From: Eubacteriaceae bacterium | Lineage (GTDB): Bacteria > Bacillota > Clostridia > Eubacteriales > Eubacteriaceae | Direction of reading: 5' to 3' | NCBI GenBank assembly: GCA_030156895.1 | Contig: JASGLP010000008.1 | Coordinates: 21,650-53,649, forward strand | Length of the DNA stretch: 32,000 nt | Shown here: positions 1-32,000 of the stretch, one piece after another | How positions within the stretch are numbered: the stretch's first letter is position 1 | Layout of the letters: every line of letters starts with the position of its first letter | Notes under the pieces: generated by a model | Database searches by the model: none | What the model saw: the letters and a program-made list of their open reading frames with translations, nothing else | Told to the model about the DNA's origin: nothing | Translations under genes and position numbers: made by a program

Positions 1-1012
1 TAAACTCAGCCCCTGGCGCAGCTGTGTGAAAATCCCCCATTGCTGTTTTATCGTACAAATTCTCAATCCCATAGCGTTTTTCTTCAATTGCCTTTTCAAT
101 GAGTTTTTTAACCATCTGAGAAATTTCCGGGTTCTGGTTTCTAATATAAATATAAGCTGCGCCACCGCAGCTCTGGGCATATGCCAGCCATGATAGCTTA
201 CCCTTTTCTTGACTGATCAAGCCCTGCTCTTTAAACAAGGCATTTAATCGCACCTTTTGGTCCACATCCAACTGACCATGATCGCCTATAACTACAAATG
301 CCGTCTGATCAAAAATGCCCGCCATCTCTGTCGCTTTAATGATTTGACCAATCCGTTTATCCATCCTCAGGATCGCCTCATCCACCTCCTGGCTTTTGGT
401 TCCGAACCGGTGCTTAGCATCATCTAAATCAATTAAGTGTGCCAAAAGCAGGTTTGGCTTTTTACGTCTAATCGTGTCCACCGCGCATGCCGTCGAAAAA
501 TCATCCAGATAAGGTTCTTCAATTCCCTGTCTGAGCGAACCGAATTTCTTCTCCATCTCAATGCAATAAAGAGGACTGCCGTTACGCAGAATTTTCAACA
601 ACTGATTTTCCCGACCAATCGCCCGGATTTCCGGCAAATTATAGTTTATTGCAGTTTTTCCAGTAACCGGCCAGAGAATCGCGGCTGATTTTAGCCCCTT
701 TTCTCTGACCAGATCGTAGATAGTCGGTCGTTTGATTTCACTTTTATACCAGAACCAGGCCTGATCATTCTCAGCTACAAAGGGCTGACAGGGATTATTA
801 TGATAAATCCCATGTCGGTCTGGATAAGAACCGGTCACCATGGTAGTATGCACCACATATGTTAAAGTTGGATAGACACTTTTTAGGTGGCTGCTTGAAA
901 CCCCGTCTACGATCAGTCTTTTTAGATTTGGAAGCCTTTTAGCTCGTTCCCAGTTATCCTCGGAAAAAGCATCGTAGGAAATTACGATTAAATGTTCTGC
1001 TTTTTTTGTCAT
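1..1012 (-). CDS. Alkaline-phosphatase-superfamily nucleotide pyrophosphatase/phosphodiesterase-like protein (C-terminus off window)
   Basis: Missing from the ORF track because it is open at the window edge. My translation from ATG 1012..1010 (RBS GGGAGG 5 nt upstream) reads MTKKAEHLIVISYDAFSEDNWERAKRLPNLKRLIVDGVSSSHLKSVYPTLTYVVHTTMVTGSYPDRHGIYHNNP... A later GDHGQ follows. These are motifs typical of type I phosphodiesterase/NPP enzymes. The frame stays open to base 1. Confidence 0.8.
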   Translation of the reverse strand, partial: MTKKAEHLIVISYDAFSEDNWERAKRLPNLKRLIVDGVSSSHLKSVYPTLTYVVHTTMVTGSYPDRHGIYHNNPCQPFVAENDQAWFWYKSEIKRPTIYDLVREKGLKSAAILWPVTGKTAINYNLPEIRAIGRENQLLKILRNGSPLYCIEMEKKFGSLRQGIEEPYLDDFSTACAVDTIRRKKPNLLLAHLIDLDDAKHRFGTKSQEVDEAILRMDKRIGQIIKATEMAGIFDQTAFVVIGDHGQLDVDQKVRLNALFKEQGLISQEKGKLSWLAYAQSCGGAAYIYIRNQNPEISQMVKKLIEKAIEEKRYGIENLYDKTAMGDFHTAAPGAEF

Positions 1013-1081
1013 AGCTACCTCCCTACAAAAGCCATTATATTATGTCCACTAATTTATTTCATACCTGTTTCAAGGCAGTTT

Positions 1082-2332
1082 TTAACCGATTGTTTCATTT
1101 CCGGAAGCCGTCTGAGTCGGTAACCAGTTAAAAATCACTAAACCAACAATAAATAAAGGAATGATTCCCAGCATCGAATAGCGGGCATTGCCACTAATCG
1201 TTGTCGTTAAAGACATTATAGCAGGACCAATAATTGCTGAAAATTTGCCAAAAATATTATAGAAACCAAAAAATTCGTTGGATTTTTCCTTTGGAATAAT
1301 TTTGGCATAATAAGAACGGCTCAATGATTGAATCCCTCCTTGCGCCGAACCAATCATTGCTCCAAGTATAAATATATGCCAAACTGACTGAATAAACATT
1401 GCTGCGATACAGGCAATAATATAGGTAATCATCCCAACAACCAGCATTTTTCGTGCAGAATAGCGTTTTGCCAGATTTCCATAAAGGATGGCACAGGGAA
1501 ACGCAATTAACTGAATGACCAATAAAATCGCCAGCAATACAAAGGTACTTAATGCTTCATCTCCCAAAATGGAAGTTGAATAAGGCACGACCATTTTGAT
1601 GATCGTGTCAACACCATCAATATAGAAAAAATAGGCGGCCAGAAAAACAAAAACAACCTTATGCTGATGAATATTTTTAAAGGTTTCCAGAAGTCTTAAA
1701 AAGCTGTTTTTAAGGGGCTTCGGTTCGGGCTCAATGCAATGAATCTGCTTAACATTTTTAAGCATTGGTAAAGTTAAAATCCCCCACCATAAAGCCGTAA
1801 TGATAAAACCGATCTGATAACCGATGACCTGATCCATCCCTAATACAAAGATAATCGCCAGACTGACACCAAAGGGAATCACGCTGGCAATATAACCAAA
1901 GGCAAAGCCCCGGGATGATACTTGATCCATCCTTTCATTAGCCGTCACATCGACCAGAAAAGCGTCATAAAAAATATTGGAACCGGAAAAACCGATAGCT
2001 GATAGGATATAACATAAAATGAGCAGTTGCCAGAGTCCGCTGGTTGGTTGGATAAAAGCCAGTGCCGCAGTTGACAGTACCCCCAAAATGGTGAAGAAAA
2101 TAAAAAAACGTTTTTTATAGCCCCGGTAATCAGCAATGGTACCTAGAATCGGACTTAGGGCTGCGATTAAAATACTGGCAACGGAATTAAAGTAACCCAG
2201 ATCCATCGCACTTTCGACATTACTAAACATGCCAAATACAATTGGTAACAGTGCTGTTGTCACTGCCATCGAATATGCGGAATTACCGCAATCGACCAAA
2301 ATCCAGGATATTTCTTCTTTATTTAATCGCAT
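1082..2332 (-). CDS. MFS transporter (UMF1/Atg22-like subfamily)
   Basis: 416-aa polytopic hydrophobic ORF. The N-terminus MRLNKEEISWILVDCGNSAYS resembles the UMF1 family. RBS GGAGGG lies 5 nt upstream of the ATG. Confidence 0.8.
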   Translation of the reverse strand: MRLNKEEISWILVDCGNSAYSMAVTTALLPIVFGMFSNVESAMDLGYFNSVASILIAALSPILGTIADYRGYKKRFFIFFTILGVLSTAALAFIQPTSGLWQLLILCYILSAIGFSGSNIFYDAFLVDVTANERMDQVSSRGFAFGYIASVIPFGVSLAIIFVLGMDQVIGYQIGFIITALWWGILTLPMLKNVKQIHCIEPEPKPLKNSFLRLLETFKNIHQHKVVFVFLAAYFFYIDGVDTIIKMVVPYSTSILGDEALSTFVLLAILLVIQLIAFPCAILYGNLAKRYSARKMLVVGMITYIIACIAAMFIQSVWHIFILGAMIGSAQGGIQSLSRSYYAKIIPKEKSNEFFGFYNIFGKFSAIIGPAIMSLTTTISGNARYSMLGIIPLFIVGLVIFNWLPTQTASGNETIG

Positions 2333-2473
2333 TATAACCCTCCGTCATCAGGTATTTAAATTATCTAAATGTCTTAAAGATTTTTTTAATCATCTGCAAG
2401 GGTCATCATAACCGAATAAATACCATTTTGCAAGAATATGCCTGTTAAATCTATAATATCATACGGTTTTCGA

Positions 2474-4018
2474 TCACTTTGTAACGGTTTGATTGCGGCC
2501 ATTGGCTTTGGCTTCATAAAGAGCCTGATCAGCACGAATAATGGCATCATCCAAAAATTCATCTTCCTTCATTTCAATCAGTCCAATACTTATCGTCACT
2601 TTTCCCGCTAATTCAAACTTATAAGACTCAATGGCATGGCGAATCCGCTCGGCAACTTCCCTCGATTCTAAAAGCCCACTATCAGCCATTAATAGAATCA
2701 GCTCCTCACCACCAAATCTGGCTAAGATGTCTGCTCGACGGCTTGATTGAGTGACAATCTGAGCAATCCTCTTTAAAACAACATCACCCGTATAGTGTCC
2801 AAATTCATCGTTAACGCGTTTGAAATAGTCAATATCCATAATTGCCAAACAAACAGGGTTTTGAAGTCGTCGCGAAACCTCAAGCACTTTTTTCGAAAAT
2901 TCAAAAAAAACATAGCGGTTATAAAGTCCCGTCAACTGATCATACATAGCCAGTTTTGAAATTGTATCATTTCGCTGTTTGATATAATAAATGGTCAGCA
3001 ATAAAATAAAATATATCACGGTTGTCAGAATGAAACTTAACTCCTTTGATTTTGCCAGATCATAAAGTTGCCAGTTTTCACCGCCTATAAATATATATCC
3101 TACAGGATCTCCAGATATATCCTTTACTTGTTCAAATTGTACAATGTAATATTTCCCCTGATAATTGACCGGTACGATAAAAGAGTCCTTCGTTTTCATT
3201 TCCGACACTACTTTTGCTGTCATCATCTGCAGAAAATTTTCATCCGAATAAAGATCCTGCATTCCTGAAAGGGATTTTGTAATCTTAAACACATCAATGT
3301 CGGTAACATAATCATCACTAATTAAACTAGGCTGATAATGATTCTGATTTTCTAATTTTACAGTCGATTCCATTACATCCCGATTTAAAAGAAACCCATA
3401 GACCTGCATTGGTTCAAGTCCATACAAACCTTCAATTACGGAAACCATTGAGATCGAAGATTCAACACTCCCTAGATAATTCTCTCCCTCCAATAAAGGA
3501 TAAATAAAACGATAACCGGTATAAACCGATCCGACTTCAAAACCCGACACGGGTTCTTTGGTTTCCATTACCATCCCAATTGATTCTCTAACCGCTTTCA
3601 AATCATCACCATACTGATCCGGCGCATGAAAACGCAAAAAACTGGTCCCATCAGGCAAATGAAACTGCATTTGCTCAAACCCATGCGCTGCAATGATCTG
3701 ATAATCACTATTTAGAGCCTGATATAGTTGCTCCCGCAAAACCGCTTTTTGATCATCATCGCCGCTGGCTGCCGACTCCATAATTTCATATACTTCATTT
3801 TGATCAATCATTGTATTGAAAATATAGTTTGAAAACGAATCATACGACCTTAGAATCGAATCAATTTCAACATTGAATTTCACGTGTTGCTGATTAAGAA
3901 AGTCCTGATAACGTGTTTCATACAGCGCGTTAAAGTATGCTAATAAAACAAGCCATACCAGTGACAATCCTAAACCCAACAGAAAGATAATGCGACTTTT
4001 ATCAAAGGAATTTTTCAT
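2474..4018 (-). CDS. Membrane-anchored diguanylate cyclase: extracytoplasmic Cache-like sensor + GGDEF domain (GGEEL variant)
   Basis: N-terminal TM, ~300-aa periplasmic-type domain, second TM, then YDQLTGLYNR ... RRADILARFGGEELILL (RxxD I-site plus GGEEL signature). RBS AGGAGA. Confidence 0.9.
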   Translation of the reverse strand: MKNSFDKSRIIFLLGLGLSLVWLVLLAYFNALYETRYQDFLNQQHVKFNVEIDSILRSYDSFSNYIFNTMIDQNEVYEIMESAASGDDDQKAVLREQLYQALNSDYQIIAAHGFEQMQFHLPDGTSFLRFHAPDQYGDDLKAVRESIGMVMETKEPVSGFEVGSVYTGYRFIYPLLEGENYLGSVESSISMVSVIEGLYGLEPMQVYGFLLNRDVMESTVKLENQNHYQPSLISDDYVTDIDVFKITKSLSGMQDLYSDENFLQMMTAKVVSEMKTKDSFIVPVNYQGKYYIVQFEQVKDISGDPVGYIFIGGENWQLYDLAKSKELSFILTTVIYFILLLTIYYIKQRNDTISKLAMYDQLTGLYNRYVFFEFSKKVLEVSRRLQNPVCLAIMDIDYFKRVNDEFGHYTGDVVLKRIAQIVTQSSRRADILARFGGEELILLMADSGLLESREVAERIRHAIESYKFELAGKVTISIGLIEMKEDEFLDDAIIRADQALYEAKANGRNQTVTK

Positions 4019-4252
4019 GATTTTCTCCTAAATTGATCAATCGAAGCGTTATTTGTCCGATACTCTTTTTTAATCAATCTATAAGCGAATATCTGCAGCC
4101 TGACAGTATTCAAAAGAAATCATTAAGTAAGTCAAACCATTATAGACTTATTATTTTACTCTGCTAAATACGATCATTGCAAAAACAAATAGAATTGGCA
4201 TTTAAATCTAAACCAAATATTTCTCCTCTGATTTTACCCGATATTCAACATT

Positions 4253-5032
4253 CTATACCGTTTTAATCCCCAAACCTTTTTTAAAAAAATACGCTGCCAT
4301 CAAAAATGTCACGAGCACTAAAACCAACGTCAAAATCAAGTGGATTGTAATGTTCCCTTCACAAACGCCTACATACGCAAACCGCGAGACATTAACCAGT
4401 GGGAAAATGGGATTAATATACTTTATCGCTGAAAGCAGTCCGGGCAGCTTTGATACTTCAAAAAATACCCCTCCCAAGTAGGTCAGCGGCGTAATTACAA
4501 TTGATAAGATAAAGTTCATCTTTTCGAAATTTTCAAATGCCAGGCCGGCAATTAACCCTACCGATGCAAAGACAAAAGAAGTTGCCATCAATGCCAGAAC
4601 AAAAAAGAGCGGATAAGCAACTTCATATCCAACAAAAAAAATGGTTGCGGCATAGGTTAACAGACCAACCAAAACACCTCTAAATACCCCGCCCAAAATA
4701 TAAGCCAGAATTTTTTCGGTATTGGAAATTGGGTAGGAATTCAAGTCCTGAATGGTATTCTGAAATTTTTGAGAAATGATGGAAAACGCCGGATTTTGAA
4801 AAGCCGCTAAAATCGCGCCCATGGTCGCCAGTCCAGGAACCAGAAAATGCAAGTAATTGATTCCGTTGATCCCCACCTCTCTGGTCGAAAGCATTCCACC
4901 AAAAATCATCATATACAAAATGTTTGAAATCAGTGGTGCCAGTACGGTCTGCACCGGCACCTTCATGAACCGATGAATCTCGCGATTTAAAAGGGCCAAA
5001 AATCCAATTCGATTATAAAATAATTTATTCAT
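4253..5032 (-). CDS. ABC-2 type transporter permease
   Basis: 259-aa, 6-TM hydrophobic ORF directly downstream of the ABC ATPase (9-nt gap). RBS AGGAG. Confidence 0.85.
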   Translation of the reverse strand: MNKLFYNRIGFLALLNREIHRFMKVPVQTVLAPLISNILYMMIFGGMLSTREVGINGINYLHFLVPGLATMGAILAAFQNPAFSIISQKFQNTIQDLNSYPISNTEKILAYILGGVFRGVLVGLLTYAATIFFVGYEVAYPLFFVLALMATSFVFASVGLIAGLAFENFEKMNFILSIVITPLTYLGGVFFEVSKLPGLLSAIKYINPIFPLVNVSRFAYVGVCEGNITIHLILTLVLVLVTFLMAAYFFKKGLGIKTV

Positions 5033-5041
5033 TCTAAACTC

Positions 5042-5947
5042 CTATTGTTTGATTAAACGTAAGTAGATTTCTTCCAGTTTAGGTTTTTCTACCACCAGAT
5101 TGGTAAAAGCCATCTCTTTTTCCGATAACATTTTAAAAACTTTTGACAATTCTTTTTTAGGAGCTCTAAGAAGCAATCTGTTATCTTCAGTGATTTCCGG
5201 GTCATATGCCCCTAAAAATTCAAAATCTGAGCGGGTAAGCGACTGTTCAAAATGCACTTCAATTATTGCTTCTTGTGAAAATGTCTCCATCAGATCGGTT
5301 TTTGGTTCATCTGCAATCAATTTACCCCCATCAATAATCACGATCCGATTGCAGAGTTTTTCGGCTTCTTCTAAATAATGAGTTGTTAATACAATCGTCG
5401 TTCCCGATTCATGGAGTTTCACTAAAAATTCATAAAGTGTGTGCCGCATTTCGATATCTACCCCAGCTGTGGGTTCGTCCAAAATCAGAATTTTGGGTCG
5501 ATGCACCAGCGCTTTGGCAATCAGAAAGCGCCTGCGCATCCCTCCTGAAAGATCTCTTAATCGGGCACTTCGTTTTTCAGTTAAATACAAGGCCTCTAAA
5601 AGCTCATCGATCGTATCCCGATTATTTTGAATCCCGAAATAGCCAGACTGCTTTTTCAAGGCCTCGTCGATAGTAAACACAAAATCATAGCCTGTATCCT
5701 GTGGAACAATGCCAATGATTTTCTTTGTCTCCAGTTCATTTCTATCCAGATCAAAACCACCAATTTCGACCGTCCCGGCAGTCTTTTTTACGTTACCTGC
5801 CAAAATATTGATCAAGGTACTTTTGCCCGCCCCGTTTTGTCCCAACAAAGCTGTAAATTCACCTTCATTTATGGTCAAACTAACATCCTTCAGAGCTTCC
5901 TTTTTCCCTTTTTGATATGTCATTGAAACATTTTTTACACGCAGCAT
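5042..5947 (-). CDS. ABC transporter ATP-binding protein (ABC-2/DrrA-like exporter)
   Basis: Walker A GQNGAGKST, signature LSGGMRRR, Walker B ILILDEPT, H-loop TTHY. Confidence 0.95.
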   Translation of the reverse strand: MLRVKNVSMTYQKGKKEALKDVSLTINEGEFTALLGQNGAGKSTLINILAGNVKKTAGTVEIGGFDLDRNELETKKIIGIVPQDTGYDFVFTIDEALKKQSGYFGIQNNRDTIDELLEALYLTEKRSARLRDLSGGMRRRFLIAKALVHRPKILILDEPTAGVDIEMRHTLYEFLVKLHESGTTIVLTTHYLEEAEKLCNRIVIIDGGKLIADEPKTDLMETFSQEAIIEVHFEQSLTRSDFEFLGAYDPEITEDNRLLLRAPKKELSKVFKMLSEKEMAFTNLVVEKPKLEEIYLRLIKQ

Positions 5948-6002
5948 TCTGTCATCCTTTCTTCTGACCCTAACCAGCCAGTATTAATTCTGTTACCTGT
6001 TT

Positions 6003-6031
6003 ATTATAACATGGTTAAAATGCTGCAGCCA
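6003..6031 (-). promoter_or_regulatory. Putative sigma-70 promoter of the ABC-2 exporter operon (extended -10)
   Basis: Minus strand reads TGGCTG-17 nt-TATAAT with TGT immediately upstream of the -10. It lies ~55 nt upstream of the ATG at 5947. Confidence 0.4.
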
Positions 6032-6382
6032 CGTTTTCGTAATGCGGAATTAATGATAAACAACAGAATAATTCTTAACAAAACAATCGTAGCTATCAAA
6101 AAGTTTTAAAAAGCCGCATCAAAAAACCGTACCCGGCGACAACAACCTCCATGCAAAATGTTTCATCCAGACTATTGAATTTACGCATGACTCAGCATTG
6201 CTAAAAACAATCATGGCTTCTTAATACTGAATCTTTTTAGTCATGTTTTCACTTTTATCTATAATTTATTTGATACCCTTAAAATTTTCAAATATCCGAA
6301 CATGATGATATTGTGCAGGATCTAAGTGCTGGCAAACGGATTGTCACGAAAAATGATAAAATTCATAAGTTTATAGTCCTCC

Positions 6383-6421
6383 AAAAAAAAATCTCTGGAT
6401 GAGCTTAAAGTGCTCAACCAG
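6383..6421 (-). terminator. Rho-independent terminator downstream of the 6472..8016 diguanylate cyclase gene
   Basis: Minus strand: CTGGTTGAGC / GCTCATCCAG 10-bp stem (one mismatch), 7-nt loop, then AGA + T9. Confidence 0.6.
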
Positions 6422-6471
6422 AAACGGATACACTGCTGGCAACTGCCTCGTTCCGGCAAATGCATCGAATG

Positions 6472-8016
6472 TTAAAACTGATCAAAACTATAGGCAACAA
6501 CCTGGTTTCGCCCTTTATCCTTGGCTCGATATAATGCCTGATCCGCCATATGGATTAGCATATCGAAAGTCTGATTTAAATCAGTTTTTTTAGCGATTCC
6601 AATGCTGACGGTAACATGAAATATCGTCTCCTTGGCAGAAAACGGCTGGGCAGCAAAATTTTCTAAAAAAGATTCCGCTTTTTGAGCGACTTTATCATCA
6701 TCAAATCCTGTAAGCAGCACCGCGAATTCCTCGCCTCCCAGTCGGGCAATCAGAGCCTTAGAATGAAAGTGGACTTTCAAGGCATAACCTATCGTTTCAA
6801 TCACCTGATCTCCCATCTGATGGCCGTGTTGATCATTAACATTTTTAAAATGATCAAGATCCATCATCAAAAGATGCATTGACTGACCGCTTTCCTGGGC
6901 GAGCATTCTAATTTCTTCACCCTTTTGCATAAATGCACGACGGTTATACAAGCCACTAAGAGCATCCATCATTGCCTGATACTGCAAACTTTTATTCAAA
7001 TCATAAGCCTCTGTCACATCACAGATAATCTTTAGTGCGCCGCGTGAGGAGCGCATGCTTTCAATTTTTTGAGTGCTAATTTCAAAAATCCGCTCTCTGT
7101 CTTCTATCAAAACTTTAATTGTCATATCGCCATCAGACTGAAAACTCTCTAAGAAGAGCGGAGCGTCTTTTAAGATTGTCTCCATCCTCCCTTCATTAAG
7201 GTCAATTTTCTGCATTTCAAACAAATGCCGGGCTTTTAGATTGTAATCAATAATTTTATTCTGTATGCTAACCAGAACCAGTGCGTCCCGTCCTGATTCA
7301 AAGGCTTCGTTTCGGGCCTTAGCCTTTGTTTCAAGAAAATCATAACGCCAAATGGCTACCACCACCAAAAAACAACTAAACGGTAAAAAAACTGCCATAT
7401 AATCGATCGCAATACCCAGTGGGTTTTTAAACGAAAATATTAGTCCCATTGCCGCCACAATGGATGCCAGACTTATCAATATGAGCTTTTTTCGGTTGTT
7501 TTCATGATCGAGAAACTCTTTCAGATACAAAAACAAGGTAATTGCAATCATTGAAAGTGAATGAACAGTCTGCACAAGCATCCAAGGTCCGTACGTGCGT
7601 TCAAGCAATAACTTTCCATTTTCATCAACAAAAGTAATCGCTGCAAAATAAAAATGATGCCAGTCATTGGTCAAACGCAAAACCATGGTTATAATTGGAA
7701 TCACAAAAATGAACAGACTCCATGCGATTTTATAGTTCGATATTCGATTGGTATATAAAAGCCCCGACAGCAGCCATAAAGCTGAAACATAGGGAATCCC
7801 CAGATACTGAAAGCTATTCCAGAAAAGCATTTGAGCTTCCGTAACGGAATTGAGCTGCAACGTATAGCCCATGATATAAACAAAAAATGCACAACTTAAC
7901 ATCTGAATAACTAGGGCGTAGCCCGATTCATTCAATGCTCGTATGTGAACAGCCCAATAAACGGCTGCATAAATCATAATCAAAAAATAAATGCTGATCA
8001 GATTGTAAATTGACAC
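6472..8016 (-). CDS. Diguanylate cyclase with N-terminal multi-TM sensor, PAS-like linker and GGDEF domain (GGEEF)
   Basis: ~230 aa of 7 predicted TM helices, then MDALSGLYNRRAF ... ALIARLGGEEFAVL. GTG start at 8016 with GAGGTGG upstream. Confidence 0.9.
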   Translation of the reverse strand: MSIYNLISIYFLIMIYAAVYWAVHIRALNESGYALVIQMLSCAFFVYIMGYTLQLNSVTEAQMLFWNSFQYLGIPYVSALWLLSGLLYTNRISNYKIAWSLFIFVIPIITMVLRLTNDWHHFYFAAITFVDENGKLLLERTYGPWMLVQTVHSLSMIAITLFLYLKEFLDHENNRKKLILISLASIVAAMGLIFSFKNPLGIAIDYMAVFLPFSCFLVVVAIWRYDFLETKAKARNEAFESGRDALVLVSIQNKIIDYNLKARHLFEMQKIDLNEGRMETILKDAPLFLESFQSDGDMTIKVLIEDRERIFEISTQKIESMRSSRGALKIICDVTEAYDLNKSLQYQAMMDALSGLYNRRAFMQKGEEIRMLAQESGQSMHLLMMDLDHFKNVNDQHGHQMGDQVIETIGYALKVHFHSKALIARLGGEEFAVLLTGFDDDKVAQKAESFLENFAAQPFSAKETIFHVTVSIGIAKKTDLNQTFDMLIHMADQALYRAKDKGRNQVVAYSFDQF

Positions 8017-8039
8017 AAAGCCACCTCTTTGATGTAAAT

Positions 8040-8216
8040 ATGCATAAAATTGAACCTAATAAATGTGAGTTTTGTGGTGCTTGCAAAAGCGCCTGTCCCG
8101 TTTCGGCCATCAGTAATCCGGCTGGAACAACTTATTACGCTGTCGATGAAGCTTAATGCATCGATTGCGGCGCCTGCGAATCGGAATGCGGTTTTGACGC
8201 ATTTATTGTTGAATAG
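8040..8216 (+). pseudogene. Small 2x[4Fe-4S] ferredoxin gene interrupted by an in-frame TAA
   Basis: Frame from ATG 8040 reads MHKIEPNKCEFCGACKSACPVSAISNPAGTTYYAVDEA*CIDCGACESECGFDAFIVE*. TAA is at 8154-8156, just before the second CxxCxxCxxxC motif. No SD. The ATG is only 23 nt from the divergent GTG start at 8016. Confidence 0.6.
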
Positions 8217-8255
8217 TATAAAAAACGGTATCCTTGTTTTGAAGATGCCATTTTT

Positions 8256-9413
8256 TTATTTTTCCTTTGCAACCAGCAGCTGATACAATGTTGGGTTAAA
8301 TTTAAATTCCTCTATCAGCTTATTTACTTCCACTAATACTTTCTCTTTGAGCTCCGACGGTGTCGTCTGTCGGCGAACGGCACGGATTAGAATGTTTTTG
8401 GGTGTGTGAGAAAGATCAACGAATTCAAGCAGTTGCGTTTTATACCCACTGTACTCGAGCAGATTGGCTCTGACTGCATCGGTGGCCAGGGCAGAAAAAC
8501 GTTCTTTTATAATACCATATCGGGTCATTAGTGTAAGATTTTCAGCCTCGATCTGGCTGTTCAATTCATGCTGGCAGCAGGGAACTGAAAAAATCATTTT
8601 AGCCTGCCACTTAATGGCATTATAAAGAGCATAATCGGTGGCCGTGTCGCAGGCATGCAAAGTAATCACAATATCTACTGGAGAGGCTGCCTTAAAACCA
8701 TTGATATCCCCCAGTTCAAATCTAAGATTTTGATATCCGTATTTTTTTGCAGCTATTGAACAATTCTTAATCACATCTGCTTTTAAATCCAAGCCAATTA
8801 TGTCCGCTTTTATTTTTCTGATCTCAGTCAGATAATAGTAGACAATGAAAGTCAAATAAGACTTACCACAACCAAAATCAATGACCTGAACGTGTTCCAT
8901 TTTCAAACTTGAAATTTCGTCATCCAGTATTTCCAAAAATCGATTGATCTGTTTGAACTTATCATACATCGATTTGACCACTTTACCTTCTTTTGTAAAG
9001 ATCCCCATATCGACGAGGGGCGCAACAACCATTCCTTCTTCGATCAGATATTGCTTTTTCCGGTTATGGCCGACGATAACTGAAGGCGCTTCCGTTGACT
9101 TCAGCTTCCGTATTTTAAATGAACACTTTCCCTTTTTTGTGATCGTCAGTATCAGTTCATCTGTTTCTGACCAGGCATTTATCTGGCGAAAATGAGCGCT
9201 ACTTATTTCATAAATCCGATGCGCTAACTCATTTTCATTCACATTTTCATGAAAGACCTGTTTATCAGTATAAGCCGCAATCTGATATAAATCATTCTGT
9301 TTTTCAACAATCAGCTTATTGTACCTTTCCTCTTTTGAAGTGGGTTTGCTGATTACCACCTTCAGAATGCCAATCGCAATGATTTTTTCGATATAACTTT
9401 TTAGCTCATCCAT
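8256..9413 (-). CDS. Class I SAM-dependent methyltransferase (Methyltransf_32-like)
   Basis: 385 aa. Motif I VIDFGCGKSYLTF, followed by GLDLK and ITLHACDTATD. RBS AGAGGGA. Confidence 0.8.
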   Translation of the reverse strand: MDELKSYIEKIIAIGILKVVISKPTSKEERYNKLIVEKQNDLYQIAAYTDKQVFHENVNENELAHRIYEISSAHFRQINAWSETDELILTITKKGKCSFKIRKLKSTEAPSVIVGHNRKKQYLIEEGMVVAPLVDMGIFTKEGKVVKSMYDKFKQINRFLEILDDEISSLKMEHVQVIDFGCGKSYLTFIVYYYLTEIRKIKADIIGLDLKADVIKNCSIAAKKYGYQNLRFELGDINGFKAASPVDIVITLHACDTATDYALYNAIKWQAKMIFSVPCCQHELNSQIEAENLTLMTRYGIIKERFSALATDAVRANLLEYSGYKTQLLEFVDLSHTPKNILIRAVRRQTTPSELKEKVLVEVNKLIEEFKFNPTLYQLLVAKEK

Positions 9414-9556
9414 AAATATCCCTCTATTTTTTTGATTGCGCTATATTATATCATAACAATTTAAATCCGTCCCTGTCCATTCAACCTGTTTTATTACCAT
9501 ATTCCGAAAAATTTAAGGTTTCCAACGATCTTATTCCCTAAATTTTTCTCAATAGC

Positions 9557-9585
9557 TTTCAAATTTCAATTATTTCTGTCATAAT
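9557..9585 (+). promoter_or_regulatory. Putative mutM promoter (extended -10)
   Basis: TTTCAA-17 nt-CATAAT with TGT immediately upstream of the -10, ~30 nt before the mutM RBS. Confidence 0.4.
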
Positions 9586-9614
9586 AAAAAAATACTTACT
9601 TAAAGGAGTTTACC

Positions 9615-10427
9615 ATGCCAGAACTACCCGAAGTGGAAACCGTCCGACGAACTTTAAAGAATTTTATTATCGGAAAAAAGATATTCGATATTCAGGTACA
9701 CTATGACAAAATAGTTGAAGGAGACAGTCATCAATTTATCGAGACTTTAAAAGGACAAACCATCCGCGATATCGATCGAGTTGGAAAATACCTGATCTTT
9801 ATCCTGGATAAAGATGCTTTCATCTCCCATTTACGCATGGAAGGCAAGTACAATCTAACCGATGCTTTCAAACCGCTTAATAAACATGAACATGTCAATT
9901 TTATTTTTAGCGATCACTCGGAAATGCGTTATCAGGATACCCGCAAATTCGGTCGACTTAAACTTGCCAGCAAGGATAGCTACCGCCTTGACCTGCCATT
10001 ATCCAAGTTGGGCCCCGAACCATGGAATGCTGATGTTGAGCAAATCTATCAGAGCATTCATAAAAGCCGTCTACCGATAAAAACATTACTGCTGGATCAA
10101 ACTATTCTAGCTGGCATCGGCAATATTTATGCCAATGAAATTTGCTTTCGGACGAAAATAAATCCAACCACTCCGGGTAACCGCATCAGCCGCAAACGGA
10201 TCGCTGAACTAGTTGACATATCATCTCAAATTCTTAGCGAAGCTATCAAACAGGGTGGTACGACTATCCATTCCTTTGATAGCAATGGAATAAGCGGACT
10301 GTTTCAGGTCAATTTGCAGGTCCATCAGCAAAAAAACTGTCCGGCTTGTCAGGGTACAATCATAAAAAAAATGATTAACGGCAGAGGCAGCTATTATTGT
10401 CCGCATTGCCAAAAAAAGAGAAGCTGA
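9615..10427 (+). CDS. mutM: Formamidopyrimidine-DNA glycosylase
   Basis: Canonical N-terminus MPELPEVETVRR, H2TH region, and C-terminal zinc finger CPACQG...YYCPHCQ. RBS AAAGGAG. Confidence 0.95.
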   Translation: MPELPEVETVRRTLKNFIIGKKIFDIQVHYDKIVEGDSHQFIETLKGQTIRDIDRVGKYLIFILDKDAFISHLRMEGKYNLTDAFKPLNKHEHVNFIFSDHSEMRYQDTRKFGRLKLASKDSYRLDLPLSKLGPEPWNADVEQIYQSIHKSRLPIKTLLLDQTILAGIGNIYANEICFRTKINPTTPGNRISRKRIAELVDISSQILSEAIKQGGTTIHSFDSNGISGLFQVNLQVHQQKNCPACQGTIIKKMINGRGSYYCPHCQKKRS

Positions 10428-10462
10428 TTTTCATACCTGATATATCGCTGGTGACACAAAAA

Positions 10463-10506
10463 TCGCGTGGCATGCATTTTGAAAAATACATGCCACGCGA
10501 TTTTTT
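10463..10506. terminator. Bidirectional rho-independent terminator between mutM and the amino-acid ABC operon
   Basis: Perfect 12-bp stem TCGCGTGGCATG / CATGCCACGCGA with a 14-nt loop. T6 follows on the plus strand and an A5 run precedes it (= T-run for the minus strand). Confidence 0.75.
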
Positions 10507-10528
10507 CACATGGTTTAAACTTGGACTT

Positions 10529-11188
10529 CTATCTGGCAATACTGGTTCGTTTCTGATACGTACGAACCACCATCGAAAGACTAAAACAAATCACAAAATA
10601 ACCAACGGCCAAAGTTGCAAATATCAGAAAGACTTCAGCTGTTTGGGTATATCGCCCCATTACAACAAAGCCGCTTCTTGTATACTCGGGTATTGCTACT
10701 ACCTGCAAAAAAGATGTATCTTTAACCGTCGTAATTACCTGCGAAAGTAAAGAAGGAATAATATTTTTAAAACACTGCGGCAGAACAATATAAGCCAGGG
10801 TCTGAATCAATGTAAAGCCCTGAGACTTGGCTGCCTCAAACTGACCATCCGGAATGGAATTAAGACCACCACGGACAATTTCAGCAATAACTGCTGAGGT
10901 ATAGAGAATTAAGGCCAACGCCCCTCGCATAACCACTGTGCCCAAAGGAATCATAAAACAACAAACCAGTATCCACAGTAACAATGGCGTATTTCGAAAC
11001 ATTTCAATGTAGAAACTTGCTACTTTTCCAAAAAAACGTTTCTCATAGCTTCGCAGTAGTCCCAATATTGTTCCAAAAATAACCGAAGTAATGATAATGA
11101 TCACTGACAGCAACAGGGTTAATCCCATACCCTGAGCTAAGAACTGGACGTTTGAAGGCGTAAAGACATTTTGAAATAATTCTAACAT
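10529..11188 (-). CDS. Polar amino-acid ABC transporter permease
   Basis: 219-aa, 5-TM ORF with His/Glu/Gln/Arg-family features (EAAKSQGFT, LPQ). Overlaps the upstream permease gene by 7 nt. Confidence 0.9.
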   Translation of the reverse strand: MLELFQNVFTPSNVQFLAQGMGLTLLLSVIIIITSVIFGTILGLLRSYEKRFFGKVASFYIEMFRNTPLLLWILVCCFMIPLGTVVMRGALALILYTSAVIAEIVRGGLNSIPDGQFEAAKSQGFTLIQTLAYIVLPQCFKNIIPSLLSQVITTVKDTSFLQVVAIPEYTRSGFVVMGRYTQTAEVFLIFATLAVGYFVICFSLSMVVRTYQKRTSIAR

Positions 11189-11904
11189 GTAATTGCCTCC
11201 TCTGCCGCGTCAAAAGGTAAGTGGGTTGAATCGTTTTTCTTGAGCCGTTCTTCGTATTTTCGTGCCCAGGTTGCCAGCGGGAAACAGAGCAAGAAATACA
11301 AAAGGCCGGCAAAAATGTAAGACGGACCGTAATCAAGGCTTGAGGATGCCCAGGAATCTGCCATATACATCAAATCAAAACCAGAAATCATTGCTAACAC
11401 TGACGTGTTTTTAATCAGATTTACCGCCTGATTGGTCAGCGGTGGTAAAATAATTTTAATCGTTTGTGGCAGAATAATATAGCGCATATACTGAACATAG
11501 GTAAAACCCTGAGATTTAGCCGCTTCAACCTGTCCCACCGGAATTGAATGAATACCAGCTTTAACCACCTCGGATACATAGGCGCCATGATAAATGCCTA
11601 CCCCCAAAACGCCAATGGTAAAGACGCTAAGACGCAGGCCGGCAATCGCCAGACCATTATACATAAAGAAAACCTGTATGACCAGAGGTGTGTTTTGGAA
11701 AAATTCGACATAAACCCTTGCGATTCCCCTCAGGATCTTGTTATTTGATGTAGAGATTACACCAAACACAACTCCCAGAACCAGAGCAAGGATAATGGCG
11801 AGGGCTGCGACCTCAATGGTACGCAGAAACCCTTCGCCAAACATTTGCCATTGTCCAAACATCTTCTCCCAGCGCCATAAGGCAAAAGGATTAGAGCTTT
11901 TCAT
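11182..11904 (-). CDS. Polar amino-acid ABC transporter permease
   Basis: 240 aa, EAAKSQGFTYVQ motif. Its start overlaps the stop of the binding-protein gene (TAATG). Confidence 0.9.
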   Translation of the reverse strand: MKSSNPFALWRWEKMFGQWQMFGEGFLRTIEVAALAIILALVLGVVFGVISTSNNKILRGIARVYVEFFQNTPLVIQVFFMYNGLAIAGLRLSVFTIGVLGVGIYHGAYVSEVVKAGIHSIPVGQVEAAKSQGFTYVQYMRYIILPQTIKIILPPLTNQAVNLIKNTSVLAMISGFDLMYMADSWASSSLDYGPSYIFAGLLYFLLCFPLATWARKYEERLKKNDSTHLPFDAAEEAITC

Positions 11905-12722
11905 TAATAATTAAGTCCCCATTTCGTAATCAGTTCTTCAATTGTGCCGTCTTCCAGCCATCCGTTAATGTATCCATCAACAGCTTCAGCAAGAGCAACG
12001 TTATTGAGGTTTGAAGCAACCCCATATTCCTGTGGAGAGAATCGGTCTGGTAGAATCATGGTTGAATCATCAACATATCCACCCAGGATTGATCCATCTA
12101 CACAGAAGGCATCGACTCGACCTGAGTCAAGGGCTGCCTTGATTTCCGGATAAGTCGCATATTCTGAGAAAGTAACGCTTACGCCCAGTTCATCCGCCGC
12201 AGCTTGAACAGCATCTTTAGACGTAGCACTCTGAGCAACTCCAATTACAGCACCGTCCATATCAGCAAGACCTGTGTAGCCAGCGTCTTTTTTAACCAGT
12301 AAGCCAACCGCATCTTCGTAATATGCTGTTGAAAAATTATAGGTTAGTTTTCGTTCTTCCGTAATGGTGAAAGTTGCAATTACTAAATCCAGTTCGCCAT
12401 TATCCAGTAATGGTCCACGTGTTTTTGCGGTTACTGGTGTTAATTCAACGGCGTTTTCATCACCCAGAATTTCTTTAGCCAGCATCTTTGCAATGTCCAC
12501 TTCAAATCCTTCGATTTCACCTGTTTCTGTGTTTCGAAGTCCAAAATTCGGAACATCTTCTTTTACACCAACTCGCAACACACCTGCATCTACAACAGCT
12601 TGTAGGCTGCCATCATCAGCAGTTGCTGTATCATCACTTGAATCAGTAGATGATGACGAACAACCAGCCAAAGTAAATACCAGGCTAAAAACTAACAGAG
12701 CAGAAAGTAATACCTTTTTCAT
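11904..12722 (-). CDS. Amino-acid ABC transporter substrate-binding lipoprotein
   Basis: Signal peptide plus lipobox MKKVLLSALLVFSLVFTLAGCSSS, then a type-3 SBP fold sequence. I prefer ATG 12722 (AGGAGG 9 nt upstream) over the ORF-track start at 12764. Confidence 0.9.
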   Translation of the reverse strand: MKKVLLSALLVFSLVFTLAGCSSSSTDSSDDTATADDGSLQAVVDAGVLRVGVKEDVPNFGLRNTETGEIEGFEVDIAKMLAKEILGDENAVELTPVTAKTRGPLLDNGELDLVIATFTITEERKLTYNFSTAYYEDAVGLLVKKDAGYTGLADMDGAVIGVAQSATSKDAVQAAADELGVSVTFSEYATYPEIKAALDSGRVDAFCVDGSILGGYVDDSTMILPDRFSPQEYGVASNLNNVALAEAVDGYINGWLEDGTIEELITKWGLNY

Positions 12723-12828
12723 AATCATTTTCCTCCTAAGAATTTTATAATCACCAAAAGTCAATCGCAGGGCAAATCAACACTTGAACAAACGACTGTT
12801 TTGCCACTACACAATTTTATTTTGGAAA

Positions 12829-13551
12829 TTAACGCAGGATTTTACTGAGGAAAAGCTTTGTTCTTTCCTCGGTCGGATTTTCAAAGAAATGTTCAGGTTT
12901 CCCTTCTTCAACAATCCTGCCATCATCCATGAAGATGACCCGGTCAGCTACCATTCGGGCAAAACCCATTTCGTGAGTCACCACCACCATGGTAATATTT
13001 TCTTTTGACAGTTTAATCATGACATCCAAAACCTCCTGAACCGTTTCCGGATCAAGTGCTGAGGTTGGTTCGTCAAAAAGAATAATCTTTTGTTCCGTCG
13101 CAAGCGCCCGCGCAATCGCAACACGCTGCTGTTGCCCTCCGGATAAAGTTGTTGGATAGACGTTTTCCTTTTCACTTAAGCCAACAATCGCCAGATATTT
13201 GCGCGCCTTTTTAATCGCTTCCTCTTTGGGAACCTTCTGGAGCTTAATCGGTGCAAGCGTTAGATTTTCCAACACTGTTTTATGCGGATATAGGTTAAAA
13301 CTCTGAAATACCATCGCCGAAGTTCTTCTGATCAGGTCAATTTTATTCTTCTGGGTCAGTTCTTCACCGTCCACAAAGACTTTACCGGAAGTCGGCTCTT
13401 CCAAAAAATTCATACAACGAACCGTTGTACTTTTACCTGAACCCGATGGCCCAATAATAACCAGCTTTTCACCTTCCTTAACCTCTAAATTAATATCCTT
13501 AAGGACATGATGCTCTCCAAAATACTTATTTACATTCTCAAGTTTAATCAA
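12829..13551 (-). CDS. Polar amino-acid ABC transporter ATP-binding protein (GlnQ-like)
   Basis: Walker [47 protein letters not shown] start. Confidence 0.95.
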
Positions 13552-13676
13552 TCACTCTTCCCCCAAATCATCTTCGAACGCCCAAAAAAGCTTCCATATA
13601 CATACGTATAAATTGGCGTATACAGAAGCCCCATCGCTTTATCAATTTCGTTAAATTTTCGTTAGACTATACATAA

Positions 13677-13705
13677 ATAATATTATGCCAGCGGCATTTT
13701 GTCAA
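13677..13705 (-). promoter_or_regulatory. Putative sigma-70 promoter of the amino-acid ABC operon
   Basis: Minus strand reads TTGACA-17 nt-TATTAT, ~125 nt upstream of the start at 13551. Confidence 0.55.
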
Positions 13706-13742
13706 TAGCTATTCCGACAAAGACCAAACTGCTGTCAAATAT

Positions 13743-15782
13743 CTAGCTGTTTTTTTCCATCTGTGCTTTTAAGTAATTCGTCATTTCGACATCGCCCAGA
13801 GGTTTGCTAAACAAATACCCCTGAATCCAATCGCACTTCCGCTTATTTAAAAATTCAAACTGTGGAACTTCTTCAACACCTTCTGCCACTACATGAATAT
13901 CAAGATTATGAACCATTTCGATAATACTTCCGACAATCCGTTTGTTTTTTTCCCCCTTCTCCAGAGATTTGATAAAAGAACGATCAATTTTCAATACATC
14001 AATTGGAAGCCGCATTAAATAACTAAGCGATGAATATCCTGTTCCAAAATCATCAAGGGAAATCATCAGACCTAATTTTTTGAGCTCCTGAATAATCATC
14101 GCAGCTCGTTCAATATTTCCCATAAAAACCGATTCGGTAATTTCCAGAGTCAGCTGTCGAGCATTTACTTTTTCTTCTTCAAGAACCTGTCGAACTCTTT
14201 CTAAGAAGTCCCCTCGTTTTATCTGAACAGGCGAAATATTAACGCCAATTCGTATATCTATACCCAGTTCGGTTTTTACAGACTTGATTTTTTTGCATGC
14301 CTGTCGCAACACCCATTCGCCCAAATCACCAATCAAACCAATTTCTTCAGCCATTGGAATAAATTCAGCTGGAGATATCAACCCTCGTTCCGGAACCTGC
14401 CAACGAAGCAAGGCTTCGAAACTGACATTTTTTTGATCCTCAACACTGACAATCGGCTGGTAGACGACAAAAAAGTCATTCTTTTCGAAAGCGCTAATCA
14501 TCTGGTTTTCCAAATCTATTTTGTAGAGCACTTCATTTTTCATTTCCTTCTGATAAAACTGAATGGAATTTTTTCCCAGCTCCTTAGCTTTATACATAGC
14601 AGTATCGGCAGCTTTTAAAAGATCGTTACAGGTCAAGGCGTCTCCCGGCCAGACAGCAATACCGAAACTGGCCGTCATAATTACAGATTTATCTCCAAGT
14701 TTAAAAGGATTTCCCAGCAGACCCAGGAGCTTTTGGGTATACCCCAGTACCTTTTCATCCGAAATCTGGCGACGAATCAAAATGGCCAGTTCATCCCCTC
14801 CTAGTCGCCCCAAAAGATCGCGTTCATCCATTGCAGCTTTCAGTCTGGTTGCTACCTTGATCAGCAAGTCATCACCCGCGCCATGACCCAATGAATCATT
14901 AATTTTTTTGAAATTGTCAAGATCAATAAAAACCAGCGAAAAGTGATTACCATTTTCCTGACTCAAATCAATCAACAATTCGATTTGCTCAAGTATCATT
15001 TTACGGTTGGGTACCCCTGTTAGTGTGTCGGTATAAGCCAAAAACTCGAGTCGTTCCTGATTCGCTTCAATTTCCGTATTGTATTGAAGCAACCGTTCAT
15101 TCTGCACCTTCAGCTGTTGTTGATGCGCGATGACATCTTCATACATCAGATTCAGTGTATCCTTCTGATCAAGTGTTTTCGCATAAATCATAGCCTTTTT
15201 CTGGATAATTTGCCGATAAATTTGATTGCTGACAATGCTGGCTACGATAATACACAAAAAAGCAACGCAAAAACTCAGATAAGAAATAGAGTCGACATGA
15301 ATGACCAATTCTGGATAAAAAGTCAGGCTAATGACGAAAAAAAACAGACTGGCAAAAATCATATAGTAAAACAGTGTTCTCTGAATCATCGTATTCGAAA
15401 AAATAACCATGATTAAAATAATCATCCAAAATAAAAATGTAATCTTTTGAAAATAAACTAGATATACCACGACGAGACTTGCAAACAAAGCTGCACTAAT
15501 CAGATTCATCATTAGCTGTCGCGGCAATTTTTGATGTAAAAGGATAATAATAAAAACCCCTGTGAAAAAAAGTGTGCCTGTGACAGTCATTGCTAAACTC
15601 ATCTTTTCAGCCCAATAGATACCTACGATCACACTCGTTAAAGCGGCTATCATAAGCATGGGTCCAAAAATAACCATCATCAGTTTCGTTTCATTTATTT
15701 TAATTTTTTCAATTGTCTCGGCCTCAGCAATACCATTAAGAATCTTCTTTAATTGTGCCTGAATTATTTTCACAGACATCAC
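13743..15782 (-). CDS. Membrane sensor GGDEF-EAL protein (diguanylate cyclase/c-di-GMP phosphodiesterase)
   Basis: ~190-aa multi-TM N-terminus and a coiled-coil linker. GGDEF domain YTDTLTGVPNR ... LLGRLGGDELAIL. The EAL domain has a full motif set (FEALLRW, EITES, DDFGTGYSSL, KIDRSF, EGVE, QGYLFSKP). Confidence 0.9.
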   Translation of the reverse strand: MMSVKIIQAQLKKILNGIAEAETIEKIKINETKLMMVIFGPMLMIAALTSVIVGIYWAEKMSLAMTVTGTLFFTGVFIIILLHQKLPRQLMMNLISAALFASLVVVYLVYFQKITFLFWMIILIMVIFSNTMIQRTLFYYMIFASLFFFVISLTFYPELVIHVDSISYLSFCVAFLCIIVASIVSNQIYRQIIQKKAMIYAKTLDQKDTLNLMYEDVIAHQQQLKVQNERLLQYNTEIEANQERLEFLAYTDTLTGVPNRKMILEQIELLIDLSQENGNHFSLVFIDLDNFKKINDSLGHGAGDDLLIKVATRLKAAMDERDLLGRLGGDELAILIRRQISDEKVLGYTQKLLGLLGNPFKLGDKSVIMTASFGIAVWPGDALTCNDLLKAADTAMYKAKELGKNSIQFYQKEMKNEVLYKIDLENQMISAFEKNDFFVVYQPIVSVEDQKNVSFEALLRWQVPERGLISPAEFIPMAEEIGLIGDLGEWVLRQACKKIKSVKTELGIDIRIGVNISPVQIKRGDFLERVRQVLEEEKVNARQLTLEITESVFMGNIERAAMIIQELKKLGLMISLDDFGTGYSSLSYLMRLPIDVLKIDRSFIKSLEKGEKNKRIVGSIIEMVHNLDIHVVAEGVEEVPQFEFLNKRKCDWIQGYLFSKPLGDVEMTNYLKAQMEKNS

Positions 15783-15839
15783 CTCTTTTCACTCAATATT
15801 ATATATTATCGGTAACAAAGACATTATCATTAAATTAAT

Positions 15840-15857
15840 TTACTCAACTTTCCCAGC
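15840..15857. repeat. IS terminal inverted repeat (transposase-distal end)
   Basis: TTACTCAACTTTCCCAGC, the exact reverse complement of 17341-17358. Confidence 0.85.
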
Positions 15858-17271
15858 CAAATTGAACAAACAAAGCCTGAACAAAAGAGGCCTGAGCATT
15901 GATCCAATGCATAAGTTGATTTTTTAATAGAGCCGATTTCTTAGAACCAGCTGTTTTTATGTGCTCAACAAATAAGCCCATCAGGCTTTGAAGCGCCGCT
16001 GTCAATGTGATATCTTGAATATCGTCACAAAGACGGAAAAATAATTCACACAAAGTCTTATCATCCTGCTCGTTTCGGCGCATCCATTCAAGTAATATAT
16101 AGCGGATGAAAACAATGGTGGTGTGGCTGATCATCATGTCATAACTTCGTCCCTGAAATTCCGTTCCCAGTTTCATCAGAGCCTTGGAGGATTTGAAGAA
16201 GACTTCAATACTCCAGCGGTTGCCGTAAATGCGGATAATTTCTTCATCCGATAATGACAGATCAGTACTGAGAATGGTCAGCCAGTCACTCTTTTTATTA
16301 CGGTTTCTGACAAAAACGAGTTTAACCGGAATACCATTTTTAGTTTGAACACTGATTGATCCGAACTGATTTCCACCTGAATGTTTAGGCAAAAGCTTTC
16401 GCAGTTGAGGTAGTGTATAAAAATCGTTCTGATAACAGTAGTGCTGTTTTAACTGCTTGACCATCCCAATCACATCAAGGCCTTCATTCAGGATACTTTG
16501 GATCATTGGTTCATGAGTAAACCATGTATCTATCAGGACATAGTTGGCCTGAATACCCTGTTTGAGTGCCCGACTGATCATCTCAACAGCAACATCGTTT
16601 TTCTTTCTGACGGCTTCTTTTCGGCGTTTATAGCCGCTAGTGCGTTTATCAATCGATTCTGTTACCCCCTTGAACCGATTGTTCGGATTTGCCGAGGACA
16701 TCATCGCAAAATCAACCGGAACAAAACTGAAGCCGTCAGACCAGCCCAGTGCCAGCATGGTAAAGCCTTTAATATACCGGTGTTCGGCGTGATCATAGAG
16801 TTTAGCCAGCAGTTCAACCTGTTTGCTCCGATTTCGGCTGATTACTGAATCATCAAGGATCAGAACTTTTACCCGCTCTGCCTGTGTCAATCGGGTAAAG
16901 GCGGCAATGACTCTTGCCGATAGGGATGACAGAAAGCGACGCCAGTTGTAAGTTGCCGTATTCAAAAAACGATAGTAAGTATTTTTCGAAACGGCTTCTT
17001 CACGGTGTTTGGAATCCAGATAACGATACAGATTTTTACCTTGAAAGACCAGTAGCAAAAGAAATTCAAAGACTTCAATGACTCGGACTCCCTGAGCTTT
17101 TCGAATTCCTGACTCTCGCAGAAGAGCCGGTAACCGTAATTCTTTAAATGCTTTCAAAATTTCAATTTCTACCTTTTCAGATGGGCTGTTTTGGTTTATC
17201 ATAATGGTATGCACCTTTCCTGTCTGATTTTTGTTGTTTTGCAATTTCATTATATCAGATGTCAGGTGCAT
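15844..17271 (-). CDS. IS4-family DDE transposase
   Basis: 475-aa maximal ORF. It has the IS4 Y-x2-R-x3-E-x6-K signature (YGNRWSIEVFFKSSK) and candidate DDE aspartates (LILDDS, VLIDTWF). The true start may be ATG 17202 (MINQNSP...). Confidence 0.9.
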   Translation of the reverse strand: MHLTSDIMKLQNNKNQTGKVHTIMINQNSPSEKVEIEILKAFKELRLPALLRESGIRKAQGVRVIEVFEFLLLLVFQGKNLYRYLDSKHREEAVSKNTYYRFLNTATYNWRRFLSSLSARVIAAFTRLTQAERVKVLILDDSVISRNRSKQVELLAKLYDHAEHRYIKGFTMLALGWSDGFSFVPVDFAMMSSANPNNRFKGVTESIDKRTSGYKRRKEAVRKKNDVAVEMISRALKQGIQANYVLIDTWFTHEPMIQSILNEGLDVIGMVKQLKQHYCYQNDFYTLPQLRKLLPKHSGGNQFGSISVQTKNGIPVKLVFVRNRNKKSDWLTILSTDLSLSDEEIIRIYGNRWSIEVFFKSSKALMKLGTEFQGRSYDMMISHTTIVFIRYILLEWMRRNEQDDKTLCELFFRLCDDIQDITLTAALQSLMGLFVEHIKTAGSKKSALLKNQLMHWINAQASFVQALFVQFGWES

Positions 17272-17340
17272 TTTTTTGTCAACTTCTGTTTTTTAGAAGC
17301 GGCGGAGCTTGGTTTGATACCGTCTCAGCTGTATTTTTCA

Positions 17341-17358
17341 GCTGGGAAAGTTGAGTAA
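17341..17358. repeat. IS terminal inverted repeat (transposase-proximal end)
   Basis: GCTGGGAAAGTTGAGTAA, the exact reverse complement of 15840-15857. Confidence 0.85.
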
Positions 17359-17505
17359 TTTAATAATATCCTACTCCGCAATCTTTTAGCAAGATTACTT
17401 TCCAGATTTCAGACATGAGCCACTATTTTTTTAACTATAAACATTAAAATTGCTTAGTAATACAGCCAAATAATTTTAAAGCATCCCACTCACATCGTCT
17501 TACTG

Positions 17506-18630
17506 CTAATTCAGACTGCTTTGAAAGGGAAAATCCGTCGCCCCAGGAGCCGCTGAATTTTTGGCAACAACAATAATCTGAATGCCTTCCAGCCTTAAAC
17601 CCATGCCTTCAGTTCCCGCATCGGCTCCGTTTTTAGCCCAGTCCAGCCAGCCGAAATTCTGGGCATGTACCCGGTAGTAAACATCATATAGATTTCCGTC
17701 CAGACCATCCAATTCAATGCGTATTCCTTCCAGGCGTAAAGATTGCCCCGTTGTCCCACTTAAAGCTCCATCGCTGACCATTGCCTGCCATCCAATATTT
17801 TGAATATGGGTCTGATACTGAATCACCGCATTGACCTCGCTGTTGTCAATTAGTATTTTAATCCCCTCAAGTCTGAGACCCTGACCAAATGTGCCACTGA
17901 TTTCGCCGTTTTCACGAGCTGTTTGCCAGCCCACATTCTGCACATGTGTTGAATAATAAACATCGACATAGGAAGGCGGCAAAGCCACAAAAGGCCGTGA
18001 ATTGGCATAGGCATAGCTTTCAGCTGTCGAACCCGTAGAGCCATAAATGGTTAAATTCGGAATTGTTCCAAAAACCTGGGCACCGATATTCACCGAATTG
18101 CCAAGAATTGTAATTTTTGTCAGCCCTATACAGTTGCTGAAAGCGGCATAACCAATCGTTGTCACACTCGATGGAATAATGATGCTTTTTAAAGCCTGTG
18201 CTCCCCAAAACGACCCATTTCCAATTGTAGTCAGCCCATTTCCCAGAAACACTGATTTAAGATTGGGACAATTATAAAAGGATCGCATTCCCAGATTTGT
18301 TACCGTCCTCGGTACATTTACACCCGTCAATATGCTGTTACCATTAAAGGCGTCGTTGCCAATTTCCAACACCGTTATACCATCAAGACTGGTCGGAATA
18401 TCGATATTTTTGCCGCTGCCGATGTAGGCTGTGATTTTTATTCCGCCACTGATATCTTCATACCAGTAATCACCGGACTGAACACTGTTGGCCGTAATCA
18501 AATTCAAATCGGCATTGCCAATCTTCGTGGTCTCCTGATGATCAATTTCTTGAGCTAATACAACTGACGATGAAAGCATTAAACAAACGCAAATTATAAC
18601 GTTTATCATCTGATTTTTTTTGCTTCTCAT
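17506..18630 (-). CDS. Secreted protein with BspA-type leucine-rich repeats and three C-terminal ChW repeats
   Basis: Signal peptide MRSKKNQMINVIICVCLMLSSSVVLAQE. LRR_5-like repeats (IGNDAFNGN..., MRSFYNCPNLKSV, IGYAAFSNC...). Three ~45-aa repeats follow, of the form Y.THVQN.GWQ...NG..SGT.GQ.LRLEGI.I. Confidence 0.8.
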   Translation of the reverse strand: MRSKKNQMINVIICVCLMLSSSVVLAQEIDHQETTKIGNADLNLITANSVQSGDYWYEDISGGIKITAYIGSGKNIDIPTSLDGITVLEIGNDAFNGNSILTGVNVPRTVTNLGMRSFYNCPNLKSVFLGNGLTTIGNGSFWGAQALKSIIIPSSVTTIGYAAFSNCIGLTKITILGNSVNIGAQVFGTIPNLTIYGSTGSTAESYAYANSRPFVALPPSYVDVYYSTHVQNVGWQTARENGEISGTFGQGLRLEGIKILIDNSEVNAVIQYQTHIQNIGWQAMVSDGALSGTTGQSLRLEGIRIELDGLDGNLYDVYYRVHAQNFGWLDWAKNGADAGTEGMGLRLEGIQIIVVAKNSAAPGATDFPFQSSLN

Positions 18631-18943
18631 CTTAACTTTACCTCTCTACATTAATTGCTTAAAATCTTAATGACGAATGCAGCTACTATATTCTCAAGTT
18701 TTACCCTAATTCAGAACTTTTAATCGTTTTCAACCACTGAAGGACGATACTTCAGCTCAATTTACAATAAAAATAAATAAACCTGTTTATTTATTTTTAC
18801 CATGCAACGGAACAACTATCAGCTTCTGATCTCCAGACAATTCATATTGATTATTTGACTTGACAAAGAACTTATTGCTATGGGACTATCTCATTTAAAA
18901 TTAGTATCAATGAAAATTTTGACAGTTACTTAGTAAATAATGA

Positions 18944-18981
18944 CAAAAACCCTGGCCAGCAAAGATTTGCTGCCAGGGTTT
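18944..18981 (-). terminator. Rho-independent terminator of the radical SAM/TetR operon
   Basis: Minus strand: AACCCTGGCAGCAAA / TTTGCTGG(C)CAGGGTT stem (one bulged C) followed by TTTTTG, 68 nt after the TetR stop. Confidence 0.7.
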
Positions 18982-19048
18982 CGCTAAATAGTAATTGCAT
19001 CTTCGACATTAATACTCAAATTCTAATCTTAGTTTTTTCTTTTGCAAA

Positions 19049-19678
19049 TCAGCTTGCATTATATTTATTGCGGTATAAATGATAGAATTCTTCAACCTGA
19101 CGATCCAATATATCAAGAGCTTCTTTTTCCTCGGCAGATCGGCCATTATATTTACTAAGCAAAAAAAATATTGGAGCATAAAAATTCATCGCCATCGCCT
19201 TAGGGTCATGCGCAGAAAACGATCCCTGTCGAATCATTTCATTAAATAATTTAGCCTGATAAGCAATACTTTCTTCCATAAAAATATTTCGATAAATCTC
19301 ATAAATTTCCGGGTCAGAGTACTGCTCCATATTTGCTAAGCGCCAGAAACGAGAAATTAAGTCATCTTTTAAATAAAAGAGAAAAATCATTCGACTAAAA
19401 GCCTGAAGTTCCTCTAGTGACATATTTGCGTATTTTGAAGCGGCCTTTAAAAAATCATTTTCATCAGGCAGACCGATTTCAACTGACATTTCTGCCATCT
19501 TCTCGCGCATTCTTTCGACAATGGTATCAAAAATCTCTTTCTTGCTGGAAAAGTGCTTATATAAGGAACTATCCTTGATTCCCACTGCATCGGCAATTGC
19601 TTTTACCGTTGTTGCTTTAAAACCGTTAATCGAAAAAAGCGTTAACGCTTCATCGACAATTTTTTCTTTTGTTGTCAT
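19049..19678 (-). CDS. TetR/AcrR family transcriptional regulator
   Basis: N-terminal HTH KEKIVDEALTLFSINGFKATTVKAIADAVGIKDSSLYKHFSSKKEIF. Start overlaps the radical SAM stop (TAATG). Confidence 0.9.
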   Translation of the reverse strand: MTTKEKIVDEALTLFSINGFKATTVKAIADAVGIKDSSLYKHFSSKKEIFDTIVERMREKMAEMSVEIGLPDENDFLKAASKYANMSLEELQAFSRMIFLFYLKDDLISRFWRLANMEQYSDPEIYEIYRNIFMEESIAYQAKLFNEMIRQGSFSAHDPKAMAMNFYAPIFFLLSKYNGRSAEEKEALDILDRQVEEFYHLYRNKYNAS

Positions 19679-20775
19679 TAAACCGTCCTTTCAAGAAGCG
19701 CTTTCACTTCTGCTTCCTGCTCGAAAAGAACGCAGCCTCCAGTATGCTCTACTAATAAATTACCAGCGTTTTGCAATTTTAAAAACAGTGGTGATCGCAA
19801 TGCTTCTTTTAAAGAAGTATTCATCAGCGTAGTATCGGAGTATGGTGAAAAAGGGCAGGGTTCCGCCTCTCCATAGGGATTAATATGGAAAAATCCCCGG
19901 CCTGCAGCCAGACAACCACCTGATTCTTTTTCATCCCCAGGAAAAGCAATGAAAATCATCTCTTTTTCATGCTCTCGTATTTTATTGAGTTTTCTCTCAA
20001 AGATTGTCCTACTGTCATCATCAAATGCCAGGTTTTTACTACTTCCATCCACTGGCACATACTCCACATAGATCACTGCTTTACAACCTCGTTCTTTAAT
20101 TTCGTTAATAAATGCATCTGAAAACACTTCTTCAAGGTTTTTAGATGTAACCGTAACCGAGACGCCAAATATATTACCCCGATTTTTCAGCGATTTCATT
20201 GCTTCTTCAATCTTCCGATAAACACCGCTCCCCCTTCTCTGATCGGTTGTAACCATATTTCCTTCCATACTGATAAGGGGAACCAAATTAGGATTGACTG
20301 CTAGAAAATCAAGATATTGCTGATCTATCATTGTTCCGTTGGTAAAAACCGGAAACAGGATTCTTTTTTCTTTGGCCGCCACCGTCAGAATATCCTTGCG
20401 TACAAAAGGTTCTCCCCCAGCCAAAAGGACAAAGCTGATACCCAGATCAGCCGCCTGATTAAAAATGTTCTGCCACTGATCCACCGATAATTTCTTTTTC
20501 TCGTTTGCTTTATCATGACATTGCTGATTAGCTCTGGCATAACATCCGCTACAGTGAAGATTACAGTCTTCAGTAATACTGGCAATTAAAAATGGGGGGA
20601 TGTGTTCACCGCATAATTCCGCTTTCTGACGCAACTTCTCGGCATTCTGACTAATTTTAGCAAATTTCATCATAAAAAGGCTGGCCTGAGGATTTTTCAA
20701 TGTTGTTTTTAAGATCCCTTGAACAATTTCTCTGACTCCCTCGCTTAAATAGGCTTCCAAATTAAAGGTTGACAT
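19678..20775 (-). CDS. Radical SAM protein with twitch/partial-SPASM-like C-terminal Cys motif
   Basis: CNLHCSGCYA (Cx3Cx2C), GGEPF, and C-terminal GGCLAAGRGFFHINPYGEAEPC (C-x13-G-x4-C). I prefer ATG 20775 (GGAGG 6 nt upstream) over the ORF-track start at 20796. Confidence 0.85.
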   Translation of the reverse strand: MSTFNLEAYLSEGVREIVQGILKTTLKNPQASLFMMKFAKISQNAEKLRQKAELCGEHIPPFLIASITEDCNLHCSGCYARANQQCHDKANEKKKLSVDQWQNIFNQAADLGISFVLLAGGEPFVRKDILTVAAKEKRILFPVFTNGTMIDQQYLDFLAVNPNLVPLISMEGNMVTTDQRRGSGVYRKIEEAMKSLKNRGNIFGVSVTVTSKNLEEVFSDAFINEIKERGCKAVIYVEYVPVDGSSKNLAFDDDSRTIFERKLNKIREHEKEMIFIAFPGDEKESGGCLAAGRGFFHINPYGEAEPCPFSPYSDTTLMNTSLKEALRSPLFLKLQNAGNLLVEHTGGCVLFEQEAEVKALLERTV

Positions 20776-20816
20776 TTTTTCCTCCATATAAAGCAATACA
20801 TGCTTGACTTATAATT

Positions 20817-20879
20817 ATAAACACAAGCTAGCATTCACTAGCTTGTGTTTATTTTAGCTAGTAATCGCTAGCTTGTCAA
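20817..20879 (-). promoter_or_regulatory. Promoter plus two palindromic operators of the radical SAM/TetR operon
   Basis: Minus strand reads TTGACA (20874-20879)-17 nt-TAAAAT (20851-20856). The 17-nt spacer holds the palindrome AGCTAG-6-CTAGCT (20856-20873). A perfect 15-6-15 palindrome ATAAACACAAGCTAG-CATTCA-CTAGCTTGTGTTTAT (20817-20852) starts at the -10 and covers the expected +1. Confidence 0.7.
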
Positions 20880-20887
20880 GTCTAATT

Positions 20888-20916
20888 TTAAAAAAATAAA
20901 ACCGCCGAAGCGGTTT
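20888..20916 (-). terminator. Rho-independent terminator of the GT2/GT-C operon
   Basis: Minus strand: AAACCGC-TTCG-GCGGTTT hairpin followed by TATTTTTTTAAAA, 8 nt after the stop at 20924. Confidence 0.75.
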
Positions 20917-20923
20917 CGATTTT

Positions 20924-23293
20924 CTAATTCTGTCTCAAATCATAAAGTGTACCTGAGCTATTCATGCCACCACCCATATAAGCGTCTTGACTCATATCAG
21001 CCTGGCTGACATCAAACTCTGCTGTCTCCGAATGCGTCACATCTTCTTCTGATGCGTCATTGGTTTGCGTTTCTGAGTCTGGTAACTGATCCGTTGTCAC
21101 GATCGAATCCAATGCTGAACTATCAGACCAGAGACTTTGATCCACCGCGGTTCCATTCTCCTGAATCCAGCTCATAATATCGTTACCCATTTGACCTCCG
21201 CCACCTTGCCCGTCAATCAGCGCAAAACTAATTTCTCCATCTTCAACCATCTGAGCAAATTCATCTACCGTAAGAATACTGTCCGAACCAGAGAATCCAC
21301 CCAAAGCCATCACTGATTCTCCATAGTTGATAATAATTGATGATGCCGTCCCCGATGCCGAAGAAGTTGCCAGCAAATAGGTTTCATCCGTAGTGTTTTC
21401 TTTAAGATATGTCACCAGTTTATCAAGGCTTTCATCCTCAACATCGGATCCAGCAGCCCATGAACCGGAATCACTAGAAGTCATAAGACTTAAACCCGCC
21501 GATGGGAAAGTACCTGATTCCTTATAAAAAATCGTTGTCCCGGCATAAAATAGCGGTGTCAACGCCACCCCGGCAAAAGCAGTTAGTGCTATGGCAATAA
21601 TCCATTTCCGATGAGCTGCCACAAGCGCTTCCCGATTTTTATTAAGGGTTATCACCAGAAGCACTGCTGAGAAACCGATACTGAATACCCCAGTGGCAAT
21701 CATCAGGTAAAGGGCAATCTGAGAAGTATCCACAGCATAGTAAAGGAACAGCATCTGCACCAATCCGGTAACTGTTAAGGCAATTGGCAGGGCCAGGTTT
21801 TCTTTGCCCTCCCGCTGAAACATATCCCACATGGCCGAAAGGCCAATTCCTGTCAGAGCCGCAATCGGCGGGGCCAGCATAATCAGGTAATAGGGATGAA
21901 AGAGGCCAGTTGTAAAACTGAAATAGACAAAGACCGGAACTAGCCACAGAGTCCAGATTATCAGACTATGCTTTTTATTTTCATCGAAATCACTGATAAA
22001 CATTTTAAGGGAATATTTTTGTTTCTCTTCACCAATCACGGTCAGGCCTAAAATGTTCTTTTTGCGTTCATTCCACAGAGCAGCGCAAAGTCCCAGAAGT
22101 GCTAAAGGCAAGAACCAGCTGATCTGATCAGTCAGACCATTATCGGACAGGAGTCTTACAATACTGGCAGGCTTAGAGCCACCAAAATTGCTGTTACCAC
22201 CACCCATTCCGCCACCATTTTGACGTTCAGAATCGTCAGGCATTTCACCCATATCACCTGACATACCAGGTCCATTGCCAGCCTGACCAGAGAATTCCTC
22301 TTCTGTCATGGCGGATGAATTCTGATCATCTACCGATGTATCTGCAGCCGCTTCCGTGATTGCTGCATCATTGCTGTTGCTGTCGGTTGGCATTTGCGTA
22401 GAGCTGTCGGTACTTGTCCCATCCGTCGTCTGATCACCTGGCATAGCCATATCATCCGACATACCTTCAGGCATCTCCTGATCACCACCACCAGATGTTC
22501 CACTAGAACCAGTCAGACGTTCAATTCCGTTGTGTCCAAAAATAAGTTCCAGTTCACTGTTGTCGCTAGAACTTCCCACATAAGGTCGTTCCGATGCCGG
22601 TACCAGGTCTACAATCACCGCCCAGGACAGAGAAACCACCACCAGCACTACCGAAGCAATGGCCAGGTGAATAATTCGCTTTTTTAATGGGATAGCTTTG
22701 ATCAGGATATAAGCAACATAAATGGCCGGTGCAATCATATAAGCTTCCAGCATTTTAATATTAAAGCCCAGGCCGACAATGGCCAGACTGATAATCAAAT
22801 CCTTGAGTGACCCCTTTTCAGCTGCTTTCTGTAAAAAATACAGAGCAATTAAAAGGGTCATTACCAGAAGACCGTCCAGGGTGTTGTTTTTAGAAACTGC
22901 CACAAACATCGGCGTAATAGCCAAACAAAAGGCTGAAAGTAATCCAGCCAGTGGTCCAAATGGTTTTTTAACCAATAGATAGATGAACAGTACCGAGATC
23001 GCCCCAGCTAATGCCTGGGGAAACAAAATACTCCAACCACTATATCCGAATATTTTAGCCGAAATGGCCTGAATCATAAATCCCAGCGGCGGTTTGTCAA
23101 TGGTCACAAAGCCAGCCGGATCAAAAGACACAAAAAAGAAATTGCTTAGACTCATGGTCATACTCTTCACACCCGCAGCGTAATACTCGTTAGCATAACC
23201 CTGGATGCTTAAGTTTGCAAAATTCATAATCAGTGAAAACAGAACGATCAGTGAGATAGCAATTTTCTCTTTTGTCAATTTTAACTTTTCCAT
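20924..23293 (-). CDS. GT-C fold glycosyltransferase, family 39 (ArnT/PMT/YkcB-like), with large low-complexity loop insertion
   Basis: 789 aa, ~12 TM. The N-terminal region GYANEYYAAGVKSM...FFFVSFDPAGFVTIDKPPLG is typical of YkcB-type GT39 proteins. aa 261-373 are Met/Asp/Ser/Gly-rich. Confidence 0.85.
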   Translation of the reverse strand: MEKLKLTKEKIAISLIVLFSLIMNFANLSIQGYANEYYAAGVKSMTMSLSNFFFVSFDPAGFVTIDKPPLGFMIQAISAKIFGYSGWSILFPQALAGAISVLFIYLLVKKPFGPLAGLLSAFCLAITPMFVAVSKNNTLDGLLVMTLLIALYFLQKAAEKGSLKDLIISLAIVGLGFNIKMLEAYMIAPAIYVAYILIKAIPLKKRIIHLAIASVVLVVVSLSWAVIVDLVPASERPYVGSSSDNSELELIFGHNGIERLTGSSGTSGGGDQEMPEGMSDDMAMPGDQTTDGTSTDSSTQMPTDSNSNDAAITEAAADTSVDDQNSSAMTEEEFSGQAGNGPGMSGDMGEMPDDSERQNGGGMGGGNSNFGGSKPASIVRLLSDNGLTDQISWFLPLALLGLCAALWNERKKNILGLTVIGEEKQKYSLKMFISDFDENKKHSLIIWTLWLVPVFVYFSFTTGLFHPYYLIMLAPPIAALTGIGLSAMWDMFQREGKENLALPIALTVTGLVQMLFLYYAVDTSQIALYLMIATGVFSIGFSAVLLVITLNKNREALVAAHRKWIIAIALTAFAGVALTPLFYAGTTIFYKESGTFPSAGLSLMTSSDSGSWAAGSDVEDESLDKLVTYLKENTTDETYLLATSSASGTASSIIINYGESVMALGGFSGSDSILTVDEFAQMVEDGEISFALIDGQGGGGQMGNDIMSWIQENGTAVDQSLWSDSSALDSIVTTDQLPDSETQTNDASEEDVTHSETAEFDVSQADMSQDAYMGGGMNSSGTLYDLRQN

Positions 23294-23305
23294 AAATCTC
23301 CTATC

Positions 23306-24292
23306 TTAAATGGCCGTTTTTTTATTCAATTGCTCACTAAGCGTATATGTTTGAGCTTCACAGTGAATTTTTTCATCAATGACATAATTTGGGCGTTTTC
23401 GACTTTCATCGAGAATTCTAGAAATATATTGTCCCATAATCCCAAAAGCGGTATAAGTAATTCCAAACAGTATCATCATCATGATTGCTATCATCGTTAT
23501 ACCACTGAACTCAATGAAGCCCAGTCCTATACTGATCCCATCAGCAAGAAAAGCAATCAGACCGGCAGTCAGGATTACACCGCCAATCAAGGTAAAACAG
23601 GTAATTGGTTTAAACGAGAAGGATGTAATTCCGTCAAAAGCCAGCTTTATCATTTTTTTAAGCGTATACTTGGTTTCACCATCAAAGCGTTCCTGTCTGA
23701 CAAATTCCACTGCTGTCTGTTTGAAACCCAACCAACTGATCAATCCACGGACATAACGGTTTTTTTCCGGCAAAGCATTCAGAGCATCACAGACTTTTCG
23801 ATCAATGAGTCTAAAGTCTCCCGTATCCTTGGGAATTTCTACACTGGTCAAATGATCAAGAAATCGGTAAAAGGTTTTAGCCGTCAGCTTTTTAAAGAAC
23901 GATTCTCCTTCTCGTTTGCTTCTCTTGGCATATACAACATCATAGCCTTCTTTCCATTTTTCAATCATCGAAAGAATCAGCTCTGGCGGATCCTGCAAAT
24001 CCGCATCAATGACCACAATGGCATCCCCCTTTGCGGCTTCCATACCAGCAGTAATAGCCTGCTGATGGCCAAAATTTCTGGAAAAATTAATCAGCTCAAT
24101 CCGTGAATCTTTTCGGCAAAGCGCCTCTGCCATTTCTCTCGTCGCATCCTTGCTGCCATCATTAACCCAAACCAGCTCATAAGTTTCTCCTGTCTGGTCC
24201 ATTATAGCTGTTATACGTTTATACATCTCGTCAATAACCAGTTCCTCATTATATAGCGGAACTACAATCGAATAAACAGTGTGAGTTTTCAT
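23306..24292 (-). CDS. Family-2 polyprenyl-phosphate glycosyltransferase (GtrB/ArnC/CsbB/YkcC-like)
   Basis: YSIVVPLYNEE, VNDGSKD, VVIDADLQDPPE, and two C-terminal TM helices. I prefer ATG 24292 (AAAGGGG upstream) over 24334. Confidence 0.9.
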   Translation of the reverse strand: MKTHTVYSIVVPLYNEELVIDEMYKRITAIMDQTGETYELVWVNDGSKDATREMAEALCRKDSRIELINFSRNFGHQQAITAGMEAAKGDAIVVIDADLQDPPELILSMIEKWKEGYDVVYAKRSKREGESFFKKLTAKTFYRFLDHLTSVEIPKDTGDFRLIDRKVCDALNALPEKNRYVRGLISWLGFKQTAVEFVRQERFDGETKYTLKKMIKLAFDGITSFSFKPITCFTLIGGVILTAGLIAFLADGISIGLGFIEFSGITMIAIMMMILFGITYTAFGIMGQYISRILDESRKRPNYVIDEKIHCEAQTYTLSEQLNKKTAI

Positions 24293-24545
24293 TTTTAACC
24301 CCTTTCGAGAAATCTGAGAACTTTTCCAATTCATTTTTTGTTGAGATCATCATACCCCCAAATTGTAAAACGCGTATAAAGGCGGAGTGAACGTTATGTG
24401 AATATTGATTAAATCACCAATAATCTTTTGCGTTCGCACATGATTGTCTTTTTAAATAATAAAAGACATGTTAGAATATCATTATGTATCATCTCCACTG
24501 AAAAGTTTTGGTTAACCAGAAATATAAAAATCAAAGGAGCCTTTT

Positions 24546-24962
24546 ATGAACAAACCTAAAGTCGCCTTCATCTGCGTCCATAATTCCTGTCGCAGCCAGA
24601 TGGCTGAAGCCCTTGGCAAAAAATTTGCTGCCGACGTCTTTGAAAGCTATTCAGCCGGAACCGAAACCAAACCGCAGATTAATCAGGATGCGGTTCGTCT
24701 GATCAAAGAACGCTACAATATTGATATGGAAGCCAGTCAATATTCCAAACTCCTTGATGAACTGCCCCCAATCGATATTGTAATTAAGATGGGCTGCAAT
24801 GTGGTCTGTCCCTATTTACCGGCAAAACATACAGAAGATTGGGGGCTGGATGATCCAAGCGGAAAATCTGATCAGGAATTTGGCCTGATTATCGATGCAA
24901 TTGAAGCAAAGGTCAAAAAACTGGCTGATGATATAAAAAACAATATAATCAGCTTTTTATAA
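24546..24962 (+). CDS. arsC: Thioredoxin-coupled arsenate reductase (LMW-PTP family)
   Basis: KVAFICVHNSCRSQMAEA P-loop (Cys10/Cys15/Arg16) and the downstream Cys pair GCNVVCPYL, matching the three-Cys relay of Gram-positive ArsC. RBS AAAGGAG. Confidence 0.9.
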   Translation: MNKPKVAFICVHNSCRSQMAEALGKKFAADVFESYSAGTETKPQINQDAVRLIKERYNIDMEASQYSKLLDELPPIDIVIKMGCNVVCPYLPAKHTEDWGLDDPSGKSDQEFGLIIDAIEAKVKKLADDIKNNIISFL

Positions 24963-24972
24963 CTAAACTGCG

Positions 24973-25011
24973 AAAAAAAGCTGCCCGCATCATTATTTTG
25001 ATGCAGGCAGC
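24973..25011 (-). terminator. Terminator of the minus-strand permease genes (may also stop arsC)
   Basis: 12-bp stem GCTGCCCGCATC / GATGCAGGCAGC (one mismatch) with an 8-nt loop. The A7 run on the plus side is a T-run for the minus strand. It lies between the convergent arsC and the 25100 gene. Confidence 0.65.
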
Positions 25012-25099
25012 TCTCTGATCATTTATTACTGGAAACAGAAATCATTTAATGCATTAATATCTTTTACTCAATTTTATTCTTTAACTGCCGCCATTGCAG

Positions 25100-25639
25100 T
25101 TAAGTATCAAATTTTTCGGCGTCCTCATAAATCTTTTTGATTTCATCCTCTTTCATCACCGCCGAAAGAATATAGGCAATAATAATAATTCCGGGAATAT
25201 CAATAAATAGACGGGTAATCGCAAATTTTGTCCCCATAGATGCCATTTCAAATAAAAACATGGGGATTTTTGTGGTCGACCATGCTCCGATAAAGATCAT
25301 GATATTGCTGAATTTTACGCCCTTTTTCATAAAGACAGCGGCAATGGGAAACGCACCATATAAAGGTCCGGCGGCAGCTGAACCAATAAAAAAAGCCAGT
25401 AGAATCCCTTTCAGACCTGAACCGGGGCCCATATATTTCATCATCGTTTCTCTCGGTACCCAGACGTCCAAAAGCCCCAGCAGGACAAAAACCGGCGGGA
25501 TAATCATAATCATTTCTTTGATCGAATATCCGCTGATTCCGATCGCTTTTAAGCCCAGTTCCCGGTTAAAAAGGGTGATCAAAATCATAATTACAATGGC
25601 AATTAAAAATCCACGATAGCGTTTTAAAAACTTTTTCAT
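25100..25639 (-). CDS. Permease, DUF318/ArsP-family (COG0701-like), C-terminal-half subunit of a two-piece permease
   Basis: 179 aa, ~5 TM. 4-nt overlap with the upstream half-gene. The family call rests on my recollection of split SMU_746c/747c-type permeases and needs an HMM check. Confidence 0.6.
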   Translation of the reverse strand: MKKFLKRYRGFLIAIVIMILITLFNRELGLKAIGISGYSIKEMIMIIPPVFVLLGLLDVWVPRETMMKYMGPGSGLKGILLAFFIGSAAAGPLYGAFPIAAVFMKKGVKFSNIMIFIGAWSTTKIPMFLFEMASMGTKFAITRLFIDIPGIIIIAYILSAVMKEDEIKKIYEDAEKFDT

Positions 25640-26115
25640 AAACTCATCACCACCCCAATTACCAGTGCCACAACAAAGGAAAAGAGAAAGGCCAGAAAAT
25701 TGCGGGCAATCGCCAGCTTTTTCCCGAAATACTTCATCTCAACCGGCAGGGTTATGATCCCTACCATCATCAGAGCCGAGATAAAGGCCCCGATCTGCAT
25801 ATAACCGGCGCCCCCCTCTAATAATAAGGCTGTCATAGGAAAGGCTACAAAACCGGGAATCAGAGTAATAGAACCCGTAGCGGCTGCCAGGAACACTCCC
25901 AGCCAGCCCGATTTTTCACCGATGATATTAGAGATCACCTCTTCATTAATAACCGTCAATAATAAGCCAACCAGCAGAATCACCACCAGAAATTCCGGCA
26001 AGATATTTTCAAAGGCTTTCCAGGCCTTTTTTAAGGCCATTTTCGTCTTTTTTCGATCCTTGTAGAAAGAAACCAATAAAAGCAGGCCGGCAACTACATA
26101 TAAGGCTATATTCAT
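25636..26115 (-). CDS. Permease, DUF318/ArsP-family (COG0701-like), N-terminal-half subunit
   Basis: 159 aa, ~4 TM. N-terminus LLLVSFYKDRKKTKMALKKAWKAF and GSITLIPGFVAFPM resemble COG0701 permeases. RBS AAAGGAG. Confidence 0.6.
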   Translation of the reverse strand: MNIALYVVAGLLLLVSFYKDRKKTKMALKKAWKAFENILPEFLVVILLVGLLLTVINEEVISNIIGEKSGWLGVFLAAATGSITLIPGFVAFPMTALLLEGGAGYMQIGAFISALMMVGIITLPVEMKYFGKKLAIARNFLAFLFSFVVALVIGVVMSL

Positions 26116-26144
26116 AGCACCTCACTCCTTTATGCAAATTGGCC

Positions 26145-27338
26145 TTACTGGCATTCTCCGTTTTTCTCGAGCATCTCTTTCTGACGGCTTGCTTCAAACT
26201 GGGAAATAAAAAAGGCTGCTACCATACTGACCAGAAAAAGAATCACGGCGGAGTTTAAATAGATGGTCGACAAGTTTCCCGAATCAATCACCACAGCATT
26301 AACACTGGTACCTATCGCACCACCGACAAACATGTTAAATGAAGCCAATGACATGGCCGTTCCCCGGCGCTTTGATAATTTCTCCTGAACAGTGGTAATA
26401 AGTGTTGACTGGAGGAATATAAATGCCACCCCATAGCCAAATAAAGCCAAAGACAAGAACCAAACGTTGCTTGAAAAAGCCAGGCCCAAAAGGGATATTC
26501 CTCCGATGACACCAGCAGATACCAGAAATCTGCCTTTTAATTTCTTTCTTAAAACCGGAGCGATCCGCCCTCCGATGACTGTCCCAACCCCAAATAGGGA
26601 AAGAATGGCTCCCACAATAAACAGGTTATAACCAGTTACTGTTTGAATTAATTTACCAGTGTAAGTAAAGCCTCCAAAAACGCTGAAACCGACAAAGAAA
26701 ATCGTCAACACCAGTTTCATAAAAGAAAAATCTGAAAGGGGTTCCTTATAGGCTTCTATCAGATGAAAGTGATCAACCACGGGCTGATCTCTTTCAAGAA
26801 TTTTAAACATGATCAGGGCAACTACCAGCTCGGCAATCCCATAAGCCAGATAAACCAACCGCCAGGAACCTAAATAAGCCAAAGTCCCCCCAATAATGGT
26901 CGCCATTGCTCCGCCCATAAACATCAGCCCCATGACCTTGCCAATGGCTTTCTGCCGATGCTGAGGTTCAAAACTCTGGCCAACAAAAGCCAGTGTAACC
27001 GGGAAAATACCGGCACCGAAGGCGCCATTCATGGCACGAAAGAAAATCAATGAGGGCAGATTAAAGGAAAAAGCACCCAAGATACTAAAAATTGCCGTTC
27101 CCATGGCTGCTATATTAATAATCTTAACCTTGCCGAAGCGATCAGAAAGCGGGCCAAAAATCAATGTAAATGCTCCAAAAGCCAGCATATAAGCAGTAAC
27201 CGACATGGCCGCCACACTGACTGTGATATTTAAATCTGCAGCGATATTAATAATCAGCGGTGCCGCTGCATAGTTATCGCCATTAGCTAAAAATGCCATC
27301 AAACCAAGGATAGCAATCATTCTGTTTTTATTTTCCAT
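26145..27338 (-). CDS. MFS transporter (DHA-type)
   Basis: ~12 TM; GPLSDRFGK loop motif. I prefer ATG 27338 (MENKNRMIAILG), 1 nt after the ferredoxin stop. The ORF-track start at 27416 would overlap the ferredoxin gene by 77 nt. Confidence 0.85.
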   Translation of the reverse strand: MENKNRMIAILGLMAFLANGDNYAAAPLIINIAADLNITVSVAAMSVTAYMLAFGAFTLIFGPLSDRFGKVKIINIAAMGTAIFSILGAFSFNLPSLIFFRAMNGAFGAGIFPVTLAFVGQSFEPQHRQKAIGKVMGLMFMGGAMATIIGGTLAYLGSWRLVYLAYGIAELVVALIMFKILERDQPVVDHFHLIEAYKEPLSDFSFMKLVLTIFFVGFSVFGGFTYTGKLIQTVTGYNLFIVGAILSLFGVGTVIGGRIAPVLRKKLKGRFLVSAGVIGGISLLGLAFSSNVWFLSLALFGYGVAFIFLQSTLITTVQEKLSKRRGTAMSLASFNMFVGGAIGTSVNAVVIDSGNLSTIYLNSAVILFLVSMVAAFFISQFEASRQKEMLEKNGECQ

Positions 27339-27339
27339 T

Positions 27340-27546
27340 TTAGATATTTGTATCTCCATAATACTGAATCGCATCCGCTGGACACAGGTTACCACAACCA
27401 TGACAACCGTCAACACAACCGTCTGTATAAATCACAATCGGTTTTTGACTTGATTTGTCATAAACCCCATGAGTACATTTTTCTACGCATGATCCACATT
27501 CAACACAACTTTCTTCATTAATCATTGGATACCAATTTTTAGCCAT
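27340..27546 (-). CDS. Small atypical 2x[4Fe-4S] ferredoxin-like protein
   Basis: 68 aa: NWYPMINEESCVECGSCVEKCTHGVY (CxxCxxCxxxC) and CVDGCHGCGNLCP (Cx3Cx2Cx3CP). RBS AAGAGG. Paralog of 29367..29672. Confidence 0.85.
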   Translation of the reverse strand: MAKNWYPMINEESCVECGSCVEKCTHGVYDKSSQKPIVIYTDGCVDGCHGCGNLCPADAIQYYGDTNI

Positions 27547-27747
27547 TTTTTACCTCTTTCACAATTAAATATTTAAATTTTTTTGAACCCATAAAAAATT
27601 ATTTCTGTTCATTAATAATTAACAACCATCAAATCTTAATCAGAAATATGATTAGTCCTATCGGGAAATGTTCTGGATCTAAACTATAAACCTTAGTCAA
27701 CTTTAGTCCGAAACGACTGTAAAGATTCTAAATTTTATTGATCACTT

Positions 27748-28143
27748 TTAAAGTGAATCGTATATTTTCAGTATTTCAGCGCTCACCTGATCTACCATTT
27801 TTTGATGATGCTCGGTCAAATTTCTGGTAGATAGCGGGGCATCCAGTGCCAACTCTTTCCCAATTATTGCTTCAATGTCGATGCTGCCGGATACTTCCGC
27901 ACTAAATTTTTCAATCGCCCGTTTAGCACAGCATTTTGAACAGCCATCCACTGAAATAGTCGGATAATTTTTAGCAAACTCCCGTTCTCCGCCATCACCA
28001 GCAATAAACAAGGGCAAACACAGGGTAGTGGTCACGCCTGGGCGATCTTTTTCCATTATTTTCCGGACTGCCAGTCGGGAGATGGTACCGCCCAGACATT
28101 CTTCTCCACTGCAGGCAACAACGCCGATTTTCTTTTCTGCCAT
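27748..28143 (-). CDS. DGC (Cys4, putative metal-binding) domain protein
   Basis: 131 aa with the four family cysteines in ACSG, LCLP, VDGC and CCA. Start overlaps the upstream stop (TAATG). Confidence 0.75.
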   Translation of the reverse strand: MAEKKIGVVACSGEECLGGTISRLAVRKIMEKDRPGVTTTLCLPLFIAGDGGEREFAKNYPTISVDGCSKCCAKRAIEKFSAEVSGSIDIEAIIGKELALDAPLSTRNLTEHHQKMVDQVSAEILKIYDSL

Positions 28144-28541
28144 TAGACTTCCCCCCTCAGTTCATTGACCATTTCAACCATTTTATCGGCCAGCTCTTCA
28201 GCATAATTCCAGCCGTCTTCAGTTAAAGCAGTCGCCGTTCCATGATCTTCACCTCGATGGGCCCGCATAAAATCTGCCACCTTATAGCTTTTGGCAACCT
28301 GACCGCCAGCCGCTTCCACACTTTTTAAGGCACACTGTTTGGGACAGCCATCCATGGTGATGCAGGCTTGACCTTTAATCCGATTGATCACGTCATCATC
28401 GCCAGTAACCAGCTGGGCCAGACACAGAGTTTCCGTTTGATCAGGACATTTATCCTGGGTCACCATCAGCACAGATTCCCGCGCCAGCAAGCCTAAAACT
28501 TTTCCAATCCCAGAGCAGGGTAAAACTTTTACTTTAGACAT
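28143..28541 (-). CDS. DGC (Cys4, putative metal-binding) domain protein
   Basis: 132 aa with PCSG, LCLA, MDGC and QCA. 8-nt overlap with the upstream gene. Confidence 0.75.
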   Translation of the reverse strand: MSKVKVLPCSGIGKVLGLLARESVLMVTQDKCPDQTETLCLAQLVTGDDDVINRIKGQACITMDGCPKQCALKSVEAAGGQVAKSYKVADFMRAHRGEDHGTATALTEDGWNYAEELADKMVEMVNELRGEV

Positions 28542-29370
28542 CTTGGGCCACCTTCTTTTTCAGATATTCAAAATAGGATGATCCATCGTGAAGAATTTCC
28601 AGATCTTCCGTAACTTCATCCGTTAAAGCGATCTCAACCAGCCAGCCTCTTTCGTAAGGCGATTCATTGATCCATTCCGGTGAGTCCTGAAGTGCTTCAT
28701 TAACCGCTGTCACCCTTCCTGATACCGGGGCAATGATTTCAAAAACGGCCTTACCCGATTCGATGCTGCCGCAGTCATCAAACTGCTCAATTTCATCATC
28801 AATTTCAGGGGGATCATAATAAAGAATATCCGAAAGATTCTGCTGCACATAATCGCTGACGCCAATTCGAGCCGAATTTCCCGAGACATAAACCCAACAG
28901 TCATTCTCATTAAAAAAGAAGCCTTGCTTTGGTACTTTAAAAACAAACTTTCCTTCCATAAAGGAATCATAGTCTATGGTGGTCATTTCAAAAGTTGACG
29001 CTTCTTTTTTATCTTCGGTTTGAGTCAATTTTTCAACCAGGGCTTTCTGCACCGCTTTTGTCGTTTCATTAACCGCTAAATCTTTGCCCAGTTTTAAATC
29101 CATGGACTTGGCTACGTCACTGACATTGTACTTGTCTTTAATCTTCAGATCAAGACTCTGTGCCAGTTTGCTGGCACATCGTGTATTACAGCCGTCAATG
29201 ACGACCAGGTCGCCCTGAGCAAGTATCTTTTCGTAAGGGCTTTTATTCTGATTTAAGAGTACCGGACAAATCAGCTCAAAATCATCCTGCTGACTTAGTT
29301 CAACTGCAGCCTGGCCTGAGACCAGGCCGGCACATTTGTCCAGTCCGTTACAGGGTAATAAACATTTCAT
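28534..29370 (-). CDS. Fusion protein: N-terminal DGC domain + C-terminal glycine-cleavage H-protein-like (lipoyl/swinging-arm) domain
   Basis: N-terminus has PCNG, ICPV, IDGC and RCA. The C-terminus CWVYVSGNSARIGVSDYVQQNLSDILYYDPPEIDDEIEQFDDCGSIESGKAVFEIIAPVSGRVTAVNEALQDSPEWINESPYERGWLVEI is collinear with GcvH and has a Lys at the ESVK lipoylation position. ATGA overlap with the upstream ferredoxin gene. Confidence 0.8.
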   Translation of the reverse strand: MKCLLPCNGLDKCAGLVSGQAAVELSQQDDFELICPVLLNQNKSPYEKILAQGDLVVIDGCNTRCASKLAQSLDLKIKDKYNVSDVAKSMDLKLGKDLAVNETTKAVQKALVEKLTQTEDKKEASTFEMTTIDYDSFMEGKFVFKVPKQGFFFNENDCWVYVSGNSARIGVSDYVQQNLSDILYYDPPEIDDEIEQFDDCGSIESGKAVFEIIAPVSGRVTAVNEALQDSPEWINESPYERGWLVEIALTDEVTEDLEILHDGSSYFEYLKKKVAQDV

Positions 29371-29672
29371 TCGCCCGCCTCTTTCTTGGCTTTCTCTGCT
29401 TTGCGGGTAGCCTTGATTTTCTTGGTTGTTTCGGTTTTATCCGGAAAAGAAAGCGCATCCAAACCACAAGTCTTAGAACAAGCCCGGCAAAAGACTACAC
29501 AATTGTTAGGGTTTTTCACAATCAGTTTTGGTGTCTGATCTTCTCTCACCTCAAAGACCTGATGGGGACAAAATTCCACGCAATCCATACAATCATTGCA
29601 TTTTGAATAATCAATGGTCGGGCACCAGTCAATTTTCTCCCGGTCAACACCCATAAAAGTTGATTCACTCAT
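29367..29672 (-). CDS. Atypical 2x[4Fe-4S] ferredoxin-like protein with Lys-rich C-terminal tail
   Basis: 101 aa: WCPTIDYSKCNDCMDCVEFCPHQVF and CVVFCRACSKTCG, then KKIKATRKAEKAKKEAGE. RBS GAGGTG. Paralog of 27340..27546. Confidence 0.85.
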   Translation of the reverse strand: MSESTFMGVDREKIDWCPTIDYSKCNDCMDCVEFCPHQVFEVREDQTPKLIVKNPNNCVVFCRACSKTCGLDALSFPDKTETTKKIKATRKAEKAKKEAGE

Positions 29673-29674
29673 AG

Positions 29675-30046
29675 CTACACCTCATATCCCATCTCTTCAA
29701 GCTTTTCTTCCACTTTCTCGAAGGCTTCCTCATTGGTCATATCGCGAATATCCAGCATCACTGCAGCTTCCATTATATCAAGTCCCGCTTCTTTAAAAGC
29801 ATCCTTGAACATTTTTTTCTGCATATTAGGCGCGCAGGCACCAATAATCACTTTGCGGTGACTCTTTAAAAAATCGGCCAAAAAGCGGTCGCCATCTTCC
29901 TCGCACAGTTGGGGATGGATAAAAGCATATTCAACCGGCAGCTCCACTCTCACCTGATTAATAAAGTCCCATATATCCATGGCCTGAAAGCCTGGACATT
30001 TCCCAGTACAGACACACATTAAAAAACCTGGTAATTCCTGACTCAT
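29675..30046 (-). CDS. Small 5-Cys protein, possibly MvhD/FlpD-like Fe-S protein (function unknown)
   Basis: Cys pattern FLMCVCTGKCP ... HPQLCEEDG ... VIIGACAP. Its layout resembles the [2Fe-2S] MvhD fold only by eye. I prefer ATG 30046 (GAGGTG 6 nt upstream) over the GTG at 30055. Confidence 0.6.
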   Translation of the reverse strand: MSQELPGFLMCVCTGKCPGFQAMDIWDFINQVRVELPVEYAFIHPQLCEEDGDRFLADFLKSHRKVIIGACAPNMQKKMFKDAFKEAGLDIMEAAVMLDIRDMTNEEAFEKVEEKLEEMGYEV

Positions 30047-30086
30047 ATCATTCACCTCTTTATTATTTAATTATTTGCTTATGGAT

Positions 30087-30115
30087 ATTGTACACCCATC
30101 AATATTCTGAGTCAA
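30087..30115 (-). promoter_or_regulatory. Putative internal sigma-70 promoter ahead of the Cys-rich gene block
   Basis: Minus strand reads TTGACT-17 nt-TACAAT, in the 115-nt gap between the radical SAM stop (30162) and the ATG at 30046. Confidence 0.5.
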
Positions 30116-30161
30116 TGTTAAATTTTTGTTTTTCCTAACTATTAAGAATTCAAAGCTGCCT

Positions 30162-31178
30162 TTAAGGACAGCGAATAAAGTTTCTGACCCAGAGACAGTC
30201 CCCGCATGAAGGTGTATTAAAATAGCAATCATACTTTGTATCTTCCACCAGTGAGCATCCCCCTCGCAGATCACAATCGACACATGAAGGATACTGGTTG
30301 TTGTAAATCGTCTGCCAGAAATCCTGATAAGCCTTGCCTTCAATAATCTCCTTTAAAGGCTTTTCTTTGACATTTCCGAAAGAATGCTTAATAACCCGTT
30401 TCTTTTCGCCAAAAACAAACTCATTATAGGTGTTTGCCAATCGATAACAGGAAATCACCTCACCGCCGGCATCAATATAGATATAACCCTTATCAATGAA
30501 ATCGCAGCGACGCTCGGTTTTTAATTCCATATCCGGCATATTGACCTTAATATCCCGATTGGAAAACATCCGGTCACGAAACTTCTTCCCTTCCACATTT
30601 TCATAACGGGTATAAAAGATCTCATCTTCATCATCTTTGGACAGCGGCATCAGGTGTGATAAATTAAGCCGATGAAAACCATAATGCCGCATCATGTCAA
30701 GAATTTCAAACAGAGCTTCATGATTGCTTTTAGTCAGAACATAGGCAATGCCTGTTTTAGGCGTTGAAGACCGGGTTCTCCGATGATAGTCGGCAAAATA
30801 TTGAAAGGTTTTAAGCAGCTGATCTTTTAGTCCCTGCGTTTCTTCGTGATACTGATCGGCGGAAAAAAAGACCGCACCAAAATTTTCACAAAGAATCCTG
30901 GCCGTTTCCTCCGGCATAATGCCGTTGCTGGTGATCAAAAGTCGATACTCTTTAAAAAGGTCTACCGCTTCTTTAAAATACGGATAGATGGTTGGCTCAC
31001 CAATGCCACCAAAAAAAATCTCTTTAACCGTCTTGATTTCTGAAATCTGTTCTTTGAGCGACTTAAGCAGCTCAAAATCCATATCTCCTTCAACCGTTTC
31101 CCAACTGTGTCTGAAACACATCTCGCAATCCAGATTGCAACGGTTGGTCAGTTCGATATACACGCGTTTTAATTCCAT
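30162..31178 (-). CDS. Radical SAM enzyme with C-terminal SPASM domain plus an extra CxxCx8CP tail
   Basis: TNRCNLDCEMCF (Cx3Cx2C), GGIGEP. SPASM pattern C-x13-G-x4-C (CDFIDKGYIYIDAGGEVISC), then CVDCDLRGGC...C. Terminal CGDCLWVRNFIRCP. Confidence 0.85.
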   Translation of the reverse strand: MELKRVYIELTNRCNLDCEMCFRHSWETVEGDMDFELLKSLKEQISEIKTVKEIFFGGIGEPTIYPYFKEAVDLFKEYRLLITSNGIMPEETARILCENFGAVFFSADQYHEETQGLKDQLLKTFQYFADYHRRTRSSTPKTGIAYVLTKSNHEALFEILDMMRHYGFHRLNLSHLMPLSKDDEDEIFYTRYENVEGKKFRDRMFSNRDIKVNMPDMELKTERRCDFIDKGYIYIDAGGEVISCYRLANTYNEFVFGEKKRVIKHSFGNVKEKPLKEIIEGKAYQDFWQTIYNNQYPSCVDCDLRGGCSLVEDTKYDCYFNTPSCGDCLWVRNFIRCP

Positions 31179-31474
31179 TGTTTTTCCCTTTTGTCCCTTT
31201 TAATCTGATCCTACTCTAATGCAAAAAACTTGAAGAAGAACCACTCTAGCTTTCAGTCTTTGACATAACAAGCAAATGATCAATCTGCATCATGTAATTT
31301 CCCAGTACATAATGTAAGATTTCATTGTTTTTAGGATCTCTTCCCTGATTCCATTATCAGGTATTTTGACAAGATAATCAATCAATTTTTATAACCGCCA
31401 ATTTTTAAACCGATCCGCTCATTTTTTTTATCAAGATCCTGTAAATCTGTACAAAATTCTATCTGTCAAATGAA

Positions 31475-31503
31475 TTGACGATTTATTTGAATCAGGCTAT
31501 GAT
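31475..31503 (+). promoter_or_regulatory. Putative sigma-70 promoter of the cysteine-desulfurase-like gene
   Basis: TTGACG-17 nt-TATGAT, ~85 nt upstream of ATG 31591. Confidence 0.5.
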
Positions 31504-31590
31504 TATATGTAAGCATATTATTATTTAGTTATACTTAAGACTAACAAACAAGCTTCTGATCGCTTTAATTCATCTAGCAAGGAGAATGAT

Positions 31591-32000
31591 ATGAGTATTT
31601 ACCTGGATAATGCCGCAACGTCCTTTCCCAAGCCTTTGTCCGTTCCTCAAGCCGTCTATGATTACATGGTCAACAACGGCGGAACCTCAGGCCGGGGCGC
31701 CTATGAAAAAGCCATTATTGCCGATGGTCTTGTCTACCGGACTCGAAAACTGCTGGCTCAGCTCTTTAACCATCCTGATCCCAAAACCATCGTCTTTACC
31801 TCATCTGTTACCGAGTCGCTTAATATGGCCCTACAGGGACTGTTACAGGCCGGTGATCATGTTGTCACCAGTTCCCTTGAACATAACGCCGTCTGGCGAT
31901 GTTTAAAAACCCTTGAACGGGATCGGCAGATTTCTATTACGACAGTTCCGGCCAATCAGAATGGCGAAACGAATTTGTCCGATGTTGAAGCCGCCCTTAC
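31591..32000 (+). CDS. Class-V aminotransferase-fold PLP enzyme, cysteine desulfurase/selenocysteine lyase-like (C-terminus off window)
   Basis: Missing from the ORF track (open at the edge). My translation reads MSIYLDNAATSFPKPLSVPQAVYDYMVNNGGTSGRGAYEKAIIADGLVYRTRKLLAQLFNHPDPKTIVFTSSVTESLNMALQGLLQAGDHVVTSSLEHNAV... RBS AAGGAG 6 nt upstream. Confidence 0.85.
   Translation, partial: MSIYLDNAATSFPKPLSVPQAVYDYMVNNGGTSGRGAYEKAIIADGLVYRTRKLLAQLFNHPDPKTIVFTSSVTESLNMALQGLLQAGDHVVTSSLEHNAVWRCLKTLERDRQISITTVPANQNGETNLSDVEAAL

Follow-up and report, generated by a model that had tools for sequence, protein, structure and literature searches.

The window analyzed here, a 32,000-nt stretch of a Eubacteriaceae contig, carries a run of minus-strand genes for small Cys-rich proteins, a radical SAM enzyme and membrane transporters. 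The question this locus raises is whether these genes form a single system, as a preliminary description had proposed, or several. All of the ORFs listed there are present at their places on the minus strand; the description spoke of eleven genes, but its list sums to ten. Five of them, spanning 27748–30046, are translationally coupled and are referred to here as the core:

29675–30046, minus strand: core gene 1, Fe-S protein resembling the HdrA N-terminal domain (ATG start at 30046, 123 aa)
29367–29672, minus strand: core gene 2, Fd1, ferredoxin-like protein with two 4-Cys motifs (2x[4Fe-4S]; Fer4 families)
28534–29370, minus strand: core gene 3, fusion of a DGC domain and a GcvH lipoyl-carrier domain (PF08859, 8e-18; PF01597, 4e-31)
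28143–28541, minus strand: core gene 4, DGC2, DGC-domain protein (PF08859, 5e-14)
27748–28143, minus strand: core gene 5, DGC3, DGC-domain protein (PF08859, 4e-18)

The remaining genes, together with a convergent neighbor, are accessory or flanking:

30162–31178, minus strand: radical SAM/SPASM enzyme, accessory (PF04055 and PF13186)
27340–27546, minus strand: Fd2, small ferredoxin, accessory (Fer4 families)
26145–27338, minus strand: MFS transporter of the DHA type, accessory (PF07690, 7e-52)
25636–26115 and 25100–25639, minus strand: split ArsP_1-family permease, accessory (PF03773 above the gathering score for both halves)
24546–24962, plus strand: LMW-phosphatase/ArsC-like gene, convergent (PF01451)

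When recomputed from the coordinates, the four junctions of the core agree with those first described: a 2-nt gap (29673–29674) separates gene 1 from Fd1, Fd1 and the fusion gene share 4 nt (29367–29370), the fusion gene and DGC2 share 8 nt (28534–28541), and DGC2 and DGC3 share one (28143). The Fd2 and MFS genes lie 1 nt apart, with the MFS start called at 27338, and the two permease halves overlap by 4 nt. A Pfam profile search likewise backs the Radical_SAM plus SPASM, Fer4, DGC plus GCV_H, DGC, MFS_1 and ArsP_1 assignments.

How far is this arrangement conserved? Core loci were confirmed by tblastn in 200 species, and 80 species-level loci were compared in detail, a few of which are cut by a contig end and show part of the five-gene set. 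In every complete locus, the core keeps its order, strand and overlaps. The hosts of these 80 loci belong to the Bacillota and the Bacteroidota, with one Acidobacteriota MAG, and the core is found in at least 200 species of anaerobic bacteria. This arrangement is far beyond chance. Neighbors were counted within 5 kb at the 58 loci with full flanks; because the 80 loci share phylogeny, these counts are not independent events. A literature search found no publication on the five-gene cassette, and it appears that nobody has studied it.

The accessory genes behave differently. The preliminary model took all ten or eleven genes as one stoichiometric thiol/electron relay-and-export system with the radical SAM enzyme as its only catalyst, and several observations fit: all genes lie on one strand with short gaps, close homologues of the MFS gene (12/58 loci) and of the split permease pair (13/58) recur near the core, and in some Lachnospiraceae-type loci the two occur there together in a different gene order. 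The exporters noted in the cluster thus belong to families that do recur. However, only 5/58 loci have the radical SAM gene no more than 5 kb from the core (11 loci within 10 kb); in relatives it usually follows its own ArsR, with other genes intervening before the core; in the window a hairpin resembling a terminator and a conserved putative promoter stand between it and the core; and the accessory genes vary in order, side and strand between genomes. Fd2 is near the core in 7/58 loci, and Fd2-MFS or Fd2-radical SAM pairs occur in Desulfosporosinus and Negativicutes loci. The radical SAM protein scores 332.5 bits against TIGR04317, under the cutoff of 380; no NCBIfam model reaches its cutoff for the MFS protein, whose best matches are generic drug-efflux families. 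Homologues of the ArsC-like gene are near the core in 12 loci. We therefore regard the one-system model as very unlikely. The idea of an undescribed set of small Cys-rich, Fe-S and lipoyl carriers stands for a tight, conserved five-gene unit and fails for the cluster as a whole; likewise, neighborhood conservation, which had been named as a check to make, is seen for the core and not for the radical SAM gene. The cluster is a mosaic, best read as an island for arsenic/metalloid resistance built on a single conserved five-gene operon, the only part universal among the 80 loci. The radical SAM gene, the Fd2-MFS pair, the split ArsP-like permease and the ArsC-like gene would each be a module of their own in this island, present or absent from genome to genome.

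The following sequence elements lie upstream of the core:

30155–30172, minus strand: hairpin resembling a terminator, where the radical SAM gene ends (consensus scan only)
30087–30115, minus strand: promoter-like site of the core operon, TTGACT-17-TACAAT (consensus scan, 10/12 matches)
30065–30083, minus strand: operator-like box CATAAGCAAATAATTAAAT, downstream of the -10 and ahead of the ribosome-binding site (conserved in 13 loci)
31491–31532, no strand assigned: cluster of three operator-like boxes between the divergent genes, overlying the promoter-like site of the cysteine desulfurase (CysDes) operon (31475–31503, plus strand)
31591–32000, plus strand: start of the divergent operon with its CysDes gene (TIGR01977 family, PF00266), running past the window

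Across 13 Eubacteriaceae loci (alignment A3), the -35 TTGAC of the core promoter-like site is invariant and the -10 is conserved. The box is conserved in 13 loci as ATAAG(G/C)AAATAATTAtAT and is a 9-2-9 palindrome in Eubacterium loci. Its degenerate form has 6 matches in the window, compared to 0.73 expected, and 0/100 shuffles reach 6; one of the three divergent boxes (31515–31532) matches the degenerate pattern exactly. In Acetobacterium loci, the box precedes Lpd, ArsR and ArsP genes. The divergent operon encodes CysDes (TIGR01977, 450 bits against a cutoff of 377), a PF04060 Fe-S protein, a 90-aa protein and an ArsR/SmtB regulator (NF033788, 85 against 55). Hence the core has its own putative promoter and operator-like box, and the same box is found at the promoter of a divergent operon that ends in ArsR.

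What might the core proteins do? Core gene 1, which has an alternative GTG start at 30055, was initially labeled MvhD-like. It has no Pfam match, FlpD included (E ≤ 0.01), and MvhD ranks 25th among its matches (E = 0.19), so we rejected this label. Instead, the protein is a homologue of the HdrA N-terminal domain: it aligns with residues 9–104 of HdrA in the PDB (7bkb_A, E = 6e-5) with four Cys aligned, and the best seven Foldseek matches of its AF2 model (pLDDT 82.6) are all HdrA chain A. Cys residues 14, 16, 20, 51 and 74 are invariant in 80 sequences (126-aa numbering), and databases name the protein ‘hypothetical’ or ‘HdrA-like polyferredoxin’. We infer a role in electron transfer from this match, in sequence and modeled fold, to a cluster-binding domain. 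In Fd1, eight Cys are invariant (83 sequences). Its best NCBIfam matches are HgcB (36.8 bits against a cutoff of 99) and HgcAB-like, and as both scores fall far under the cutoffs, we rejected HgcB as its identity.

The other three proteins share the DGC domain, which is modeled with a pLDDT of 91 in the fusion and for which Foldseek returned no informative solved relative. DGC2 is homologous to the other DGC domains (hhalign probability 97–99%). Conserved Cys are C9, C40, C60, C66 and C70 in DGC2 and C11, C42, C68 and C72 in DGC3, and the invariant residues of the fusion protein are C7, C35, C61, C65 and K207. The four Cys of the domain may form a site for Zn, an Fe-S cluster or As(III). The GcvH part of the fusion matches the E. 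coli H-protein (3a7a_B, E = 2e-22), with the fusion lysine aligned to the ESVK motif (ESgK over ESvK). Of the 58 loci, 34 have a dihydrolipoyl dehydrogenase gene (TIGR01350, 527 against 409) no more than 5 kb from the core, in most cases immediately upstream and in the same orientation, and 14 have a lipoate ligase gene (TIGR00545, 413 against 280), for the most part immediately downstream. Neither occurs in or beside the cluster in the window; the reported absence of a lipoate ligase thus holds for the window and not for relatives, where the ligase adjoins the cassette. Judged from sequence and gene neighborhood, lipoylation of the fusion protein is a well supported prediction.

Could the fusion simply be a metabolic GcvH, acting in glycine cleavage or in the reductive glycine/Wood-Ljungdahl route of acetogens, with coincidental ars neighbors? 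Databases do annotate it as GcvH, its score is near the NCBIfam cutoff (116 versus 117), the hosts include many acetogens (A. woodii, T. kivui, C. ljungdahlii, E. limosum), and genes for CooC, LplA and FTHFS are found a few kb away from it in one T. kivui strain. Yet GcvT and GcvP are not among the recurrent neighbor families (5 kb, 81 loci), the core is also found in Bacteroidales, Desulfosporosinus and Negativicutes, some genomes have two copies of it, and ArsR adjacency (84%) is far above a rough estimate of a few percent per 10–12 kb. We consider this explanation highly improbable.

Across phyla, the genomic context points to arsenic. Within 5 kb of the core, ArsR is encoded in 49/58 loci, one or more of ArsA, ArsD, ACR3, ArsC-like or ArsM in 27/58, and ArsR or any ars-type gene in 53/58; the other five have no ars-type neighbor within that distance. 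Representative ACR3 and ArsM neighbors exceed their NCBIfam cutoffs, and the neighboring ArsRs have a CxC motif in helix 3. In strain ES2, the closest complete genome, Fd2, arsA (809 against 650), an IscA-like gene and arsD (135 against 90) sit between the fusion gene and DGC2. The metalloid link, offered initially as speculation, is therefore the strongest signal found, and the arsenic link of the cassette is well supported. The flanking ‘arsC’ fares less well: its product belongs to the LMW-phosphatase family and scores well under the NCBIfam arsenate-reductase cutoffs (86.7 against 215, 71.8 against 174). The sole paper naming PF08859 places a DGC protein within an ArsR-ArsP-ArsE operon and calls its function ‘unknown function’.

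Two further explanations bear on this context. ArsR/SmtB regulators sense Zn, Cd and sulfur species too, and the core might answer another soft-metal or chalcogen stress (Zn/Cd, persulfide/sulfite, selenium, tellurium) under such regulators. NCBI names DGC proteins ‘putative zinc-binding protein’, CDF transporters are near the core in 8/58 loci, rhodanese, TauE and XdhC-like neighbors occur, and CysDes closely resembles selenocysteine lyase SclA (380 bits against a cutoff of 525). Nevertheless, arsenic-specific genes (ArsA, ArsD, ACR3, ArsM, ArsP) dominate the neighbors, arsA and arsD lie inside the ES2 cassette, and the window's ArsR is far under the BigR model (49 against 155), all of which make this possibility rather doubtful. 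Alternatively, the core might serve damage control under metalloid stress: a lipoyl protein that is sacrificed or stands in for others, together with Fe-S carriers, would protect or rebuild lipoyl- and Fe-S-dependent enzymes, helped by the co-regulated CysDes/Fe-S pair and the IscA-like protein. Arsenite is known to attack lipoyl groups and Fe-S clusters, the CysDes and PF04060 genes adjoin the core in 14–18 loci and share its box in the window, in ES2 and Acetobacterium arsA and arsD flank the IscA/HesB-like gene, and lipoate ligase can be part of the operon. Against this, CysDes is missing from most loci, including all recovered Bacteroidota loci; no lipoyl synthase or scaffold (IscU/SufB) is linked; and a decoy needs neither two dedicated electron-transfer proteins nor a dedicated Lpd. 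Damage control is unlikely, if worth some weight.

Our best reading, to which we give slightly better than even chances, is that the core is a metalloid-induced lipoyl-dithiol/Fe-S redox relay, acting as a reductant for trivalent arsenicals or capturing them for detoxification and export. The chemistry is inferred. A trivalent metalloid would free ArsR, and the cell would then make the lipoylated carrier. Its dithiol arm would be kept reduced by electrons from reduced ferredoxin, relayed by the two Fe-S proteins and the DGC proteins, or, where Lpd is encoded, by NAD(P)H. The reduced arm and the DGC Cys could, much as thioredoxin does, reduce arsenic enzymes and thiol-disulfide partners, among them ArsC-like proteins, ArsM, ArsE-type thioredoxins and CcdA/DsbD-type membrane shuttles. 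Alternatively, they could bind As(III) or organoarsenical(III) and hand it on to ArsD/ArsA-ACR3, ArsP-type or MFS exporters. Dihydrolipoate is a classical high-affinity ligand of As(III)/MAs(III). Lipoate, a classic target in arsenic poisoning, for instance in PDH (PMC12608789), is thus suggested also to serve in the defense against arsenic.

Several known systems resemble parts of this redox relay. With canonical ars operons it shares an adjoining ArsR-family regulator, an ArsP_1-family permease and ArsC-like gene in the window, and islands that also hold ArsA, ArsD, ACR3, ArsM, ArsP and ArsE-type thioredoxins. To our knowledge and from our searches, no Ars name has been given to any of the five core proteins, and we know of no arsenic role assigned to the lipoyl carrier, the HdrA-like Fe-S protein or the DGC proteins. 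The mycobacterial Lpd-DlaT(SucB)-AhpD-AhpC system is reportedly a lipoamide-dependent peroxidase relay, in which, similarly, a protein-bound lipoyl arm, once reduced by dihydrolipoyl dehydrogenase, serves a stress-defense enzyme as its thioredoxin-like reductant. CMD/AhpD-family neighbors are near the core in 4 loci. The cassette differs in having no AhpC, in its GcvH domain fused to DGC rather than E2, in its extra Fe-S proteins, and in an ArsR rather than an oxidative-stress context. GcvH-L, LplA2, SirTM and a macrodomain protein are said to form a stress operon in Staphylococcus and Streptococcus; it too has a GcvH-like lipoyl carrier outside metabolism and a lipoate ligase dedicated to it, whereas in the cassette no sirtuin or macrodomain was seen and the partners (DGC, Fe-S, Lpd) and regulator are other. 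Sulfur oxidation by sHdr-LbpA combines a GcvH-like lipoate-binding protein, a dedicated lipoate ligase and Hdr-related Fe-S proteins (PMC6067878), all with counterparts in this cassette or beside it in relatives. A Pfam search found no FAD domain, HdrB/C CCG domains or DsrE/TusA in the cassette, which has only the HdrA N-terminal domain and ars neighbors rather than sulfur-oxidation genes; the earlier exclusion of sHdr-LbpA is borne out. Finally, core gene 1 can be compared with the HdrA N-terminal domain and MvhD, electron-transfer modules of methanogen Hdr complexes (PDB 7bkb, 5odc). It is like the HdrA domain in sequence and fold, and the positions of four cluster-binding Cys coincide; its similarity to MvhD is weak. 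Unlike HdrA, it is a separate 123-aa protein that has neither a flavin nor a ferredoxin domain, and its invariant Cys number five.

The host organism is a member of the Eubacteriaceae near Acetobacterium. Its cluster, which the preliminary description reported as eleven genes, is confirmed as ten consecutive minus-strand ORFs, and the gaps and overlaps described between the genes are correct. Five of them, from the HdrA-N-like gene to DGC3, are translationally coupled and are referred to here as the core or cassette.

Genes of the cluster (window positions, strand, product and source of the family assignment)
30162-31178, minus strand: radical SAM/SPASM enzyme (rSAM), Pfam/NCBIfam
29675-30046, minus strand: 123-aa HdrA-N-like protein, no Pfam family
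29367-29672, minus strand: Fd1, ferredoxin-like, Pfam/NCBIfam
28534-29370, minus strand: DGC+GCV_H fusion, Pfam/NCBIfam
28143-28541, minus strand: DGC2, Pfam
27748-28143, minus strand: DGC3, Pfam
27340-27546, minus strand: Fd2, small ferredoxin, Pfam
26145-27338, minus strand: MFS transporter, Pfam
25636-26115 and 25100-25639, minus strand: two halves of an ArsP_1-family permease, Pfam

Elsewhere in the window, a 14-kb stretch holds three genes of c-di-GMP signalling (dCache_3+GGDEF, 2474-4018; 7TM+GGDEF, 6472-8016; GGDEF+EAL, 13743-15782), and a DDE-family transposase gene (DDE_5/DDE_Tnp_1, 15844-17271) separates the last of these from a ChW/LRR surface-protein gene. A second radical SAM gene (Radical_SAM+Fer4_12, 372 aa), unrelated to rSAM, is translationally coupled with a TetR-family regulator (19049-20796).

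One genome per species was scanned with an alignment of the fusion protein, giving 200 confirmed loci, and 80 of these were taken with 10-kb flanks for comparison. In every complete locus among the 80, the genes for the HdrA-N-like protein, Fd1, DGC-GcvH, DGC2 and DGC3 occur in this order on a single strand and with the same short overlaps; at a few loci, located at contig ends, the set is only partly visible. Hosts include Clostridia, Negativicutes, Desulfotomaculia, Thermoanaerobacteria, Bacteroidales and one Acidobacteriota MAG. The five-gene unit is conserved across phyla. Its most conserved member is the HdrA-N-like protein (84-100% identity among the best 120 matches, mostly Eubacteriaceae). 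Alignments revealed five invariant or near-invariant cysteines in this protein, eight in Fd1, and C7, C35, C61, C65 and K207 in the fusion; DGC2 has five conserved cysteines (four invariant, one in 98% of sequences) and DGC3 has four (C11 in 99%, the others invariant). Two genomes, Eubacterium callanderi FD (loci L020 and L045) and Lacrimispora sp. 38-1 (L030 and L033), each carry two separate complete copies. We also considered a mobile, plasmid-borne resistance island, and rejected it: a tblastn search of PLSDB with the fusion protein returned ordinary GcvH genes only.

The first of the five proteins had been labelled MvhD-like. On sequence and fold matches it is better called HdrA-N-terminal-domain-like. 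It aligns with 7bkb_A (E=6e-5) over about 100 residues, corresponding to the HdrA N-domain only, with four cysteines aligned. The top seven Foldseek matches of its model (pLDDT 82.6) are all HdrA; the fold match has E=2.7e-4, prob 1.00 and rmsd 3.0 Å over 98 columns. Sequence, fold and cysteines agree on a predicted HdrA N-terminal cluster-binding domain. No Pfam family was matched at E<=0.01, including MvhD/FlpD (PF02662), and MvhD 5odc_D ranked 25th in Foldseek (E=0.19). Together with Fd1, this protein forms a predicted pair of electron-transfer-type Fe-S proteins. Neither ferredoxin of the cluster is the mercury-methylation ferredoxin HgcB (36.8 and 39.7 bits vs the NF040864 cutoff of 99).

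The fusion protein contains a GCV_H domain (PF01597, 4e-31). In E. coli H-protein, lipoate is borne by the lysine of an ESVK motif. K207 of the fusion aligns with this motif in 3a7a_B, lies in an E-S-x-K lipoyl-lysine context, is invariant in 14 aligned fusion proteins and is conserved in at least 90% of 83. By sequence, then, the fusion has a predicted lipoyl-acceptor lysine. Could it simply be a metabolic GcvH? The GCV_H domain is the feature shared with that protein; the fusion falls below the NCBIfam GcvH equivalog cutoffs (116 vs 117; 106.7 vs 115.85), GcvT and GcvP are absent from the recurrent neighbour clusters of the core, and we regard a metabolic role as highly improbable.

All three DGC domains match PF08859 (52.6-65.7 bits vs a cutoff of 27) and have the four conserved cysteines, including the DGC motif. 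The modelled domain (pLDDT 91) is a small four-stranded alpha/beta fold, and in the model's secondary structure the four cysteines sit at, or just past, the C-terminal ends of three strands. A Foldseek search of the PDB with this model gave generic Rossmann-like matches only (E>0.1) and no informative solved relative. The idea that DGC is an Fe-S domain distantly related to MvhD/HdrA-N was unsupported, with hhalign probabilities between family profiles of <=1%, vs 96-99% among DGC domains. The only paper we found that names PF08859 describes a Pseudodesulfovibrio mercurii ArsR-ArsP-ArsE operon that includes a DGC protein of unknown function.

The remaining genes of the cluster behave differently from the core. 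Among the 58 loci whose flanks are complete, rSAM was found within 5 kb of the core at 5, Fd2 at 7, the MFS transporter at 12 and the split permease at 13, and their order, side and strand change from genome to genome. The preliminary description had read the whole cluster as one undescribed redox/thiol-relay-and-export system. What survives of this is an uncharacterised, conserved lipoyl/Fe-S/DGC operon; the single system does not, as the non-core genes vary between genomes. A machine of ten or eleven genes with rSAM as its enzyme would account for the arrangement in the window, and against the variation among relatives we consider it very unlikely. A better statement of the finding is that an ArsR-linked lipoyl/Fe-S/DGC operon, widespread and uncharacterised, lies within a variable arsenic island.

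In relatives, rSAM is itself an ArsR-linked gene: it lies directly 3' of ArsR (loci L005, L010-L013, L033 and L080, the last with the order ArsR-Fd2-rSAM), often downstream of Lpd-ArsA-x-ArsD, where Lpd is dihydrolipoyl dehydrogenase. The window copy has no preceding ArsR. An ArsR-linked SPASM enzyme beside the cassette could be a second arsenic enzyme and, more speculatively, one that acts on organoarsenicals independently of oxygen. rSAM is related to the tungsten-cofactor oxidoreductase maturase TIGR04317 but was rejected as a member (332.5 bits vs a cutoff of 380). That maturase is recognized by an adjoining AOR-family enzyme; neither the window nor the annotated neighbours of rSAM homologues yielded an AOR-family gene. 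The two ArsP_1 (PF03773) half-permeases score 36.6 and 49.8 bits vs a gathering score of 32.3, each ORF spanning about half of the profile.

To describe the surroundings of the core, all neighbours within 5 kb were clustered and the cluster representatives annotated (81 loci); a second count was made over the 58 loci with full flanks, again within 5 kb.

Recurrent neighbours of the core (number of loci; scores are given against family cutoffs)
ArsR: 61/81 loci (49/58 full-flank loci)
Dihydrolipoyl dehydrogenase: 46/81 loci; TIGR01350, 527>409
CcdA/DsbD-type membrane protein: 21/81 loci
TIGR01977 cysteine desulfurase: 18/81 loci
PF04060 Fe-S protein: 18/81 loci
ArsE-type thioredoxin: 17/81 loci
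Lipoate-protein ligase: 17/81 loci; TIGR00545, 413>280
ArsA: 15/81 loci
ACR3: 13/81 loci; 445>283
Extra DGC protein: 12/81 loci
ArsC-like protein: 12/81 loci
CDF transporter: 10/81 loci
Full-length ArsP_1 permease: 10/81 loci
ArsD: 7/81 loci
ArsM: 7/81 loci; 309>263

Other recurrent neighbours are rhodanese, DUF2703 and CMD/AhpD-like proteins. Bacillota loci are typically laid out as ArsR-Lpd-[core]-LplA, with LplA the lipoate-protein ligase, and most of them have dedicated Lpd and LplA genes; the typical order in Bacteroidota is ArsR-ArsE-x-DsbD-[core]. By a rough estimate inferred from typical gene copy numbers, ArsR would be expected in a few percent, and Lpd in <1%, of 10-12 kb stretches; the association of the core with ArsR and ars genes is far above this rough level. 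In ES2, the closest complete genome, the core is split (L005 10001-14969), with Fd2, arsA (TIGR04291, 809>650), a gene for a 93-aa IscA/HesB-like Cys-rich protein and arsD (NF033727, 135>90) between DGC-GcvH and DGC2.

Canonical arsenic genes (ArsA, ArsD, ACR3/ArsB, ArsC, ArsM) adjoin the core at 27 of the 58 relatives' loci, and the representative ACR3 and ArsM neighbours, like ArsA and ArsD of ES2, score above NCBIfam cutoffs. The window's own ars-type genes are only the ArsP_1-family half-permeases and an ArsC-like protein, previously called arsC, which belongs to the LMW-phosphatase family and scores under the NCBIfam arsenate-reductase cutoffs. A role with a soft metal or chalcogen in place of arsenic seems distinctly unlikely to us.

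Several further observations concern these flanks. The ArsC-like gene (24546-24962), far under its cutoffs, has an NSCRSQMAE P-loop, typical of thioredoxin-coupled ArsC; Acetobacterium loci have two such genes in tandem. Just upstream of the cassette in A. woodii (L001 4649-6964) are a glutamate-cysteine ligase gene and an ATP-grasp gene, which may be a pair for low-molecular-weight thiol synthesis; downstream is an XdhC/CoxI-family gene (L001 11890-12741), and XdhC-like neighbours recur at 4 loci. Judged from sequence, recurrent families flank the core in Bacteroidota (L052-L083), and those that were scanned matched nothing in Pfam. One is a secreted Cys protein of 136 aa, frequently as two or three copies in tandem; the others are a 120-aa protein resembling lipoproteins, one of 322 aa whose N-terminus is signal-like and one of 249 aa whose C-terminus is Cys-rich. 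These loci also have an FtsX-like/ABC pair.

Just past the window end, on the same contig, ArsR (NF033788, 85>55) is the last gene of a divergent operon that also encodes a cysteine desulfurase, a PF04060 Fe-S protein and a 90-aa protein (window 31591-32000 and L085 5401-7780). The desulfurase belongs to TIGR01977 and is near, but below the cutoff for, selenocysteine lyase SclA (380<525); its start codon is at 31591 by ORF call and translation (a count of bases gave 31592, perhaps through miscounting). The 179-aa Fe-S protein has a PF04060 domain that resembles the N-terminal part of the CODH/ACS gamma subunit, and the 90-aa protein has no family. The desulfurase and Fe-S protein genes also adjoin the core as a pair in Acetobacterium, Eubacterium and the C. 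ljungdahlii group.

Between rSAM and the core, on the minus strand, lie a terminator-like hairpin (30172-30155) and a promoter-like site, TTGACT-17-TACAAT (30115-30087). An operator-like box occupies 30065-30083, between the -10 and the ribosome-binding site. Upstream alignment of 13 Eubacteriaceae loci showed an invariant -35, a conserved -10 and the box, ATAAG(G/C)AAATAATTAtAT, just ahead of the ribosome-binding site; in the loci of Eubacterium it forms a 9-2-9 palindrome. It emerged only through this cross-genome alignment, the inverted repeats returned by a repeat finder alone on the intergenic regions being uninformative. Promoter-like sites across the whole region were not enriched over shuffles (18 vs 16); we place weight only on the conserved one at 30087-30115. 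In a degenerate version, the box has six matches in the window vs 0.73 expected (0/100 shuffles reach six), and three of these lie together over the promoter-like site from which the divergent operon would start. At Acetobacterium loci, related boxes are found ahead of genes for Lpd, ArsR and ArsP. Given these boxes and the conserved promoter, it looks as if the core and the divergent operon belong to a single regulon that has a transcription start of its own, and we infer that ArsR may bind the box. In ES2, a copy of the box also lies 93 nt upstream of DGC2.

On balance, the cassette is somewhat more likely than not a metalloid-responsive lipoyl/Fe-S redox module. Metalloid-dependent derepression would start synthesis of a lipoylated fusion protein, which would be reduced by Lpd and NAD(P)H, or by ferredoxin through the Fe-S and DGC proteins. 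The dithiol arm and the DGC cysteine sites might then supply reducing power, in the manner of thioredoxin, to arsenic enzymes and thiol-disulfide partners, or might take up trivalent arsenicals and hand them over to exporters; we hold either chemistry with less confidence than the module itself. Protection or repair of lipoyl and Fe-S enzymes is an explanation that we think unlikely. A bolder reading, possible but doubtful, makes the cassette a previously unrecognised arsenic-defence machine of anaerobes with the protein-bound dihydrolipoyl arm as its working part. Kept reduced by low-potential ferredoxin (via the HdrA-N-like, ferredoxin and DGC proteins) or by a dedicated Lpd, the arm would act as the reductant of arsenicals that are pentavalent or organic, or would ferry As(III) between the exporters and the cysteine sites of the DGC proteins.

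Arsenite is toxic to cells largely because it binds dihydrolipoyl groups. To find, across hundreds of anaerobe species, a dedicated lipoyl protein that is controlled in the arsenic-type manner and accompanied by its own ligase and reductase would invert the picture of lipoate as a target. Hosts include gut Bacteroidales, gas-fermentation acetogens and sulfate reducers. If true, the proposal would provide a first function for the DGC domain and for an HdrA-like module that stands alone. It would also show where arsenic enzymes obtain their missing supply of reductant in anaerobes without glutathione, and would yield new markers with which to follow the arsenic cycle in paddy soils, in aquifers and in the gut. 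It is directly testable in genetically tractable hosts such as A. woodii, E. limosum, C. ljungdahlii and T. kivui.

Searches of the open literature (PF08859/DGC, lipoate/GcvH with ars, Hdr with arsenite, rSAM with ArsR, and A. woodii Awo_c22570-22620) found no study of the cassette and no expression or phenotype data on its induction by, or resistance to, arsenicals. Among described systems, sHdr/LbpA, the glycine cleavage system and the GcvH-L/SirTM operon were rejected because their defining partners are absent. For sHdr-LbpA, the window genes gave no Pfam matches to HdrB/HdrC CCG domains, full-length flavin HdrA or DsrE/TusA, and these families are also absent from the 27 commonest neighbour clusters examined. 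The cassette sits in ars islands, yet holds no named Ars protein. Although it is without the defining features of each, it resembles the non-metabolic GcvH-like systems sHdr-LbpA and GcvH-L/LplA2, and would work most like lipoyl-protein redox relays such as the mycobacterial Lpd-DlaT-AhpD-AhpC.

Follow-up and report, generated by a model that had tools for sequence, protein, structure and literature searches.

What a protein that joins a DGC domain to a domain resembling the glycine-cleavage H-protein (GcvH) might do is the question raised by this locus. The fusion gene lies on the minus strand (28534..29370) of the window, i.e. the whole stretch of 32,000 nucleotides analyzed here, and encodes 278 amino acids (aa) from an ATG start, as judged by ORF calling, Pfam, and AlphaFold. 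An earlier note, made from the sequence alone, could assign this architecture to no described function. That claim held, since no described function was found in the literature searched, and the full texts contained no description of the fusion or of the gene module in which it resides.

Both halves of the protein were detected by profile searches. Residues 4-96 (29083..29361, minus strand) matched the Pfam family DGC (PF08859) with an E-value of 8.4e-18 and 64.8 bits (cut-off 27). Residues 154-272 (28555..28911, minus strand) matched GCV_H (PF01597; E 4e-31, 107.9 bits, cut-off 22.2) over profile positions 4-121 of 122, an assignment also supported by sequence matches to the PDB and by Foldseek. 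With phmmer, aa 152-270 aligned to the E. coli H-protein 3a8i (E 5e-22). At the lipoyl-lysine, this alignment places IESGKAVFEIIAPVSG of the fusion opposite AESVKAASDIYAPVSG of the E. coli protein, and Lys207 (codon 28750..28752, minus strand) therefore falls in the lipoyl-lysine column of E. coli GcvH. Lys207 is the predicted lipoylation site on the basis of this alignment, its invariance, and the structural model. In an alignment of 72 homologues, Lys207 was invariant, as were the D59-G60-C61 motif and the cysteines Cys7 (29350-29352), Cys35 (29266-29268), Cys61 (29188-29190), and Cys65 (29176-29178), all encoded on the minus strand; Cys13 was near-invariant.

The AlphaFold model (pLDDT 91.1) comprised two folded domains joined by a helical linker, with an additional beta-hairpin at aa 134-147. 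Lys207 was located at the tip of a hairpin, in the turn joining strands 199-205 and 209-213. The C-terminal half could be superposed by Foldseek on solved H-proteins with TM scores of 0.91-0.94 and rmsd values of 0.9-1.4 A, and it was 31-36% identical to the E. coli, Thermus, bovine, and human H-proteins. The fusion nevertheless scored below both NCBIfam cut-offs for GcvH (TIGR00527, 106.7 vs 115.85; NF002270, 116 vs 117). The protein thus consists of a DGC domain and an H-protein domain that retains the lipoyl-lysine, whereas lipoylation itself is inferred. The earlier note had proposed an N-terminal DGC half with four conserved cysteines, a GcvH-like C-terminal half, and retention of the lysine that carries lipoate; all three proposals were borne out, with both domains detected by profile and both folded in the model.

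The fusion gene is part of an operon on the minus strand. Its first gene in this genome encodes a radical SAM/SPASM protein (30162..31178; Pfam), which resembled TIGR04317 (332 bits, below the cut-off of 380) and was found in 10 of 80 loci. It is followed by p126 (29675..30055), a small Fe-S protein similar to the N-terminal domain of HdrA according to profile search and NCBIfam; its true start is likely the ATG at 30046, which gives 123 aa. Next come ferredoxin 1 (29367..29672; 101 aa, two [4Fe-4S] motifs, Pfam Fer4 families), whose best, weak NCBIfam matches were HgcB-like, the fusion itself, and two stand-alone DGC proteins, DGC-A (28143..28541; 132 aa, Pfam DGC 5e-14) and DGC-B (27748..28143; 131 aa, Pfam DGC 4e-18, AF2 pLDDT 91.8), which are paralogues (hhalign 99.4%). 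The stop of ferredoxin 1 overlaps the start of the fusion by 4 nt, the start of DGC-A overlaps the stop of the fusion by 8 nt, and DGC-A and DGC-B meet in a TAATG overlap. These stop/start overlaps, together with Shine-Dalgarno-like sequences, support translational coupling of the module genes.

Further downstream on the same strand lie ferredoxin 2 (27340..27546; 68 aa, Pfam), a ferredoxin 3′ of the module that recurs in about 8 loci, and an abutting MFS transporter (26145..27338; 397 aa from the ATG at 27338, Pfam MFS_1) with an orthologous cluster in 14 loci. An ArsP-type permease (25100..26115) follows, split into two ORFs (25636-26115 and 25100-25639) that overlap by 4 nt and both match Pfam ArsP_1; the identical split pair occurs in 16 loci. 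Convergent to the operon, an arsenate reductase ArsC of the low-molecular-weight (LMW) phosphatase type is encoded on the plus strand (24546..24962; Pfam LMWPc). The representative of its blastp cluster, which is present in 17 loci, reached 135 bits against TIGR02691 (arsC_pI258), below the cut-off of 174.3. On the other side, the 5′ part of a divergent cysteine desulfurase gene (31591..32000, plus strand; Pfam Aminotran_5) reaches the edge of the window; its operon continues beyond with genes for a PF04060 Fe-S protein, a 90-aa ORF, and ArsR (full context from L006/L007). The 412-bp divergent intergenic region contained only short AT-rich palindromes in a scan for ArsR operators, and promoter and terminator scans remained at background. 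No Rfam RNA or riboswitch was found in the operon leader or the rest of the window.

The DGC-GcvH fusion is not confined to this species. It was detected in about 244 species genomes of anaerobic Bacillota, Bacteroidota, and Acidobacteriota, with more than 120 full-length homologues of 49-100% identity. Hosts include many acetogens but also Bacteroidales, Desulfosporosinus, and Syntrophomonas; across the loci sampled by GTDB species, all were strict anaerobes and none was a sulfur oxidiser. A search of 72,556 plasmids returned no full-length fusion, only matches to ordinary gcvH. Members are automatically annotated as "GcvH" (the name used by NCBI and JGI) or as "zinc-binding protein". A five-gene module in the order p126, 2x[4Fe-4S] ferredoxin, fusion, DGC-A, and DGC-B was present in every genome inspected singly, i.e. 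A. woodii, T. kivui, E. callanderi, Fusibacter 3D3, the window's own species, and the relative ES3. Among 80 GTDB-species loci, p126 was found in 69, the ferredoxin in 57, and the stand-alone DGC pair in 54. It should be kept in mind that all neighbourhood counts rest on crude ORF calling and clustering of our own and are not corrected for phylogeny.

The relatives also supply what the window lacks. The earlier note had claimed that no genes for glycine cleavage P, T, or L proteins or for lipoate ligase or synthase lie nearby. For the 32-kb window this was correct: it contains neither gcvT, gcvP, LplA, lipoate synthase, nor lipL-type genes, and dihydrolipoyl dehydrogenase (Lpd) is missing both from the window and within 10 kb on the source contig. 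For the family, the claim failed. Lpd was present in 48 of the 80 loci, in 34 of them on the same strand and at most 2.6 kb upstream, and is bona fide (TIGR01350, 527 bits vs a cut-off of 409). Lipoate-protein ligase LplA was encoded directly downstream in 19 of 80 loci and is canonical, with 435 bits against TIGR00545 (cut-off 280) and only 130 against the LplAB model (cut-off 550). The recurrent neighbour clusters of the 80 loci included neither gcvT, gcvP, nor lipL-type genes.

The most frequent neighbourhood theme was arsenic resistance. ArsR was encoded in 64 of 80 loci and within 10 kb in 60 of the 75 anchored loci. At least one ars-family gene was found in 47 of these 75 (39 of 54 among loci of at least 15 kb), and Acr3, ArsA, ArsD, ArsC, or ArsM in 34. 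Such neighbours included Acr3, ArsA, ArsD, ArsC (17/80 loci), ArsP, ArsM-like proteins (10/80), ArsE, and ArsF. Most of 25 aligned ArsR proteins encoded upstream on the same strand carried ELCVC, EKCAC, or CC at what we take to be the As(III) site, as placed by an R773 ArsR reference sequence. The ArsR of this genome, just beyond the window, has QCVCEL; within the window, the arsenic genes are the split ArsP and, adjacent to it, ArsC. About one third of the loci had no recognisable ars gene within 10 kb, in part because contigs were short. No mer genes were seen near the module. A stand-alone DGC gene was also located in an arsR-arsP-arsE operon of P. mercurii, and the sole literature mention of PF08859 that we met was as an unknown gene within an ars operon. 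Papers on arsenate in Fusibacter 3D3 and on Paraclostridium EML reported nothing on the module. The arsenic-resistance context of the family, with ArsR and ars exporters and enzymes, is therefore shown for the gene neighbourhood, whereas arsenic-inducible expression and resistance are inferred. This context, accompanied by Lpd and LplA in relatives, had escaped the earlier note, as had the tightly conserved module and the existence of a widespread family misnamed GcvH.

The DGC domain was predicted to adopt a parallel alpha/beta, flavodoxin-like fold, with the invariant cysteines at or just past the C-terminal ends of strands 1-3. Their clustering in space is inferred from this fold and was not measured. 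A helix begins between the two cysteines of the C61-x3-C65 pair in the AlphaFold model, an arrangement reminiscent of thioredoxin. The Cys4 site could possibly hold Zn, an Fe-S cluster, or As(III), or form redox disulfides, all of which are compatible with the data; Zn binding is merely presumed by database annotation. Orthologues of DGC-B have Cys/Gly-rich C-terminal tails, e.g. GCGCGCGCGC, GGCCCGS..C, and GCSCGE, longer DGC proteins carry a CxC motif past the domain, and some DGC proteins are fused to an ArsE-type thioredoxin (PF13192; P0374, P0411). No solved structure of a DGC domain or of a homologue was found in the PDB. Foldseek searches returned LMW protein tyrosine phosphatases (LMW-PTPs) among weak matches (E at least 0.065, TM at most 0.46), a resemblance that reflects the generic flavodoxin-like fold and nothing more; kinship of DGC with LMW phosphatases/ArsC was rejected, with hhalign of DGC-B against the ArsC of these loci giving 0.7%.

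For p126, no Pfam match was obtained and NCBIfam gave a weak HdrA match (aa 5-95). A profile search matched it to the HdrA N-terminal domain of PDB 7bkb (E 0.001, about 87 residues) with the CxC...C...C ligand pattern aligned. The protein has five invariant cysteines and a mean column identity of 80% across phyla. That DGC might be a diverged Fe-S domain of the HdrA-N/MvhD type, as its cysteine topology suggested by eye, was rejected at the sequence level (hhalign p126 vs DGC, 0.7%).

Through the gene context of its family, an architecture without an assignable function therefore becomes a specific hypothesis: a relay of lipoyl and cysteine groups, inducible by arsenic, that would bind or process trivalent arsenicals and draw on NADH or ferredoxin to stay reduced. 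We consider this reading as likely to fail as to hold, and its biochemistry is inferred throughout. In this relay of thiols and iron-sulfur centres, responsive to arsenic, the fusion would be the subunit that carries the lipoyl group. As inferred from relatives, an As(III)-sensing ArsR would control expression of the operon, and the LplA encoded in it would lipoylate Lys207; in this genome, the ligase would have to be encoded elsewhere. Again by inference from relatives, the lipoyl disulfide would be reduced to the dithiol by the operon's Lpd with NADH, by reduced ferredoxin via the ferredoxin-p126 chain, or by both. Vicinal dithiols, dihydrolipoyl groups above all, bind trivalent arsenicals, and anaerobes, as far as is known, mostly lack glutathione. 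The dihydrolipoyl arm of about 14 A may act as a protein-bound dithiol, a built-in analogue of dimercaprol, which would capture As(III) or methyl- or aryl-As(III) and exchange the arsenical, or else disulfide bonds, with cysteine centres in DGC-A, DGC-B, and the DGC domain of the fusion itself. From these centres the arsenical would go to efflux permeases, with Lpd or ferredoxin maintaining the relay in reduced form, and the putative net outcome is that the essential dithiols of anaerobes are shielded from arsenic.

Several points speak against this relay. Four invariant cysteines are more in keeping with tetrahedral Zn or with an Fe-S cluster than with As(III), which is three-coordinate, and the strictly conserved ferredoxin and p126 chain suggests genuine electron-transfer catalysis instead of plain chaperoning. 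Regulators of the ArsR family can respond to sulfane sulfur and to other metals as well, and genes for CDF and MFS transporters lie nearby too. The window itself lacks Lpd and LplA. Experimental data for the family are lacking altogether, be it on induction, lipoylation, metal content, arsenic binding, or phenotype.

Among the alternatives, a pure electron relay remains unlikely but is the strongest. Here the arm would substitute for thioredoxin and never carry arsenic: reduced by NADH/Lpd or by ferredoxin, p126, and DGC, it would in turn reduce ArsC, ArsM, ArsE/ArsF, a Trx-DsbD system, or As(V) and organo-As(V) directly. Lpd, ferredoxin, and HdrA-like p126 are indeed all redox proteins, DGC domains occur fused to ArsE-type thioredoxins, and the C61-x3-C65 pair of the model is thioredoxin-like. 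Trx genes follow the module in 18 of 80 loci and DsbD in 23, and lipoyl-dependent precedents exist in the Lpd-DlaT-AhpD-AhpC relay and the Ohr peroxidase. Left unexplained, however, are the three DGC copies with their Cys-rich tails and CxC motifs; no acceptor co-occurs obligatorily, as the counts for ArsC and ArsM illustrate, and reduction of As(V) does not need a low-potential ferredoxin. Very unlikely, in our view, is that the system answers to thiol stress in general or to some other soft metal(loid), with Sb, Hg, Cd, Te, and reactive electrophiles as candidates, and that the ars genes are no more than frequent neighbours in resistance islands. Recurrent CDF cation-efflux, MFS, and MarR genes, the HgcB-like matches of the ferredoxin, and the third of loci devoid of recognisable ars genes within 10 kb would favour it. 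Yet the dominant neighbours, from Acr3 to ArsF, are arsenic-specific, the linked ArsR proteins display a cysteine motif of the As(III)/Sb(III) type rather than an alpha-5 metal site or the cysteines of persulfide sensors, and mer genes were unseen.

Still less likely is trafficking or oxidation of sulfane sulfur in the manner of sHdr-LbpA, with the arm carrying persulfide supplied by the desulfurase, possibly forming thioarsenicals, under an ArsR-type repressor that senses sulfane sulfur. ArsR repressors of the sHdrR type are known (PMC12423496), and a GcvH-like carrier, an HdrA-like fragment, a ferredoxin, and an ArsR-family regulator do occur together. Moreover, cysteine desulfurase (TIGR01977) and the PF04060 protein adjoin the module in 16-18 loci including this genome, a rhodanese gene occurs in 7 loci, and YeeE/YedE genes lie near the A. 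woodii copy. Against this, CCG-domain HdrB, HdrC, DsrE, and TusA are absent among the recurrent neighbours, the ligase is canonical LplA instead of sLpl(AB)/LipS, the ArsR cysteines are at the As(III) site, and the hosts are strictly anaerobic and oxidise no sulfur. All but excluded is a housekeeping H-protein with a decorative zinc-ribbon-like N-terminal domain, serving glycine cleavage or synthesis in acetogens or acting as a lipoyl-relay donor, as GcvH does in Bacillus and Staphylococcus. The database label, the many acetogenic hosts, and scores just under the GcvH equivalog cut-offs favour such a role. It is contradicted by the lack of gcvT, gcvP, and lipL-type genes in the window and among recurrent neighbours, by the embedding of the gene in a p126-ferredoxin-DGC module under ArsR, and by occurrence of the family in Bacteroidales, Desulfosporosinus, and Syntrophomonas. 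A glycine-cleavage context was rejected on the same absence of gcvT and gcvP.

The arsenic relay that we prefer also admits a bolder version, which is possible but speculative: the module may be an unrecognised arsenic-detoxification machine of anaerobes with lipoate as its working part. The lipoylated H-domain would bind and chemically process trivalent (organo)arsenicals, with a dedicated Lpd and LplA and a ferredoxin/HdrA-like/DGC complex of iron-sulfur and cysteine centres to service it. Pentavalent or organo-arsenicals might, for instance, be reduced at the expense of ferredoxin or NADH, or C-As bonds might be cleaved without oxygen. DGC would then be a new As-handling domain family and p126 a catalytic Fe-S core. 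No oxygen-independent C-As bond-cleaving enzyme was found in the literature searched, and none is known to us; ArsI, the only C-As lyase of which we are aware, requires O2.

The toxicity of arsenic is classically explained by inhibition of dihydrolipoyl enzymes and classically treated with dithiol drugs, dimercaprol among them. If the relay were real, arsenic biology would gain a new branch: in about 240 species of anaerobes, an ArsR-linked operon adjacent to arsenic exporters would build a lipoylated dithiol arm of its own and also encode the ligase and the reductase for it. The DGC domain (PF08859) and the HdrA-N-like Fe-S protein would receive a first function, and non-canonical H-proteins would gain a third job besides those of LbpA in sHdr and of GcvH-L. 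The label "glycine cleavage protein GcvH", a systematic mis-annotation, would also be corrected; it can lead astray the metabolic reconstruction of acetogens, a group in which routes via glycine synthase are being actively looked for. The relay would further offer a clue to how inorganic and organic arsenicals are handled in glutathione-free anaerobes of gut, sediment, and industry, such as Acetobacterium, Eubacterium limosum/callanderi, Clostridium ljungdahlii, Thermoanaerobacter kivui, and Bacteroidales. Several hosts of the fusion are genetically tractable, so that the hypothesis is directly testable.

Compared with known systems, the fusion shares with GcvH (PF01597/TIGR00527) the full H-protein fold over its C-terminal 125 aa (rmsd about 1.2 A) and the lipoyl-lysine hairpin. 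It differs in its N-terminal DGC domain and its beta-hairpin at aa 134-147, in its NCBIfam scores below cut-off, in the lack of gcvT/gcvP neighbours, and in belonging to an operon under ArsR whose other products are Fe-S and DGC proteins. GcvH-L of the SirTM/macrodomain operon of Streptococcus and Staphylococcus (PDB 5a35) is likewise a stress-linked, non-canonical H-protein with its own lipoate ligase. However, it matched the fusion weakly (22% identity, E 2.6e-7 vs about 1e-14 for true GcvH) and is not fused to DGC, and no sirtuin or macrodomain genes were found in the window or the annotated neighbour clusters. LbpA of sHdr sulfur oxidation (PMC6067878) is another GcvH paralogue outside glycine cleavage, with a swinging dithiol arm in an Hdr-related redox cluster, and both systems have their own lipoate ligase and an ArsR-family regulator. 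In contrast to sHdr, the fusion loci have only a stand-alone protein resembling the HdrA N-domain, without HdrB/C CCG subunits, DsrE, or TusA; they combine a canonical LplA and a DGC-fused carrier with anaerobic hosts and ars neighbours. LipS1/LipS2 and sLpl(AB) were not matched, the ligase of the loci being canonical and the radical SAM protein of the window being of the SPASM, TIGR04317-like type. Neither LbpA nor GcvH-L is a DGC fusion, as the earlier note had stated.

As in the As(III) metallochaperone system ArsD/ArsA, small Cys-rich proteins of an ars operon would pass As(III) to an exporter, and the Cys-rich tails of DGC-B recall the vicinal cysteine pairs of ArsD. There is no kinship in sequence or fold, however, and ArsD carries no prosthetic group and does without a reductase, a ligase, or Fe-S partners. 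The module does not replace ArsD and ArsA, which are often encoded alongside it. In the Lpd-DlaT-AhpD-AhpC relay of M. tuberculosis and in lipoyl-dependent Ohr, electrons pass from NADH via Lpd and a dihydrolipoyl arm to a Cys acceptor that detoxifies a stressor. The fusion system would follow the same logic but with DGC Cys4 proteins as acceptors, an extra ferredoxin/HdrA-like Fe-S input, and, judging by context, arsenic instead of peroxide. Finally, p126 can be compared with the N-terminal [4Fe-4S] domain of HdrA and with MvhD-type electron-transfer modules (PDB 7bkb, 5odc); it shares the CxC...C...C cluster ligands with the HdrA N-domain. Unlike the HdrA N-domain, it is a stand-alone protein of 123 aa with a fifth invariant cysteine, and its column identity of 80% makes it far more conserved than an ordinary ferredoxin.

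The fusion protein DGC~GcvH is encoded on the minus strand (28534..29370) and comprises 278 aa, starting with ATG. In Pfam searches, aa 4-96 matched the DGC family (PF08859, E 8.4e-18) and aa 154-272 the H-protein family (GCV_H, PF01597, E 4e-31), covering model positions 4-121/122. Among PDB sequences, the C-terminal half matched H-proteins of E. coli, Thermus, cattle, human and pea (E 5e-22 to 5e-17). Here, IESGK207AVFEIIAPVSG was aligned onto AESVKAASDIYAPVSG, placing Lys207 in the lipoyl-lysine column. The AlphaFold2 model, built with 72 sequences, reached a mean pLDDT of 91.1. At the N-terminus, it shows a small domain of parallel alpha/beta fold (strands 2-6, 31-33, 54-59 and 77-82, with helices between), in which the four invariant cysteines lie at or just past the C-terminal ends of strands 1-3. 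In parallel alpha/beta folds, this edge of the sheet is the usual place of cofactor sites. A linker, consisting of a helix (102-116) and a lower-confidence stretch (~117-133), and a conserved extra beta-hairpin (aa 134-147) lead to the H-protein barrel, where Lys207 lies on the turn that joins strands 199-205 and 209-213. Foldseek superimposed the C-terminal half on solved H-proteins with TM scores of 0.91-0.94, rmsd values of 0.9-1.4 A and 31-36% identity; GcvH-L (5a35) was a much weaker match.

An earlier note, made from the sequence alone, had proposed a DGC/H-protein fusion in this reading frame, with four conserved N-terminal cysteines and a retained lipoate lysine. All of these claims held: the coordinates were exact, and the fusion is supported far beyond chance by Pfam, the PDB sequence matches and Foldseek. 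Across alignments of 22 and 72 homologues, Cys7, Cys35, Cys61, Cys65, Lys207 and the D-G-C motif do not vary and Cys13 barely does; the codon positions of the key residues were verified on the window sequence. Profile searches and structure prediction of both halves, which the note had suggested, thus support both domain assignments.

The DGC domain recurs in two stand-alone proteins encoded directly beside the fusion gene, DGC-A (28143-28541, minus) and DGC-B (27748-28143, minus), which are paralogues (hhalign 99.4%). A natural DGC-A~DGC-B fusion (P0361) suggests that they pair up in function. The model of DGC-B (AlphaFold2, pLDDT 91.8) had no significant structural neighbour in the PDB (best E 0.04), the Foldseek list containing only generic flavodoxin-like folds (SIS, lumazine synthase, LMW-PTP). 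As the DGC sequence profile did not match any PDB entry either, the fold is structurally uncharacterised. DGC-B orthologues of several species (loci L037, L041, L051, L057, L059, L060 and L063) carry Cys/Gly-rich C-terminal tails, i.e. GCGCGCGCGC, GGCCCGS..C, GCSCGE and GGCGCGCGPK. Longer relatives (P0363-P0411) display a CxC motif past the DGC domain, followed by an unannotated conserved domain of ~70 aa; in two longer relatives, an ArsE-type thioredoxin domain is fused to DGC. The family is small, with 530 representative clusters at E <= 1e-3 among 1.84 billion. A stand-alone DGC gene, its function given as unknown, is part of the arsR-arsP-arsE operon of Pseudodesulfovibrio mercurii (bioRxiv 10.1101/2022.10.17.512643).

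A further partner, p126 (29675-30055, minus; 123-126 aa), has no Pfam or NCBIfam model of its own and is named "hypothetical" or "HdrA-like polyferredoxin" in databases (Awo_c22580 in A. woodii). Its profile matches the N-terminal [4Fe-4S] domain of HdrA (7bkb, E 0.001; also 9sfi and 5odc), with the CxC...C...C ligands aligned. Five cysteines are invariant (MCVCTGKCPGF...HPQLCEEDGDRF...GACAPN; alignment A2). Mean column identity between Bacillota and Bacteroidota is 80% for p126 and ~50% for the adjacent fusion protein; conservation this tight suggests that p126 acts as a catalyst or hub and not merely as an electron carrier.

In the window, the operon runs entirely on the minus strand, with Shine-Dalgarno-like sequences and mostly overlapping stop and start codons. 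It begins with a radical-SAM/SPASM protein (30162-31178; TIGR04317-like, under the cut-off), followed by p126, a ferredoxin (29367-29672), DGC~GcvH, DGC-A, DGC-B, a second ferredoxin of 68 aa (27340-27546), an MFS transporter of 397 aa (26145-27338) and, finally, a split ArsP-type permease (25636-26115 and 25100-25639; 159 and 179 aa, 4-nt overlap). For the MFS gene, the mechanical ORF list gave GTG 27416 as start, at the cost of an overlap with the 68-aa ferredoxin gene; the database call and the sequence favour ATG 27338, abutting the ferredoxin stop. Since the same split pair was found in 16/80 related loci, we regard it as a conserved two-piece permease, not a frameshifted pseudogene. An LMW-phosphatase-type ArsC (24546-24962) follows in convergent orientation. 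Upstream, a divergent cysteine desulfurase (plus strand, 31591-32000) runs off the window; next on the source contig come genes for a PF04060 Fe-S protein and for an ArsR reading ...DKPQCVCEL..., with a 90-aa ORF between them. No gcvP, gcvT, lpd, lplA, lipA or lipB gene and no Rfam element was found in the window. The earlier note's statement that glycine cleavage and lipoate ligase/synthase genes are absent nearby therefore held for the window; many relatives' loci do contain dihydrolipoyl dehydrogenase (Lpd) or lipoate-protein ligase (LplA), in place of which the genome studied here has, near the operon, the rSAM/SPASM gene and the divergent desulfurase/PF04060 pair.

Elsewhere (19049-20796, minus), the window has a second radical SAM gene (Radical_SAM + Fer4_12, 372 aa), which overlaps the gene of a TetR regulator. 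In the relative ES3, such a pair directly adjoins the ars cluster (L009 15012-16726); in the window, pair and cluster are separated by genes for a GT2 glycosyltransferase and a PMT_2/YkcB-type mannosyltransferase (20924-24334). Typical Clostridia features unrelated to the fusion are a ChW-repeat/LRR surface protein (17506-18630) and c-di-GMP signalling proteins, of which a stretch of 14 kb encodes three (dCache-GGDEF, 7TM-GGDEF and GGDEF-EAL; 2474-4018, 6472-8016 and 13743-15782, minus).

The core p126, ferredoxin, DGC~GcvH, DGC, DGC was shared by all six individually inspected contexts (A. woodii, T. kivui, E. callanderi, Fusibacter 3D3, the window's own species and ES3). For a broader view, ORFs were called in 80 loci and clustered by blastp, and cluster representatives were annotated. 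The most frequent neighbours were p126 (69/80), ArsR (HTH_5; 64), a ~97-aa ferredoxin (57), the stand-alone DGC pair (54) and a class-I pyridine-nucleotide disulfide oxidoreductase (48). The latter qualifies as a genuine dihydrolipoyl dehydrogenase (TIGR01350, 527 bits, cut-off 409); in 34 loci, its gene lies <=2.6 kb upstream and on the same strand. Less frequent were DsbD/CcdA (23), Acr3 (21), ArsE-type thioredoxin (TIGR00412; 20), lipoate-protein ligase directly downstream (19; TIGR00545, 435 bits, cut-off 280), ArsA and membrane-anchored thioredoxin (18 each), cysteine desulfurase (TIGR01977; 18), PF04060 protein (17), ArsC (17), ArsD and full-length ArsP (15 each), MFS (14), the ArsF family (NF040494; 12), rSAM/SPASM (10) and ArsM-like methyltransferase (10). 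The canonical order is ArsR-Lpd-p126-Fd-DGC~GcvH-DGC_A-DGC_B-LplA(-Fd-Trx-DsbD), and that of Bacteroidota ArsR-ArsE-ArsF-DsbD-p126-Fd-DGC~GcvH-DGC-DGC. The anchor was called cleanly in 75 loci, of which 60 contained ArsR and 47 at least one ars-family gene; of the 54 loci of >=15 kb, 39 had such an ars-family gene. These counts rest on our own crude ORF calling without phylogenetic correction; as ars operons make up on the order of 0.1-1% of a genome, the enrichment is nevertheless very large.

Of the 75 loci, 18 contained LplA in the operon and 16 the PF04060 Fe-S protein, and none contained both (Fisher p 0.008, not phylogenetically corrected; L010-L022, L025, L033, L045, L072 and the window). 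The PF04060 protein is accompanied by cysteine desulfurase in most of its loci; in Eubacteriaceae, including the window, an rSAM/SPASM protein just under the cut-off of TIGR04317 ('tungsten cofactor oxidoreductase maturase') joins the pair. Possibly, the pair provides an alternative maturation route for the H-domain cofactor, or it merely reflects lineage. Rarer recurrent neighbours are small, Cys-containing proteins: DUF2703 (7 loci; also adjoining ArsR in E. callanderi L004), rhodanese (7) and the putative redox protein C_GCAxxG_C_C (5). The A. woodii module is immediately preceded by glutamate-cysteine ligase and ATP-grasp genes (L001 6649-8964), possibly a pair for low-molecular-weight thiol synthesis, and followed within 10 kb by XdhC, ArsR, ArsD, MFS, CDF, a further DGC gene and YeeE/YedE-type transporters.

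To characterise the regulators, we aligned 25 same-strand ArsRs encoded <=3.5 kb upstream. Most contain ELCVC, EMCVC, EKCAC or ELCAC, and those of Bacteroidota (K)CC(Y/T)SG. In every case, these motifs align at ELCVCDLC, the established As(III)/Sb(III) site of R773 ArsR. This position argues for arsenite/antimonite sensing rather than an alpha-5 metal site or a persulfide-sensor type.

The fusion is widespread among anaerobes. A search of 5.8 billion proteins returned >120 full-length DGC+GCV_H proteins (49-100% identity), named "glycine cleavage system protein GcvH" or "putative zinc-binding protein", from hosts including Acetobacterium, Eubacterium callanderi, Thermoanaerobacter kivui, Dialister, Caloramator, Clostridium, Sedimentibacter, Fusibacter sp. 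3D3 and Lacrimispora. Regarding its taxonomic spread, a question raised by the earlier note, the architecture is common: 244 encoding stretches were found in a scan of one genome per GTDB species. The best 80 belong to Clostridia, Negativicutes, Bacteroidota (Bacteroidales, Prolixibacteraceae, Lentimicrobiaceae) and one Acidobacteriota MAG, all anaerobes. PLSDB plasmids carried no full-length copy. Conjugation genes (PrgI, TraG-like ATPase, CHAP lysozyme) lie near the module in E. callanderi (L004 1-4800), and transposase genes in T. kivui (DDE_Tnp_1, L003 10948-12423) and in the window (DDE_5, 475 aa, 15844-17271). E. callanderi FD (L025, L050) and Lacrimispora sp. 38-1 (L035, L038) have two module copies. 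Nearby mobile-element genes and two-copy species suggest horizontal spread inside arsenic islands.

Thus, a two-domain protein with an invariant lysine and Cys4 set belongs to a coupled five-gene module, with a dedicated Lpd and LplA in relatives and an ArsR/ars context. Its function can only be inferred, as the open-access papers and bioRxiv entries searched contained no experimental data on the family. Vicinal dithiols, most of all dihydrolipoyl groups, bind trivalent arsenicals; organo-As(III) is bound especially well when it has two free valences. We propose a capture-and-hand-off relay for trivalent arsenicals, a reading that may equally well prove right or wrong. LplA would lipoylate Lys207, and the arm would be held as a dithiol by Lpd with NADH, by reduced ferredoxin acting through ferredoxin and p126, or by both. 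The arm, As(III)-induced and sacrificial or trafficking, would chelate trivalent arsenicals and visit the Cys centres both of the DGC domain to which it is tethered and of the pair DGC-A and DGC-B. Export by ArsP, MFS, Acr3 or ArsA would follow once the Cys-rich DGC proteins had accepted the arsenicals. The frequency of ArsP, ArsE, ArsF and ArsM near the module hints that organoarsenicals matter.

The main rival, possible but less likely, is a pure electron relay, i.e. a lipoyl-based thioredoxin substitute that would feed ArsC, ArsM, ArsE or Trx-DsbD, or reduce As(V) species; the Lpd-DlaT-AhpD and Ohr systems are analogues of such a relay. A bolder reading, a new arsenical-processing enzyme complex, keeps a sizeable chance, since Cys4 and the strictly conserved Fe-S chain would allow DGC Fe-S clusters and real redox catalysis. 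We consider it unlikely that the system answers to a different soft metal or to thiol stress in general; the ArsR motifs point to arsenite/antimonite. Even less likely is sulfane-sulfur trafficking as in sHdr, and a housekeeping GcvH is the least likely reading. Recurrent HdrB/HdrC, DsrE/TusA, gcvT, gcvP, sirtuin or macrodomain genes were not found among the neighbours of the 80 loci.

Compared with known systems, the C-terminal half of DGC~GcvH shares the fold of the glycine-cleavage H-protein, but the protein falls under the equivalog cut-offs and lacks the gcvT/P association, and should therefore not be filed as such. It resembles LbpA (sHdr) and GcvH-L as a non-canonical lipoyl carrier, and detoxification relays of Lpd, lipoyl arm and Cys acceptor in its putative mode of working, both likenesses being functionally inferred. 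The defining gene associations of LbpA and GcvH-L are missing; the dehydrogenase of an Lpd relay is encoded in 48/80 related loci, but neither in the window nor within 10 kb on the source contig. For its partners, p126 and the DGC proteins, there is no characterised relative. We regard the operon as a dedicated lipoyl-carrier redox module of unproven function, with a realistic prospect that it represents something categorically new.
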